From Octopus sinensis (Eukaryota), in the NCBI RefSeq assembly GCF_006345805.1, contig NC_043025.1, positions 3,658,001 through 3,722,000 of the forward strand: 64,000 bases of DNA. The letters run 5' to 3'. Below, in pieces: positions 1 to 64,000 of the stretch (within the stretch, counting starts at the first letter, position 1; each line of letters starts with the position of its first letter). The notes below the pieces were generated by a model that ran no database searches, was not told the DNA's origin, and saw only the letters and a program-made list of their open reading frames with translations. The position numbers and the translations under genes are program-made.

Positions 1-288
1 AATGAGGATTTGGTGGAGTTCTGCTTTAAGCACCCTAAATAACCCCTCATAAAATTTTGTTTTTTTGGTATTTTCAGAAACTTTCTGCGAATTTATGTTC
101 TACATACGGGAATTCATGCGATTAAGCCAAAATATAAAATGTTTGTGTGATTTAAGGGATATTTAGCTGTTATTTTAGCACTTCTCACGACCACTTGATA
201 CCCTCCTTGTTTCTTTGGCGTTATTCAATATCCTTCTCCCCATAAACACATTTAATGGTCAATTGCTGGGATTTAAACAAAAAATTTG

Positions 289-506
289 GGATCTTTTCGG
301 TTTGAACGGCAGTTTTTAACATAATTTCTAGGTAGGGCGCAGGAGTGGCTGTGTGGTAAGTAGCTTGTTTACCAACCACATGGTTCTGGGTTCAGTCCCA
401 CTGCCTGGCACCTTGGGCAAGTGTCTTCTACTAAAGCCTCGGGCCGACCAAAGCCTTGTGAGTGGATTTGGTAGACGGAAACTGAAAGAAGCCCGTCATA
501 TATATG

Positions 507-560
<54 letters not shown>

Positions 561-1151
561 TGTGTGTATTTGTGTGTCTGTGTTTGTCCCCCTAGCATTG
601 CTTGACAACCGATGCTGGTGTGTTTACATCCCCGTCACTTAGCGGTTCGGCAAAAGAGAACGATAGAATAAGTACTGGGCTTACAAAAGAATAAGTCCGG
701 GGTCGAGTTGCTCGATTAAAGGCAGTGCTCCAGCATGGCCGCAGTCAAATGACTGAAACAAATAAAAGAGTAAAGAGAGTAACTAAAACCTTCTAAACTT
801 TGTATACTGGTAGAATGTGTTTATAAAACATCATTTTCTCTTGGCTTTATTGAGAAAATTCTATGGTTTGTAAGATATTTGTTGTTTTTTTCTTCAATTT
901 CTGCAATTTCAACCCATTAATGACGTCTATTGAGGTGAAAAACATTCTGTGCCGTATGAATATGTCCCTCGTTTAAGAAACAGATTGGGTTTATTTGCAT
1001 TTGTGAAGAAAAGAAGATACCCTTCCCCACACCCCTAACCCTAACCCTAAAACAGATTGAAATGCAATAGATCGATACTAGGGTCATAATTACGGGTGAC
1101 AATTTCATATGACACGGCTAGAAAAAACTGCCGGTCAAACCGAAAAGATCC
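289..1151. mobile_element. MITE with GGATCTTTTCGG TIRs, interrupted by SINE A
   Basis: TIR GGATCTTTTCGGTTTGAACGGCAGTTTTT at 289 and its inverse ending at 1151; internal (CCCTAA)3 at 1033-1050; related copies at 2.7, 13.0, 20.2, 48.2 and 50.3 kb. Confidence 0.8.
336..780 (+). mobile_element. tRNA-derived CORE-type SINE (family A)
   Basis: Pol III A/B-box-like TGGCTGTGTGG and GGTTCAGTCCC; CORE-like ACCTTGGGCAAGTG; internal (TA)n; GAGTAAAA tail; more than 15 copies in the window. Confidence 0.9.
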
Positions 1152-1781
1152 ATTCGCATATTTAAGACACTTAACCCTATGAACGACTCAGCACCCTTAA
1201 TGACGAGGGGGGGGGGGGCATATACTTCTTGAAGTCGGCGGTAGAAATCCATTAGGGGCAGGTAATTAGTAAGCAAATAATAAACCTTGTGGGTCGGCAA
1301 GGTCGAGTATTCTCCCTTTGACCAGTCCCGTGAGCAAGTCCGTTATGAGATGAAGTCGACGAATGCTGCCCTCCCTGCTCTGCTCTCTCTATCATTCCTA
1401 TCCCTTCTCCCTCCCTCCCTCTATATAACCATGTACTCACTAGTCTCTGCCTCCCGCTACAATTATTTTCATACACTGTTGTGTCTGGGAAGTCATTCTC
1501 TTTTAGCGCCTTAACATTCTCACCGGTTCACTTTCATACAATTCTTTAAAATATTTGATTATAAAATGTAATAAGGATATTTGCTTGCTTAGCATCAAAT
1601 GGCTCGATGGGTCCACCTGAGTAAAAGAGGAATGAAAGGGGTCCATAAGCAAAAAACGGGAAAGCACTTTCCTTCGCCCCCCCCTCCCACTACATTGACA
1701 GCATTTCGTAATCACCTGACCTAAACTGACCAATGACAATCCAGTTCTACTTAACCTAGCTAGCTCTCTCTCACAATTTCT

Positions 1782-2370
1782 TACTTTCTTCCACTCCCAC
1801 TCATTCACTCTCTCTCTCTCACAATTTTTTACATTCTCTCATTCACTCTCTCCTTCTCTCACAATTTCTTACTCTCTCTCCCAATTTCCTATTCTCTCTA
1901 ACTTTCTTCCACTCCGACTCATTCACTCTCTCTCACACAATTTTTTACTCTCTCTAACTTTCTCCCACTCGACTCATATACTCTGTCTCTCACAATTTCT
2001 TACTCTCTCTTACTTTCTCCCACTCCCACTCATTCACTCTCTCTATCACAATTTTTTACTTTCTCTCATTCACTCTCTCTCTCCCGATTCTTTCTCTATC
2101 TTACTTTCTCCCACTCATTCACTCTCTCTCTCACAATTTTTTACTTTCTCTCATTCACTCTCTCCTTCTCTCACAATTTCTTACTCTCTCTAACTTTCTC
2201 CCACTCGACTCATATACTCTCTCTCTCTCACAATTTCTTACTCTCTCTTACTTTCTCCCACTCGACTCATTTACTCTGTCTCTCACAATTTCTTACTCTC
2301 TCTTACTTTCTCCCACTCCCTCTCATTCACTTTGCCTCCTTCCCTTCCTCCCTCCCTTTCTCTCTCTATT
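1782..2370. repeat. CT-rich degenerate minisatellite
   Basis: Recurring ctctcacaatttcttactctctc / actttctcccactc units. Confidence 0.9.
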
Positions 2371-2378
2371 CATTGCAG

Positions 2379-2469
2379 TCGCCATTTTCGCTCATTTCCC
2401 AAATACGGTTACCATTAATGTCTATCGAGACACAGGAAGCTTCTTTCCGCCTCCATAGATTCGCATCAA
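2379..2469 (+). other. Candidate non-coding 5' exon of the C2H2 gene
   Basis: Pyrimidine tract + TTGCAG at 2378, YY1-like GTCGCCATTTT at its start, donor-like CAA|GTAGGT at 2470; no transcript evidence. Confidence 0.35.
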
Positions 2470-2741
2470 GTAGGTTTTTTCTTATTTTCTTACATTTAAT
2501 CGTGTTTTCCTTCATCGATATTCTGTTAACTTGTGTTCGATCTGTCATGGATTAACGTAAAATCTCTGAGCAACAACCTTGATCATAGCTCTGCTCAGTC
2601 AGGCATGACCTAGGGTTAAACAACAACAAGACGGAACATCAACGTGGTCGCTTGATCCTCTAGAAATAGTTGTCGTGTTTACCTCAAATTACACGTCTCA
2701 GGGTTGACAATTCAAGATTATATTTAATAATGTCATTTTAG

Positions 2742-3230
2742 GGATCTTTTCGGTTTGAAGGGCAGTTTTTAAAAATAATTTCCACGTAACTAAACACTTT
2801 TAAACTTCGTATTCTGGTAGAATGTGTTTATAAAACATCTTTTTTCTCTTGGTTTTATTGAGAAAATTCTACAGTGTGGAAGATATTTGTTGTTTTTTTT
2901 TATTCAATTTCTGCAATTTCAACCAATCAATGACGTCTATTGAGGTGAAAAAAAATATTCTTTGCCATATGAATATGTCCCTCGTTTAAGAAACAGATTG
3001 GGTTTATTTACATTTCTGAAGAAAAAAATATACCCTTTCCCACACCCCTAACCCTAACCCTTTAAATAGATTGAAATGCAATAGATCGATACTAGGGTCA
3101 TAATTATGGGTGACAATTTCGTATGACGCCGCTAGAAAAAACTGCCGGTCAAACCGAAAAGATCCGATTTTTAAAATAATTTCTTTGTAACTAAACACTA
3201 AAATATTTTAAACTTCGTATACTTGTAGAA
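2742..3230. mobile_element. GGATC-TIR MITE followed by the restart of a second copy
   Basis: TIRs at 2742 and 3165, then GATTTTTAAAATAATTTC re-entering the element body. Confidence 0.8.
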
Positions 3231-3232
3231 TG

Positions 3233-3400
3233 TGCTGGAGCACCGCTTTAATCGAGTAACTCGACCCCGGGACTTATTCTTTTGTAAGCCCAGTACTTAT
3301 TCTATCGGTCTCTTTTGCCGAACCGCTAAGTAACGGGAACATAAACACACCAACATCGGTTGTCAAGCGATGGTGGGAGGACAAACACAGACACACAAAC

Positions 3401-3437
<37 letters not shown>

Positions 3438-3605
3438 CATATATACGACGGGCTTCTTTCAGTTTCCGTCTACCAAATCCACTCACAAGGCATTAGTCGG
3501 AGTGAGGTTATAGAAGACACTTGACCAAAGTGCCATGTAGTGGGACTGAACCCGGAACCATGTGGTTGGTTAGCAAGCTACTTACCACACAGCCACTCCT
3601 ACGCC
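3233..3605 (-). mobile_element. SINE family A
   Basis: Reverse-complement match to 336-780. Confidence 0.9.
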
Positions 3606-3744
3606 GAGACCTTTGGCATTATGCCATGCTTGAGAAGAAGACCCATGAAGCTAAGTAAAGTCATATTCGGGGCAGATACTGGCGTCACGCAGATGGCACG
3701 TAAAAGCACCCATTGCACTCTTGGAGTGGTTGTTGCTGTTGTTA

Positions 3745-4740
3745 TTAAGCAACAAGACGGGTAAGGGTGATTAGGTAATGGTCTAGGGCTTAGGGGCAGG
3801 AGACCCCAGACCTTGGGAAAAAAAAACTTTAGTCGTCTTGTTGTTGTTGAGGGTTCTTCGTTGACCCCCGATACCACTGGGAGGTGGCCCTCGAAGTTGC
3901 TGGAAATGGGGATCTCCATGGCCTAATTCTTGAACGGCTCTTGGAGTGGTTGGTGTTAGGAAGGGCATCCAATTGTAGATACCACTGGAAGGTGGCCCTC
4001 GAAGTTGCTGGAAATGGGGATCTCCATGTCCTAATTCTTGAACGGCTCTTGGAGTGGTTGGTGTTAGGAAGGGCATCCAATTGTAGATACCACTGAGAGG
4101 TGGCCCTCGAAGTCACTGGAAACGGGGATCTCTGGTTCCAAATTCTTGAATGGCTCTTGGAGTAGTTGGTCTTAGGAAGGGCATCCAATTGTAGATACCA
4201 CTGGGAGGTAGCCCTCGAAATCGCTGGAAATGGGGATCGCCGGGTCCAAATTCTTGAATGGCTCTTGGAGTGGTTGGTGTTAGGAAGGGCATCCAATTGT
4301 AGATACCACTGGGAGGTGGCCCTCGAAGTCGCTGGAAACGGGGATCTCTGGTTCCAAATTCTTGAATGGTTCTTGGAGTGGTTGGTGTTAGGAAGGGCAT
4401 CCAATTGTAGATACCACTGGGAGGTGGCCCTCAAAGTTGCTGGAAACGGGGATCTCCGGTTCCAAATTCTTGAATGGCTCTTGGAGTGGTTGGTGTTAGG
4501 AAGGGCATCCAATTGTAGATACCACTGGGAGGTGGCCCTCGAAATCGCTGGAAATGGGGATCGCCGGGTCCAAATTCTTGAATGGCTCTTGGAGTGGTTG
4601 GTGTTAGGAAGGGCATCCAATTGTGGAAACCATGCCAAATGAGACTGGTGTATGGTGCAGCCTTCCAGCTTGCTAGCTCTGGTCAAACCGTCTAATCCAT
4701 GTCAGGATGGACTATGGACGTTAAATGATGATGATGATTG
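3745..4740 (+). mobile_element. Non-autonomous retroelement with an RTE-type 3' end and an internal 108-bp array
   Basis: Unique head from 3745, array 3873-4627, ends GGACGTTAAATGATGATGATG like the RTE 3' end at 57.9 kb. Confidence 0.7.
3873..4627. repeat. Tandem array, 7 x 108 bp
   Basis: ACCACTG marker at 3873, 3981, 4089, 4197, 4305, 4413 and 4521. Confidence 0.95.
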
Positions 4741-4756
4741 TGTGGAGGTTATATAT

Positions 4757-4930
4757 ATTTCTTTACTACCCACAAGGGGGTAAACACAGAGAGGACAAAC
4801 AAGGACAGACAAACGGATTAAGTTGATTATATCGACCCCAGTGCGAAACTGGTACTTTATTTATCGACCGTGAAAGGTAAAGTCGACCTCGGCGGAATTT
4901 GAACACAGAACGTAGCGGCAGACGAAATAC
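4757..4930 (-). mobile_element. tRNA-derived SINE (family B), partial
   Basis: Reverse match to 6076-6310. Confidence 0.85.
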
Positions 4931-5177
4931 ACCAGTCTGATTTGGCATGGTTTCTACAACTGGATGCCCTTCCTAACACCAACCACTCCAAGAGCTGTTC
5001 AAGAATTTGGACCCATTTCCAGCAACTTCGAGGGCCACCTCCCAGTGGTATCAGGCGTCTACGAAGAACCCTCAACTACAACAAGACGACCAAAGTTTTT
5101 TTTCTCCAAGGTCTGGGGTCTCCCGCCCCTAAGCCCTAGACCATTACCTAATCACCCTTACCTGTCTTGTTGCTTAA
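4930..5177 (-). mobile_element. Inverted single-unit copy of the 3745-4740 element
   Basis: Reverse complement of the 3745 head plus one array unit plus part of the tail. Confidence 0.85.
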
Positions 5178-5340
5178 GGAGGTTATATGGGCACAGGTGT
5201 GGCTGTGCAGTAAGAAGCTTGCTTCCCAACAACCTGGTTCAGTCTTACTACGTGGCGCCTTGGGCAAGTGTCTTCTACATGCCTTGGATTGACCAAAGCC
5301 TTGTGAGTGGAAATTGAAAGAAATCCGTCGTATATATATA

Positions 5341-5883
5341 TATCATCATCATCATCACTTAGCGTCCACTTTCCGTGCTAGCATGGGTTGGACGGTTCAA
5401 CTGGGGTCTGGGAAGCCAGAAGGCTGCACCAAGCCCAGTCTGATCTGGCAATGTTTCTACGGCTGGATGCCCTTCCTAACGCCAACCACTCCGTGAGTGT
5501 AGTGGGTGCTTTTTACGTGCCACCGGCACAGGTGCCTGACGGGGCTGGCAAACGGCCACGGTCAGATGGTGCTTTTTACGTGCCACTGGTACAGGGGCCA
5601 GGCGAGGCTAGCAACGGCCACGATCAGATGGTACTTTTTACATGCCACCGGTACAGAGGCCCATCGGGCCGGCGCTGGCAACGGCCACGTTTGGATGGTT
5701 CGCTTACGTACCACCGGCACTGGTATCAGAGCTACAATTTCCATTGATGTTGATCGATTTCGATTCTGATTCTCACTTGCCTCAACAGGTCTTCACAAGT
5801 AGAGTTTTGTGTCCCAAGAAGGAAAAGTATGCATAAGTGGACTGGCTACATCCCAGGTAGAGGCCATGGGTTATGGTCTCACA
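5341..5883 (-). mobile_element. 5'-truncated RTE LINE 3' UTR
   Basis: Reverse match to about 57350-57966, including the unique UTR segment and the (GAT)n tail. Confidence 0.9.
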
Positions 5884-6075
5884 TATATATATATTTAATA
5901 AATGTCAAAATGAATTCCTGTGTTAGTGTGTCACGCTTTGACTTCTTCTCTCATTATTCAATGACACTTCTACTATTCCTCCTGCTGGGGTGAGAGTAAT
6001 AGTAGGCATAGAGACGGCGAGGGCAGTAATAGATTGATGGTTGTGATGGTCATGGGGTGATGTTAATAGTATGAG

Positions 6076-6310
6076 AAGGCGGGGAGCTGGCAGAAACGTT
6101 AGCACGCTGGGCGAAATGCGTAGCCGTATTTCGTCTGACGTTACGTTGTGAGTTCAAATTCCGCTGAGGTCGACTTTACCTTTCATCCTTTCGGGGTCGA
6201 TAAATTAAGTACCAGTTACGCACTGGGGTCGATGTAATCGACTTAATACCTATGTCTGTCCTTGTTTGTCCCCTCTATGTTTAGCCCCTTGTGGGCAATA
6301 AAGAAATAGG
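6076..6310 (+). mobile_element. SINE family B, full length, with 12-bp TSD
   Basis: A/B-box-like TGGCAGAAACG and GAGTTCAAATTCC; central GGTCGACTTTRCCTTTCATCCTTTCGGGGTCGATAAATTAAGTACCAG (resembles the Meta/MESC SINE domain, from recall); TSD TAATAGTATGAG at 6064-6075 and 6311-6322. Confidence 0.9.
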
Positions 6311-6642
6311 TAATAGTATGAGCTGTAGTTGTGATAGAGGTGGAGGCGACGGTGATGACGATGGTGGAGGGGAAGGCAGCAACGTCAAAGGTGTTAATGG
6401 TGGTGGCATCAGAAGTCTGAATGGTGTGTGTATGGCAGTTTTGGTGGTGGTGGTTGAAAACAATCAACAGAAAGAGAAAAAAAGAAACATGTTAGAAAAA
6501 ATTGTACTGACCCCCGAATGGGGGAGACAAAAAATGTTGTTTATCCTGCAGCTTTGCAATAAGCTCCAAGTCGGTAAATTATACCATTGTTTTGATAAAA
6601 ATTGTTCATTGCTTGAAAAATATCGGTCAAGTTTACAAAGAT

Positions 6643-7610
6643 TTAACCCTTTCGTTAGTAACCCGGCTGAAACCACCTCTGACTCTGTAGTACAAATGCC
6701 TTGTTTTCATAAGTTATGAATTAAAATCTTCCACCAAACCTTAATCACAATTTATGTTCCCAACACTAGCTTAATGATAACTAAGTTATTTTACTAAATT
6801 CTTTGTTATATTTAAAATTAATTGAAAGAAACAAAGAGCATCTCAACAGAAATACGGTAACAAAAGGGTTTAAGTCACCATGATATTTTTAACCCTTTCA
6901 ACGCCAACCTGGCTGAAACCACCTCTGGCTCTGTAGTGCAAATGTCTTGTTTTCATAAGTTTTGAATTAAAATCTTCCACGAAACCTTAGTCACAATTTA
7001 TGTTCCTAACACTAGCTTAATGATAACTAAGTTATTTTACTAAATTCTTTGTTATATTTAAAATTAATTGAAAGAAACACAGAGCATCTCAACAGAAATA
7101 CGGTAACAAAAGGGTTTAAGTCACCATGATATTTTTAACCCTTTCAACGCCAACCTGGCTGAAACCACCTCTGGCTCTGTAGTGCAAATGTCTTGTTTTC
7201 ATAAGTTTTGAATTAAAATCTTCCACGAAACCTTAGTCACAATTTATGTTCCTAACACTAGCTTAATGATAACTAAGTTATTTTACTAAATTCTTTGTTA
7301 TATTTAAAATTAATTGAAAGAAACACAGAGCATCTCAACAGAAATACGGTAACAAAAGGGTTTAAGTCACCATGATATTTTTAACCCTTTCAACGCCAAC
7401 CTGGCTGAAACCACCTCTGGCTCTGTAGTGCAAATGTCTTGTTTTCATAAGTTTTGAATTAAAATCTTCCACCAAACCTTAGTCACAATTTATGTTCCTA
7501 ACACTAGCTTAATGATAACTAAGTTATTTTACTAAATTCTTTGTTATATTTAAAAGTAATTGAAAGAAACACAGAGCATCTCAAAATAAATACGGTAACA
7601 AATGGGTTAA
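6643..7610. mobile_element. Tandem array of 4 piggyBac-type MITEs (246-bp period)
   Basis: TTAA + CCCTTT...AAAGGG + TTAA ends; units start at 6647, 6893, 7139 and 7385 with an identical spacer. Confidence 0.85.
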
Positions 7611-8121
7611 TATGTACTTTTAAGCTAGTATATATATGTATGTATGTAAATGTATGTGTGCCACTTGTTTACAGAAGGAAACTATTTCTTCAAGTAGTAA
7701 ATGCCGTCATGAAATCTCATACGATGAGCAAAACTAGCCTTGGACAAACGGACCCTACTTTTGATGTTACACACATTTTCAGGAAGAAAAATGTCAGGGA
7801 TTGAAGTGAATTCTTGTTAACAAAGTACTTGTTTCAAGACAAATTGTTCAGTTCTTCCTCTTTCAAATGCCTTAGAACCATTGGAGATAACTTCTTCTTT
7901 CCAAGCTGATTGATCATCGGGCAACTTTACTTACTTGTGGTGACATTCACCCTGGGCGGGTTGAGTCGGCTTCTTCTACTCATGGAAGAAGTTTCGTGGG
8001 AATATGTGGATTTCACAAGCGGTCCCCAACAATCCCGCATGTGGAGACATCCTGTTTGCCTCAGATTGTCCGCAGACGCAGGGACAGAACGACCGAGGAG
8101 CCGCTGGTTGCCGAAGCAGAT

Positions 8122-8485
8122 ACTCCGAGGATTTTCACCAGAGCCCCGTCTGCTGGGTTGTGGCCCTAATACCACTCGGTGTCAGCCCAATCCACCTTGG
8201 GTGGCCCTACCAGGAGCCGAAGTTCCTGACGGCATAGCTCTGACACTACCCGTTGCCAGCGTCCCCACCACGGTGAGGAGGGGATGGACTTTGGGGACGC
8301 AAACAAACACTCCGAGGATTTTCACCAGAGCCCCGTCTGCCGGGTTGTGGCCCTAATACCACTCGGTGTCAGGCCAATCCACCTTGGGTGGCCCTACCAG
8401 GAGCCGAAGTTCCCGACGGCATAGCTCTGACACTACCTGTTGCCAGCGTCCCCACCACGGTGAGGAGGGGATGGACTTTGGGGAC
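8122..8485. repeat. GC-rich tandem duplication, 187-bp period
   Basis: ACTCCGAGGATTTTCACCAG at 8122 and 8309; both copies end GGACTTTGGGGAC. Confidence 0.9.
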
Positions 8486-8968
8486 TGCTCCCAGTCTTTA
8501 ACATTCGCACTAAGAGCCTTAAGGGTCCTTTTGATGGCATCCCTAAAATGTTTCTTAGATTTATGTCTTGGACTTTTACCATCTTACCTAACCCTGACCC
8601 CCTGTAAAGCAACTGCTTAGGTAACATGTACCTGCATCATAGTAAGTGCTCAGCCTAACGCATATATATCATCATCGTCGTCGTTTAACATCCGCTTTCC
8701 ATGCTACCATGGGCTGGACGGTTCAACTGGGGTCTGGGAAGCCAGGAGGCTGCACCAGGCCCAGTCTGATCTGGCAGTGTTTCTACAGCTGGATGCCCTT
8801 CCTAACTCCAATATATATATGTGGTAAGAAACTTGCATCACACCCACATGGTTCCGGGTTCAGTCCCACTGTGGGGCACCTTGGGCAAGTGCCTTCGACT
8901 ATAGCCTCAGGCCGACCAAAGCCTTGTGAGTGGATTTGGTAGACGGAAACTGAAAGAAGTCCATCATA

Positions 8969-9355
8969 GGTGCAGGAGTGGCTGTGTGGTAAGTAGCTTG
9001 CTTACCAACCACATGGTTCCGGGTTCAGTCCCACTGCGTGGCACCTTGGGCAAGTGTCTTCTGCTATAGCCTCGGGCCGACCAATACCTTGTGAGTGGAT
9101 TTGGTAGACGGAGACTGAAAGAAGCCCGTCGTATATATGTATATATATATATATATGTGTGTCTGTGTTTGTCCCACTAGCATTGCTTGACAACCGATGC
9201 TGGTGTGTTTATGTCCCCGTCACCTAGCAGTTCGGCAAAAGAGACCGATAGAATAAGTACTGGGCTTACAAAGAATAAGTCCCGGGTCGAGTTGCCCGAT
9301 TAAAGGCGGTGCTCCAGCATGGCCGCAGTCAAATGACTGAAACAAGTAAAAGAGT
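8969..9355 (+). mobile_element. SINE family A (preceded by a partial head copy at 8818-8965)
   Basis: Match to 336-780. Confidence 0.9.
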
Positions 9356-9758
9356 ATGTATATATCTACAATACATAAAAAATGATAGTGATGATTATTA
9401 TCATAGGAATTTTGTAATATTTCTGCTGTTGTATGTATCTATTGTTAAAGAATTTTCTATCATTTTCACTGTTTCTCTTTTATTTCAGAGTACCAAGCGT
9501 CATTGTTTGGAATTACGGTGGAATAACTTTCTCTGGCTGAGTTTATTAACAAAATTGCCCTTGTTCTCTTTCTGGAACAATATACAGCGCGACTGGAGTC
9601 TGCAACGTATTCACGTATTGACTAAAATCACAGCTGATGAAATATAGCAAATGAAATGTTTGTTATGAATTGTTATGAATTGTTATGAATAGAACACATA
9701 ACCAGAAATAAGAAAGATATCACTGAATCGTATTGAGAGAGAGCGAGAGAGAGAGAAC

Positions 9759-12104
9759 ATGGATAATGAATTGTGTGGGGAGAAAGTTAAATGTGAGCAA
9801 GAATCAGACAGGGGGGATTTTCCAGATGAGACACCGAAAAATACAGAAGAGCCATCGTTTCCCTGTGAGGTTTGTAACAAGACATTTAATCAGAAACGTA
9901 AACTTACTATACATAAGCGATCCCATGCAGGAGAGAGACCATATCACTGTGATATCTGTGGCAGAACGTTCTCTAAAGCTGGCCACTTGAGCAGACACAA
10001 ATATAGTCATACAGGAGAGAAACCATATCACTGTGATATTTGTGGTAAATCATTTTTTGAAAGAAGTTCTTTAAATAATCATGCGTGTGTCAATGCAGAA
10101 AAGAGATCATATCAGTGTGATATCTGCGGTAAATCATTCTCTACGGCAAGTCATTTAACTACACACAAGCGGACTCACACAGGGGAGAGGCCCTACCCAT
10201 GTGATATCTGTGGCAAAGCGTTCTCTAAAACTAGCCACTTGAGCAGACACAAATATATTCATACAGGAGAGAAGCCGTATGAGTGTGATATCTGTGGTAA
10301 ATTATTTACGGTGATAAGTAATTTGAGTAGGCATAAACGTATTCATACGGGAGAGAAACCACATCACTGTGATATCTGTGGAAAGTCTTTCTCTGAAGGA
10401 AGCAACTTAACCAGACATATACGTATTCATACGGGAGAGAAGCCATATCACTGCGATATCTGTGGTAAATCATTCACCACAGATGGTGACTTAACTCGAC
10501 ACAAACGTATTCATACAGGGGAGAAACCATATCACTGTGATATCTGTGGTAAATCTTACTCTCAGAATTATGACTTAACTGTACACAGACGTATTCATAC
10601 AGGGGAGAAGCCATATCACTGTAATACTTGTGGTAAGGCCTTTACTCAGAATCATGATTTAACTATACACGAACATATTCATACAGGTGAGAAACCATAT
10701 CACTGTGATATCTGTGGTAAGGTGTTCACCGTAGTAAGCAACTTAACCAGACACAAACGCATTCATACAGGCGAGAAACCATATCATTGTGATATCTGTG
10801 GTAAATCGTTCTCTCAGAATTATCAGTTAACTAGCCATATATACGTTCATACAGGAGAGAAACCATATCATTGTGATATCTGTGGTAAATCATACCCTGA
10901 AGGAAGCACCTTAAATAAGCACAGACGTATTCATACAGGTGAGAAACCATATCATTGTGCTATCTGTGGTAAATCATTCTCACAATTAAGTTACTTAACT
11001 CGACACAAATACAGTCACACAGGAGAGAAGCCATATCGCTGTGATATCTGTGGTAAATCTATGTCCTCACTAACCAACCTAACTAACCACAGGCACATTC
11101 ATACAGGAGAAAAACCATATCAGTGTGATATCTGTGGTAAATCTTTTTCCGATGGGAGTCACTTGGCTGGGCACAAACGCATTCATACAGGAGAGAAACC
11201 GTATCCATGTGATATCTGTGGTAAATCATTCTCTGAAAGAAGTAACCTGACTAAACACAAACGTGTTCATACAGGAGAGAAACCACATCAGTGTGATATC
11301 TGTGGTAGATCTTTCTCTCAGAAAATTCACTTAACTACTCACAAATACATGCATACAGGTGAGAAGCCATATCCATGTGATATCTGTGGCAGATCTTTCT
11401 CATCTGGAAGTCACTTAACTAAGCATTATCGTATTCACACAGGAGAAAAACCATATCAGTGTGACATCTGCGGTAAAGCTTTCTCCAGACGCAGTACCTT
11501 GATTTCGCATAAATACATCCATACAGGTGAAAAGCCAAATCACAGTGATAAATCGTCGTCTGTGAGAAATGCCTTAACTGAGTATAAACAAATCCATACA
11601 AGAGAGAAACCGTATCCGTGTGATATCTGTGGTAAATCATTCTCCGCAAGAAGCCATTTGACTATACACAAACGTGTTCACACAGGAGAGAAGCCATATC
11701 ACTGTGATATCTGTGGTAAATCGTTTTCTGTAAGCAACCATTTAACGAAACACAAGCGTATCCATACGGGCGAGAAACCCTATCATTGCGATATCTGTGG
11801 TAAATCATTCTGTGAAGGAAGTAGCTTAACGAAGCACAAGCGTGTTCACACAGGTGAGAAACCATATCACTGTGATATCTGTGGTAAATCTTTCTCACAG
11901 TTATGGCATCTGACTACACACAGACATGTTCACACGGGGGAGAAACCATATCACTGTGATATCTGTGGTAAAGCATTCTCACGCTTGTGGAACTTAACGA
12001 CTCACAAACGTATTCATAGACGAGAGATAGCATATCCTTCTGATGTCCTGGAGGAATCATTCTCCATAAACCAACTTGATGAACAGAACAATCACACTGG
12101 ATAA
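9759..12104 (+). CDS. Poly-C2H2 (Kruppel-type) zinc-finger protein, 781 aa, no KRAB/SCAN/BTB domain visible
   Basis: 27 repeat units of the [28 protein letters not shown] type; 24 canonical, units 3, 21 and 27 degenerate; acceptor-like TTTCAG at 9488 upstream. Confidence 0.97.
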
Positions 12105-12155
12105 AAAAAAAAACAGAACTCAGAACGATATCTGTGATAGCTCATTCTCTCTCTC

Positions 12156-12629
12156 TTAACCCTTTCGTTACTGTATTTATTTTGAGATGTTCTTTGTTTC
12201 TTTCAATTACTTAAAATATAACAAAGAATTTAGTAAAATAACTTGGTTATCATTCAGCTAGTGTTAGGAACATAAATTGTGACTAAGGTTTGGTGGAAAA
12301 TTTTAATTCAAAACTTATGAAAACAAGGCATTTGTACTACAGAACCAGAGGCGGTTTCAGTGGGGTTGGTAACAAAAGGGTTAAAAATATCATGGTGACT
12401 TTAAGCCTTTTGTTACCATATTTCTGTTGAGATGCTCTGTGTTTCTTTCAATTAATTTTAAATATAACAAAGAATTTAGTAAAATAACTTTGTTATTATT
12501 AAGCTAGTTTTAGGAACATAAATTGTGACTAAGTTTTGGTGGAAGATTTTAATTCAGAACTTTTGAAAACAAGACATTTGTACTCAGAACCAGAGCCGGT
12601 TTCAGCCGGGTTGGTAACGAAAGGGTTAA
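12156..12629. mobile_element. piggyBac-type MITE dimer
   Basis: TTAA-CCCTTT ends; two units, opposite orientation to the 6643 array, same spacer. Confidence 0.85.
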
Positions 12630-12666
12630 AAAAATAAAAAAGAGGAAGATTATTGACTATGTAGAC

Positions 12667-12863
12667 CAGTGCTTTTCAAACTTTTTGCTGGAGCGGAACC
12701 CCAAGGAAACATTCCACTGGCTCGAGGAACCCCTGTGCAATAATTTAATAGTCTTATGCACGCATATCTGCACAGGAGAATTAAAAATTACTGCCAATTT
12801 TAGCAGTTTTGTAACTTCTTGCGGAACCCTAAGGTTCCACTGAACTCTGGTTGAAAACCACTG
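12667..12863. mobile_element. hAT (Charlie/Buster-like) MITE
   Basis: TIR CAGTGCTTTTCAAAC / GGTTGAAAACCACTG; perfect 8-bp TSD ATGTAGAC at 12659-12666 and 12864-12871. Confidence 0.9.
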
Positions 12864-12996
12864 ATGTAGACAAGCACACATACATGTGCATTCATATCGC
12901 TACCATAAAATATTCTGTAAAATAAATAAAAAGTATTTACAACCATGTCTAGACTTAGTCAGTGTTACTTAATCATCATCATCATCATCATTATTG

Positions 12997-13430
12997 GGAT
13001 CTTTTCGGTTTGACCGGCAGTTTTTTCTAGCGGTGTCATATGAAATTGTCACCCATAATTATGACCCTAGTATCGATCTATTGCATTTCAATCTATTTTA
13101 GGGTTAGGGTTAGGGGATCTTTTCGGTTTGAACGGCAGTTTTTTCTAGCGGCGTCATATGAAATTGTCACCCATAATTATGACCCTAGTATCGATCTATT
13201 GCATTTCAATCTGTTTTAGGGTATGGGTGGGGGGAAGGGTATCTTTTTTTTTCTTCACAAATGTAAATAAACCCAATCTGTTTCTTAAACGAGGGACATA
13301 TTCACACGGCACAGAATGTTTTTCACCTCAATAGACGGTCATTGATTGGTTGAAATTGCAGAAATTGAAGAAAAAAAGCAACAAATATCTTACAAACTAC
13401 AGAATTTTCTCAATAAAGCCAAGAGAAAAA
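12997..13430. mobile_element. GGATC-TIR MITE, one end, with an internal restart
   Basis: TIR at 12997 and again at 13115, directly after (TTAGGG)3. Confidence 0.8.
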
Positions 13431-13968
13431 AATGTATATATATATATATATATATATATGGGCACAAGAGTGGCTGAATGGTAAGAAGCTTGCTTCCCAA
13501 CCACATAGTTCTGGGTTCAGTCCTGCTGTGTGGAACCTTGGGCAAGTGTCTTTTGCTATAGCCTCAGATCAACCAAAGCCTTGTGAGTGGATTTGGCAAA
13601 CGGAAACTGAAAGAAGCCCGTCGTGTGTGTATATATATATGTGTGTGTTTGTGTCTGTTTGTCCCTCACCACTGCTTGATAACTGCTGTTGCTGTGTTTC
13701 TGTTTGAGGCCAATAGAAAAAGAAGAACTGGTGTCGATTTCTTCAAGGCGGTGCCCCTGCATGGGAAAGATGACCACCAAATTCCTTACTAAGGGAGGCA
13801 ACTCTTGTTCCTCTCTCATGGTCGCTTTACCTGCTAGAAATAGTAACCCAAATGCTTTGAAATCAGATCCCAATGCTGGATATTCAACCACCAAATGAAG
13901 GGCAGATTTTCAATTCTGGGATCATCCTTATTCCAAAAGGGTATAATAAATCTATGTAGACAGAGCTA

Positions 13969-15305
13969 CAGGGGTCCCAGACAAACAGAATTTTCATTTT
14001 TATTAATACATACATTGTCGCCATTTTATGTTCCTAAATTTTCGCAGTTTGTTTTTGATTTTGTCATCTACACAGCTTTGTAGGGTCAGTTGGGCACTGT
14101 TTGTGAGAAAAGCAGCCTCATGACGCAATTCTCTCTGCCAGAAATTTGGAAACGACATGCTCTACTGCTTGGCATTTACACCGGAAGCTCCAATACGAAC
14201 GTTTCAGTGTGTTTGGGTGTCAATCCGAGGACAATGCAGAGGATTCGGAAAGAGTTGTGTGAGTCCAATGGTGGTTACGAAGGTATGGCGAACTGGCAGA
14301 AACGTTAGCGTACCAGGCGTAATGCTTAGCGGTATTTCGTCTGTCGCTACGTTCTGAGTTCAAATTCCGCCGAGGTCGACTTTGCCTTTCATCCCTTCGG
14401 GGTCGATTAAATAAGTACCAGTTACGCACTGGGGCCGATATAATCGACTTAATCCGTTTGTCCTCTCTGTGTTTAGCCCCTTGTGGGTAGTAAAGAAATA
14501 GGTATTTCGTCTGCTGCTACGTTCTGAGTTCAAATTCCGCCAAGGTCGACTTTGCCTTTCATCCCTTCGGGGTCGATTAAATAAGTACCAGTTACGCACT
14601 GGGGCCGATATAATCGACTTAATCCGTTTGTCCTCTCTGTGTTTAGCCCCTTGTGGGTAGTAAAGAAATAGGTATGGCTGCTCAGAAAACTCACTCTGAT
14701 TGTTCTGATAAGAGAACTCCTGAATTTGTTGGTGAGATCCAGACCCCTCTCTCTCTTTCGGAGAGGCACTGATGATTGACAAATCAAGCAGGTCCTGAGT
14801 TTCTTATCCGGCAGGTAGTGCATGAAGACACTCGATTTACCTCATATAAGATGAGAAAGGGCCAGTTTTTATCCCAAGCCATCAAGGACAAGAGGAAAGA
14901 CCACACTACAAATCTTTTGAGCAAACTCAAGCATATCCAACCATTTATGCTTTGGTTTTTCTCAGATAAGAAAAATTTCTGCCAGGATCTTAATCAAACA
15001 TCCAGTCAACATGATGGTGTTTCGAGTGATCACTAGTGATGGCGATGTTATGCCTCCATTCATCTTCCCACATGGCCGCAGACTCAACATGGAGGCCTAC
15101 ATCAAATGACTGGAGGAGGTACTGCTGGAAGACCCTGTGTCTGACAACAGGACTCTGCACCATGCCACACAAGCAAGAGAACCCAGTTATGGCTGTCAGA
15201 CAATTTCTGCGACCATATCACTTAACATTTGGCCACCTAACTCCCCAGACTGCAACCCCCTTGATTATTATGTGCGGGGTGCAGTTGAGCGAGAGACCAA
15301 CAAAC
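13969..15305 (+). pseudogene. Decayed Tc1/mariner-superfamily transposase (DD37D/maT-like)
   Basis: TA|CAGGGG start; WFFSDKK (D at 14965), QQDSAPCH (D at 15151), WPPNSPDCNPLDY (D at 15263); 109 nt between the last two D codons equals 37 codons with a 2-nt loss; stops, frameshifts and a SINE insertion. Confidence 0.85.
14290..14669 (+). mobile_element. SINE family B dimer (170-bp repeat) inside the transposase
   Basis: TSD AGGTATGGC at 14281-14289 and 14670-14678; internal junction AAATAGG|TATTTCG at about 14501. Confidence 0.9.
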
Positions 15306-15407
15306 ATTTATAGCAAACAGAATAATGGCATGTTCAAAAATAAATGTCTGAGCATGCTTATGAGCGAACAGCGGGCATGAAGTAAGAAGGGTCGTTGAAG
15401 GTAATGT

Positions 15408-15913
15408 CATCATCATTCATCATTGTTCGACCGTGGTCAAGACAATGGAATTTACTATGTTACGCCAGACCTCACGGTCCATCATAGCATTACGGAGGTC
15501 CTGTTGCTGTATGCCTGTATCCCTGGAGATTACATCAGGGTAGGAGAGTGTGCGCCCTCTGGTATTGCGAGTAGATGGCTTCCAGAGGAGAAGAGTAGAA
15601 ATTACTTCTTTTTCAGCTCTACAACAATGTCCAGCAAACTGGACTCTCCTACCTTTCACAAGAGATGACACAGGTGGTAGTTTCCCATATATTTCCATTT
15701 TGGTTGGATGGCACTTCCACGAGAGATTTTGAGCTCTCATAAGGAGACGAGTGAAGGTTCCATCCAACTGCCTCTCGAAGAGTGTGCGCCCTCTGGTATT
15801 GCGAGTAGATGGCTTCCAGAGGAGAAGAGTAGAAATTACTTCATTTTCAGCTCTACAACAATGTCCAGCAAACTGGACTCTCCTACCTTTCACAAGAGAT
15901 GACACGGGTGGTA
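15408..15913 (-). mobile_element. Non-LTR retrotransposon 3' end (RTE-group-like) with a 234-bp duplication
   Basis: RRVQFAGHCCR...LSYPDVISRDTG...TTVEQ* then (TGA)n; junction RGRTL|FERQLDG. Confidence 0.85.
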
Positions 15914-16049
15914 ATGTACTGTTAACAGCAATCAGGGAAATGAAGCAAAACATCAATGAAATGCTCGCAGGAAGATCTGATTGTTAACAGCTAGTTTGGC
16001 GTAGATGTGAAGAATGTAGCTGAGGAATAACTACAGTAGGGTTGCTTTA

Positions 16050-16885
16050 AAATAATAATGAAATTATTGTATACAGTGCTCAGGTGCACCACAACTTGTC
16101 AGAAAGTGCGTATAAAGTACATGCAGTAATGTAGAAATGTCTGGGAAGCGAACAATGTATGAGTCAGATACATGCTTGTGTGTGTATGGAGGGGAGAAAA
16201 TCAGGTGTAGTGTTGGCGAATCTCTCAGGAAGCATGGAAGTTTTGAAGGATGCAGTGCTCCGACAACTAACAACTGATGCCGGCAGTTTGTTCCATGCTT
16301 CAGCGTGTGTATGGAGGGGAGAAAATCAGGTGTAGTGTTGACGAATCTCAGAAAGCATGGAAGTTTTGAAGGATGCAGTGCTCCGACAACTAACAACTGC
16401 TGATGGCAGTTTGTTCCATGCTTCAGCGTGTGTATGGAGGGGAGAAAATCAGGTGTAGTGTTGACGAATCTCAGAAAGCATGGAAGTTTTGAAGGATGCA
16501 GTGCTCCGACAACTAACAACTGATGCCGGCAGTTTGTTCCATGCTTCAGCGTGTGTATGGAGGGGAGAAAATCAGGTGTAGTGTTGACGAATCTCAGGAA
16601 GCATGGAAGTTTTGAAGGATGCAGTGCTCCGACAACTAACAACTGATGCCGGCAGTTTGTTCCATGCTTCAGTGTGTGTATGGAGGGGAGAAAATCAGGT
16701 GTAGTGTTGGCGAATCTCAGGAAACATGGAAGTTTTGAAGGATGCAGTGCTCCGACAACTAACAACTGATGCCGGCAGTTTGTTCCATGCTTCAGCAACT
16801 CTCAGCGTGAAAAAATGTTTCCTGAAGTCATGGGAGCTGTGCTGTTTTCTGACTTTGTAAACATGTCCAAGGGTGTTCGATGACA
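16050..16885 (-). mobile_element. CR1-group LINE 3' end with a 5 x 123-bp array
   Basis: GHVYKV...RKHFFTLRVAEAWNKLP motif; unit markers at 16183, 16308, 16431, 16554 and 16677; ATT-type tail. Confidence 0.85.
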
Positions 16886-17330
16886 ATCTTTTGTTTTTCC
16901 TTCAGGAGCATAGATGAATAAGTTGTCTGGATGGCCAACCCTGGAATGACCATCGTAGAACTGTCCATGTGAAAAGCACGATGTTTCAATGTCCAACCCA
17001 ACAACTTTCGGCAACTGACCTTGTGCTTTGTTAATTGTCATGGTGAAGCTGAGTTTCAGAGGGAACTGAAGTCTCTGCATAGGGTAGGGGCTGTCTGTTG
17101 GGGTTAGCGGAATTTTCGGAATGAAAGCGATATCGTTTTTGCCGTGTCCCGTGACAACTTGGGCTTCAATGACAAGAGTTCCATTGCATAGTGTAGGAGG
17201 AAGACAGGGCAAGTGAAGTTCATGGGGAGGGAATCCTGGAGGATGCTGGGAGTTGAGAAATTCCGTTGGAAAGTGTGTACCCTGATCGAGATCTCATCTG
17301 ATGCGTAACAACGTTCTTAAGAAGGTAACT
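16886..17330 (-). pseudogene. Helitron PIF1-like helicase C-terminal fragment
   Basis: PTEFLNSQHPPGFPPHELH, LCNGT, QFPLKLSFTMTINKAQGQ and CFSHGQ motifs. Confidence 0.9.
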
Positions 17331-17544
17331 CACTGAGTAAGTCATAGTTAAGAGTGTTGACAGCTGCATTTGTGGGGACTTCATTTTAGTCCCTCTGCAT
17401 GGCACCTTGGACAAATGTCTTCTGGAACAGCCCTGAGCCAACCACAACTTTGTGAGTGAATTTGGTATCAGAAAACTAATCAGTCGCTGAAAGTTGTCAG
17501 GTTGGACATTCAAACATCCCACAATGAGAGACCTGAGATGAAAC

Positions 17545-17880
17545 AACAACATCCTTGGAAGTGTGACTCTACTTCTTGCTGGAGATCTTCAACAAACTCT
17601 GCCTATTATACCCAAAGGAAAACCCGCTGATGAACTTAATGCCTGCCTTAAAAAATCCCTACTTTGGTCGCATGTCCAATCAAAACAACACATCATCAAC
17701 ATGAGATCACTCCTACAGACTGGTCAGCCTAGAACACCAATTTTCAGAAATGCTCCTTAAAATCAGCAATGGACAAATTACGTCGAATGACAACAGATAC
17801 ATTGACACTACCACCATTGGCCACACTGTCTCCAGCTCCGATGACTTATGTTCTGCTGTTTACCCAAATTTTACGACGAA
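17545..17880 (+). pseudogene. Helitron helicase middle fragment (opposite orientation)
   Basis: LLAGDLQQTLPIIP, DELNACLKKSLLW, FSEMLLKISNG. Confidence 0.85.
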
Positions 17881-18076
17881 ATAAATCAAACCAGATTCGC
17901 TTCGTAGCCAATGGTGGTAGTGTCAATGTATCTGTTGTCATTCGACGTAATTTGTCCATTGCTGATTTTAAGGAGCATTTCTGAAAATTGGGTTCTAGGC
18001 TGACCAGTCTGTAGGAGTGATCCCATGTTGATGATGTGTTGTTTTGATTGGACATGCAACCAAAGTAGGGATTTTT

Positions 18077-19170
18077 CCATTAACACGCAAATAGTGAGCG
18101 GTGTTCCGCAGGGCACTGTTTTGGGACCACTACTGTTCATAATGGGCCTCTCAGACATGCCCTCAGCCACGCAGAGAGCCACGATCACAAGTTATGCAGA
18201 TGATACAAAAGTTTCACAGGCAATACAGAACCCTGAGGACACTAAACGCCTGCAATGTGAGCTGGACAAAATATACAAGTGGGCTGAAAAGAATAGCATG
18301 CAGTTCAATGCTGAAAAGTTTCAAGCTTTATGCTATCAGCATGCAAAACTAAATGCAATACCCAATGAATACACTGGACCCGGAGGAATTGCAATCCCAG
18401 AGGCACAATCAGTGCGTGACCTGGGTATTTACATGAGTGATGACGCAACCTTTCGTGTACATGTTGCTAAATTGGCAATGAAATGTAGACGACTGGCCGG
18501 ATGGATTCTCAGAACCTTTAGAACAAGAGAACAAGGAACCATGATGGTCCTCTGGAGGACACTTGTCCTAAGCCACTTTGACTATTGCTCTCAGCTATGG
18601 TCACCATCCAGTGTCAAGTTGATCACAGAACTTGAGGCGATCCAACATAGCTACACGAAGAAGATAGCCTCTGTGCAGAATATAAGCTACTGGGAAAGAC
18701 TCAAGAGATTAAAACTCTATTCCTTGGAGCGTAGGCAAGAAAGATATGCCATAATATACATCTGGAAGGACTTGTCCCAAACTTTGGCATCGAGAGTTAC
18801 ACAAATGCCAGAACTGGGCGCCACTGCGTGGTGCCTAGGACTCCAAATTTGCCATCAAGATGTAGGACAAGATACTGTGATAGCCTGGGCTTCCGAGGCC
18901 CACAGCTCTTCAATATCCTCCCGAAGAACCTAAGAGACCTGTATGGGGTGGATGCAGATGTCTTTAAAATGAAACTGGATCTCTTCTTGTCAGGTATCCC
19001 AGATGAACCAACTTCACGGCAGGAGGTGCAGATGAGGGCAGATGCATCGAACTCTCTCATGCACCAAATGGCAGTTGCTAAAAAGCATTCGTGAAGTAAA
19101 ACCATGTAGCAACACCAAATGGCGGTGCACCAGCATGGCCACAGCTCGTGAGCTGAAACTAGAATCAATC
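18077..19170 (+). mobile_element. 5'-truncated CR1-group LINE, RT domain to C-terminus
   Basis: GVPQGTVLGPLLF, YADDTK, RDLGI, LKLYSLERR; frameshift at about 18768; PQLFNILP...PDEP end. Confidence 0.92.
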
Positions 19171-20094
19171 AATATATATATTTATATTTATATATATATA
19201 TATTTATCTATAGATATAAAAATACAGTCTGCATTTAAACACATAAGAGATGACCATAATAGGACATCTGACTCACTAGAAAGAGCAGTTAAACTCCAAA
19301 CCACTAATATTTATATATATATTTTTTCATAATCGTGAGAGTTCCCGTGTGTAGAACACATATTTTCTGATAATTCCAAAAAATTAAAATGTTATGAGAA
19401 GTTATATGGGACGCTTTTTTGAGTTTTTGAGGAAGTTAAATCGAAATTTGAGGTAGGTTTAGTTGCTATTGCTTGTACGCCCAGCGACCACGCAGGCGTT
19501 CCCGCGTAGTCTCGCTCATATTCGGGTGACGACCCGTGTGGCTGGGTGACCACCAACTCTGTGTATCTGTCGTAAAGTACTACATTTCCATAGCATTTAA
19601 GTTAATGGGTGTTGTATTATAGTAGGCTATTCGTATTGTTTATTTTCAATTTTCCTTTTGTACACTCATCGGAGTCGGATAACCATCGCTTTTTAAAGCA
19701 AAGACAGGATAAATATACTGGCAAGAGGGAAAAAGTCTTATGTCAGACTTAAGGTAAATATATATAAACCTAATTCTCGAATTTAAACATCCTTTGAAAT
19801 CTCACGCATCTGAGACTTTTGTATTCCTTTTTTCTTGAAATTATTTATTTTTCTTTCCTGCAAAAAGATGTGTCGATTATATGAAAGACGAAAAAAAAAG
19901 GGAAAACACCCGAACTGAAAAAAAAATATTTACGAAACAATCAACGTGGTTCTTTGACAAGATGGAAGAATGGGAGTAGGAGGAGTTAGAGGAAGAGAAG
20001 GTATAGTGATAGAGAGGGTTGGAGTGAGAGGTGAGAAGGGTTAATAGAAAGAATGAGAGAGGGGGAAGCTTAGTAACAGAATTAGAGGGAAGCT

Positions 20095-20160
20095 GATGAC
20101 AGGACCGCAACAAATTTCTGGCAAGCTTCAAACAGGAAGTGTTCCGGATTTCTGCAGACA
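20095..20160. promoter_or_regulatory. Candidate promoter element (opposed ETS-like sites)
   Basis: ACAGGAAGTGTTCCGGA next to a purine-rich tract and a CpG-rich segment at 19480-19560. Confidence 0.3.
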
Positions 20161-20223
20161 AATTTAATAGAAAAATATGAAAATTCAAGAATTAAATTGT
20201 ATTTAATAAATTCATATTAAATA

Positions 20224-20961
20224 CTTTTCGGTTTGAACGGCAGTTTTTAAAAATATATAAACACTTTTAAACTTCGTATACTGGTAGAATGTGTTTATAA
20301 AACATCTTTTTTCTCTTGGCTTTATTGAGAAAATTCTATAGTTTGTAAGATATTTGTTGTGTTCTTTTTCCTTCATCTTCTGCAATTTCAACCAATCAAT
20401 GACGTCTATTGAGGTAAAGGATCTTTTCCTTTTGATGGACGGAATTTTCTAGTTAACTAAAAAATTTGAAACTTCGTATACTGGTAGAATGTATCAAAAG
20501 AAAACATTATAAGGAAAAGATCCGAGGTAAAAAGCAGGAACTTTTCGGTTTGAACGGCAGTTTTTTCTAGCGGTGTCATATGAAATTGTCACCCATAATT
20601 ATGACCCTAGTATCGATCTATTGCATTTCAATCTCTTTTAAGGTTAGGGTTAGAGGTGGGTGGAAGGGTATCTTTTTTTCTTCAGAAATGTAAATAAAAC
20701 CCAATCTGTTTCTTAAACGAGGGACATATTCATACGGCACAGAATGTGTTTTGTTTTTTTTACCTCAATAGACGTCATTGATTGGTTGAAATTGCAGAAA
20801 TTGAAGAGAAAAAAACAACAAATATCTTACAAATCATAGAATTTTCTCAATAAAGCCAAGAGAAAAAGATGTTTTATTTTGACACATTCTACCAGGATAC
20901 GAAGTTTAAAAGTGTTTAGTTACGTGGAAATTATGTTAAAAACTGCCGGTCAAACCGAAAA
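20224..20961. mobile_element. Nested GGATC-TIR MITE composite
   Basis: 105-bp relative at 20419-20523 with 8-bp TSD GAGGTAAA, inside a larger copy; an inverted full copy follows. Confidence 0.8.
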
Positions 20962-21259
20962 TTTAAAACGAAAGTGAAGAACATGATCTTAATAGATACA
21001 AGCACAATTTGATAAATTCTAGAGCAGAATATGTTTCTTCTTTATGAATTCACATAAAAAAACTATTTTAACACACTGTAGATTAACTAACTTCAAACCA
21101 GGGTACATTATATACACAATAATTTCATTATATTATATTATATTATATTGCACAGAATTCTGGTTTTTCTGGAAACTGGATAAGAGGTCCATTACTGTTG
21201 AGAGGTTGAGTAAGAGGAGGGTTAGCGTGACATTATGAAAGAGTCGGAAGACTTTGTGA

Positions 21260-21570
21260 AGGGGAGGGGAGAAAGCTATAGAAATCAACGTGGTAGGAGG
21301 AGATGCGAGCGTGGACGGAAGAGAGCGTTATTAGATAAAGGGAGGGAGAAATAAAGTAAGGAGACTTGTGTGAAGGCAAGAGAGAAAGCTATAGAAATCA
21401 ACGTGGAAGGAGGCGATGCGGGGTGGTAGGAAGAGAGCGTACGTAGATAAAGGGAGGGAGAAATAAAGTAAGGAGACTCGTGTGAAGGCAAGAGAGAAAG
21501 CTATAGAAATCAACGTGGAAGGAGGAGATGCGGGGTGGAAGGAAGAGAGCGTACGTAGATAAACTGAGGG
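21260..21570. repeat. GA-rich tandem repeat, 3 x about 112 bp
   Basis: GAAAGCTATAGAAATCAACGTGG at 21271, 21384 and 21496. Confidence 0.9.
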
Positions 21571-21879
21571 GGAGATATAACGAAAGTGGGGAGGAAGAAG
21601 AAGTGATAGACTAGAATAGGAAAACTGTAATGTAAGGTGGTAGGAGGAAACTCACTCAAGGGGTGAAGTATGAGGTGCTTTAACAAAGAGAGGTAAAGTA
21701 AGAGGGTGGAGGAGCTTAGATGGTTGCGATTGAGTAAGATGAATTAGTGAGGGGGGAGACAGGGCGTAGCTTCGATAGAAAGATAGCGTTGAAGGAGTGG
21801 GAGACAGAGCAAAGTGGAGGTAGAGAAAGGTAGTAATAGATACGTGGTGGAAGTTTTTGTGTGAAAGAAAGAGAGAAGC

Positions 21880-22060
21880 GAATCTATTACCGCCGCGGCG
21901 ATGTTGGCGGTGGTTGTGGTGGCGGCGGTGATGATGAGAGAGACTCGAGTGAGGGTCGTCGCCATGCTGAGTAAAGGTTGAGTCTTATTGTTTTGATTGC
22001 AAGAGGGTCAAGTGAGACTTGAAATTAAAACCCCGCTCTTCGCATTCGCACACACACACA
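21880..22060. promoter_or_regulatory. CpG-rich candidate first exon or promoter
   Basis: Dense CpG; GTCGCCATG (YY1/Kozak-like) at about 21957; minus-strand ATGGCG ORF start at 21965. Confidence 0.3.
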
Positions 22061-22275
22061 CACATACATACATATATATATATATATACACACAGGGCAC
22101 CCTTTGGACACCTGTTCTGCTTGATTGACTTACAATTTCTTGAAAATACCTGCGAAAAAGGTTTCTATATTTTAAATATAATACTTTGTATGTCATTTGA
22201 GAAATAGTTTGATTATTAAATGCATGCGTATATATATATGTATGTATATATATATATATGTATGTATACATGCAC

Positions 22276-22313
<38 letters not shown>

Positions 22314-22492
22314 ACTATGTATATTACACTATGTGATGTGTGTTTATATATATGTATGTATACATACATGCACGTGTGTGTGTATATGTGTATATATATA
22401 TAATGGTGCAATATATATATATATATAATTACTATGTATATTACATTGTTTGTGATGTGTGTTTATATATATGTATGTATACATACATGCAC

Positions 22493-22539
<47 letters not shown>

Positions 22540-22873
22540 TACTATGTATATTACATTGTATGTGATGTATATATATGCATGTATACATACATGCACGTGT
22601 GTGTGTGTATATGTATGTATATATATGTATATATAATGGTGCAATATATCTATATATATGATTACTATGTATATAACATTGTATGTGATGTATTTACATT
22701 ACACACATATACACACACGTGTGTGGTGTGTATATTAAATGTTCATTTCCTTATCTTACAGTATATGCACACATTCTATGTATTGTTGCGGATATATTTA
22801 TGCATATATGTGCATTGTCCATTTAAATGTGTTTGTGTATGTGTTATGATAAAATGCACGTTCTGTGCATAAC

Positions 22874-22904
<31 letters not shown>

Positions 22905-22932
22905 CACACACACACATATATATATATGTATA
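22045..22932. repeat. Compound (TA)/(TG) microsatellite with higher-order blocks
   Basis: Repeated AATTACTATGTATATTACA blocks between TA/TG runs. Confidence 0.9.
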
Positions 22933-23326
22933 TGCAGGAGTGGCTGTGTGGTAAGTAGCTTGCTAACCAACCACATGGTTCCGGGTTCAGTCCCACTGCT
23001 TCGCATCTTGGGTAAGTGTCTTCTGCTATAGCCCCGGGCCGACCAATGCCCTGTGAGTGGATTTGGTAGACGGAAACTGAACGAAGCCTGTCGTATATAT
23101 GTATGTATATATATATATATATGTATGTGTGTGTTTGTCCCCTTAGCATTGCTTGACCACCGATGCTGGTATGTTTACGTCCCCGTCACTTAGCGGTTCG
23201 GCAAAAGAGACCGATAGAATAAGTACTGGGCTTACAAAGAATAAGTCCCGGGGTCGATTTGCTCGACTAAAAAAAGGCGGTGCTCCAGCATGGCCGCAGT
23301 CAAATGACTGAAACAAGTAAAAGAGT
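22933..23326 (+). mobile_element. SINE family A
   Basis: Match to 336-780. Confidence 0.9.
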
Positions 23327-23433
23327 ATATGGTTGATCTTTATACGTGTATTATATAGCGAGCAAAATATTGGAGAACTGGTCTATATACTTAATATTGA
23401 AGGCGGTGCTCATATGCTCATAAATACCGTGTG

Positions 23434-23483
<50 letters not shown>

Positions 23484-23742
23484 TATATGTGTGTGTGTGT
23501 AGAATTCGTTCGTCTATGTTTACGTAAATTTGTGAGGTGTTTCTAGTGGAACCTTTTATTTTTATCACAACACAAGAATGTCTTGACTGCTACTCCTGAT
23601 GATATTATTATCATAATTGCTGCTACTAATTACATGTAAACAAACCAAATATATTAATGATACACAAAAGTGAGAAATCTGGAAGTGGTGATGGAGCGAA
23701 TCGTCAGCTTCCAGTGATTGTTGACTAAATAATAGCTTTCAG

Positions 23743-23798
<56 letters not shown>

Positions 23799-23856
23799 CG
23801 TCTATCTATCTGTCTGTCTATCCGTCTGTCTATCTATCTGTCTGTCTATCTATCTG

Positions 23857-23906
<50 letters not shown>

Positions 23907-24140
23907 CGTCTATCAATCTACCTACCTATCTATCTATCTATCTATCTATCTATCCGTCTATCTGTCTGTCTGTCCGTCTATCTATCTGTCTGTCTATCTA
24001 TCTGTCTGTCTGTCTATCCGTCTATCTATCTATCTGTCTGTCTGTCTGTCTATCCGTCTGTCTGACTATCCTTCTATCTGTCTGTCTATCTATCTATATA
24101 TCTGTCTATCCGTCTATCTATCTATCTATCTAGCTAGCTA
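23743..24140. repeat. (TATC)/(TGTC) microsatellite
   Basis: About 400 bp of tetranucleotide repeats. Confidence 0.97.
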
Positions 24141-24778
24141 CCTAAAAATATCTATTTTCCTCTCTCCATCTACCTACCTGTCTAGTTATTTACCTATCTT
24201 TCTACACATGGTTTTTGTGTACGATATCCCAAACGTTGAGTGAACTCTTGTTTCGCTAGTCATGTTATATATCGTCCCAGGGCAGTTGTTTGATCGAACC
24301 GCATCAAGCCCATATCCATGGCCATTTTCGAATCATGTGCATCAAGGTATACACACCATTTCATATGTCTCCACGCCCTGTGGAAGGGATGGGTAACCTT
24401 TTTCGAAAAGCGGGCCGCATGAGACATGGCTAAACACCGGGCGGGCGGCACAATTAAAAAAAAAAAAACAGAAAAACATTAAGGTGATTTTTCGTTTGAT
24501 CAAAGGCTTGTTCACTTTAGGGATGCTCAGCTGGAGAGGGTTGCAAGGGACCACCACATATTTACTGTCATCTCCTCTGTGAATCCCAACATTTGTAGAT
24601 CCTTTCTCACATATAAATTTCTGTTGACTCACTGAGGAATAAATTAAATTAAATAGCTCCATATGTAACTGTAGATATTCTTTAATATATTGTAAAAGAA
24701 TCACTCCTAGTTTTTCCGAGTTTCACATTTCCTCTCTGTTTTCTCTTGAATTATTTATTTCTTAAATATATTTTTAAA

Positions 24779-25175
24779 TCCCTATATATATATATAAAGC
24801 TGAAGTTGTCTGTGTATGGCAGGTTTGGGAGCCTTCAACTAACACTATCTCCTCCGAGACCCTGCGGCACAAGTTGACCAAAATTGAAAGTATGATACAA
24901 GAAGGCTTGCTCTTCCTTCCATAGAAGAAAAAATTCAAATTGGACCACGTTAACACCAAAAATTATTTACATCAAAAAGGTGCTTTTTTTTCTATGAAAA
25001 TCCCTATTTTTTACGATTTTTTGACTGCTGTGTCACCATTTTCCGGTGTATTTCAACCAGAAAAATGTTCACTTAAAGAGAATAACAAGCTACATAATGC
25101 AAAATTTTTGCTTTTCAAAAATTCCAATTCTAAAGGGTCGAAACAAACCTGAGCAATGCCGGGCGATACTGCTAG
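24779..25175 (+). mobile_element. Non-autonomous Helitron
   Basis: A|TC..TATATATAAAGCTGAAG start; GC-rich degenerate hairpin then CTAG|T end at 25172-25175. Confidence 0.65.
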
Positions 25176-25666
25176 TATTATATAAATGTTATCAAGCTTG
25201 GCTTTCTTCTAAGAAGTTTGCTTTCCAACCATATGGTTCTGGATTCAGTCCCACTGCATGGCACCTTGGGCTAGTGCCTTCTATTAACCCCAGGCTGACC
25301 AAATTCTTGTGAGTTAATTTGTCAGACAGAAACTGATAGAAATCCTTCATATATACATTTTGTGTGTTTGTCTTTGTGCCCCACTTCACCACTGCTTAAC
25401 AAGTGGTGTTGGTTTGTTTACTTTACTGTAACTTAGTTGGCTAGCTAATACCGGTTGCCAAGTGCTGGGACATAGTCGGATGCACACACACACACACACG
25501 TGCGCACATTAACTGTGACTTCGAAGACCCGACAAATGCAGTGAGTTCATGGCTCACAGGACTGCCTGCTGCGCTAACCTTGGATTGTTGAGTGACCCGC
25601 TGTTCTTGAGGGGACCTTTTGAGTCAAGTTCGTTAAGACACCCATGCCGGTGACATGTAAAAGCAC

Positions 25667-25896
25667 CTATTTCTTTACTACCCACAAGGGGCTAAACACA
25701 GAGGGGACAAAGAAGAACAGACAAACGGATTAAGTCGATGACATCGACCCTAGTGTGTAAATGGTACTTAATGTATCGACCCCGAAAGGAAAGGCAAAGT
25801 CGACCTCGGCGGAATTTGAACGCAGAATGTAACGGCAGACGAAATGCGGCTAAGCATTTCGCCTGGCGTGCTAACGTTTCTGCCAGCTCGCTGCCA
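25667..25896 (-). mobile_element. SINE family B with 11-bp TSD, inside an RTE 3' UTR copy (about 25560-26200)
   Basis: GTAAAAGCACC at 25657-25667 and 25897-25907. Confidence 0.88.
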
Positions 25897-26289
25897 GTAA
25901 AAGCACCGTTCGAGCGTGGAAGTTACTAGCGTCGCCTGACTGGCGTCCGTGTCGGTGACATGTAAAAGCACCAACCGATCATGGCCGTTTGCCAGCTTGC
26001 TCTGGCTCCTGTGCAGGTGGCACGTAAAAAGCACCCACTACACTCACAGAGTGGTTGGCGTTAGGAAGGGAGGGCATCCAGCTGTAGAAAGACTGCCAGA
26101 TCAGACTGGAGCCTGGTGCAGCCTCCATGGCTTACCAGACCCCGGTCGAACCGTCCAACCCATGCTAGCATGGAAAACGGATGTTAGATGATGATGATGA
26201 TGAAGTCAGAAAAAAACAGGACACTCAATATGAAAAATAGAGCAGTTGTATTTTGATGTTATGGAGCAGTACGTATTACTGGTTATGAT

Positions 26290-26830
26290 AGTGGCACATA
26301 AAAAGCACCATCCGAACGTGGCCGATGCCAGCACCGCCTCGACTGGCTTCTGTGCCAGTGGCACATAGAAAGCACCAACCGATCGTGGCTGATGCCAGAC
26401 CCCTCTGGCACCTGTGGCCGATGCCAGCACCGCCTCGACTGGCTTCTGTGCCGGTGGCACATAAAAAGCACCATCCGAATGTGGCCGATGCCAGCACCGC
26501 CTCGACTGGCTTCTGTGCCGGTGGCACATAAAAAGCACCATCCGAACGTGGCCGATGCCAGCACCGCCTCGACTGGCTTCTGTGCCGGTGGCACATAAAA
26601 AGCACCAACCGATCGTGGCCGATGCCAGACCCCTCTGGCACCTGTGCAGGTGGCACATAAAAAGCACCCACTACACTCGCGGAGTGGTTGGCGTTAGGAA
26701 GGGCATCCAGCTGTAGAAACACTGCCAGATCAGACTGGAGACTGGAGCAGCCCCTGGCTCCCCAGACCCCGGTCGAACCGTCCAACCCGTGCTAGCGCGG
26801 AAAACGGACGTTAAACGATGATGATGATAG
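26290..26830 (+). mobile_element. RTE 3' UTR copy with about 6 internal units
   Basis: GTGGCACATAAAAAGCACC units, GGTTGGCGTTAGGAAGGGCATCC, (GAT)n tail. Confidence 0.9.
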
Positions 26831-27206
26831 CATCCTGAGCATAGGGTTTCCTGTCAACATGTCTCAAGAGGCATCTACATTGCCAACTGCAATACTCAGC
26901 ACAGAACCAAGCGTAGTCTGACTATTATATGCTCTAACCACTACTATACAGCTCCTTTTTCTGTGTGTATAGTAAAGACCCCCTTCGGTCATAGCTGACC
27001 ATGGCATTGCACCTAGAAAGTTACCCTCCAAGACACAAGTTTGAGCAAGGCTTTTTATGGAAGACCAGCAGTCTCCCATGCATACCAGCCTCTGTGCCAC
27101 TGTTGTTATCCAAGGAAAATGCAAAGGCTGATGCAGCCTGGCACCGATGACATCACAACTCATTTCCATCATCGGTTGTCAAGCGATGTTGGGGGGACAA
27201 ACACAG

Positions 27207-27237
<31 letters not shown>

Positions 27238-27240
27238 CAT

Positions 27241-27470
27241 CGGCGAGCTGGCAGAAATGTTAGGACGCCAGGCGAAATGCGTAGCCGTATTTCGTCTGCC
27301 GTTACGTTCTGAGTTAAAATTCCGCCGAGGTCGACTTTGCCTTTCATCCTTTCGGGGTCAATGAATTAAGTACCAGTTACGTATTGGGGTCGATTTAATC
27401 GACTTAATCCGTTTGTCTGTCCTTGTTTGTCCTCTCTGTGTTTAGCCCCTTGTGGGTAGTAAAGAAATAT
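27241..27470 (+). mobile_element. SINE family B nested in a minus-strand SINE A
   Basis: Match to 6076-6310; SINE A halves on both sides. Confidence 0.85.
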
Positions 27471-27624
27471 ATACATATATACAACGGGTTTCTTTCAGTT
27501 TCCGTCTACCAAATCCACTTACAAGGCTTTGGTTGGCCCGAGGCTATAGTAGAAGACACTTGCCCAAGAACCGTGTTGTTGGTAAGCAGGCTACTTACCA
27601 CACAGCCATATATATATATGTATG

Positions 27625-27915
27625 AATGACCACAGCATTGCATCTAGAAAGTTACCCTCCAAGGTACAAGTCCAGGCAATGTTGTTTATGGAAGACCAGC
27701 AGTCGCCCATGCATACCAGCCTCCTCTCTCCATGTCACTGATGTTATCCAAGGGAAAAGCAAAGGGGCCAATACAGCTTGGCACCAGTAATGTCGCAACT
27801 AATTTCTACAGCTGAGTGAACTGGAGCAATATGAAAGAAAGTGTCTTGCTCAAGAACTCAAGGTACAGCCTGATCTGGGAATCAAACTCACTACCTCTTG
27901 AGTGTGAGCCCAGGC
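27625..27915 (-). mobile_element. SINE family D (a second partial copy at 26970-27170)
   Basis: B-box-like GAGTTTGATTCCC and CORE-like CTTGAGCAAGACAC on the minus strand; body shared with 26990-27160. Confidence 0.65.
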
Positions 27916-27996
27916 GAATTTGAGAAAGCTTCTACTTTTTGTGGTAACTAAGGGCCTCTCTCTCAGAGTGAATGACAGATTGTATAACGCCTATGT

Positions 27997-28170
27997 GTGG
28001 AGGCACATGGCCTAGTGGTTAGAGCAGTGGACTCGCGGTCGAGGGATCACAGGTTCGAATTTCAGACTGGGCGATGTGTGTGTTTATGAGCGAAAACACC
28101 TAAGCTCCATGCGGCTCCGGCAGAAGGTAATGGCGAAACTTCTACCGACTCTTTCGCCACAACTTTCTCT
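27997..28170 (+). mobile_element. SINE family C head (tRNA-like)
   Basis: GGAGGCACATGGCCTAGTGG...GGTTCGAATTTC; same head as the 60.9-63.3 kb array. Confidence 0.85.
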
Positions 28171-28187
28171 CGCTTATGAGTAGGTAG

Positions 28188-28654
28188 AAACTGAAAAGAA
28201 TCCCATTGTATATGTAAGCGCTTGTGTGTGTGTATCTTTGTGGCTCTGTTTGTCTTTCCACCATTGTTTGACAAACGCTGTTGGTGTGTTTATGTCTCCG
28301 TAACTTAGTGGATTGGCAAACGAGAATAAAATAGAATAAGTACTAGGCTTACAAAGAATAAGTCTTGGGATTGATTTCTTCATAACCATCCTTTAAGGCA
28401 GTGCCCCAGCATGGCCACAGCCAAATGAGTGAAACAAGTAAAAGAATATATATACTCTTTTACTCTTTTACTTGTTTCAGTCATTTGACTGCGGCCATGC
28501 TGGAGCACCGCCTTTAGTCGAGCAATCGACTCCGGGACTTATTCTTTGTAAGCCCAGTACTTATTCTATCGGTCTCTTTTGCCGAACCGTTAAGTGACGG
28601 GGATGTAAACACACCAGCATCGGTTGTCAAGCAATGCTAGGGGGACAAACACAA

Positions 28655-28691
<37 letters not shown>

Positions 28692-28862
28692 CATATATAC
28701 GATAGGCTTCTTTCAGTTTCCGTCTACCAAATCTACTCACAAGGCATTGGTCGGCCCGGGGCTATAGCAGAAGATACTTGCCCAAGATGCCACGCAGTGG
28801 GACTGAACCCGGAACCATGTGGTTGGTTAGCAAGCTACTTACCACACAGCCACTCCTGCGCC
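28188..28862. mobile_element. Tail-to-tail inverted pair of SINE A copies
   Basis: Plus copy ends at 28445; minus copy starts at 28453. Confidence 0.85.
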
Positions 28863-28869
28863 TATATAT

Positions 28870-29402
28870 ATATCATCATCATCATTGTTTAGCGTCCGCT
28901 TTCCATGCTGGCATGGGTTGGACGGTGCAACTGGGGTCTGGGAAGCCAGAAGGCTGCACCAGGCCCAGTCTGATCTGGCAGTGTTTCTACAGCTGGATGC
29001 CCTTCCTAACGCCAACAACTCCGTGAGTGTAGTGGGTGCTTTTTACGTGCCACCCGCACAGGTGCCAGACGAGGCTGGCAAACAGCCATGATCGGATGCT
29101 GCTTTTTATGTGCCACCGGCACGGAGGCCAGATGAGGTTGGCAATGGCCACAATTGGATGGTGCTTTTTACGAGCCACTGGCACGGGGGCCAGATGAGGC
29201 TGGCAAACGGCCACGATCGGATGGTGCTTTTTACGTGCCACCGGCACAGAGGCCAGGCGAGGCTGGCAAACGGCCACGATTGGATGGTGCTTCTTACGTG
29301 CCACCGGCACGGAAGCCAGTCGGGGCGGCGCTGGCAAACGCCCACGATCGGATGGTGCTTTTTACGTGCCACCAGCGCTGGTATCACAGCTACAATTTCC
29401 AT
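28870..29402 (-). mobile_element. RTE 3' UTR copy
   Basis: (CAT)n start, about 5 internal units. Confidence 0.9.
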
Positions 29403-29735
29403 ACACACACACACACGCATTTAAAACACTCTAAGAGAATTTGTTGGATTTTTGTATATAATAAATTTTTATTAAATGCTACATCTTATTTTCTTAATTT
29501 CCTTTTATATATATACACACACACACGCATACACACACACACACACACACACACACAAGGTGGTGCTGCAAAGTTCCTGGCTGTGAGTAACAGAAAATAC
29601 AGAAGGATCAGTTAATTATGATTTTATTTAACATTTTCCCCTCTCAGATTCACATACCTATTGCAGCAGTCCTTCAGTTTTTCTAAGCCTGGGAAAGGAA
29701 GGTTGGGCCTCCAACAAGGCCTGTCGTGATACCCT

Positions 29736-29964
29736 TTAACCCTTTCGTTACTGAATTTATTTTGAGATGCTCAGTGTTTCTTCCAATTATGTTAAATATA
29801 ACAAAGAATTAAGTAAAATAACATCGTTATCATTAAGCTAGAGTTAGGGACATAAATTGTGACTAAGGTTTGGTGGAAGATTTTAATTCAGAACTTTTGA
29901 AAACAAGACATTTGTACTAAAGAGCCAGAGCCGGTTTCAGCCGGGTTGGTAACGAAAGGGTTAA
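29736..29964. mobile_element. Solo piggyBac-type MITE
   Basis: TTAA|CCCTTTCGTTAC...GTAACGAAAGGG|TTAA. Confidence 0.9.
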
Positions 29965-30109
29965 AGCCAGGAGCTTTTCAGCACCCCTTTGTATATATTG
30001 TTGATAATGATGAGAAAGATAATTAAATTTTTGTATTTATTTGTAAATCATAATTTTCTTTTTCTTTTTTTATGCAGGTATCCATGAGATTAGTTGTTCC
30101 TGCCGGGGG

Positions 30110-33100
30110 ATGGAGAATGACTTCCGAAATTGCCAAAACATTTCCAAAGTTGTGAAGAATATACCTCCAAATTTTACTAGGACTGTGAAGGCATCAAAGT
30201 GTGGCAAGGGTGGTAGTGGCCATCCCAGAGATTCTGCATCTGTTCAGAAGATAGATAAGGTGTCCCCAGTTTCATCGTCTGACCCCCATGTCACCACTGC
30301 TGCTAACAACACTCCTCTGAACAAACAATCAACAGTCTGTGTTGATGAGGCAGTTACTCTTCGAGAGATGCCCTGCGGCAAGGACACAGCATCAGAACAA
30401 CCAGCACTGCACGTAGGCCGTCAGAAGGTTGATATAACAGCCATGACGAATAAAAGCCAGAAAGTATTTGCCAAACTTCCGGGTCTCTCAAACCCGTTGT
30501 TGCAAGGTTTGTCTTCGGGAGACTGCGATAAGACAGGCAAGACCGATATCACTTCCTTGTCGCTTCCGAACAAAGGACAACCGCAGCAGCAAAAATCTCT
30601 CAATTATGATGTTGGTCATGTGTTCGGAGACATGTCTGTTGCACAATCAGGTGGTGCCGAGCCAAATCAGGCTCTAAGTAATACAAGCAGTTCCTCAAAT
30701 AATCTGTTTTTCAGAGCCAGTCACAACACATTACAAGTCTCTGGAGAAATGATAGGGGTTTGTCAGTCGTCGCTCAATACATGCTCAAGTTCATTTGCTG
30801 AAATTTCACACCAAAATGCAAGTGAATCCATTAAGAATAACAATTTTTACGACAATTCTAATACACAGAATGTAAACTGCAAAATGATTTTATCTGGTAC
30901 AGGACGCGAAACTAGCATTCCTGTGACCCGTACCCCCGCTCAACCAGCCGCCAGTGACCAGCCTATTTCTACAGGTGAGAGTCCCAAACCAGATTTGCCG
31001 TCTACATCAAGCCCTTGCCGAACAGAGTCAAACACAAAATCTAACATGGCCATCACCGACCCAGAACGTCTGGCTCTCATCAAACAGAGGAAGAGAGAGC
31101 GTAAGTTCCGTAAACTGCAGTCTTTGTCGGCTCTGATGAGGGCACCAGATGACCGTCACAGCATGGTGCAGCTCAACCCGCTCAGGCATGATCGAATCAC
31201 ACAAGAGAACTTCAAACAAGACAGTGGCAACTACTCCGGCAACTCGACAGGGTCTTCGAGGCTTGGTGACATTACCCAGAACCCTTTTAACTGGATGTCC
31301 TCATCTGTTGGCGCTTCAGCCACTGCGGGGACTGGTATGAACTTTGACAAAAAGCCATGGAGAGCTGACACAGGTAAAAAGACGTGCAGTTTCTTTCACG
31401 AACCTTCAATGCGAAACAACACCGTTTTGAGTGAGAATTTCTCAGAAATGACTAAGAATCGGTCAGATTACAAAACAGAGAAGAAATTGATCGATTCTGG
31501 ATCCAATTCCTGGCAGCTTCATAGCTCTAATAGTTCTGTGGTTGATGATGCATTACGTGTAGCTGCTTTGAAACATATCAAGAATGAGTCACCTTTGGAT
31601 GATCAGTTGCTGCTGTCAGCTTCTGGAAAAGTCTTAGACATTAACAGCAGCAACAAAAGAATTCTTGAGAACTTCCTCACGCCCCGTGTGAAGAAAGAGG
31701 ACAGCGGATCCGAATCAAGCTCATCAGTGTCGTCCGAGGAAGAGAATTGTCTGTCTCCTAAGATAAAAGGGTTAGGTTGCAAAGAAAAAATGTGGGGCAG
31801 CCCCAGTAAAAAGCATCGGCCACAGTCGAAATTTGGTGGCAACATGGTGAAGTTTAAGAATGGGGAAACAGACAGTTCGTCGTTGGATCACTTTCGGTCA
31901 CCACTCGTTAACAACTATCAGAAACGCACAAGAGACCCTGTGGACTACGAGGCGTCTGGAGTACATTCAGACAAGAGTGATAATACGTCGGAAGATGAAA
32001 CAGATAACGAAAGCGATAATAATAATAGTAATGATGATGACACTAGTAATAAGAGCTCTACAGCAAAGTTGTTTGGTAGCACGAAGAGGAAAAGTTATAA
32101 GGGTGGAGTGAAAAGGCGTGGTCGACCCCCTCTCTCTGATAAATTCAAATCTCAGAGCAACAAAACTGTCAAACGAAGGGGTCGACCATCACTGATGAGT
32201 AATTTCGGGAAAGGTGAAGCTCTAACGAAACAGACAAAGCTGGAAAAACCAACTACAATGGAACTGGACACAAAGCCCCAGTTGAAAAGTAAGGATGATA
32301 CTGCTGATAACAAAATCCCAAAGAGAAGGGGTAGGCCTCCGAAAAAAATTACTTACCCAGCTTCGGCCTCGGCCTCTCCTACTCCTATGTCCATTGACAC
32401 TCTCACCCCAGCTGTGGCCCTCTCTTCGCTCAATGCTCCTACCCTGGCCGAAGGCTCAAATTTAGTTGATATTTCCCCTACTTCTCCACCTTCAGAACTT
32501 ACCAGTGAGGAATTGCTGAAGGCCAGGCTAAACCTCCCAAGGCGTCGTGGCCGACCTAGTAAGGTTGATGTAATGTTGCGCGAAATGGCAGCTGCTCACC
32601 TCGCCACGGGACAGCCAGTGGCACTGCCGACGCCCGAGGCAGTGGCAGCCGCACTGGCACAGACTGCTGAAGTGCCGGCAAAGAAGAAGAAAGTAAATGC
32701 CCGTCGTCGTTATCATGCTTACGGACAACGGAAGCGGAGACGTCGGAAGAACACAAATTTGTTGAGGACGTTGTCGACGGTGGCAGCAGAACTTGATGCC
32801 GGGGCAGAGGGTGGGCCGCCGCCATCGGAATTGGCCAGGGGTGAAGAAGGAGCATCTGGGGTGTCGGGTGGTGGCGTCAACTTTCATCAGATGGTACCAG
32901 CACATCAGACGGCATACAATGAGGTGGAAGGAGCTGATGATGATGATGAGGAGGAAGAGGAGGATGAAGAGGGAGAAGACATGGAGCGAAAGGTGGAGGT
33001 ATATAGTGACAGAGGCTCAACTGCAAAGGAGGTGGAGGAGGAGGACAAAGCACTTATCAACAGGCGCCACTTCACTGATCGTCATCATCATCGTCGTCAT

Positions 33101-33140
33101 CATCGACATCATCATCATCAGCTTCAGGAATCCCAAGGTC

Positions 33141-33172
<32 letters not shown>

Positions 33173-35482
33173 AATAGTCATCATCGCCAGCTTCCATTGT
33201 CATCAACATCATCATCATCATCACTGCAAACATTGCCATCATCCGCAAACATTGTAGTTAGTCTGAGTGAGTTGCCCCGTCGTACTGAGCCGGCAGGGGA
33301 GGAGCAGCAGCTGGTGGGGGAACCAAACGCAAAGAAGAGGCAGAAGAAAAGAAAGAAGGATGCTGGTGGAGAGGGGGATGTGAAGAAACAGCGGAGTGGT
33401 GAGGTGGTGAGTGGCACTTCTGTTGGTGGTAGTAGTAGTAGTAATAATAATAATAATAACAACAACAACAGTTTGAAAGAAGTGGTTAAGCAAGAAGAGG
33501 AAGAGGAGGAGGACAGTGTGTTGTTGGCCAACGGGAACACATTCCGGGTGAAGATGATGAAGAGCAAACCGAACAGCAGTGCCAAGGGTCCGGTGTCGGC
33601 ATTTGCCAATTTGAAAGGGCTGAAGAAAGAGGTTCCAGTTGAGCATGGTGGCGAGGAGAACAGGCCAGCTGCTGCCCACACTACAGAAAAGCCCAAATCG
33701 AGGAATAAAAAAACTACCCCATCTTCCTCCTTCTCTTCTAGCTCTACTAAAGCTGGGGTCATCAAAATAAGTCGCAATAGCAACAACAATAATAAAACCA
33801 AAGTCAACAGCAACAACAGTAGTAGTAGTAGTAGTAGTAGTACAAGTACTACTACCACTACCACTACTACTATTACTACTACATCTACGACTCCTGCTAT
33901 TGGCAGTACCGCAAGGCAGATTACGCCACCAGTCTACAATGTGCCACGGGTCATGTTACCACCATGCATTAAGGATCACGGCATTGCATGCCTGATGTGT
34001 GGCCGAGTGCACACTCAGGACCATTTCTTCAAGTACATGGAACTTAAGTCGACGGAGACGTCACATCGATGTCCCCTCTGTGGCCAGTTCTTCTCATGGA
34101 GCTGCCTGTTCATTGAGCACATGCGTGGTCACCCAGAGAACACTGCGCAGTATCGTTGCGAATACTGTGGGTCGGTGTCGCGCAAAATCTCATCATATTT
34201 CAACTGTCGCATAACGCACTGTCCCCCCTCGCAGGAATGGTTCGACCTGCAGAAGGCTTGCGATGACTACCTGGCCAGCCTCGAGAACAAGTCTTCCGCT
34301 GCAGCAGCTAAGAAGCGACGCAAGGCTGCAGCAGCATCCTCATCGACCCCTTCAACAAAGAAAAAAGAATCCGGTGGGGAAGGTGGTGGTGGTGATGGCA
34401 GCAGCAGTGGTGGTGGTGGTGGTCGCAGTAGGAAGAAGCCGTCGGCAAAGCAACAAGAGAAAGACGGGGCTAATGCATCCGTAGAAAAGACGCAGTCCTC
34501 ACAAGCATCGCAGCAAAACACTGCCTCTGAGAGCAGCGGAAATTGTAGCAGTAGTGCCAACAGCAGCAGCAACAACAACAAGCGCAAAGGGCAGAAGCAG
34601 TCTAAAGGACGCAGATCAAGCGCTGACACAAAGACACCAGTAAAACCCACTAAGCCGTTTGTGTGTGATGTTTGTGAGAAGAGCTTCCTGAATTTGAAGC
34701 ATTTTACCAAGCACAAGGAGTCGCACAAAACTGAGACGAACACAAATTGTTGCAAAGACTGCAACAAGCAGTTTTCGAGCCTTGAATATTTAAATGCACA
34801 TAAATGCAGCCACAATACTACAGAAGGGTCTATGCCAGTGACTAATGTGTGTGCAGACAACAACAGTGAGGGCATTAGTGTAGCAGCAGACAACAACAAC
34901 AGTTGCGGCAGTCGCAGTAACTTTAAGTGCAGCCTTTGTGGTGCAGTTTTCTCAGATGCTCTCACCCTCAAAAACCACGTTGATTTATGTGATGGACTTC
35001 CTGACGGCAAGCGTTTGTCGGAGTCGCATAAATGCAGTATCTGCGAGCGTAGCTTCAAGTTCAAGCAGTCGTTGTTAAACCACATGCGGAGGCATACGGG
35101 GGAGCGGCCCTTTGTGTGCGAGTTGTGTGACAAGTCTTTTATGCAGGCTGGCAACCTTGAGCGGCACCGGCGCACCCACGAGCGCGACACCACCGCTCAG
35201 AGCCCGGCCGAGGAGAAGGGCAGCAACAAGCCGTTCACTTGCGAATACTGCGAGAAGGTCTTCACCGTAGAGGCCACCTACCAAATCCACTTGAAGGAGC
35301 ACGATGGCGAGGGCAACGAGCAGTTGCATTGTCCGTATTGCGATGAGCTGTTTGCCTCTCGTCACATGCTGAAGCTACACAAGCGCACACACAACGAACA
35401 CCGGCCGTTCAAGTGCAGTACATGCAGCCGGTGTTACAAGCACAAACATTCACTTGTTGAGCACCAACATAACTGCAGATAA
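30110..35482 (+). CDS. AT-hook and C2H2 zinc-finger protein, at least 1790 aa, in one very long exon
   Basis: Four (K/R)RRGRP AT-hooks at 32111-32557; about 9 C2H2/C2HC fingers in the C-terminal third with a TGERP linker; strong acceptor TTTTTATGCAG at 30077 and the frame is open from 30078, so the N-terminus may extend further. Confidence 0.95.
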
Positions 35483-35595
35483 TAATAATAGTTCGGGGAG
35501 GGGGGTGGCAGGGGAGGGAGGGGGGCAGGGGGCATATCTTTTGTATGTTTTTTTTGTTAGTTTTTAAAAATATAATCAAAACCTAAAAAAAGTAA

Positions 35596-35642
35596 AATTA
35601 TTATTATTATTATTATCATCATTATTATTATTATTATTATCA

Positions 35643-35676
<34 letters not shown>

Positions 35677-35750
35677 CATCATTATTATCATTATTATTAT
35701 CATCATTATTATTATTATTATTATCATCATTATTATTATTATTATTATTA
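35596..35750. repeat. (ATT)/(ATC) microsatellite in the probable 3' UTR
   Basis: Direct reading. Confidence 0.97.
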
Positions 35751-36352
35751 AGAAGGCAAGCTGGCAGAATCGTTAGCACGCTAGGCAAAATGCTTAGCAG
35801 TACTTTGTCTCTCACTGTGTCCTGAGTTCAAATACCGCCAGGTTGACTTTGCCTTTCATCCTTTCCTTTTGGTGGGGTCAATAAATTAAGTACCAGTGAA
35901 ACACTGGGGGGGGGGCAATATAATCGACAAGTCCCCCTCCCCACCAAATTTGAGGCCTTGTGTCTCCAGTAGAAACGATTATTATTATTATAAGCGGGGG
36001 GGGGAGCTGGCAGAATTGTTAGCAGCCAGGTAAAATACTTAGCGGTATTTCGTCTGCCGCTACATTCTGAGTTCAAACTCCACTGGGGTCAACTTGCCTT
36101 TCATCCTTTCAGGGTCGATAAATTAAGTACCAGTGAAACACTGGGTTCGATGTAATTGACTAGTCCCCTCCTACCAAATTCCAGGCCTTGTGCCTTTAGT
36201 AGAAAGTATTATTATTTTTATTATTAGGAGGAGGGCAAGCTGGCAGAGTTGTTAGCACACCTGGCAAAATACTTTTGCAGCGTTTTCTTTGTCCTTACTT
36301 TCTGAGTTCAAACTCTGCCATGGTCAACTTTGCCTTTCATCCTTTCAGTACC
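35750..36352 (+). mobile_element. Cluster of three degenerate SINE B-like copies
   Basis: Repeated GCTGGCAGA...CTGAGTTCAAA...TTGCCTTTCATCCTTTC heads. Confidence 0.75.
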
Positions 36353-37117
36353 TATTTCTTTATTAACCACAAGGGGACAAACAAGGACAGACATAGGTAT
36401 TAAGTCGATTACATCGATCCCAGTGCGTAACTGGTACTTAATTTATCAACCCCGAAAGGATGAAAGGTAAAGTCGACCTCGGCGGAATTTGAACTCACAA
36501 CGTAACGACAGACGAAATACCTTTTTCTTTATTACCCACAAGGGGCTAAACACAGGGGACAAACAAGGACAGACATAGGTATTAAGTCAGTTACATCGAT
36601 CCCAGTGCGTAACTGGTACTTAATTTATCAACCCCGAAAGGATGAAAGGTAAAGTCGACCTCGGCGGAATTTGAACTCACAACGTAACGACAGACGAAAT
36701 ACCTTTTTCTTTATTACCCACAAGGGGCTAAACACAGGGGACAAACAAGGACAGACATAGGTATTAAGTCAGTTACATCGATCCCAGTGCGTAACTGGTA
36801 CTTAATTTATCAACCCCGAAAGGATGAAAGGTAAAGTCGACCTCGGCGGAATTTGAACTCACAACGTAACGACAGACGAAATACCTTTTTCTTTATTACC
36901 CACAAGGGGCTAAACACAGGGGACAAACAAGGACAGACATAGGTATTAAGTCAGTTACATCGATCCCAGTGCGTAACTGGTACTTAATTTATCAACCCCG
37001 AAAGGATGAAAGGTAAAGTCGACCTCAGCAGAATTTGAACTCACAACGTAACGACAGACGAAATACCGCTAAGCATTTTGCCCGGCGTCCTAACAATTCT
37101 GCCAGCTTGCCGCCTTT
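36353..37117 (-). mobile_element. SINE family B tetramer (182-bp period) within one 14-bp TSD
   Basis: Marker at 36481, 36663, 36845 and 37027; TSD ATCCTTTCAGTACC at 36339-36352 and 37118-37131. Confidence 0.9.
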
Positions 37118-37551
37118 ATCCTTTCAGTACCAGTTACACACTGGGGTTGAGCTAATTGACTAGCTGCCTCACCCCAAATTTCAGGCCTTGTGCCTTTAGT
37201 AGAAAGTATTATTATTATTTTCTACTATAGACACAGGGCCTGAAATGTTGGTGGAGGTGGGTAGTTATTTACACTGAATTTGAAATTTACATTCTGAGCT
37301 CAAATGCTGTCGGGGCTGACTTTAACCTTCATCTTTTTGGGGTCAATAAAAAAAATTACCAGTTAAGTACTATGATCAAAGCAATTAACCTCTCCCTTCC
37401 CTCTTGTGTCTGTATTAAAACAACAACAGCAACAATAAATAATGATAATTGTTTATTATTATTATTATTAAGGCTGAGTTGTTAGTACGCCGGATGAAAT
37501 GCTTAGCAGTATTTCGTTGGTCTTTACGTCCTGAGTTCAAATTCCACATCA

Positions 37552-38200
37552 GCGCAGGAGTGGCTGTGTGGTAAGTAGCTTGCTTACCAACCACATGGCT
37601 CCGGGTTCAGTCCCACTGTGTGGCACCTTGGGCAAGTGTCTTCTGCTATAGCCCTGGGCCAACCAATGCCTTGTGAGTGGATTTAGTAGAGGGAAACTGA
37701 AAGAAGCTCATTGTATAGGCGCAGGAGTGGCTGTGTGGTAAGTAGCTTGCTTACCAACCACATGGCTCCGGGTTCAGTCCCACTGTGTGGCACCTTGGGC
37801 AAGTGTCTTCTGCTATAGCCCCAGGTCGACCAATGCCTTGTGAGTGGATTTGGTAGACAGAAACTGAAAGAAGCTTGTCGTATATATGTATGTATATATA
37901 TAAAGTTAATCCAAACAAGAAAGCACAAAAAAACACAACGCGAGGACGTGGAACAAATATAGTATTATTGTATATATAGGTATGTATGTGTATATTTTGT
38001 GTGTCTGTGTTTGTCCCCTTAGCATTGCTTGACAACCGATGCTGGTGTGTTTACATCCCCGTCACTTAGCGGTTCAGCAAAAGAGACCGATAGAATAAGT
38101 ACTGGGCTTACAAAGAATAAGTCCTGGAGTCGATTTGCTCGACTAAAGGCGGTGCTCCAGCATGGCCGTAGTCAAATGACTGAAACAAGTAAAAGAGAGA
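37552..38200 (+). mobile_element. SINE family A with a duplicated head
   Basis: Heads at 37552 and 37718. Confidence 0.88.
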
Positions 38201-39076
38201 GGTCAACTGCTTTTCATCCTTTCAAGGTTGATAAATTAAGCACCAGTTGCGTACTGGAGTTGATCTAATCAAATGCCCCCCTCCGCCAAAATTTGGGGCC
38301 TTGTGCCTAGAGTAGAAAAAATTATTATTATTATTATAAAGGTGGTGAGCTGGTACATTTTTATTAGCACACGAAGCATTTTGTCTGTCTTTAGGTTCTG
38401 AGTTCAAATAAATACCAGTTGTGTACTGGGGCCGATGTAATTGTCTGGTTCCCTCCCCTCAAAATTCAGGCCTTGTTTTCCTGTAGCGGAAAATTATTAT
38501 TATCATTATTATTATGACAAAATCATTTTTATTATTGTTTTAATGAAAACTTTTTTTTGGTGTTTTCTTACAAACAAAAAAGAAAAAATCTGAAAAACCA
38601 AAAATAAATAAGTAAAATAAAAATAAAGCAATATAGACATAAATAAATAAAAAGACTAATTAATAAACTGGAGAGATTTTTTTTTTTTTTTTTGATATTT
38701 ATCAACAAAACATTTCAAGAAATTGTAATGGAAAGCAGAAAAATGCTGATGTTGACTTGACTTTGTTAATTAATTAATTAATTAATTAACAAATAGACTG
38801 GCTAGCTTGGTTTCCGTGAGCCAAACCATCTAATCTATATTGAGACGATACTTTTGTGTGTACGTATGTATGGATGTGTATACACACATCCATACATATA
38901 TATGTATGTGTATACATGCATACATATATGTGTGTGTGTGTGTACATGCACAACAAAGAGCCATTGTGCAATCGGCCCTTTTCCCCCTTTCAGGATGGGG
39001 GAAGTTAAATAATTTGTTTTTATGCTTTGCAAACATGTCTTTTGGATTCTATATATATACATACACAGTATATGTA

Positions 39077-39110
<34 letters not shown>

Positions 39111-39189
39111 CCAGAGTAAGCACATAAATGTGAAACAAGGTGGTAAAAAGAGTACTCAAATACCAGAGGTAGAGTAATATGCTTTATTT

Positions 39190-39229
39190 AAAAGCTGTTA
39201 CTCAGAGTTTCACGTTTCCGTTCGTCGGG
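39190..39229 (-). ncRNA. Minimal type-I hammerhead-like motif (variant core, stem I disrupted)
   Basis: Minus strand reads CCGACGA-ACG(GAAA)CGT-GAAA-CTCTGAG-TA-ACAGC. Confidence 0.5.
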
Positions 39230-39296
39230 AACGTGAAACTCTGAGTAACAGCTTTTGTTATATTTCTACTGCTTTTAAATAAAGATTATATATTTA

Positions 39297-39329
<33 letters not shown>

Positions 39330-39332
<3 letters not shown>

Positions 39333-39520
39333 ATATCGTTAGCCACTACACACATTTTTTTTCCTCTCCTTATTTTTTCTGTGCCCCTTTCTGTAGAAGA
39401 CCGTAGGCTCGAAACGTAAAAGACTTTTTCTATTCCTGAGTATTATACAAAAACATCTGTTTGTTTTGTACACCACCTGTCTTCGTCTTTTGTTTATTTT
39501 CATAAACTTTCCCTTTAAAT
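39330..39520 (+). mobile_element. Penelope-like pseudo-LTR fragment with a degenerate hammerhead-like motif (39387-39422)
   Basis: CTTT-CTGTAGA-A-GACC(GTAG)GCTC-GAAAC-GTA-AAAG; T-rich body bounded by (TA)n. Confidence 0.5.
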
Positions 39521-39533
39521 ATATATATATATA

Positions 39534-39935
39534 GGCGTAGGAGTGGCTGTGTGGTAAGTAGCTTGCTAACCAACCACATGGTCCCGGGTTCAGTCCCACT
39601 GCGTGGCATCTTGGGCAAGTGTCTTCTGCTATAGCCCCGGGCCGACCAATGCCTTGTGAGTGGATTTGGTAGACGGAAACTGAAAGAAGCCTGTCGTGTA
39701 TATGTATATATATATATGTATGTGTGTGTTTGTGTGTCTGCTGTATTTGTCCCCTAGCATTGCTTGACAACCGATGCTGGTGTGTTTACGTCCCCGTCAC
39801 TTAGCGGTTCGGCAAAAAGAGACCGATAGAATAAGTACTGGGCTTACAAAGAATAAGTCCTGGGGTCGATTTGCTCGACTAAAGGCGGTGCTCCAGCATG
39901 GCCGCAGTCAAAATGACTGAAACAAGTAAAAGAGT
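39534..39935 (+). mobile_element. SINE family A
   Basis: Match to 336-780. Confidence 0.9.
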
Positions 39936-41029
39936 ATATATATATATATACACACACACACACTATGCTGTGCATGTATGTATAGAATCCAAATAAAATT
40001 TTTGCAAAGCATAAAATCTATTTAACTTCCCCACTCTTGAAGCGGGAGAAAAAGGGACGATTGCTCAATAGCTCTTTGTTTTGCATGTGTATATGTACAT
40101 ATGTGTGTGTTGTGTATACATACATACAGGCATGTGTGGATAAATTGTATATAAATTTACATGTATATATCTTATATGCATTACATATGTAGACAGAACC
40201 TCACACACACTCATTATCGTTACGTGCATGCATACTGTCTCTGTGTTAATTAACATTCTGTCATTGAATATACTGATACGCAAAAAAAAAAAGAAAGAAA
40301 ATAATACAAAAAACAAACGAAAGCAGTTAACATTACTCATAAGATGTTCCAATGAGGTACTGCAAACTACTTTGTCTCTAGGGAAAAATGTGGTTTTGAC
40401 ACTTTTGATAATCAGGTGTAAATAGTTGAGCAGGCAGCTCTGTGGTTTGGCCATGGACCTACTCTCTGCACAGCAAGTCTGTATATGTTGAACTCTTTTA
40501 CTAGAAGAGGGGTGACGATGATTTCAAAGTTCCAGACTGTCTTTAACTTGGAAGTCACTGTCGCTGCCCCACTCCCTTGACATGTAAAAGTACAATAAAC
40601 ATGTCCTCTATAAAAAAAGAAAGAAAAAAGATTGACTAATTCTTCATTTTCATGTTTACTTCTTTTTATATATAACCTTGCATAAAAACAAACATTACAT
40701 ACATATGTATACACACACACACACACATATATCACCCACATAAATATGTATGTATACACACACAGATATACATGTATATACACATACATATATATACATA
40801 CATATACCACTTCATTATCCTTGTTGTATTCAACTGTATTTTGTTGTCAATAGCTGTGAACAATAACAATTGTTTCAATCACATCACCTGCCTTTGGTCT
40901 TCTTTTTCTCTTTTGCATGACTTTCCTTCTCTTTCTTCCAATCCTGTTCTTTGCAACCGGTATCCATATGACCCTTTAGTAAGTGGGTGCCACAGTAGTA
41001 TATTAGTCCTTAGTAGACGACAGGGCTGA

Positions 41030-41190
41030 TCTATCGGCCGGAAAGTCGAATGACGAAGTAGACATCAGAGCCGATCTGTCGGCCCGATAATACAAGCCTC
41101 GAGATTAGCTGACTGGTCTTCATACCAACCAATCAGATTGCTTTTCGCATTTCTTGCACATCTGGGCCTTTCAATGGCGGCTTCCACGAT
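41030..41190. promoter_or_regulatory. CpG-rich promoter-like segment
   Basis: CCGGAA, CCAATCAG and AATGGCGGC motifs within 150 bp, upstream of the ATG at 41260. Confidence 0.35.
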
Positions 41191-41259
41191 AGTTTGCTGT
41201 GTTCTGTGATTTTACATTGATTATTTTTGTGTTCCAAGGGAGCACCATGAAATTTCACC

Positions 41260-42410
41260 ATGTCCGACAGTGGCACCGATGAAAATATCCTTAGCAAGAT
41301 ATTCTTCTTGTTTTATGTTCAAACTGACCACATCTGGCTTCTCACACCTATCTTACAATGTCACACTAAAAATAACCAATTACATCTTTGAAATCTTGAA
41401 GCTACAAGATAATGCAGGTGGCACGTAAAAAGCACCCACTACACTCAGGGAGTGGTTGGCGTTAGGAAGGGCATCCAGCTGTAGAAACACTGCCAGATCA
41501 GACTGGAGCCTGGTGCAGCCTTCTGGCTTCCCAGATCCCCGGTCGAACCGTCCAACCCATGCCAGCATGGAGAACGGACGTTAAATGATGATGATGATGA
41601 ATTCAAAACTAAATAATCATTCTATTTGAATGCTAAAAAGCTAAAGAATAGTTTTGTAAATGCTTCTTTCAAAATATTTGGCTTTTCACACGTGCAACAG
41701 TACTGTCTGAGAGAACATGGCTCAGTGACCAGAAACAGGTAAACCACGAGAGAAAGAAACCTAGCTGTTTCTTGCACAGTACCACCTGACTGGCCCATGT
41801 GTAAAAATTCGAGCGAGGTTGTTGCCAGTACCATCTGACTGGCCCCCGTGCTGGTGGCATGTAAAAGCACCCACTACACTCTTGGAGTGGTTGGCGTTAG
41901 GAAGGGCATCCAGCTGTAGAAACTCTGCCAGATCAAGACTTAATTTCTCACAGCTTAGCAATGAATCTGACACTAGTGGAAACAACCAGGAAAGTAATGG
42001 AGAAGATCAAAATGATGATAATGTTGTGGCATGCTGTCGTAACGTTGTGAGTTCAAATTCCGCCGAGGTCGACTTTGCTTTTCATCCTTTCGGGGTCGAT
42101 AAATTAAGCACCAGTTACGCACTGGGGTCGATGTAATCGACTTAATACCTATGTTTAGCCCCTTGTGGGTAATAAAGAAATAGGCATAAGCGACCCCAGG
42201 TGAATACTTTGTTGTTTTTCATATGGAATCTAATTCAAATGTTTGTCAGGGAGACCAATAAGTATACTACTGAATTTCTCTGAAACGCTCAGCTCAAGAT
42301 GAGGTCCCTAGGTTACAAATGGCTCCGTCTTCTTGACACTGGAACTCGAAACGAGGCTGGTTTTTTGGTTAAGGCATGGACCCATAACCTTTTAGCTAAG
42401 GGTACATGAA
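41260..42410 (+). pseudogene. Fragmented piggyBac-like transposase N-terminus
   Basis: MSDSGTDENIL|SNESDTSGNNQE acidic start rejoined across an insertion; LIQMFVRETNKY resembles the piggyBac IVxETNxY motif; followed by RSLGYKW. Confidence 0.45.
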
Positions 42411-43146
42411 TAATTTTTTTCTTTCAGATGTATTTCATCATCATCATCATCATCGTTGCTTAACATTCGCTTTCCATGCTAGCATGGGTTGGATGGTTTG
42501 ACTGTGGGCAAGCTGGCAGAGTCGTTAGCATGCCATTACGTTCTGAGTTCAAATTACGCCGAGGTCGACTTAATCCGTTTGTCTGTCGTTGTTTGTCCCC
42601 ACTGTGTTTAGCCTCTTGTGAGTAGTTAAGAAATAGGTTTGACTGTGGGCTGGCGAACCAGATGGCTGCACTAAGCTCCAGTCTTGATCTGGCAGAGTTT
42701 CTACAGCTGGATGCCCTTCCTAACGTCAACCACTCCGAGAGTGTAGTGGGTGCTTTTACATGCCACCAGCACGGGGGCCAGTCAGATGGTACTGGCAACG
42801 ACCTCGCTCGAATTTTTACATATGGGCCAGTCAGGTGGTACTGTGCAAGAAACAGCTAGGTTTCTTTCTCTCGTGGTTTACCTGTTTCTGGCCACTGAGC
42901 CATGTTCTCTCAGACAGTACTGTTGCACGTGTGAAAAGCCAAATATTTTGAAAGAAGTATTTATAAAACTATTCTTTAGCTTTTTAGCATTCAAATAGAA
43001 TGATTATTTAGTTTTGAATTAATTGTGCATTATCTTGTAGCTTCAAGATTTCAAAGATGTAATTGGTTATTTTTAGCGTGACATTGTAAGATAGGTGTGA
43101 GAAGCCAGATGTGGTCAGTTTGAACATAAAACAAGAAGAATATCTT
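41296..43146. repeat. Inverted duplication, arms 41296-41940 and 42680-43146
   Basis: About 465-bp reverse-complement match; the left arm carries an extra RTE-UTR insertion at 41417-41599. Confidence 0.9.
42510..42635 (+). mobile_element. Internally deleted SINE family B with 15-bp TSD
   Basis: GGTTTGACTGTGGGC at 42495-42509 and 42636-42650. Confidence 0.88.
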
Positions 43147-43368
43147 ATCTGGCTCAAATGCTAAAGGGTTAATATCAAACGGTTACGAGGGTCCATCAGA
43201 ACAAAATATTAATCAGAGGTCCAGAGGTAAATAAGGGTCAAGAACTACTGCCCTATTGCATTCTCATGATTATTATTCCTTTCTGATTTAACCCCACCCC
43301 TTTACTTCTCTTCTCCAAACCCTTTCAAGGTAGGCATCTCACCATTTCAATGACAAAAGATGGCCAGT

Positions 43369-43840
43369 TTTACCCTTTCGTTACCGTATTTATTTTGAGA
43401 TGCTCTCTGTTTCTTCCAATTACTTTGAATATAACAAAGAATTTAGTAAAATAACTTAGTTATCATTAAGCTAGTGTTAGGAACATAAATTGTGGCTAAG
43501 GTTTGGTGGAAGATTTTAATTCAGAACATATGAAAACAAGACATTTGTACTACAGAGCCAGAGGTGGTTTCAGCCAGGTTGGTATCAAAAAGGTTAAAAA
43601 TATCATGGTGACTTTAACCCTTTGTTACCATATTTCTGTTGAGATGTTCTGTGTTTCTTTCAATTAATTTTAAATATAACAAAGAATTTAGTAAAATAAC
43701 TTGGTTATCATTAAGCTAGTGTTAGGAACATAAATTGTGACTAAGGTTTGGTGGAAGGATTTAATTCAAAACTTAGGAAAACAAGACATTTGTACTACAG
43801 AGCCAGAGGCGGTTTCAGCCGGGTTGGTATTGAAAGGGTT
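43369..43840. mobile_element. piggyBac-type MITE dimer
   Basis: Two units joined by TTAAAAATATCATGGTGACTTTAA. Confidence 0.85.
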
Positions 43841-43991
43841 CCCTGAAGATTAGGCCACCAAAGCATTCGAGAGATGACAAGATTCTATAAGTGGGATTAA
43901 CTCTGAAAAAATATAATTTAGGAATTGACATGTAATTCTTTAAAAAACGTTGGTAGGGCTCAATTTCCTTAAGGTTTTTTAAAAGTTGTTC

Positions 43992-44377
43992 AAGGAGTGG
44001 CTGTGTGGTAAGTAGCTTGCTTATCAACCATATGGTTCTGGGTTCAGTCCCACTGCGTGGAACCTTGGGCAAGCTTCTACTATAGCCTCGGGCTGACCAA
44101 AGCCTTGTGAGTGGATTTGGTAGACGGAAACTGAAAGAAGCCTGTCGTGTGTATGTATATATATGTATTTTTGTGTGTCTGTGTTTGTCTCCCTAGCATT
44201 GTTTGACAACCGACGGTGGTGTGTTCATGTCCCTGTAACTTAGCGGTTCAGCAAAAGAGACCGATAGAATAAGTACTAGGCTTACAATGAATAAGTCCTG
44301 GGGTCGATTTGCTCGACTAAAGGCGGTGCTCCAGCATGGCTGCAGTCAAATGACTGAAACGAGTAAAGAGTAAGAGT
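43992..44377 (+). mobile_element. SINE family A
   Basis: Match to 336-780. Confidence 0.9.
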
Positions 44378-44756
44378 ATAGTCCAACTGGGGGGAAGGTT
44401 AGCAGTGGGGAAGAAGGGGAGCTGGGTGAAAAGCATTAATACTGGCAGGAGGAGACGGCGGTAGGCTGGTTATTATGGGAGTTGTGAGGTGAATAAAGGA
44501 ATGAGCAGGACTAATTCTGGCCATATCTGATGGTAGAAGGAGTAGGAAAGAGAGCGGGGGTATGAGTTAACTCTAGAATGTGTAGGAAGAGGTGGGGAGC
44601 AGAAGAGTGACGGTTGGATGTAACAAAATTGATTGGTCACTTGCCACATGACCTTAAAACTTTATTTTATTTTTCGTCCCCTTCAACTGACCAACAATGT
44701 TTAATCCAACCAGGACATTGTGTGACAGATGGCCAAGTGAGGGGAGTGTGTGGGCC

Positions 44757-45670
44757 AGCTGAAAAAGAGACAATTTCTACTCTTCTTCTCTGGAAGCCAT
44801 CTACTTGCAATACCAGAGGGAGCACACTCTTCGAGAGGCAGTTGGATGGAACCTACACTCGCCTCCTTATGAGAGCTCAAAATCTCTCGTGGAGGCGCCA
44901 TCCAACCAAAGTACAAATATATGGGAAACTACCACCAGTGTCATCTCTTGTGAAAAGTAGGAGAGTCCAGTTTGCTGGACATTGTTGTAGAGCTGAAAAA
45001 GAGGCAATTTCTACTCTTCTCCTCTGGAAGCCATCTACTCGCGATACCAGAGGGCACACACTCTTCGAGAGGCAGTTGGATGGAACCTACACTCGCCTCC
45101 TTATGAGAGCTCAAAATCTCTCATGGAAGCATCATCCAACCAAAGTACAAATATATGGTAAACTACCACCTGTGTCATCTCTTGTGAAAAGTAGGAGAGT
45201 CCAGTTTGCTGGACATTGTTGTAGAGCTGAAAAAGAGGTAATTTCTACTCTTCTCCTCTGGAAGCCATCTGCTCGCGATACCAGTGGGCGCACACTCTTC
45301 GAGAGGCAGTTGGATGGAACCTACACTTGCCTCCTTATGAGAGCTCAAAATCTCTCGTGGAGGCGCCATCCAACCAAAGTACAAATATATGGGAAAATAC
45401 CACCTGTGTCGTCTCTTGTAAAAGGTAGGAGAGTCCAGTTTGCTGGACATTGTTGTAGAGCTGAAATCGAGGCAATTTCTACTCTTCTCCTCTGGAAGCC
45501 ATCTACTCGCGATACCAGAAGGCACACACTCTTCTACCCTGATGTAATCTCCAGGGATACAGGCATCCAGCAACAGGACCTCCGTAATGCCATGATGGAC
45601 TGTGAAGTCTGGCGTAGCATGATAAATTCCATTGTCTCGACCACGGTCGAACAATGATAATGATGATGAG
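44757..45670 (+). mobile_element. RTE-group-like LINE 3' end with in-frame 234-bp tandem repeats
   Basis: ACACTCTTCGAG at 44824, 45058 and 45292; ORF ends TTVEQ* then (TGA)n. Confidence 0.88.
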
Positions 45671-45882
45671 CCACACAGAGATAGGAAGTTGGGAGTGAAT
45701 CAAAGCAGGAGAATAGATTTTGTGTTTGTGAAGGAATGCTGTGTGTGTGTGCATGTGTGCTTGTGCAAGCATTTAAAACAGTTGAAGTGCAATAACAGAA
45801 AAGTGTGTGTGTGTGTGTGTGGAGTGTTAAAACACTAAAGAGAAAAAAATGAAACGAAAGAATTTGGAGATGTACCTATATA

Positions 45883-46277
45883 GGCGCAGGAGTGGCTGTG
45901 TGGTAAGTAGCTTGCTAACCAACCACATGGTTCCGGGTTCAGTCCCACTGCGTGGCATCTTGGGCAAGTGTCTTCTGCTATAGCCCCGGGCCGACCAATG
46001 CCTTGTGAGAGGATTTGGTAAACGGAAACTGAAAGAAGCCTGTCGTATATATGTATATATATGTGTATGTGTTTGTGTGTCTGTGTTTGTCCCCCTAGCA
46101 TTGCTTGACAACCGATGCTGGTGTGTTTGCGTCCCCGTTACTTAGCGGTTCGGCAAAAGAGACCAAGAGAATAAGTACTGGGCATACAAAGAATAAGTCC
46201 CGGGGTCGATTTGCCCGACTAAAAGGCGGTGCTCCAGCATGGCCGCAGTCAAATGACTGAAACAAGTAAAAGAGAGT
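45883..46277 (+). mobile_element. SINE family A
   Basis: Match to 336-780. Confidence 0.9.
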
Positions 46278-46517
46278 ATATATAAGGTGCAAAACGAAAA
46301 TGACTCTCCCCAGACACAACAGAATATGCTTCAACACACAAACTCATATAAAGAATCTTGCAAACCAAATCCAAAAATGAAATTTAATTTTGTTGTTACT
46401 TCTTTTTAAAATCCGCCAATTTTTATTTTATTTTCGTCTCTATTTTGCATAAAAACAAATAATGCTTCAAATATTTAAAAGTAAATTTGGTTTTTTTCTA
46501 AAGTATTAAATATGTAT

Positions 46518-46702
46518 TGTGGCACGTAAAAAGCACCCACTACACTCACGGAGTGGTTGGCGTTAAGAAGGGCATCCAGCCGTAGAAACACTGCCAAATC
46601 TGACTGGGCCTGATGAAGCCTTCCGGCTTCACAGACCCCAGTTAAACCGTCCAACCCATGCTAGCATGGAAAACGGACACTAAATGATGATGATGATGAT
46701 GA
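46518..46702 (+). mobile_element. RTE 3' end, short copy
   Basis: GTGGCACGTAAAAAGCACCC...AAATGATGATG. Confidence 0.88.
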
Positions 46703-46892
46703 ATATCGTTTGGCGGAATTCTGGTTCAAGTGTCCCTTGTAAACCCTCGTAACTTCTTTTAGGTTTTGGAATTTTTAGAAAATTTTGCGAATTTGGGTTC
46801 AAGGGATTCATACGATTATGCAAAAAAAACTTTGTCTGTGATTTAAAAAAATAAAACAAAAGAATTTGGAGATGTATATAGGCATATATATA

Positions 46893-47212
46893 AACAATTG
46901 CAGCGTGGAAGGTGTTTGTAAGCCATTTAAGAAACACACAAAAACCGTTAGATTCACTTCAATATTTAAATTTAATTTGCCAAAATATTTTCGTCACTTT
47001 AAGACTGACCTAGCATGGAATTTTGTCAGTGAACAGGTCGCGGTCTCAAAGCGACGAACATATTTTGACAAATTAAGTTTAAATGTTGAAGTGAATCTAA
47101 CGGTTTTTGTGTGTTCCTTAAATGGCTTACAAACACCTTCCACGCTGCAATTGTTTTCGTTCCAGCACACGATCTCAGATCAAGTCACTTGCTATGCAAG
47201 TACATCTCCGTA

Positions 47213-47243
<31 letters not shown>

Positions 47244-47328
47244 TGGTAGAAATGACTAATTGTCCCTCCTAGCGTGTGGCATGTAATGTATAATGCTCTC
47301 TGGCATGTATGTATAATGCCCTCTATAT

Positions 47329-47359
<31 letters not shown>

Positions 47360-47554
47360 AGCATGGAATTTTGTCAGTGAACAGGTCGCGGTCTCAAAGC
47401 GAGGAAAATATTTTGACAAATTAAATTTAAATGTTGAGGTGAATCTAACAGTTTTTTGTTTCTTAAATGGCTTATAAACACCTTCCACGCTGCAATTGTT
47501 TTCGTTCCAGCACACGATCTCAGATCAAGTCACTCGCTATGCAAGTACATCTCC
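46893..47554. repeat. Fold-back (46893-47155) plus a direct second copy (47359-47554) of an unidentified, possibly Penelope-like, repeat
   Basis: About 118-bp imperfect arms; 47011-47209 repeated after (TA)n. Confidence 0.8.
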
Positions 47555-47725
47555 ATAAAAATAAATAAAATAAATCCACCCACCCCCAAATTTCCACTTA
47601 TTTCTTATTTTTATTTTCTTAAAATTTTCATTGCGTCTTGCAAACCTTTTCAATAGTCTTGACTCTGTGTGTGTGGGTGTGAGTGTGTGTGTACGCACCT
47701 TTTTTTTTCTATATGTAAGCATATA

Positions 47726-48130
47726 GGCGCAGGAGTGGCTGTGTGGTAAGTAGCTTGCTAACCAACCACATGGTTCCGGGTTCAGTCCCACTGCGTGGCA
47801 CCTTGGGCAAGTGTCTTCTGCTATAGCCCCGGGCCGACCAATGCCTTGTGAGTGGATTTGGTAGATGGAAACTCAAAGAAGCCTGTCGTATATATGTATA
47901 TATATATATATGTATGTGTGTGTATATGTTTGTGTGTCTGTGTTTGTCCCCCTAGCATTGCTTGACAACCGATGCTGGTGTGTTTATGTCCTCGTTACTT
48001 AGCGGTTCGGCAAAAATATACCGATAGAATAAGTACTGGGCTTACAAAAGAATAAGTCCCGGGGTCGATCTGCTCGACTAAAGGCGGTGCTCCAGCATGG
48101 CCGCAGTCAAATGACTGAAACAAGTAAAAA
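47726..48130 (+). mobile_element. SINE family A
   Basis: Match to 336-780. Confidence 0.9.
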
Positions 48131-48203
48131 AAATATATATATAGATATGAAAATAAACAGATCAACATACAGACGGATAGGTACAGAGGTTAAAAGAACA
48201 GAC

Positions 48204-48993
48204 GGATCTTTTCGGTTTGAACGGCAGTTTTTAACATAATTTCTAGGTAACTAGATACTTTTAAACTTCGTATACTGGTAGAATGTGTTTATAAAACATC
48301 TTTTTCTCTTGGCTTTATTGAGAAAATTCTATGGTTTGTAAGATATTTGTTGTTTTTTTTTCTTCAATTTCCGCAATTTCAACCATTCACTGATGTCTAT
48401 TGAGGTAAAAAAAAACATTCTTTGCCATATGAATATGTCTCTCGTTTAAGAAACAGATTGGATTTATTTACATTTCTGAAGAAAAAAATATACCCTTTCC
48501 CACACCCCTAACCCTAACCCTTTAAATAGATTGAAATGCAATAGATCGATACTAGGGTCATAATTATGGGTGACAATTTCATATGACACCGCTTGAAAAA
48601 ACTGCCGTTCAAACCGAAAAGATCCGATTTTAAAAATAATTTCTATGTAACTAAACACTTTTAAACTTCGTATACTGGTAGAATGTGTTTAAAATTGCTG
48701 TTGATACATTACGGCAGAAATCGTTTTCACCGCAATAGACGTCATTGATTGGTTGAAATTGCCGAAAATTAAGAAATTAAAGACCAAATATCTTACAAAC
48801 TACAGAATTTTCTCAATAAAGCCAAAAGAAAAAGATGTTTTATAAACACATTCTACCAGTATACGAAGTTTAAAATTTTTTAGTTACCTAGAAATTATTT
48901 AAAAAAAACTGCCGGTCAAAGTGAAAAGATCCTAAAAATGTTTAGTTACAGAGAAATTATTTTAAAAATCTGGCGGTCAAACCGAAAAGATCC
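48204..48993. mobile_element. GGATC-TIR MITE composite
   Basis: Full copy at 48204-48625, then restart and inverted ends at 48932 and 48993. Confidence 0.8.
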
Positions 48994-49501
48994 GGCACGA
49001 AAAGAAAATGACTCTCTCCAGGAACACAACAGAACAAAACTAAAAATTTTTCTACTTTTCAGCTGAAGGCCTTTAGTCGTGTTTCTGGTGGGAAAGGATT
49101 TTGTGGTCTGCAGACAAGCGTCAGTAAAAAAAGACAATAGCTTCCGCTGCCGCCGAGATTTGAACTTGCAACCGCTGGATTATGAATGTCGTTGTCGAAA
49201 TGAATAATTACAAGCAGCAGCCGAAGCTAATTAAAAGGCCGATCCGCGTCGTTCCTCATAAAAGGCAGAAATTCAATACGAGAATCCGCCAGAAGCTGGC
49301 TGCGGTCAGCGATGTTCCCCTGACCCCTATCTCTTATAATTGCAACATGCGACCCCCGGAATGAGAACCAAACAATTCTACCAAAGAGACGAAGAAAACG
49401 TCGAAAAAAGCCGTCAAGAGACCAGCAAGAAATAATTCAGTACAGTCAGGAAGTGGTTTGTATAATTCTTGGTAGTTCTTTTTGTTGTTTGTTGTTTTGT
49501 A

Positions 49502-49835
49502 GGTGCAGGAGTGGCTGTGTGGTAAGTAGCTTGTTTACCAACCAAATGATTCCGGGTTCAGTCCCACTGCGTGGCATCTTGGGCAAGTGTCTTCTACTAT
49601 AGCTTCGGGTCGACCAAAGCCTTGTGAGTGGATTTGGTAGACGGAAACTGAAAGAAGCCCGTTGTATATATGTATATGTAGCTGTGTGGTAAGTAGCTTG
49701 TTTACCAACCATATGGTTCCGGGTTCAGTCCCACTGCGTGGCATCTTGGGCAAATGTCTTCTGCTATAGCCTCGGGCCGACCAATGCCTTGTGAGTGGAT
49801 TTGGTAGACGGAAACTGAAAGAAGCCCGTGGTATA

Positions 49836-49878
<43 letters not shown>

Positions 49879-50080
49879 TGGTGTCTGTGTTTGTCCCCTT
49901 AGCATTGCTTGACAACCGATGCTGGTGTGTTTACGTCCCCGTTACTTAGCGGTTCGGCAAAAGGAGACCGAGAGAATAAGTACTGGGCTTACAAAAGAAT
50001 AAGTCCCGGGGTCGATTTGCTCGACTAAAAAGGCGATGCTCCAGCATGGCCGCAGTCAAAATGACTGAAACAAGTAAAAA
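49502..50080 (+). mobile_element. SINE family A with a duplicated head
   Basis: Heads at 49502 and about 49681. Confidence 0.88.
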
Positions 50081-50470
50081 GTCAAACAGATGCCTCTTGG
50101 TAATTATGGGATTCTGAAAATCTGGAATCGGTCGCCAACATAAGTTGAATTTTCTCCGTTTTCACAGGACGGGGTCAAATTTTTTTCATTCACCACGAAT
50201 TTCTAAATGATGGGAAGAAACTTTATGAAAATGGGGAAAAAAAGTTGGGCATTCCTTCGATATAACTCGGGATCTTTTCGGTTTGACCGGCAGTTTTTTA
50301 AAATAATTTTTAAACGGTTAAACTAAAGCGTTAAACCCGGTCAAAAAAAAAACAAAACAAAATTTGTGTAATGCTATACTGGTAGAATGTGTTTATAAAA
50401 CATCTTTTTCTCTTAGCTTTATTGAGAAAATTCTATGGTTTGTAAGATATGGTGTGGAGGACACACACAC

Positions 50471-50830
50471 TACTCTTTTACTTGTTTCAGTCATGCTGAA
50501 AATCGACCTCAAGATTTATTCTTTGTAAGCCTAGTACTTATTCTATCGTTCTCTTTTTTTTTTTTACGGGGACGTAAACACACTAGCATCGGTTGTCAAG
50601 CGATGTTGGGGTGGGGGACAAGCTCAGACACACAAACATATATACACACACACACACACATACATATATACGACGGGCTTCTTTCAGTTTCCGTCTACCA
50701 AATCCACTCACAAGGCATTGGTCGGCCCGAGGCTATAGCAGAAGACACTTGCTCAAGGTGCCACGCAGTGGGACTTAACCCGGAACCATGTGGTTGGTTA
50801 GCAAGCTACTTACCACACAGCCACTCTTAT
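50471..50830 (-). mobile_element. SINE family A
   Basis: Reverse match with internal deletions. Confidence 0.85.
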
Positions 50831-50934
50831 GCCATGTACATATATATTATATATATAAATTAATAAATAAAACATATGCATATATACATACATATATGTA
50901 CGTACCTACCTCTACATGTATATATACATGCATA

Positions 50935-51085
50935 TATGGGTACAGGACACCAAAAAACGTCGAACACAATGAGAAACGAAAACATAAACACAAAACCAAG
51001 GAAATGGACATTTTTCTTAAACAACAAAAATAGAGTACAGGACATACAAAACAAGGAAAATACCCCTTCTTCAGTCGCCAAGGCT
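50935..51085 (-). mobile_element. Possible Penelope-like pseudo-LTR fragment
   Basis: Minus strand CTGAAGAAGGGG, then a T-rich body running into (TA)n; hammerhead 3' half absent. Confidence 0.35.
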
Positions 51086-51689
51086 TTGGGTCGGCCCGGG
51101 CTATAGTAGAAGACACTTGCCCAGGATGCCACGCAGTGGGACTGAACCCGGAACCATGTGGTTGATAAGCAAGCTTCTTACCACACAGCCACGTATTGTA
51201 TGTGTGTGTAGTTGTGTGTGTGTGTATGCATGCGTGCACACACAGAATGAAAGAAATAACTTTCATGTTTTTTGGGGGGGTAAATATTTCGTAAGAGACC
51301 CCCCCCGTTAAGTTACGGGGACGTAAACACACCAGCACCGGTTGTCAAGTGATGGCGGGCAGCACATACACATATATAGATATATACGACCGGTTTCTTT
51401 CAGTTTCTGCGCCTGTAGTAGAAGACACTTGCCGAAGGTGCCACGTCTAGGCTTATTGGAAATATTTTCTTAATTTCTGTTCATCTTAAGTCATCTTTAG
51501 CAAATCTCAGTTATCTCCCTTCCTCTATGATCATCGTTAAAGACCACCAGAAGGTAGAGACTTTAGGTGACCTCCCTACCCACTAGAAATAGCAGTCAAA
51601 TCTCCCTCAAATTGCATTATGAAATTGTACTTTTTTTTTTTTTTTAATCATTCTACTTCAAATAAGGCCTGAAATTTGGGGGAGGGGCT

Positions 51690-52010
51690 AGTCAGCACGT
51701 CGGACGAAATGCTTAGCGGTATTTTCGTCTGCCGTTACGTTACGAGTTCAAATTCCGCCGAGGTCGACTTTGCCTTTCATCCTTTCGGGGTCGATAAATT
51801 AAGTACCAGTTACGCACTGGTGTCGATGTAATCGACTTAATCCGTTTGTCTGTCCTTGTTTGTCCCCTCTATGTTTAGCCCCTTGTGGGTAGTAAAGAAA
51901 TAGGTATTTCGACTGTCTTTCCGTTCTGAGTTCAAATTCCGCCGAGGTCCACTTTACCTTTTGGGGCCGATAAGTACCAGTTACGCACTGGGGTCGATGT
52001 AATCGATTAG
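51690..52010 (+). mobile_element. SINE family B with a partial second unit
   Basis: Junction AAATAGG|TATTTCG at 51903. Confidence 0.85.
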
Positions 52011-52409
52011 TCTCCTCCCCTCGAAATTTCAGGCCTTGTTCTTTTAGCAGAAAGGATTATATTGTTGTGTCTGAGGAGAATTATTCTGTTTTAATGCCTT
52101 ATTAATTAACCTTTCTACTAAAAGCACAACGCCCGAAATTTTGCAGGAGGGGATTAAGTTGATTGCATCGACCCCCCCCCCCTGTATCTCACTGGTACTT
52201 AATTTGTCAAGCCTGAAAGGATGAAAGGCAAAGTTGACCCCAGCAGAATTTGAACTCCGAATATACCGATGGACGAAACGCTGCTAAGCAATTCATCCAT
52301 CATGCCAACAATTCTGCCAACTCGCCACCTCAAATACCTTATTAATTAACATACCCACCAGTTCAATTCCACTCATTTATTATTATTATTATTATTATTA
52401 TTAAAATCA

Positions 52410-53222
52410 AAATCAAAATCGATCAACATCAATGGAAATTGTAGCTGTGATACCAGTGCCGGTGGCATGTAAAAGAGCCATCTGAACGTGGCTGTTGCCA
52501 GCGCCACCCCTACTGGCCTCCGTGCTGGTGGAACGTAAAAAGCACCAATCCGATCGTGGCCGTTGCCAGCCTCGTCTGGCCCCCGTGCCAGTGGCACATA
52601 AAAGCACCATCCGAACATGGCCGTTGCCAGCGCCACCCCTAATTGCCTCCGTGCTGGTGGCACGTAAAAAGCACCAATCCGATCGTGGCCGTTGCCAGCC
52701 TCGTCTGGCACCTGTGCAGGTGGCACGTAAAAAGCACCATCTGATCGTGGCCGTTTGCCAGCCTCGTCTGGCACTGTGCAGGTGGCACGTAAAAAGCACC
52801 ATCCGATCATGGCCGTTTGCCAGCCTCGTCTGGCACCTGTGCTGGTGGCACGTAAAAAGCACCAATCCGATCGTGGCCGTTGCCAGCCTCGTCTGGCACC
52901 TGTGCAGGTGGCACGTAAAAAGCACCATCTGATCGTGGCCGTTTGCCAGCCTCGTCTGGCACCTGTGCAGGTGGCACGTAAAAAGCACCATCCGATCATG
53001 GCCGTTTGCCAGCCTCGTCTGGTACCTGTGCAGGTGGCACGTAAAAAGCACCCACTACACTCACGGAGTGGTTGGCGTTAGGAAGGGCATCCAGCTGTAG
53101 AAACCCTGCCAGATCAGATTGGAGTCTGGTGCATCCATCTGGTTCGCCAGACCTCAGTCAAATTGGCCAACCCATGCTAGCATGGAAAGCGGACATTAAA
53201 CGATGATAATGATGATGATGAT
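52410..53222 (+). mobile_element. RTE 3' UTR copy with about 10 internal 55-62-bp units
   Basis: Repeated GGTGGCACGTAAAAAGCACC..GATCGTGGCCGTT..GCCAGCCTCGTCTGGC. Confidence 0.92.
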
Positions 53223-53239
53223 ATTACAACTTCTTTAAT

Positions 53240-53490
53240 GCTACTTTGCATTAAGGTGGGTTCTTTGCCATGGGTGGTCAGGTTTCTGTAGCACTGCATA
53301 TCACCAGTTATTATTGTCTGTTGTCATTGCTGCTATGAGATCTTCCATGGATTCTCTTAACTTGGAGGGCTTGGCAATTTGTATTTACAGCTATCTTCCA
53401 TCTGCATCATGTATCCCTACCAGTACAACCTTCTCTCTTGCACACGATATAGGATTCCTCTCTTATATTTGGCTCCACACAGCAAGGAAG
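53240..53490 (-). mobile_element. Old RTE LINE C-terminal remnant
   Basis: Minus-strand VQERRLYW*GYMMQMED resembles QERRLRWYGHVARMDED at 57.1 kb. Confidence 0.55.
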
Positions 53491-53504
53491 AAGGCACCAT
53501 ACCT

Positions 53505-53965
53505 AGTAAAGTTAAGTTAAGTTAATTTTTGGCTCAAAAAGCCAAAAGCAAGGCCATGTAGGGGGACATGGAGTTATGTACATGGAGGGTGTTCACGCAA
53601 AGAGTTCGGGCCATTTCTGGTCAAGAGAGACTTTGAACCGAGCGGTTGTCGGCATCTTCACTATCTCGTCTGGCAGCTTATTCCACGGATCCGCAACCCG
53701 GACGGAGAAAGCCCCTCTCCTTCGATTGAGATGAAATCATCGCAGATAGAGCTTTTCGGGGTGACCCTGCAGCCGATGCTCTGGTGCAGGAGTGAAGAAC
53801 AGCTCTTTCGAGAGGTTACACTTTCCGCTTATGATGTTGTGAGCAAGAATGAGATCACCACGGCGTCGTCGTTTTTCTAGGGAATAAAGGTCGAGCGTCT
53901 TCAGCTTTTCTTCATAAGACAAAGAACCATGCGGGTAGCCAGCTTCTGGACTCTTTCGAGATGAT
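53505..53965 (-). mobile_element. CR1-group LINE 3' end
   Basis: YEEKLKTLDLYSLEKRRRRGDLI, QGHPEKL, FSVRVADPWNKLP; (TAACT)n tail. Confidence 0.9.
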
Positions 53966-54065
53966 GTATACCATATGTTTAACCCATATAGAAACCTTCC
54001 TTTATTTTTCCACAGCTTCTCCTGCAGCTAGATGAAGCACCACCTTGTAGTAAATAGATTACAAC

Positions 54066-54473
54066 TTCTTTTATTCTTTTACTTGTTTCAGTCATTTGAC
54101 TGCGGCCATGCTGGAGCACCGACTTTAGTCGAGCAAATCGACCCCGGGACTTATTCTTTGTAAGCCCAGTACTTATTCTATTGATCTCTTTTGCCGAACC
54201 GTTAAGTAACGGAGACATAAACACACCAGCATCGGTTGTCAAGCGATGCTAGGGGGATAAACACAGACACACAAACACACACACACACATACATATATAT
54301 ATATACATATATACGACAGGTTTCTTTCAGTTTCCGTCTACCAAATCCACTCACAAGGCTTTGGTCGGCCTGGGGCTATAACAGCAGACACTTGCCCAAG
54401 ATGCCACGCAGTGGGACTGAACCCGGAACCATGTGGTTGGTTAGCAAGCTACTTACCACACAGCCACTCCTGC
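54066..54473 (-). mobile_element. SINE family A
   Basis: Reverse match to 336-780. Confidence 0.9.
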
Positions 54474-54826
54474 TTTCTGTTAAGTATTTTATCATTTTGA
54501 TTTTTTGTTTCCCCTCAGGACCTGAAGTCTTCACAACGACCCTGAATAAAGTGAAAAGAAAAAAATGGGTTCCTCTCAATGCCAAACAAAAGGAATATAT
54601 ATCGGATGTGATGAATTCAGCTATCAGGTTAGTTGTCGTTGTTTATTTAACCCTGGGTTAGCCTCGTTGAGCAAGCCTATGAGTCCAGGTAAGGAAATGG
54701 CGGTAGAGGAATGATTTGTAACAGGCATGCAAGCAATGTACAAAGGTGAGAATTAGTGTGAGTTTAGGGAGGAATTTAGCATTCAGGTATCTCAGGTAGG
54801 TTGACGGAGAAGGGCTTTATATGAAA

Positions 54827-55160
54827 CTAGCAGTATCGCCCGGCGTTGCTCAGGTTTGTAAGGGAAATAACTATATAAGCATTTTTAGTGAGTTATAGCA
54901 AAAAAATGCATTAAAAATGGAATAAAAAATGATGGTAATTTTGGTGTCTTCAAGCCATGAAGTCGTTGTTCTAAAAGAACGCTGGTCTCCTTGACAACGC
55001 TTTACGACGTTGATTTCCTTACACTCCCTTCCCCACAGCTTCACGAGGGAGGGAAGAAGGGGGAGAAGCAACACAGGTGCGACCATGGACGCCAACGACA
55101 CACGAAAAAATATACGTTAAAATGGAAAAAAATGATGTTAAATTATTTTTTAAATTGTAG
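54827..55160 (-). mobile_element. Non-autonomous Helitron (5' limit uncertain)
   Basis: Minus-strand end AAACCTGAGCAACGCCGGGCGATACTGCTAG, nearly identical to 25145-25175. Confidence 0.55.
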
Positions 55161-55312
55161 ACTCATCGCTGCTTCTGATTGGTCAATCCATGGTGATGAC
55201 TTGAGGTCATGGTGACAGCACTACTTTTGTCATTCATAAGTTACAACTAAACGTGAAGAATTTAGTTTTGGGGTTAATAAAATATGGTCGTTTATTCGTG
55301 TGTAATAAATAA

Positions 55313-55456
55313 AATACCAAACTCATTCCCTATGGATACCGTATTTATTACAACGAGTGGCTTGTAAACGTATCTAACTCGCTTTCGCTCGTTAGATACG
55401 TTTACAAGCCACTCGTTGTAATAAATACGGTATCCATAGGGAATGAGTTTGGTATT
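55313..55456. repeat. Perfect palindrome, 66-bp arms, 12-nt loop
   Basis: 55313-55378 is the exact reverse complement of 55391-55456. Confidence 0.97.
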
Positions 55457-55767
55457 CTCTATATACATACTGATATACATACAGATATGCATGCATACAT
55501 GCTTATATAATTCTGTATATTCTTTTTGTTGTAGTTTTGCTACATCAACTTTACCGAATTCCTCTGAAGAAATCAGCAGTTTAGACTCTTTCCTGCATGC
55601 TGTGAAGATTAAGTAAGAATCTGCGTTTATTATTCTGTTGTTTCTCTGATGTTTGTAATGTTATTTTCACACAGTTATCACACGTAAACGTAATGTGAAG
55701 TTATAAGTAAATATATACATGTAATGAATGTGTGTCTAGTCACTACCAAGCTGCAAAGTCTGAAAGT

Positions 55768-56150
55768 AGAGGCGCAATGGCCCAGTGGTTAGGGCAGCGG
55801 ACTCGCGGTCATAGGATCGCGGTTTCGATTCCCAGACCGGGCGTTGTGAGTGTTTATTGAGCGAAAACACCTAAAAGCTCCACAAGGCTCCGGCAGGGGA
55901 TGGTGGTGATCCCTGCTGTACTCTTTCACCACAACTTTCTCTCACTCTTACTTCCTGTTTCTGTTGTACCTGTATTTCAAAGGGCCAGCCTTGTCACTCT
56001 CTGTGTCACGCTGAATATCCCCGAGAACTACGTTAAGGGTACACGTGTCTGTGGAGTGCTCAGCCACTTACATTAATTTCACGAGCAGGCTGTTCCGTTG
56101 ATCGGATCAACCGGAACTCTTGTCGTCGTAACCGATGGAGTGCTTCCAAG
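55768..56150 (+). mobile_element. SINE family C, alternative-tail subfamily
   Basis: tRNA-like head GGCGCAATGGCCCAGTGG...GGTTTCGATTCCC; related copy at 58118-58395. Confidence 0.8.
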
Positions 56151-56568
56151 CAAAGTCTAATGATTGTTGCTTCAGATGGGACCCTATAGAAGTGCTTGAG
56201 GACTGGGTAAAGTATAATTCTATATTCTTTATACCGATCTAATTCCGAAACGCGCATCCATGGATGACCAGATATTGATTGATTTTCGTTATTTTTCCTC
56301 TCTGCCTGCCTGGATTGTTTTCAAGTATATTTGTTTCTCTAGGAGTCCCTTTCTAAAGTAGAAGAAATAACTAAGGTTTTTTGGCTGCTATTTCTAAACT
56401 TCGGTATGTGCTAAAGCAAATCTTTGCTGAACCCTAATTATAAAGTATTACTTAAGTTTACCGTGAAGTGGTCCTTTTTCATGCCGAATTCTACTTGGTG
56501 AAATTATCGATTACTTCTTAATTAATTTTACCCTTTATTATTATTATTATTATTATTATTATCATATA

Positions 56569-57966
56569 TGCTCGATCTGTAGAAAAGGTGTAGGTAGAAA
56601 CTCTATAAGATGCACCAAGTGTAAGCTATGGACACATAAGAGATGCAGCAATGTCAAAGGAAGGCTAACTAGGAAGATGGTTTTTGTTTGTGGCAGATGC
56701 TCAGGAACAATAAACACTGAAAATGCTCTGAGACCAACTTCCGTCACTTTCCAGGGAGAAAAACTAGAAATAGTTGATAGTTTCCGTTACCTAGGTGACC
56801 AAGTCAGCAGCGGGGGCGGGTGTGCTGAAAGTGTAACTGCTAGAGTAAGAATAGCTTGGGCAAAGTTCAGAGAGCTCTTACCTCTGCTGGTGACAAAAGG
56901 CCTCTCGCACAGAGTGAAAGGCAGACTGTATGATGCGTGTGTACGAACAGCCATGCTACATGGCAGTGAAACATGGGCCGTGACTGCTGAGGATATGCGT
57001 AAGCTCGCTAGAAATGAAGCCAGTATGCTCCGATGGATGTGTAATGCCGGTACTCACACTCGGCAGAGTGTAAGTACCTTGAGAGAAAAGCTGGACCTAA
57101 GAAGCATCAGTTGTGGTGTGCAAGAGAGACGTTTGCGCTGGTATGGTCATGTTGCGAGAATGGATGAAGATAGTTGAGTGAAAAAGTGCCACACCCTAGC
57201 GGTTGAGGGAACCTGTGGAAGAGGCAGACCCAGGAAAACCTGGGACGAGGTGGTGAAGCACGACCTTCGAACTTTAGGTCTCACTGAGGAAATGACTAGA
57301 GACCGAGACCTGGAAGTGTGCTGTGCGCGAGAAGACCCGGCAGGACAAGTGAGTCCACAACCCGTGGCCTTCTACATGGGATGGAGCCAGCCTACGTATG
57401 CATACCTTCCCTTCTTGGGACACAAAACTCTACTTGTGAAGACGTGTTGAGGCAAGTGAGGATCAGAATCGAAATCGATCAATGGAAATTGCGGATGTGC
57501 TACCAGTGCCGGTGGCATGTCGAAACTCTGCTTGTGAAGACCCATTGAGGCAAGTGAGGATCAGAATCGAAATCGATCAATGGAAATCGATCAATGGAAA
57601 TTGCAGATGTGTTACCAGTGCCGGTGGCATGTAAGAGAACTTTCCGTTTCGCGACCGTTGCCAGCACTGCCCCGTTTCGTGTCCGTTGCCAGCCTCGCCT
57701 GGCCCTCGTGCCGGTGGCACATAAAAAGCACCATCCATTCGTGGCCGTTTGCCAGCTCTGTCTGGCACCAGTGCGGGTGGCACGTAAAAAGCACCCACTA
57801 CACTCACGGAGTGGTTGGCGTTAGGAAGGGCATCCAGCCGTAGAAACACTGCCAGATTTGACTGGGCCTGATGAAGCCTTCTGGCTTCACAGACCCCAGT
57901 AGAACCGTCCAACCCATGCTAGCATGGAAAACGGACGCTAAATGATGATGATGATGATGATGATGA
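56569..57966 (+). mobile_element. 5'-truncated RTE-clade LINE (end of ORF2 plus full 3' UTR)
   Basis: Cys-rich CSICRKG..C..C..HKRC insert, FRYLGD, LHGSETW, RRLRWYGHVARM, RGRPRKTW; in-frame TGA at 57175; (GAT)n tail. Confidence 0.92.
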
Positions 57967-57994
57967 TATATAAAATAAATATATATATATAATA

Positions 57995-58040
<46 letters not shown>

Positions 58041-58041
58041 T

Positions 58042-58117
<76 letters not shown>
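57967..58117. repeat. (AT)n microsatellite
   Basis: Direct reading. Confidence 0.97.
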
Positions 58118-58120
<3 letters not shown>

Positions 58121-58395
58121 GAGGCGCAGTGGTCCAGTGCTTATGGTCGTGGGATCACAGTTTCAATTTCCAAACCGGGCGTTGTGAGTGTTTATTGAGT
58201 GAAAACATCTAAAAGCTCCACGAGGCTCCAGCAGAGGCTGGTGGCAAACCCTGGTGCACTCTTTCACCACAACTTTCTCTCACTATTTCTTCCTGTTTCT
58301 GTTGTACCTGTATTTCAAGGGGCCAGCCTTGTCACACTCTGCATCACGCTGAATCTCCCTGAGAACTACGTTAAAGGTACACATGTCTGTGGAGT
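58118..58395 (+). mobile_element. SINE family C, truncated
   Basis: Match to 55768-56050. Confidence 0.8.
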
Positions 58396-58565
58396 TGGAC
58401 GGTTCAACTGGGGTCTGGGAAGCCAGAAGGCTGCACCAGGCCCAGTCTGACCTGACAATGTTTCTACGGCTGGATGCCCTTCCTAACGCCAACCACTCCG
58501 TGAGTGTAGTGGGTGCTTTTTACGTGCCACCGGCACAGGTGCCAGGGGAGTCTGGCAAACGGCCA
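58396..58565 (-). mobile_element. RTE 3' UTR fragment
   Basis: Match to 5385-5540. Confidence 0.85.
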
Positions 58566-58689
58566 GTAAAATGAACTGAAGTATTGATTGTCTTATTGAA
58601 TAGATGAAATATTGAATATAAAATATTAAGGGACTAGTATACTTTCTTGCATTTAAGCAGTCTTCAAGGTCCCAGGTTGTGACATTACA

Positions 58690-58920
58690 AGGTGGCGAGC
58701 TGGCAGACACGTTAGCACGCCGGGCTAAATACTTAGCGGTATTTCGTCTGTCTTTACATTGTGAGTTCAAATTCCGCCGAGGTCGACTTTGCCTTTCATC
58801 CTTTCAGGGTCGATAAATTAAGTACCAGTTACGCATTGGGTCGATGTAATCAACTTAATACCTATGTCTATCCTTGTTTGTTCCCTCTATGTTTAGCCCC
58901 TTGTGGGTAATAAAGAAATT
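58690..58920 (+). mobile_element. SINE family B with 15-bp TSD
   Basis: GGTTGTGACATTACA at 58675-58689 and 58921-58935. Confidence 0.9.
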
Positions 58921-59565
58921 GGTTGTGACATTACACATCCAGTGGATCATACTAGCTTCATTTCTTTCAAGCCTATGCATGTCATCGGCTGTCACAGCCC
59001 ATGTTTCGCTGCTGTGTAGCGTGGTTGTTTGCACGCTGGCATCATACAATCTACCTTTCACTCTGAGCAAGAGGTAGGAGTTCTCTGAACTTTGCCCAGG
59101 CTATTCCTATTCTAGCAGCTACACTCTCAGAGCATCCACCCCTGCAACTGACTTGGTCACCTAGGTAATGGAAGCTATCAACTACTTCTAGTTTTTCCCC
59201 CTGGCATGTGATAGAACCTGCTTTCTATACACCTTCGGTGTTTGTTGCACCAGTGCATTTGCCACACACAAAAAACCATCTTCCCAGTTAACCTTCCTTT
59301 CATATTGCTGCACCTTTTATGTGTTCATATCTTGCACTGGATGCATCTTATGGAGTTTCTATCTATGCTTTGTCTACAGATTGAGCAGGGCCCTCTACCT
59401 GAAGGGATTTGTGATTTGTCTGCCTTCCTACTTAAATTTTGGTTTTTGCTAGGTTAACTCTAAGGCCCTTCAATTCTAGACCTTTCTTCTTCCACACCTG
59501 AAACTTCTCCTCTAGTTTTGCTAGTGACTCAGCTATTAGGGCAAGGTCATTACAGGAGCTCCCAG
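58921..59565 (-). mobile_element. Decayed RTE LINE ORF2 fragment (same family as 56569)
   Basis: WELL(YAD)DLALIAES with a small deletion, GLRVNLAKTK, CSICRQ, LYDASVQ..LHSSETWAV. Confidence 0.88.
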
Positions 59566-59694
59566 TGTCAGCCTGTTGTGAATTTCTCAGTTATTGCTTG
59601 GAGGCTTGTGATGAATATGTGTGTATGTGTATTTAATGTCATCTGAGACAAATATCTCGTGGTTTGATTCATGAAAATGTAGAAAATAATTAAA

Positions 59695-59900
59695 TTTTTA
59701 TCCTGTGTGCCTAAGCATAAGCAGAGTGTTTTAGTTGCTTGTCTTCGTCTGTGTGTGTGTGTCTGTGTGTGTTTACAAAATTACTAGAAAACGGCTGAAT
59801 GGATTTTCACCAAATTTGACAAAAATACTCATTGGATGAGTGGCTCAAACTCATTAAATTCTGGTTTGGTTATCTTCAAAACTGGTGGATGGATGAATCA
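59695..59900 (+). mobile_element. Possible Helentron/DINE-like non-autonomous element
   Basis: TTTTTATCC start, (GT)n/GTCT tract, ACGGCTGAATGGATTTTCACCAAATTTG core; pattern from recall. Confidence 0.45.
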
Positions 59901-60282
59901 AAATGGGTTTTTTTTGTTTTTGTTACATGGTAATATATTTATTTTTGATTAAATTTTTATTGTGTGCGCACAGAGTATGCATCCCCCCCCCCATGCCTTT
60001 TTTTTTTTCACTTTTTTTCACTTTTTTCTCTTTTTTCCAGGTTGATGCAACAATTAAGCCAAATCATTGTGCCTCCACTCAGATATTCTGCAATTGTTGG
60101 TGTTGATAAACTTGTAAGTACAACAGGAGCTGTCCCCTGGTGGACGTTGTTGGGTATTCTCGGATCAAACCTGATTCTTTTTTATCTTTTACTTGTTTAA
60201 AGTCATTGGACTGTGGTGGCCATGCTGGGGTGCCACATCCTCGAAGAATTTTTAGTTGAATGTATCAAACACAGTCATCATC

Positions 60283-60770
60283 ATTGTTTAATGTCTGTTT
60301 TCCATGCTAGCATGGGTTGGACGGTTCGACCGGGATCTGGGAAGCCAGAAGGCTGCACCAGGCTCCAGTCTGATTTGGTAGTGTATCTACGGCTGGATGC
60401 CCTTCCTAACGCCAACCACTCCGTGAGTGTAGTGGGTGCTTTTTACATGCCAGGCGAGGCTGGCAACGGCCATGATCAGTCGGTGCTTTTTACATGCCAC
60501 TGGGACGGAAGCCAGTCAAGGCGGCGCTGGCATCGGCCATGTTCGGATGGTGCTTTTTACATGCCACCAGCACAGGGATCACAACTACAATTTCCATTGA
60601 TTTTTCATGTTGATGCACTTGACTCAATAGGTCTCCTCAAGCACAGGGTCGAAACGGTGTTTCTTTACTTTCCACCTGCACAGGAGTCAGTCCAGCGGCA
60701 CTGGCAACTGCCGGGTGCCAGTCATAGGATTGGTTCAATTTCGATTCCGATTTCACTTGCCCCAACACAT
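60283..60770 (-). mobile_element. RTE 3' UTR copy
   Basis: (CAT)n start; match to 5341-5790. Confidence 0.88.
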
Positions 60771-60904
60771 CGTGTGTAACAAAAGAAAAACAACAAAATC
60801 ACCCTCACTTTTATACTTTTTGCTATCTTGCAAAGGGGGAATGTTATGACGTGGGTGTACATGACTGGTGTAAAATGGTATTCCATAAATCAATAGTTGG
60901 TTGT

Positions 60905-63290
60905 TTTCTTTGTTCCTTCCTGAGACATGCCTGGCTCATAAGGGCCAGTTTCCTGGCTTCCTTGGTGTATAGGTTCCCCACCTGGATGGGACGCCGGTCC
61001 ATCGCAGGTGAACTGCAAGATGCAGGAGGAAAGAGTGAGAGAAAGTTGTGGCGAAACAGTCAGCAGAAGTGTTGCCATTACCTTCTGCCGGACCCATGTG
61101 GAGCTTAGGTGTTTCGCTCATAAACACACACACATCACCCGGTCTGAGATTCGAACCCGCAATCTCTCGACCGCATGTCCACTGTTGTTTGTTCCTTCTC
61201 GAGCCATGCCTGGCTCATAAGGGCCGGTTTCCTTGGCGTATAGGTTCCCCACCTGGACAGGACTCCGGTCCGTCACAGGTGAACTGCAAGATGCAGAAGG
61301 AAAGAGTGAGAGAAAGTTGTGGCGAAACAGTCAGCAGAAGTGTTGCCATTACCTTCTGCTGGACCCACGTGGAGCTTAGGTGTTTCGCTCATAAGTACAC
61401 ACGCATCACCCGGTCTGAGATTCGAACCCGCAATCTCTCGACCGCATGTGACTGTTGTTTGTTTGTTCCTTCTCGAGCCATGCCTGGCTCATAAGGGCCA
61501 GTTTCCTGGCTTCCTTGGCGTATAGGTTCCCCACCTGGATGGGACGCCGGTCCATCGCAGGTGAGCTGCAAGATGCAGGAGGAAAGAGTGAGAGAAAGTT
61601 GTGGTGAAACAGTCAGCAGAAGTGTTGCCATTACCTTCTGCCGGACCCACGTGGAGCTTAGGTGTTTCGCTCATAAGTACACACGCATCACCCGGTCTGA
61701 GATTCGAACCCGCAATCTCTCGACCGCATGTCCACTGTTGTTTGTTTGTTCCTTCTCGAGCCATGCCTGGCTCATAAGGGCCGGTTCTCTTGGTGTATAG
61801 GTTCCCCACCTGGACGGGATGCCGGTCCGTCGCAGGTGAGCTGCAAGTTGCAGGAGGAAAGAGTGAGAGAAAGTTGTGGTGAAACAGTCAGCAGAAGTTC
61901 GCCATTACTTTCTGCCGGAGCCGCGTGAATCTTAGGTGTTTCGCTCATAAACACACACACACATCACCCGGTCTGAGATTCGAACCCGCGATCCCTTGAC
62001 TGTGAGTCTGCTGCTCTAACCACTAGGCCATGTGCCTCCAACAACAGCCTTCACACATCAGGTGTTCTTTCTCAAGCCACGCCTGGCTCATAAGGGCCGG
62101 TTTCCTTGGCGTATAGGTTCCCCACCTGGACGGGACTCCGGCCCGTCACAGGTGAACTGCAAGATGCAGGAGGAAAGAGTGAGAGAAAGTTGTGGCGAAA
62201 GAGTCAGCAGAAGTTCGCCATTACCTTCTGCCGGAGCCACGTGGAGCTTAGGTGTTTCGCTCATAAACACACACATCGCCCGGTCTGAGATTCGAACCCG
62301 CGATCCCTCGACTGTGAGTCTGCTGCTCTAACCACTAGGCCATGTGCCTCCAACAACAGCCTTCACACATCAGGTGTTCTTTCTCAAGCCACGCCTGGCT
62401 CATAAGGGCCGGTTTCCTTGGCGTATAGGTTCCCCACCTGGACGGGACTCCGGCCCGTCACAGGTGAACTGCAAGATGCAGGAGGAAAGAGTGAGAGAAA
62501 GTTGTGGCGAAAGAGTCAGCAGAAGTTCGCCATTACCTTCTGCCGGAGCCACGTGGAGCTTAGGTGTTTCGCTCATAAACACACACATCGCCCGGTCTGA
62601 GATTCGAACCCGCGATCCCTCGACTGTGAGTCTGCTGCTCTAACCACTAGGCCATGTGCCTCCAACAACAGCCTTCACACATCAGGTGTTCCTTCTCAAG
62701 CCATGCCTGGCTTATAAGGGCCGGTTTCCTTGGCGTATAGGTTCCCCACCTGGATAGGACTCCGGTCCGTCACAGGTGAACTGCAAGATGCAGGAGGAAA
62801 GAGTGAGAGAAAGTTGTGGTGAAAGAGTCAGCAGAAGTTCGCCATTACCTTCTGCCGGAGCCGCGTGAATCTTAGGTGTTTCGCTCATAAACACACACAC
62901 ATCACCTGGTCTGAGATTCGAACCCGCGATCCCTCGACTGTGAGTCTGCTGCTCTAACCACTAGGCCATGTGCCTCCAACAACAGCCTTCACACATCAGG
63001 TGTTCTTTCTCAAGCCACGCCTGGCTCATAAGGGCCGGTTTCCTTGGCGTATAGGTTCCCCACCTGGACGGGACTCCGGCCCGTCACAGGTGAACTGCAA
63101 GATGCAGGAGGAAAGAGTGAGAGAAAGTTGTGGCGAAAGAGTCAGCAGAAGTTCGCCATTACCTTCGGCCGGAGGCGCGTGGAGCTTAGGTGTTCCGCTC
63201 ATAAATACACACGTCGCCCGGTCTGAGATTCGAACCCGCGATCCCTCGACTGTGAATCTGCTGCTCTAACCACTAGGCCATGTGCTTCTA
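60905..63290 (-). mobile_element. Tandem array of 8 SINE family C units within one TSD
   Basis: GGTTCCCCACC at 60972, 61243, 61525, 61800, 62116, 62428, 62740 and 63054; flanks CAATAGTYGGTTGT at 60891 and 63291. Confidence 0.92.
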
Positions 63291-63454
63291 CAATAGTCGG
63301 TTGTGGTTATCAAAAAGCAACCCAATGGAGAAATACATGTTGACACAGAACACGCTCTGTACTACTTGAACGTACGTATGATACTCACTATTGACTGTTA
63401 AACAAGCACAGTTGAACTAACATCGTAAACTACTCTCCGGAGTATATATATATA

Positions 63455-63670
63455 TCATCATCATCATTTAGCGTCCGCTTTCCATGCTAGCATGGGTTGG
63501 ACGGTTCAACTGGGGTCTGTGAAGCCAGAAGGCTGCATCAGGCCCAGTCTGATCTGGCAGTGCTTTTATAGCTGGATGCCCTTCCTAACGCCAACCACTC
63601 CGTGAGTGTAGTGGGTGCTTTTTATGTGCCACCCGCACAGGAGCCAGACGGAGCTGGCAAACGGCCACGG
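63455..63670 (-). mobile_element. RTE 3' UTR copy (an older plus-strand copy follows at 63730-63940)
   Basis: Match to 5341-5550. Confidence 0.88.
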
Positions 63671-64000
63671 CAGTCTTCTAAGACAATCTCCACTATCAGT
63701 TGGCATTTGGAAGGGCATTGAAAAATTATGCCAAAACTGACCTCACCTGTGCTGGTACCATGTAAAAAGCACTGAGTCCACTCTGCAAAGTGGTTCATGT
63801 TAGGAAGGGCATCCAGCCATAAAAACCCTGCCAAAAGAGACAGAGTAGCATAGAGTAGGTTTTGCTACCTGGCCAGCTCCTGTCAACCATCCTACCCATG
63901 CATGGATGGAAGATGGATGTTAAACAATGATGATGATGATATATATTAGGGTGGTGAGCTGGCAGAAACGTTAGCACGCCGGGCAAAATGCTTAGCGGTA

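What the first reader, a model, noticed from the sequence alone, without database searches (positions are those of the whole stretch)
60891..63304. Eight-unit SINE concatemer inside one target-site duplication, with a linker foreign to this locus
Seen: the 2.4-kb array is bounded by CAATAGTTGGTTGT (60891-60904) and CAATAGTCGGTTGT (63291-63304), a single CpG-type mismatch. It has two unit types. Five units have full tRNA heads (periods 316, 312, 312, 314) and are joined by a linker AACAACAGCCTTCACACATCAGGT that occurs in neither flank. Three units have heads truncated at CAGTGGAC and fused to the previous tail (periods 271, 282, 275). Established: TPRT insertions are bounded by one TSD. Inference: at least a linker-bearing dimer was assembled elsewhere and inserted as a block, implying read-through or circular/multimeric SINE RNA as the mobile unit. 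Some later local expansion is likely, since the units at 62032 and 62344 look identical.
Basis: partly seen in the sequence, partly recalled or inferred. Interest (0 to 1): 0.78.

Follow-up and report, generated by a model that had tools for sequence, protein, structure and literature searches.

The report
Octopus SINE tandem array, one insertion site
A short retrotransposon (SINE) in the Octopus sinensis genome sits as eight head-to-tail copies inside a single insertion scar; this is a real but largely ordinary kind of SINE array, and only the origin of a 24-base spacer between some copies remains unexplained.

Summary
A 2,386-bp array of eight SINE units (sense strand = minus) lies between CAATAGTTGGTTGT and CAATAGTCGGTTGT. 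Four exact copies of a 24-nt linker occur only inside the array. Five units have full heads and three have 5'-truncated heads.

The linker is absent from an Octopus vulgaris monomer of the same family, which has its own TSD. It is also absent from the array's own normal tails and shows no significant similarity to the flanks or the SINE.

It is also not required.
- SINE arrays inside one TSD are already described in bivalves.
- The same window holds two more such arrays from another SINE family, with a third locus sharing their tail-to-truncated-head junction.
- Non-LTR reverse transcriptases are shown experimentally to make head-to-tail tandem insertions by template jumping, including jumps onto 'extra' RNAs.
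- No hammerhead ribozyme is present, so the retrozyme/circular-RNA route has no support.
- Mosaic units and two identical units show later unequal crossing-over and gene conversion.

Best reading: a locally built, TPRT-linked concatemer. Interest is low to moderate.

The parts
63291..63304 (-). 5' copy of the target-site duplication (sense: ACAACCGACTATTG), directly upstream of the U1 head
62978..63290 (-). U1: full-head unit (head AGAAGCACATGG..., two G>A changes), tail cut at GAAC and followed by the linker (62978-63001)
62664..62977 (-). U2: full-head unit plus linker (62664-62687). Mosaic: 5' half like U5, 3' half like U1/U3/U4
62352..62663 (-). U3: full-head unit plus linker (62352-62375), 100% identical to U4
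62040..62351 (-). U4: full-head unit plus linker (62040-62063)
61738..62039 (-). U5: full-head unit preceded by a linker but ending in the normal tail GGAACAAACAAACAA
61456..61737 (-). U6t: unit lacking head nt 1-26 (no A box), joined directly to the U5 tail (…ACAA|CAGTGGAC)
61185..61455 (-). U7t: 5'-truncated unit (junction …ACAA|CAGTCAC). Carries a patch (alignment columns 203-268) of the U1-U4 type, which indicates gene conversion
60905..61184 (-). U8t: 5'-truncated unit with the terminal tail GGAACAAAGAAA abutting the 3' TSD
60891..60904 (-). 3' copy of the target-site duplication (sense: ACAACCAACTATTG). It begins with ACAA, which is microhomology to the SINE tail
36332..37131 (-). Comparator: array of a second SINE family (one full unit plus three units truncated at GGTATTTCG) inside one 20/21-nt TSD, GGTACTGAAAGGAT(A/GA)AAGGC
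14281..14678 (+). Comparator: same second family, one full unit plus one unit truncated at the same GGTATTTCG, inside the TSD AGGTATGGC
51705..52006 (+). Comparator: third locus with the same tail|GGTATTTCG junction

Best explanation
The array marks one insertion site of an ordinary LINE-dependent, tRNA-like SINE in Octopus sinensis (CM016887.1, about 3,718,891-3,721,304). It was built into an array at this locus rather than imported as a ready-made multimer.

Proposed sequence of events (inferred):
1. The partner LINE's reverse transcriptase primed on a nicked target whose end pairs with the SINE's ACAA-repeat tail. The TSD begins with ACAA.
2. A proto-array formed, either during that same event by serial template jumps or in closely following re-insertions into the tail. 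It consisted of a full unit, a 24-nt filler, a second full unit with a normal tail, and then 5'-truncated unit(s).
3. The tail-to-truncated-head junction arose when cDNA synthesis stopped at head position about 27 and resumed on the 3' end of another SINE RNA.
4. The linker junction arose when a full-length cDNA reached the RNA 5' end and picked up 24 nt from an unrelated template or as filler. Synthesis then continued on another SINE RNA that ended at ...GAAC(A).
5. Unequal crossing-over and gene conversion between the tandem units later raised the count to eight and made the units mosaic.

Shown: the single TSD, the two junction types, the coincidence of the junctions with RNA ends, the foreignness of the linker, the mosaicism, and the recurrence of such arrays in this genome.

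Inferred: that the junctions were made by reverse transcriptase, and at this locus.
For: 1. Single 14-bp TSD, 13/14 identical.
2. Junction boundaries coincide with SINE RNA ends. Each truncated unit follows a complete ACAA tail. Each linker is followed by SINE nt 1, as judged against the O. vulgaris monomer with its own TSD. Random DNA duplication would not place breakpoints there.
3. The same architecture recurs for a different SINE family in this window. Two arrays sit inside their own single TSDs. Three independent loci share the identical junction AAAGAAATA|GGTATTTCG. Units are 97.6-100% identical within a locus, apart from one terminal unit at about 90%, and about 83% identical between loci. 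The TSDs start with (A)GGT, which matches the truncation point.
4. Experimental precedent: R2 proteins doing TPRT jump from full-length or truncated cDNA to new RNA 3' ends. They yield head-to-tail tandem insertions and junctions carrying 'extra template' RNA (PMC11371274).
5. TSD1-(SINE)n-TSD1 arrays are documented in bivalves (PMC11481361).
6. Local remodelling is evident. U3 = U4. U2 and U7t are mosaics. F-type units are 93.5-100% identical to each other and T-type units 93.6-96%.
7. The three unit lineages (U1-4, U5, U6-8) are 88-93% identical to each other. That is no closer than each is to an independent O. vulgaris copy (88-90%). They therefore date from about the time of insertion or came from separate RNAs, not from recent DNA duplication.
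Against: - The source of the 24-nt linker was not found. It has no significant match to the SINE, to the flanks or to the rest of the window.
- Two jumps are needed to make the linker junction, which is a rare event.
- The microhomology at this family's truncated junction is only about 2 nt (CA), weaker than the 4 nt seen in the comparator family.
- DNA-level slippage at the ACAA microsatellite could also produce the truncated-unit junction.
- Nothing here excludes the linker-bearing dimer existing elsewhere in the genome, because octopus genomes could not be searched.
- Heavy gene conversion blurs the unit phylogeny.
Confidence: 0.5

Rival explanations
1. A dimer (or longer multimer) joined by the 24-nt spacer was assembled at another locus, for example from two SINEs inserted 24 bp apart or from an array whose spacer is that locus's TSD. 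Pol III read through it and it was retrotransposed here as a block. It then expanded locally.
For: - The linker is foreign to this locus and absent from monomer ends.
- Each linker is followed by a precise SINE 5' end.
- There is no TTTT terminator on the sense strand anywhere in the array, so read-through is possible.
- U1-U5 keep their A and B boxes.
- The unit pattern fits a minimal ancestral A-linker-B dimer, with later units being B-5'/A-3' hybrids.
- Dimeric SINEs are a known class (PMC13023118, listed; PMC4758252).
Against: - It needs the same rare junction-forming event plus an extra retrotransposition.
- No second copy of the linker was seen in 64 kb of O. sinensis or 20 kb of O. vulgaris. 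A protein-space search for linker-spanning ORFs gave 2 hits, neither carrying the linker. This is weak evidence because the sample is tiny.
- The truncated units lack three head substitutions that U1 and U5 share. They are therefore not simple later copies of the dimer's 3' monomer, unless gene conversion is invoked.
Confidence: 0.2
2. Purely DNA-level origin. A single monomer inserted, and both junction types arose later by replication slippage or unequal exchange. The linker is non-homologous filler DNA. Unequal crossing-over followed.
For: - Tandem duplication of TE-derived units is rampant in this window: 14 arrays with a period of 100-300 bp.
- Bivalve TSD1-(SINE)n-TSD1 arrays, and unequal recombination as the proposed cause.
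- The ACAA microsatellite tail could promote slippage.
- U3 = U4 shows that DNA-level duplication does occur here.
Against: - The linker junction begins exactly at SINE nt 1, and the truncated junction follows a complete tail. Breakpoints that coincide with RNA termini are not expected from random duplication.
- No template for the filler exists within 60 kb upstream or 0.7 kb downstream.
- The comparator family uses one identical junction at three loci.
- The unit lineages are as divergent as independent copies.
Confidence: 0.2
3. Retrozyme-like element. Tandem units are transcribed, self-cleaved and circularised, then copied by rolling-circle reverse transcription. This is the 'circular SINE RNA' version.
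For: Tandem units of about 300 bp inside a TSD superficially resemble metazoan non-LTR retrozymes (PMC7229834).
Against: - No hammerhead or other ribozyme match in Rfam at E<=1 over 55-64 kb, or at E<=10 over one head-plus-junction segment (62250-62360).
- No CUGANGA core on either strand.
- GC is 54%, not under 45-50%.
- The units are Pol III SINEs with A and B boxes.
- Two different junction types and diverged units do not fit rolling-circle copying of one circle.
Confidence: 0.03
4. Assembly artefact. The array, or part of it, is an artificial expansion in the PacBio/Hi-C assembly.
For: U3 and U4 are identical over 312 bp, linker included.
Against: The other six units differ from each other by 3-12% and carry distinct indels and junctions. 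Misassembly does not create that. At most one unit (U3 or U4) is in doubt.
Confidence: 0.04

Closest known systems
TSD1-(SINE)n-TSD1 tandem SINE arrays of bivalves (Scapharca broughtonii; Mob DNA 2024, PMC11481361)
   Same: A mollusc tRNA-related SINE. One TSD pair bounds the whole array. The first unit has a complete head, the following units are truncated at one and the same head position, and the last unit has a complete tail. U5-U8 here match this.
   Different: In the bivalve arrays the internal units also have truncated tails. Here the internal tails are complete. The bivalve description has no spacer of foreign sequence.
TSD1-(SINE-TSD1)n arrays / Alu target-site triplication (unequal recombination between TSDs)
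   Same: Full-length units with tails cut at one position, separated by one constant short spacer. U1-U5 look like this.
   Different: The spacer should be the local TSD. Here the spacer ACCTGATGTGTGAAGGCTGTTGTT is unrelated to the local TSD ACAACCGACTATTG. It would fit only if the array had formed at another locus.
Template jumping by non-LTR reverse transcriptases during TPRT (R2; PMC11371274; also Bibillo & Eickbush 2002/2004, from my own knowledge)
   Same: It produces head-to-tail tandem copies in one insertion. Junctions run from full-length or truncated cDNA to the 3' end of another template. Some junctions carry a piece of an unrelated RNA.
   Different: It has been shown for R2 proteins in vitro and in human cells, not for an octopus LINE/SINE pair. 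The partner LINE of this SINE was not identified (one search found no LINE sharing the 3' region in the window).
Dimeric/multimeric SINE families (Alu and others)
   Same: Two Pol III-type monomers joined by a short linker and moved as one RNA.
   Different: Membership needs the same dimer at many loci with different TSDs, and that was not testable here. This locus has 8 units of two junction types, not a fixed dimer.
SINE-derived satellites of squamates (PMC10702118)
   Same: Tandem repeats derived from SINE parts, proposed to start with a local duplication or with repeated insertion at one locus.
   Different: Those are long arrays at several loci that are approaching concerted evolution. 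This is a single 8-unit array still bounded by its TSD.
Metazoan non-LTR retrozymes (PMC7229834)
   Same: Tandem units of 150-450 bp, sometimes with TSDs.
   Different: They require a hammerhead ribozyme in each unit and have low GC. Neither holds here.

Membership tests
LINE-dependent tRNA-like SINE | Internal Pol III promoter (A box TRGCNNAGTGG, B box GGTTCGANNCC) | tested here: met
   A box TGGCCTAGTGG is perfect in U1-U5 and absent in U6t-U8t. B box GGTTCGAATCT is 10/11 in all eight units.
LINE-dependent tRNA-like SINE | Head recognisable as tRNA-derived | tested here: inconclusive
   ARAGORN finds no tRNA in the window. Rfam finds no tRNA hit even at E<=10 on the head alone. Only the box motifs and their spacing are tRNA-like.
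LINE-dependent tRNA-like SINE | Dispersed copies, each with its own variable-length TSD and a short-repeat 3' tail | tested here: met
   O. vulgaris copy L001 9892-10180 has the TSD ATCTAGAAATAC and the tail GGAACAAAC. The array itself has a 14-bp TSD and ACAA-repeat tails. More distant copies lie at 27999, 55769 and 58146.
LINE-dependent tRNA-like SINE | Partner LINE sharing the 3' end | not testable with these tools
   No other match to unit positions 186-289 in the window. No octopus genome search is available.
TSD1-(SINE)n-TSD1 array (bivalve type) | One TSD pair around the whole array; first unit with full head; later units truncated at one head position; last unit with full tail | tested here: met
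   (U5-U8t; whole array inside one TSD).
TSD1-(SINE)n-TSD1 array (bivalve type) | Internal units also truncated in the 3' tail | tested here: not met
   U5, U6t and U7t end in the complete GGAACAAAC(AA)n tail before the next truncated head.
TSD1-(SINE-TSD1)n array (TSD-mediated unequal recombination) | Spacer between units is the local TSD | tested here: not met
   The linker differs from the TSD, and there is no significant similarity to either flank.
Mobile dimeric/multimeric SINE family | The same linker-joined multimer at multiple loci with different TSDs | not testable with these tools
   The linker is absent elsewhere in the 64-kb window. The only good family match in the 20-kb O. vulgaris locus is a monomer without the linker. 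Metagenome and prokaryote collections gave 0 hits but hold no octopus DNA. Protein-space searches were uninformative.
Mobile dimeric/multimeric SINE family | No Pol III terminator between monomers, so one transcript can span them | tested here: met
   No TTTT on the sense strand inside the array. The first one lies about 16 nt beyond the 3' TSD.
Metazoan non-LTR retrozyme | Type I hammerhead ribozyme in each repeat | tested here: not met
   No Rfam ribozyme hit. No CUGANGA on either strand.
Metazoan non-LTR retrozyme | Low GC (<45-50%) | tested here: not met
   Array GC is 54.1%, against 42.5% for the window.
SINE-derived satellite | Long homogenised arrays at several loci | tested here: not met
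   Eight units at one locus, 88-100% identical, still bounded by a TSD. Other loci were not testable.

The most novel reading that the evidence does not exclude
Octopus SINEs are routinely concatenated by their partner reverse transcriptase at the moment of insertion. The jumps would be position-specific and guided by microhomology, going from an internal pause site or from the RNA 5' end to the 3' end of another SINE RNA. This would be the seeding step for the many SINE-derived tandem arrays in cephalopod genomes. Alternatively, or in addition, the linker-bearing dimer is itself a transcribed, mobile multimeric SINE generated by Pol III read-through.
Probability: 0.25. Interest if true: 0.55.

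Novelty: new member of a known kind. Interest (0 to 1): 0.3.

Why it matters
How interspersed repeats turn into tandem repeats and satellites is still argued, mostly in terms of unequal recombination. SINEs are about 11.6% of the closely related O. vulgaris genome (PMC13282606). This 64-kb window alone holds 14 TE-derived arrays with a period of 100-300 bp.

Suppose a genome-wide census showed that array junctions sit at SINE RNA termini and recur at the same position in independent loci, as three loci of a second family do here. That would point to reverse-transcriptase template switching as the seeding step. It would also supply a natural data set on the template-jumping behaviour of a non-R2 LINE.

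If instead the linker-bearing dimer turns up at many loci, it documents the birth of a dimeric SINE. As a single locus, the array has no evident functional consequence.

Tried and rejected
1. Genome-wide search for the linker. This was not possible. Exact scans of metagenome contigs and genome contigs gave 0 hits. Those collections hold no octopus DNA. A conserved SINE 21-mer hit one unrelated contig by chance.
2. Protein-space back door.
   - The linker-spanning 99-aa ORF found only an O. vulgaris hypothetical protein and a Logan ORF. These yielded monomers without the linker.
   - The neighbouring RT-fragment ORF is not on record. Its homologues include no ortholog with a usable contig. The orthologous locus in O. 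vulgaris or O. bimaculoides therefore could not be fetched.
   - The nearest annotated gene (the 1,790-aa zinc-finger ORF) is 25 kb away, beyond the 10-kb flank limit.
3. Linker derived from the SINE, its antisense strand, or either flank. Local alignment scores are no better than those of shuffled linkers. A 7/9 resemblance of the linker's last bases to the TSD's end needs a 1-nt shift and has p of about 0.01-0.04 by my own estimate. I treat it as low-complexity TTGT similarity.
4. Linker is the local TSD (TSD-mediated unequal recombination): rejected.
5. Retrozyme or hammerhead: rejected.
6. Invariance of the four linkers as a sign of selection or youth: unremarkable. 31% of 24-nt windows are invariant among U1-U4.
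7. Clean unit phylogeny to date the junctions: defeated by mosaicism and gene conversion.
Full report
**Source and orientation.** The window is Octopus sinensis chromosome CM016887.1 (GCA_006345805.1), positions 3,658,001-3,722,000. The 1,790-aa zinc-finger ORF at 30110-35482 is an exact match to a called gene there. The SINE in the finding reads in sense on the minus strand, so 'head' ends lie at the right of each unit in window coordinates.

**Check of the observation.**
- With array ends fixed to within 5 nt, a 13/14 match has a probability of about 2e-5. The empirical rate for 14-mers 2.4 kb apart in this window is 1.5e-5. The target-site duplication is real.
- The 24-nt linker occurs four times exactly and nowhere else in 64 kb, even with three mismatches.
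- I resolved eight units. U1-U4 are 313, 314, 312 and 312 nt. Each consists of a full head, a body, a tail cut at ...GAGAAAGAAC, and the linker.
- U5 (302 nt) has a full head and the normal tail GGAACAAACAAACAA.
- U6t, U7t and U8t (282, 271, 280 nt) lack the first 26 nt of the head and follow the previous tail directly.
- U3 and U4 are identical.
- The heads have a perfect A box and a 10/11 B box, but no tRNA model recognises them.

**Is the linker part of the monomer?**
- A linker-spanning ORF search led to an Octopus vulgaris locus, L001.
- That locus carries a solitary copy of the same family, 86.5% identical over unit positions 1-289.
- The copy starts at GGAGGCACATGG and ends ...CTCGAGAAGGAACAAAC. 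It is flanked by its own 12-bp TSD, ATCTAGAAATAC.
- A more distant Logan copy ends GAACAAACAACACC.
- U5-U8t end the same way. The normal element therefore has no linker.
- The linker junction consists of a slightly shortened tail, 24 foreign nucleotides, and then exactly SINE nucleotide 1.
- Local alignment of the linker against the SINE (both strands) and 200 nt of each flank scores no better than shuffled linkers. The best exact matches elsewhere in the window are two 11-mers.

**What the units say about history.**
- Identity is 93.5-100% within U1-U4 and 93.6-96% within U6t-U8t.
- Identity is only 88-93% between the U1-4, U5 and U6-8 lineages. Each is about as far from the independent O. 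vulgaris copy, at 88-90%. The three lineages therefore go back to about the time of insertion, or they came from separate RNAs.
- Informative sites are strongly mosaic. U2 is U5-like in columns 75-163 and U1/3/4-like after column 203.
- U7t is U6t-like in its 5' half but carries a U1-4-type patch in columns 203-268.
- U1-U5 share three head CpG changes that the truncated units lack, while U5 shares body changes with the truncated units.
- This is the signature of repeated unequal crossing-over and gene conversion in a tandem array.
- The minimal ancestral state compatible with the pattern is A-linker-B-tail-T, with A like U1/3/4, B like U5 and T a truncated unit. All later linker-flanked units are B-5'/A-3' hybrids.

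**Context in the same window.**
- Tandem Repeats Finder lists 14 TE-derived arrays with a period of 100-300 bp.
- A second SINE family shows the same architecture. At 36332-37131 one full unit plus three units truncated at GGTATTTCG lie inside one 20/21-nt TSD.
- At 14281-14678 one full unit plus one unit truncated at the same point lie inside the TSD AGGTATGGC.
- A third locus, 51705-52006, has the same junction. A solitary copy at 4757-4930 begins at that point.
- Units are 97.6-100% identical within a locus, apart from one terminal unit at about 90%, and about 83% identical between loci. The junction therefore formed independently at each locus.
- In that family most TSDs begin with (A)GGT. 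This is the same microhomology as at the truncation point GGTA.
- The pattern is what one expects if a cDNA end ...TACC-3' can re-prime on the 3' end of a fresh SINE RNA, as the nicked target did.
- A third family forms head-to-tail dimers at three loci with different junctions and only about 90-95% unit identity. These look like re-insertions into (TA)n tails.

**Mechanism.**
- Two of the array's breakpoints coincide with SINE RNA termini. The truncated units follow complete tails, and the linker is followed by nucleotide 1. That favours events that involve SINE RNA ends over random DNA duplication.
- Experimental work with R2 proteins shows jumps from full-length or truncated cDNA onto new RNA 3' ends. 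It also shows head-to-tail tandem insertions in cells and 5' junctions carrying a piece of an unrelated RNA (PMC11371274).
- Bivalve SINEs are already reported as TSD1-(SINE)n-TSD1 and TSD1-(SINE-TSD1)n multimers (PMC11481361). SINE-derived satellites are reported in squamates (PMC10702118).
- My best reading is therefore a concatemer built at this site by TPRT-linked events. These were either template jumps within one insertion or re-insertion into the ACAA tail with a 24-nt 5' filler. Unequal crossing-over followed.
- I give this reading 0.5. The broader statement 'built locally, not imported as a multimer' gets about 0.7.

- A pre-assembled linker-bearing dimer, read through by Pol III and inserted as a block, remains possible at about 0.2.
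- The sense strand has no TTTT anywhere in the array, and U1-U5 keep their promoters.
- It needs the same rare junction-forming event elsewhere plus one more retrotransposition. Its key prediction, the same junction at other loci with other TSDs, could not be tested.
- No tool here searches octopus genomes, and every substitute route came back empty or uninformative.
- The circular-RNA variant is effectively excluded. There is no hammerhead or other ribozyme hit and no CUGANGA core. GC is 54%. The diverged units with two junction types do not fit rolling-circle copying.
- An assembly artefact can concern at most the identical U3/U4 pair. The other units differ by 3-12% and carry distinct indels.

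**Verdict.** The conclusion that a multimeric or circular RNA is the mobile unit is not established and is not the most economical reading. The structure is a new example of a known kind of SINE array. Its unexplained remainder is the origin of 24 nucleotides, which one genome-wide BLAST would settle.

Noticed in passing
window 36332-37131 (minus), 14281-14678 (plus), 51705-52006 (plus), 4757-4930 (minus): A second SINE family (head GGCGAGCTGGCAGAAACGTTAGC...) forms arrays with the identical junction AAAGAAATA|GGTATTTCG at three independent loci. Two of these arrays lie inside their own single TSDs. One solitary copy is truncated at the same point. Most TSDs of this family start with (A)GGT, matching the truncation point. 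This suggests microhomology-guided template switching or re-priming.
   Followed up: partly
window 8820-9135, 37553-37884, 49505-49835: A CORE/MIR-like SINE family (…GGTTCCGGGTTCAGTCCCACTGCGTGGCACCTTGGGCAAGTG…) occurs as head-to-tail dimers at three loci. The junctions differ and unit identity is only about 90-95%, which looks like re-insertion into (TA)n tails rather than duplication.
   Followed up: partly
window 5505-5661, 26318-26668, 29035-29373, 52452-53052, 57676-57795: Another abundant repeat carries a variable internal 63-bp tandem block (GGTGCTTTTTACGTGCCACCGGCAC...) of about 2 to 8.4 copies, VNTR-like, at five loci.
   Followed up: no
window 30110-35482 (+) and 9759-12104 (+): Two long intron-less ORFs: a 1,790-aa protein with C-terminal C2H2 zinc fingers and long low-complexity runs (annotated in GCA_006345805.1), and a 781-aa C2H2 zinc-finger array made of 84-bp repeats.
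   Followed up: partly
window 55328-55439: A near-perfect palindromic hairpin of about 80-110 nt gives sub-threshold hits to several unrelated miRNA precursor models on both strands (best 45.7 bits against a gathering score of 84). It is probably a MITE-like inverted repeat, not a conserved miRNA.
   Followed up: no
window 3870-4632, 6660-7608, 16180-16796, 44757-45534: Further high-identity (93-98%) tandem arrays with periods of 108, 246, 123 and 234 bp. The 234-bp array lies inside a LINE-like ORF (44614-45657) and repeats a protein segment.
   Followed up: no
L001 10001-10387 (O. vulgaris OX597840.1): An annotated 128-aa 'hypothetical predicted protein' of O. vulgaris starts inside the antisense strand of a SINE copy. 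It is very likely an annotation artefact.
   Followed up: partly
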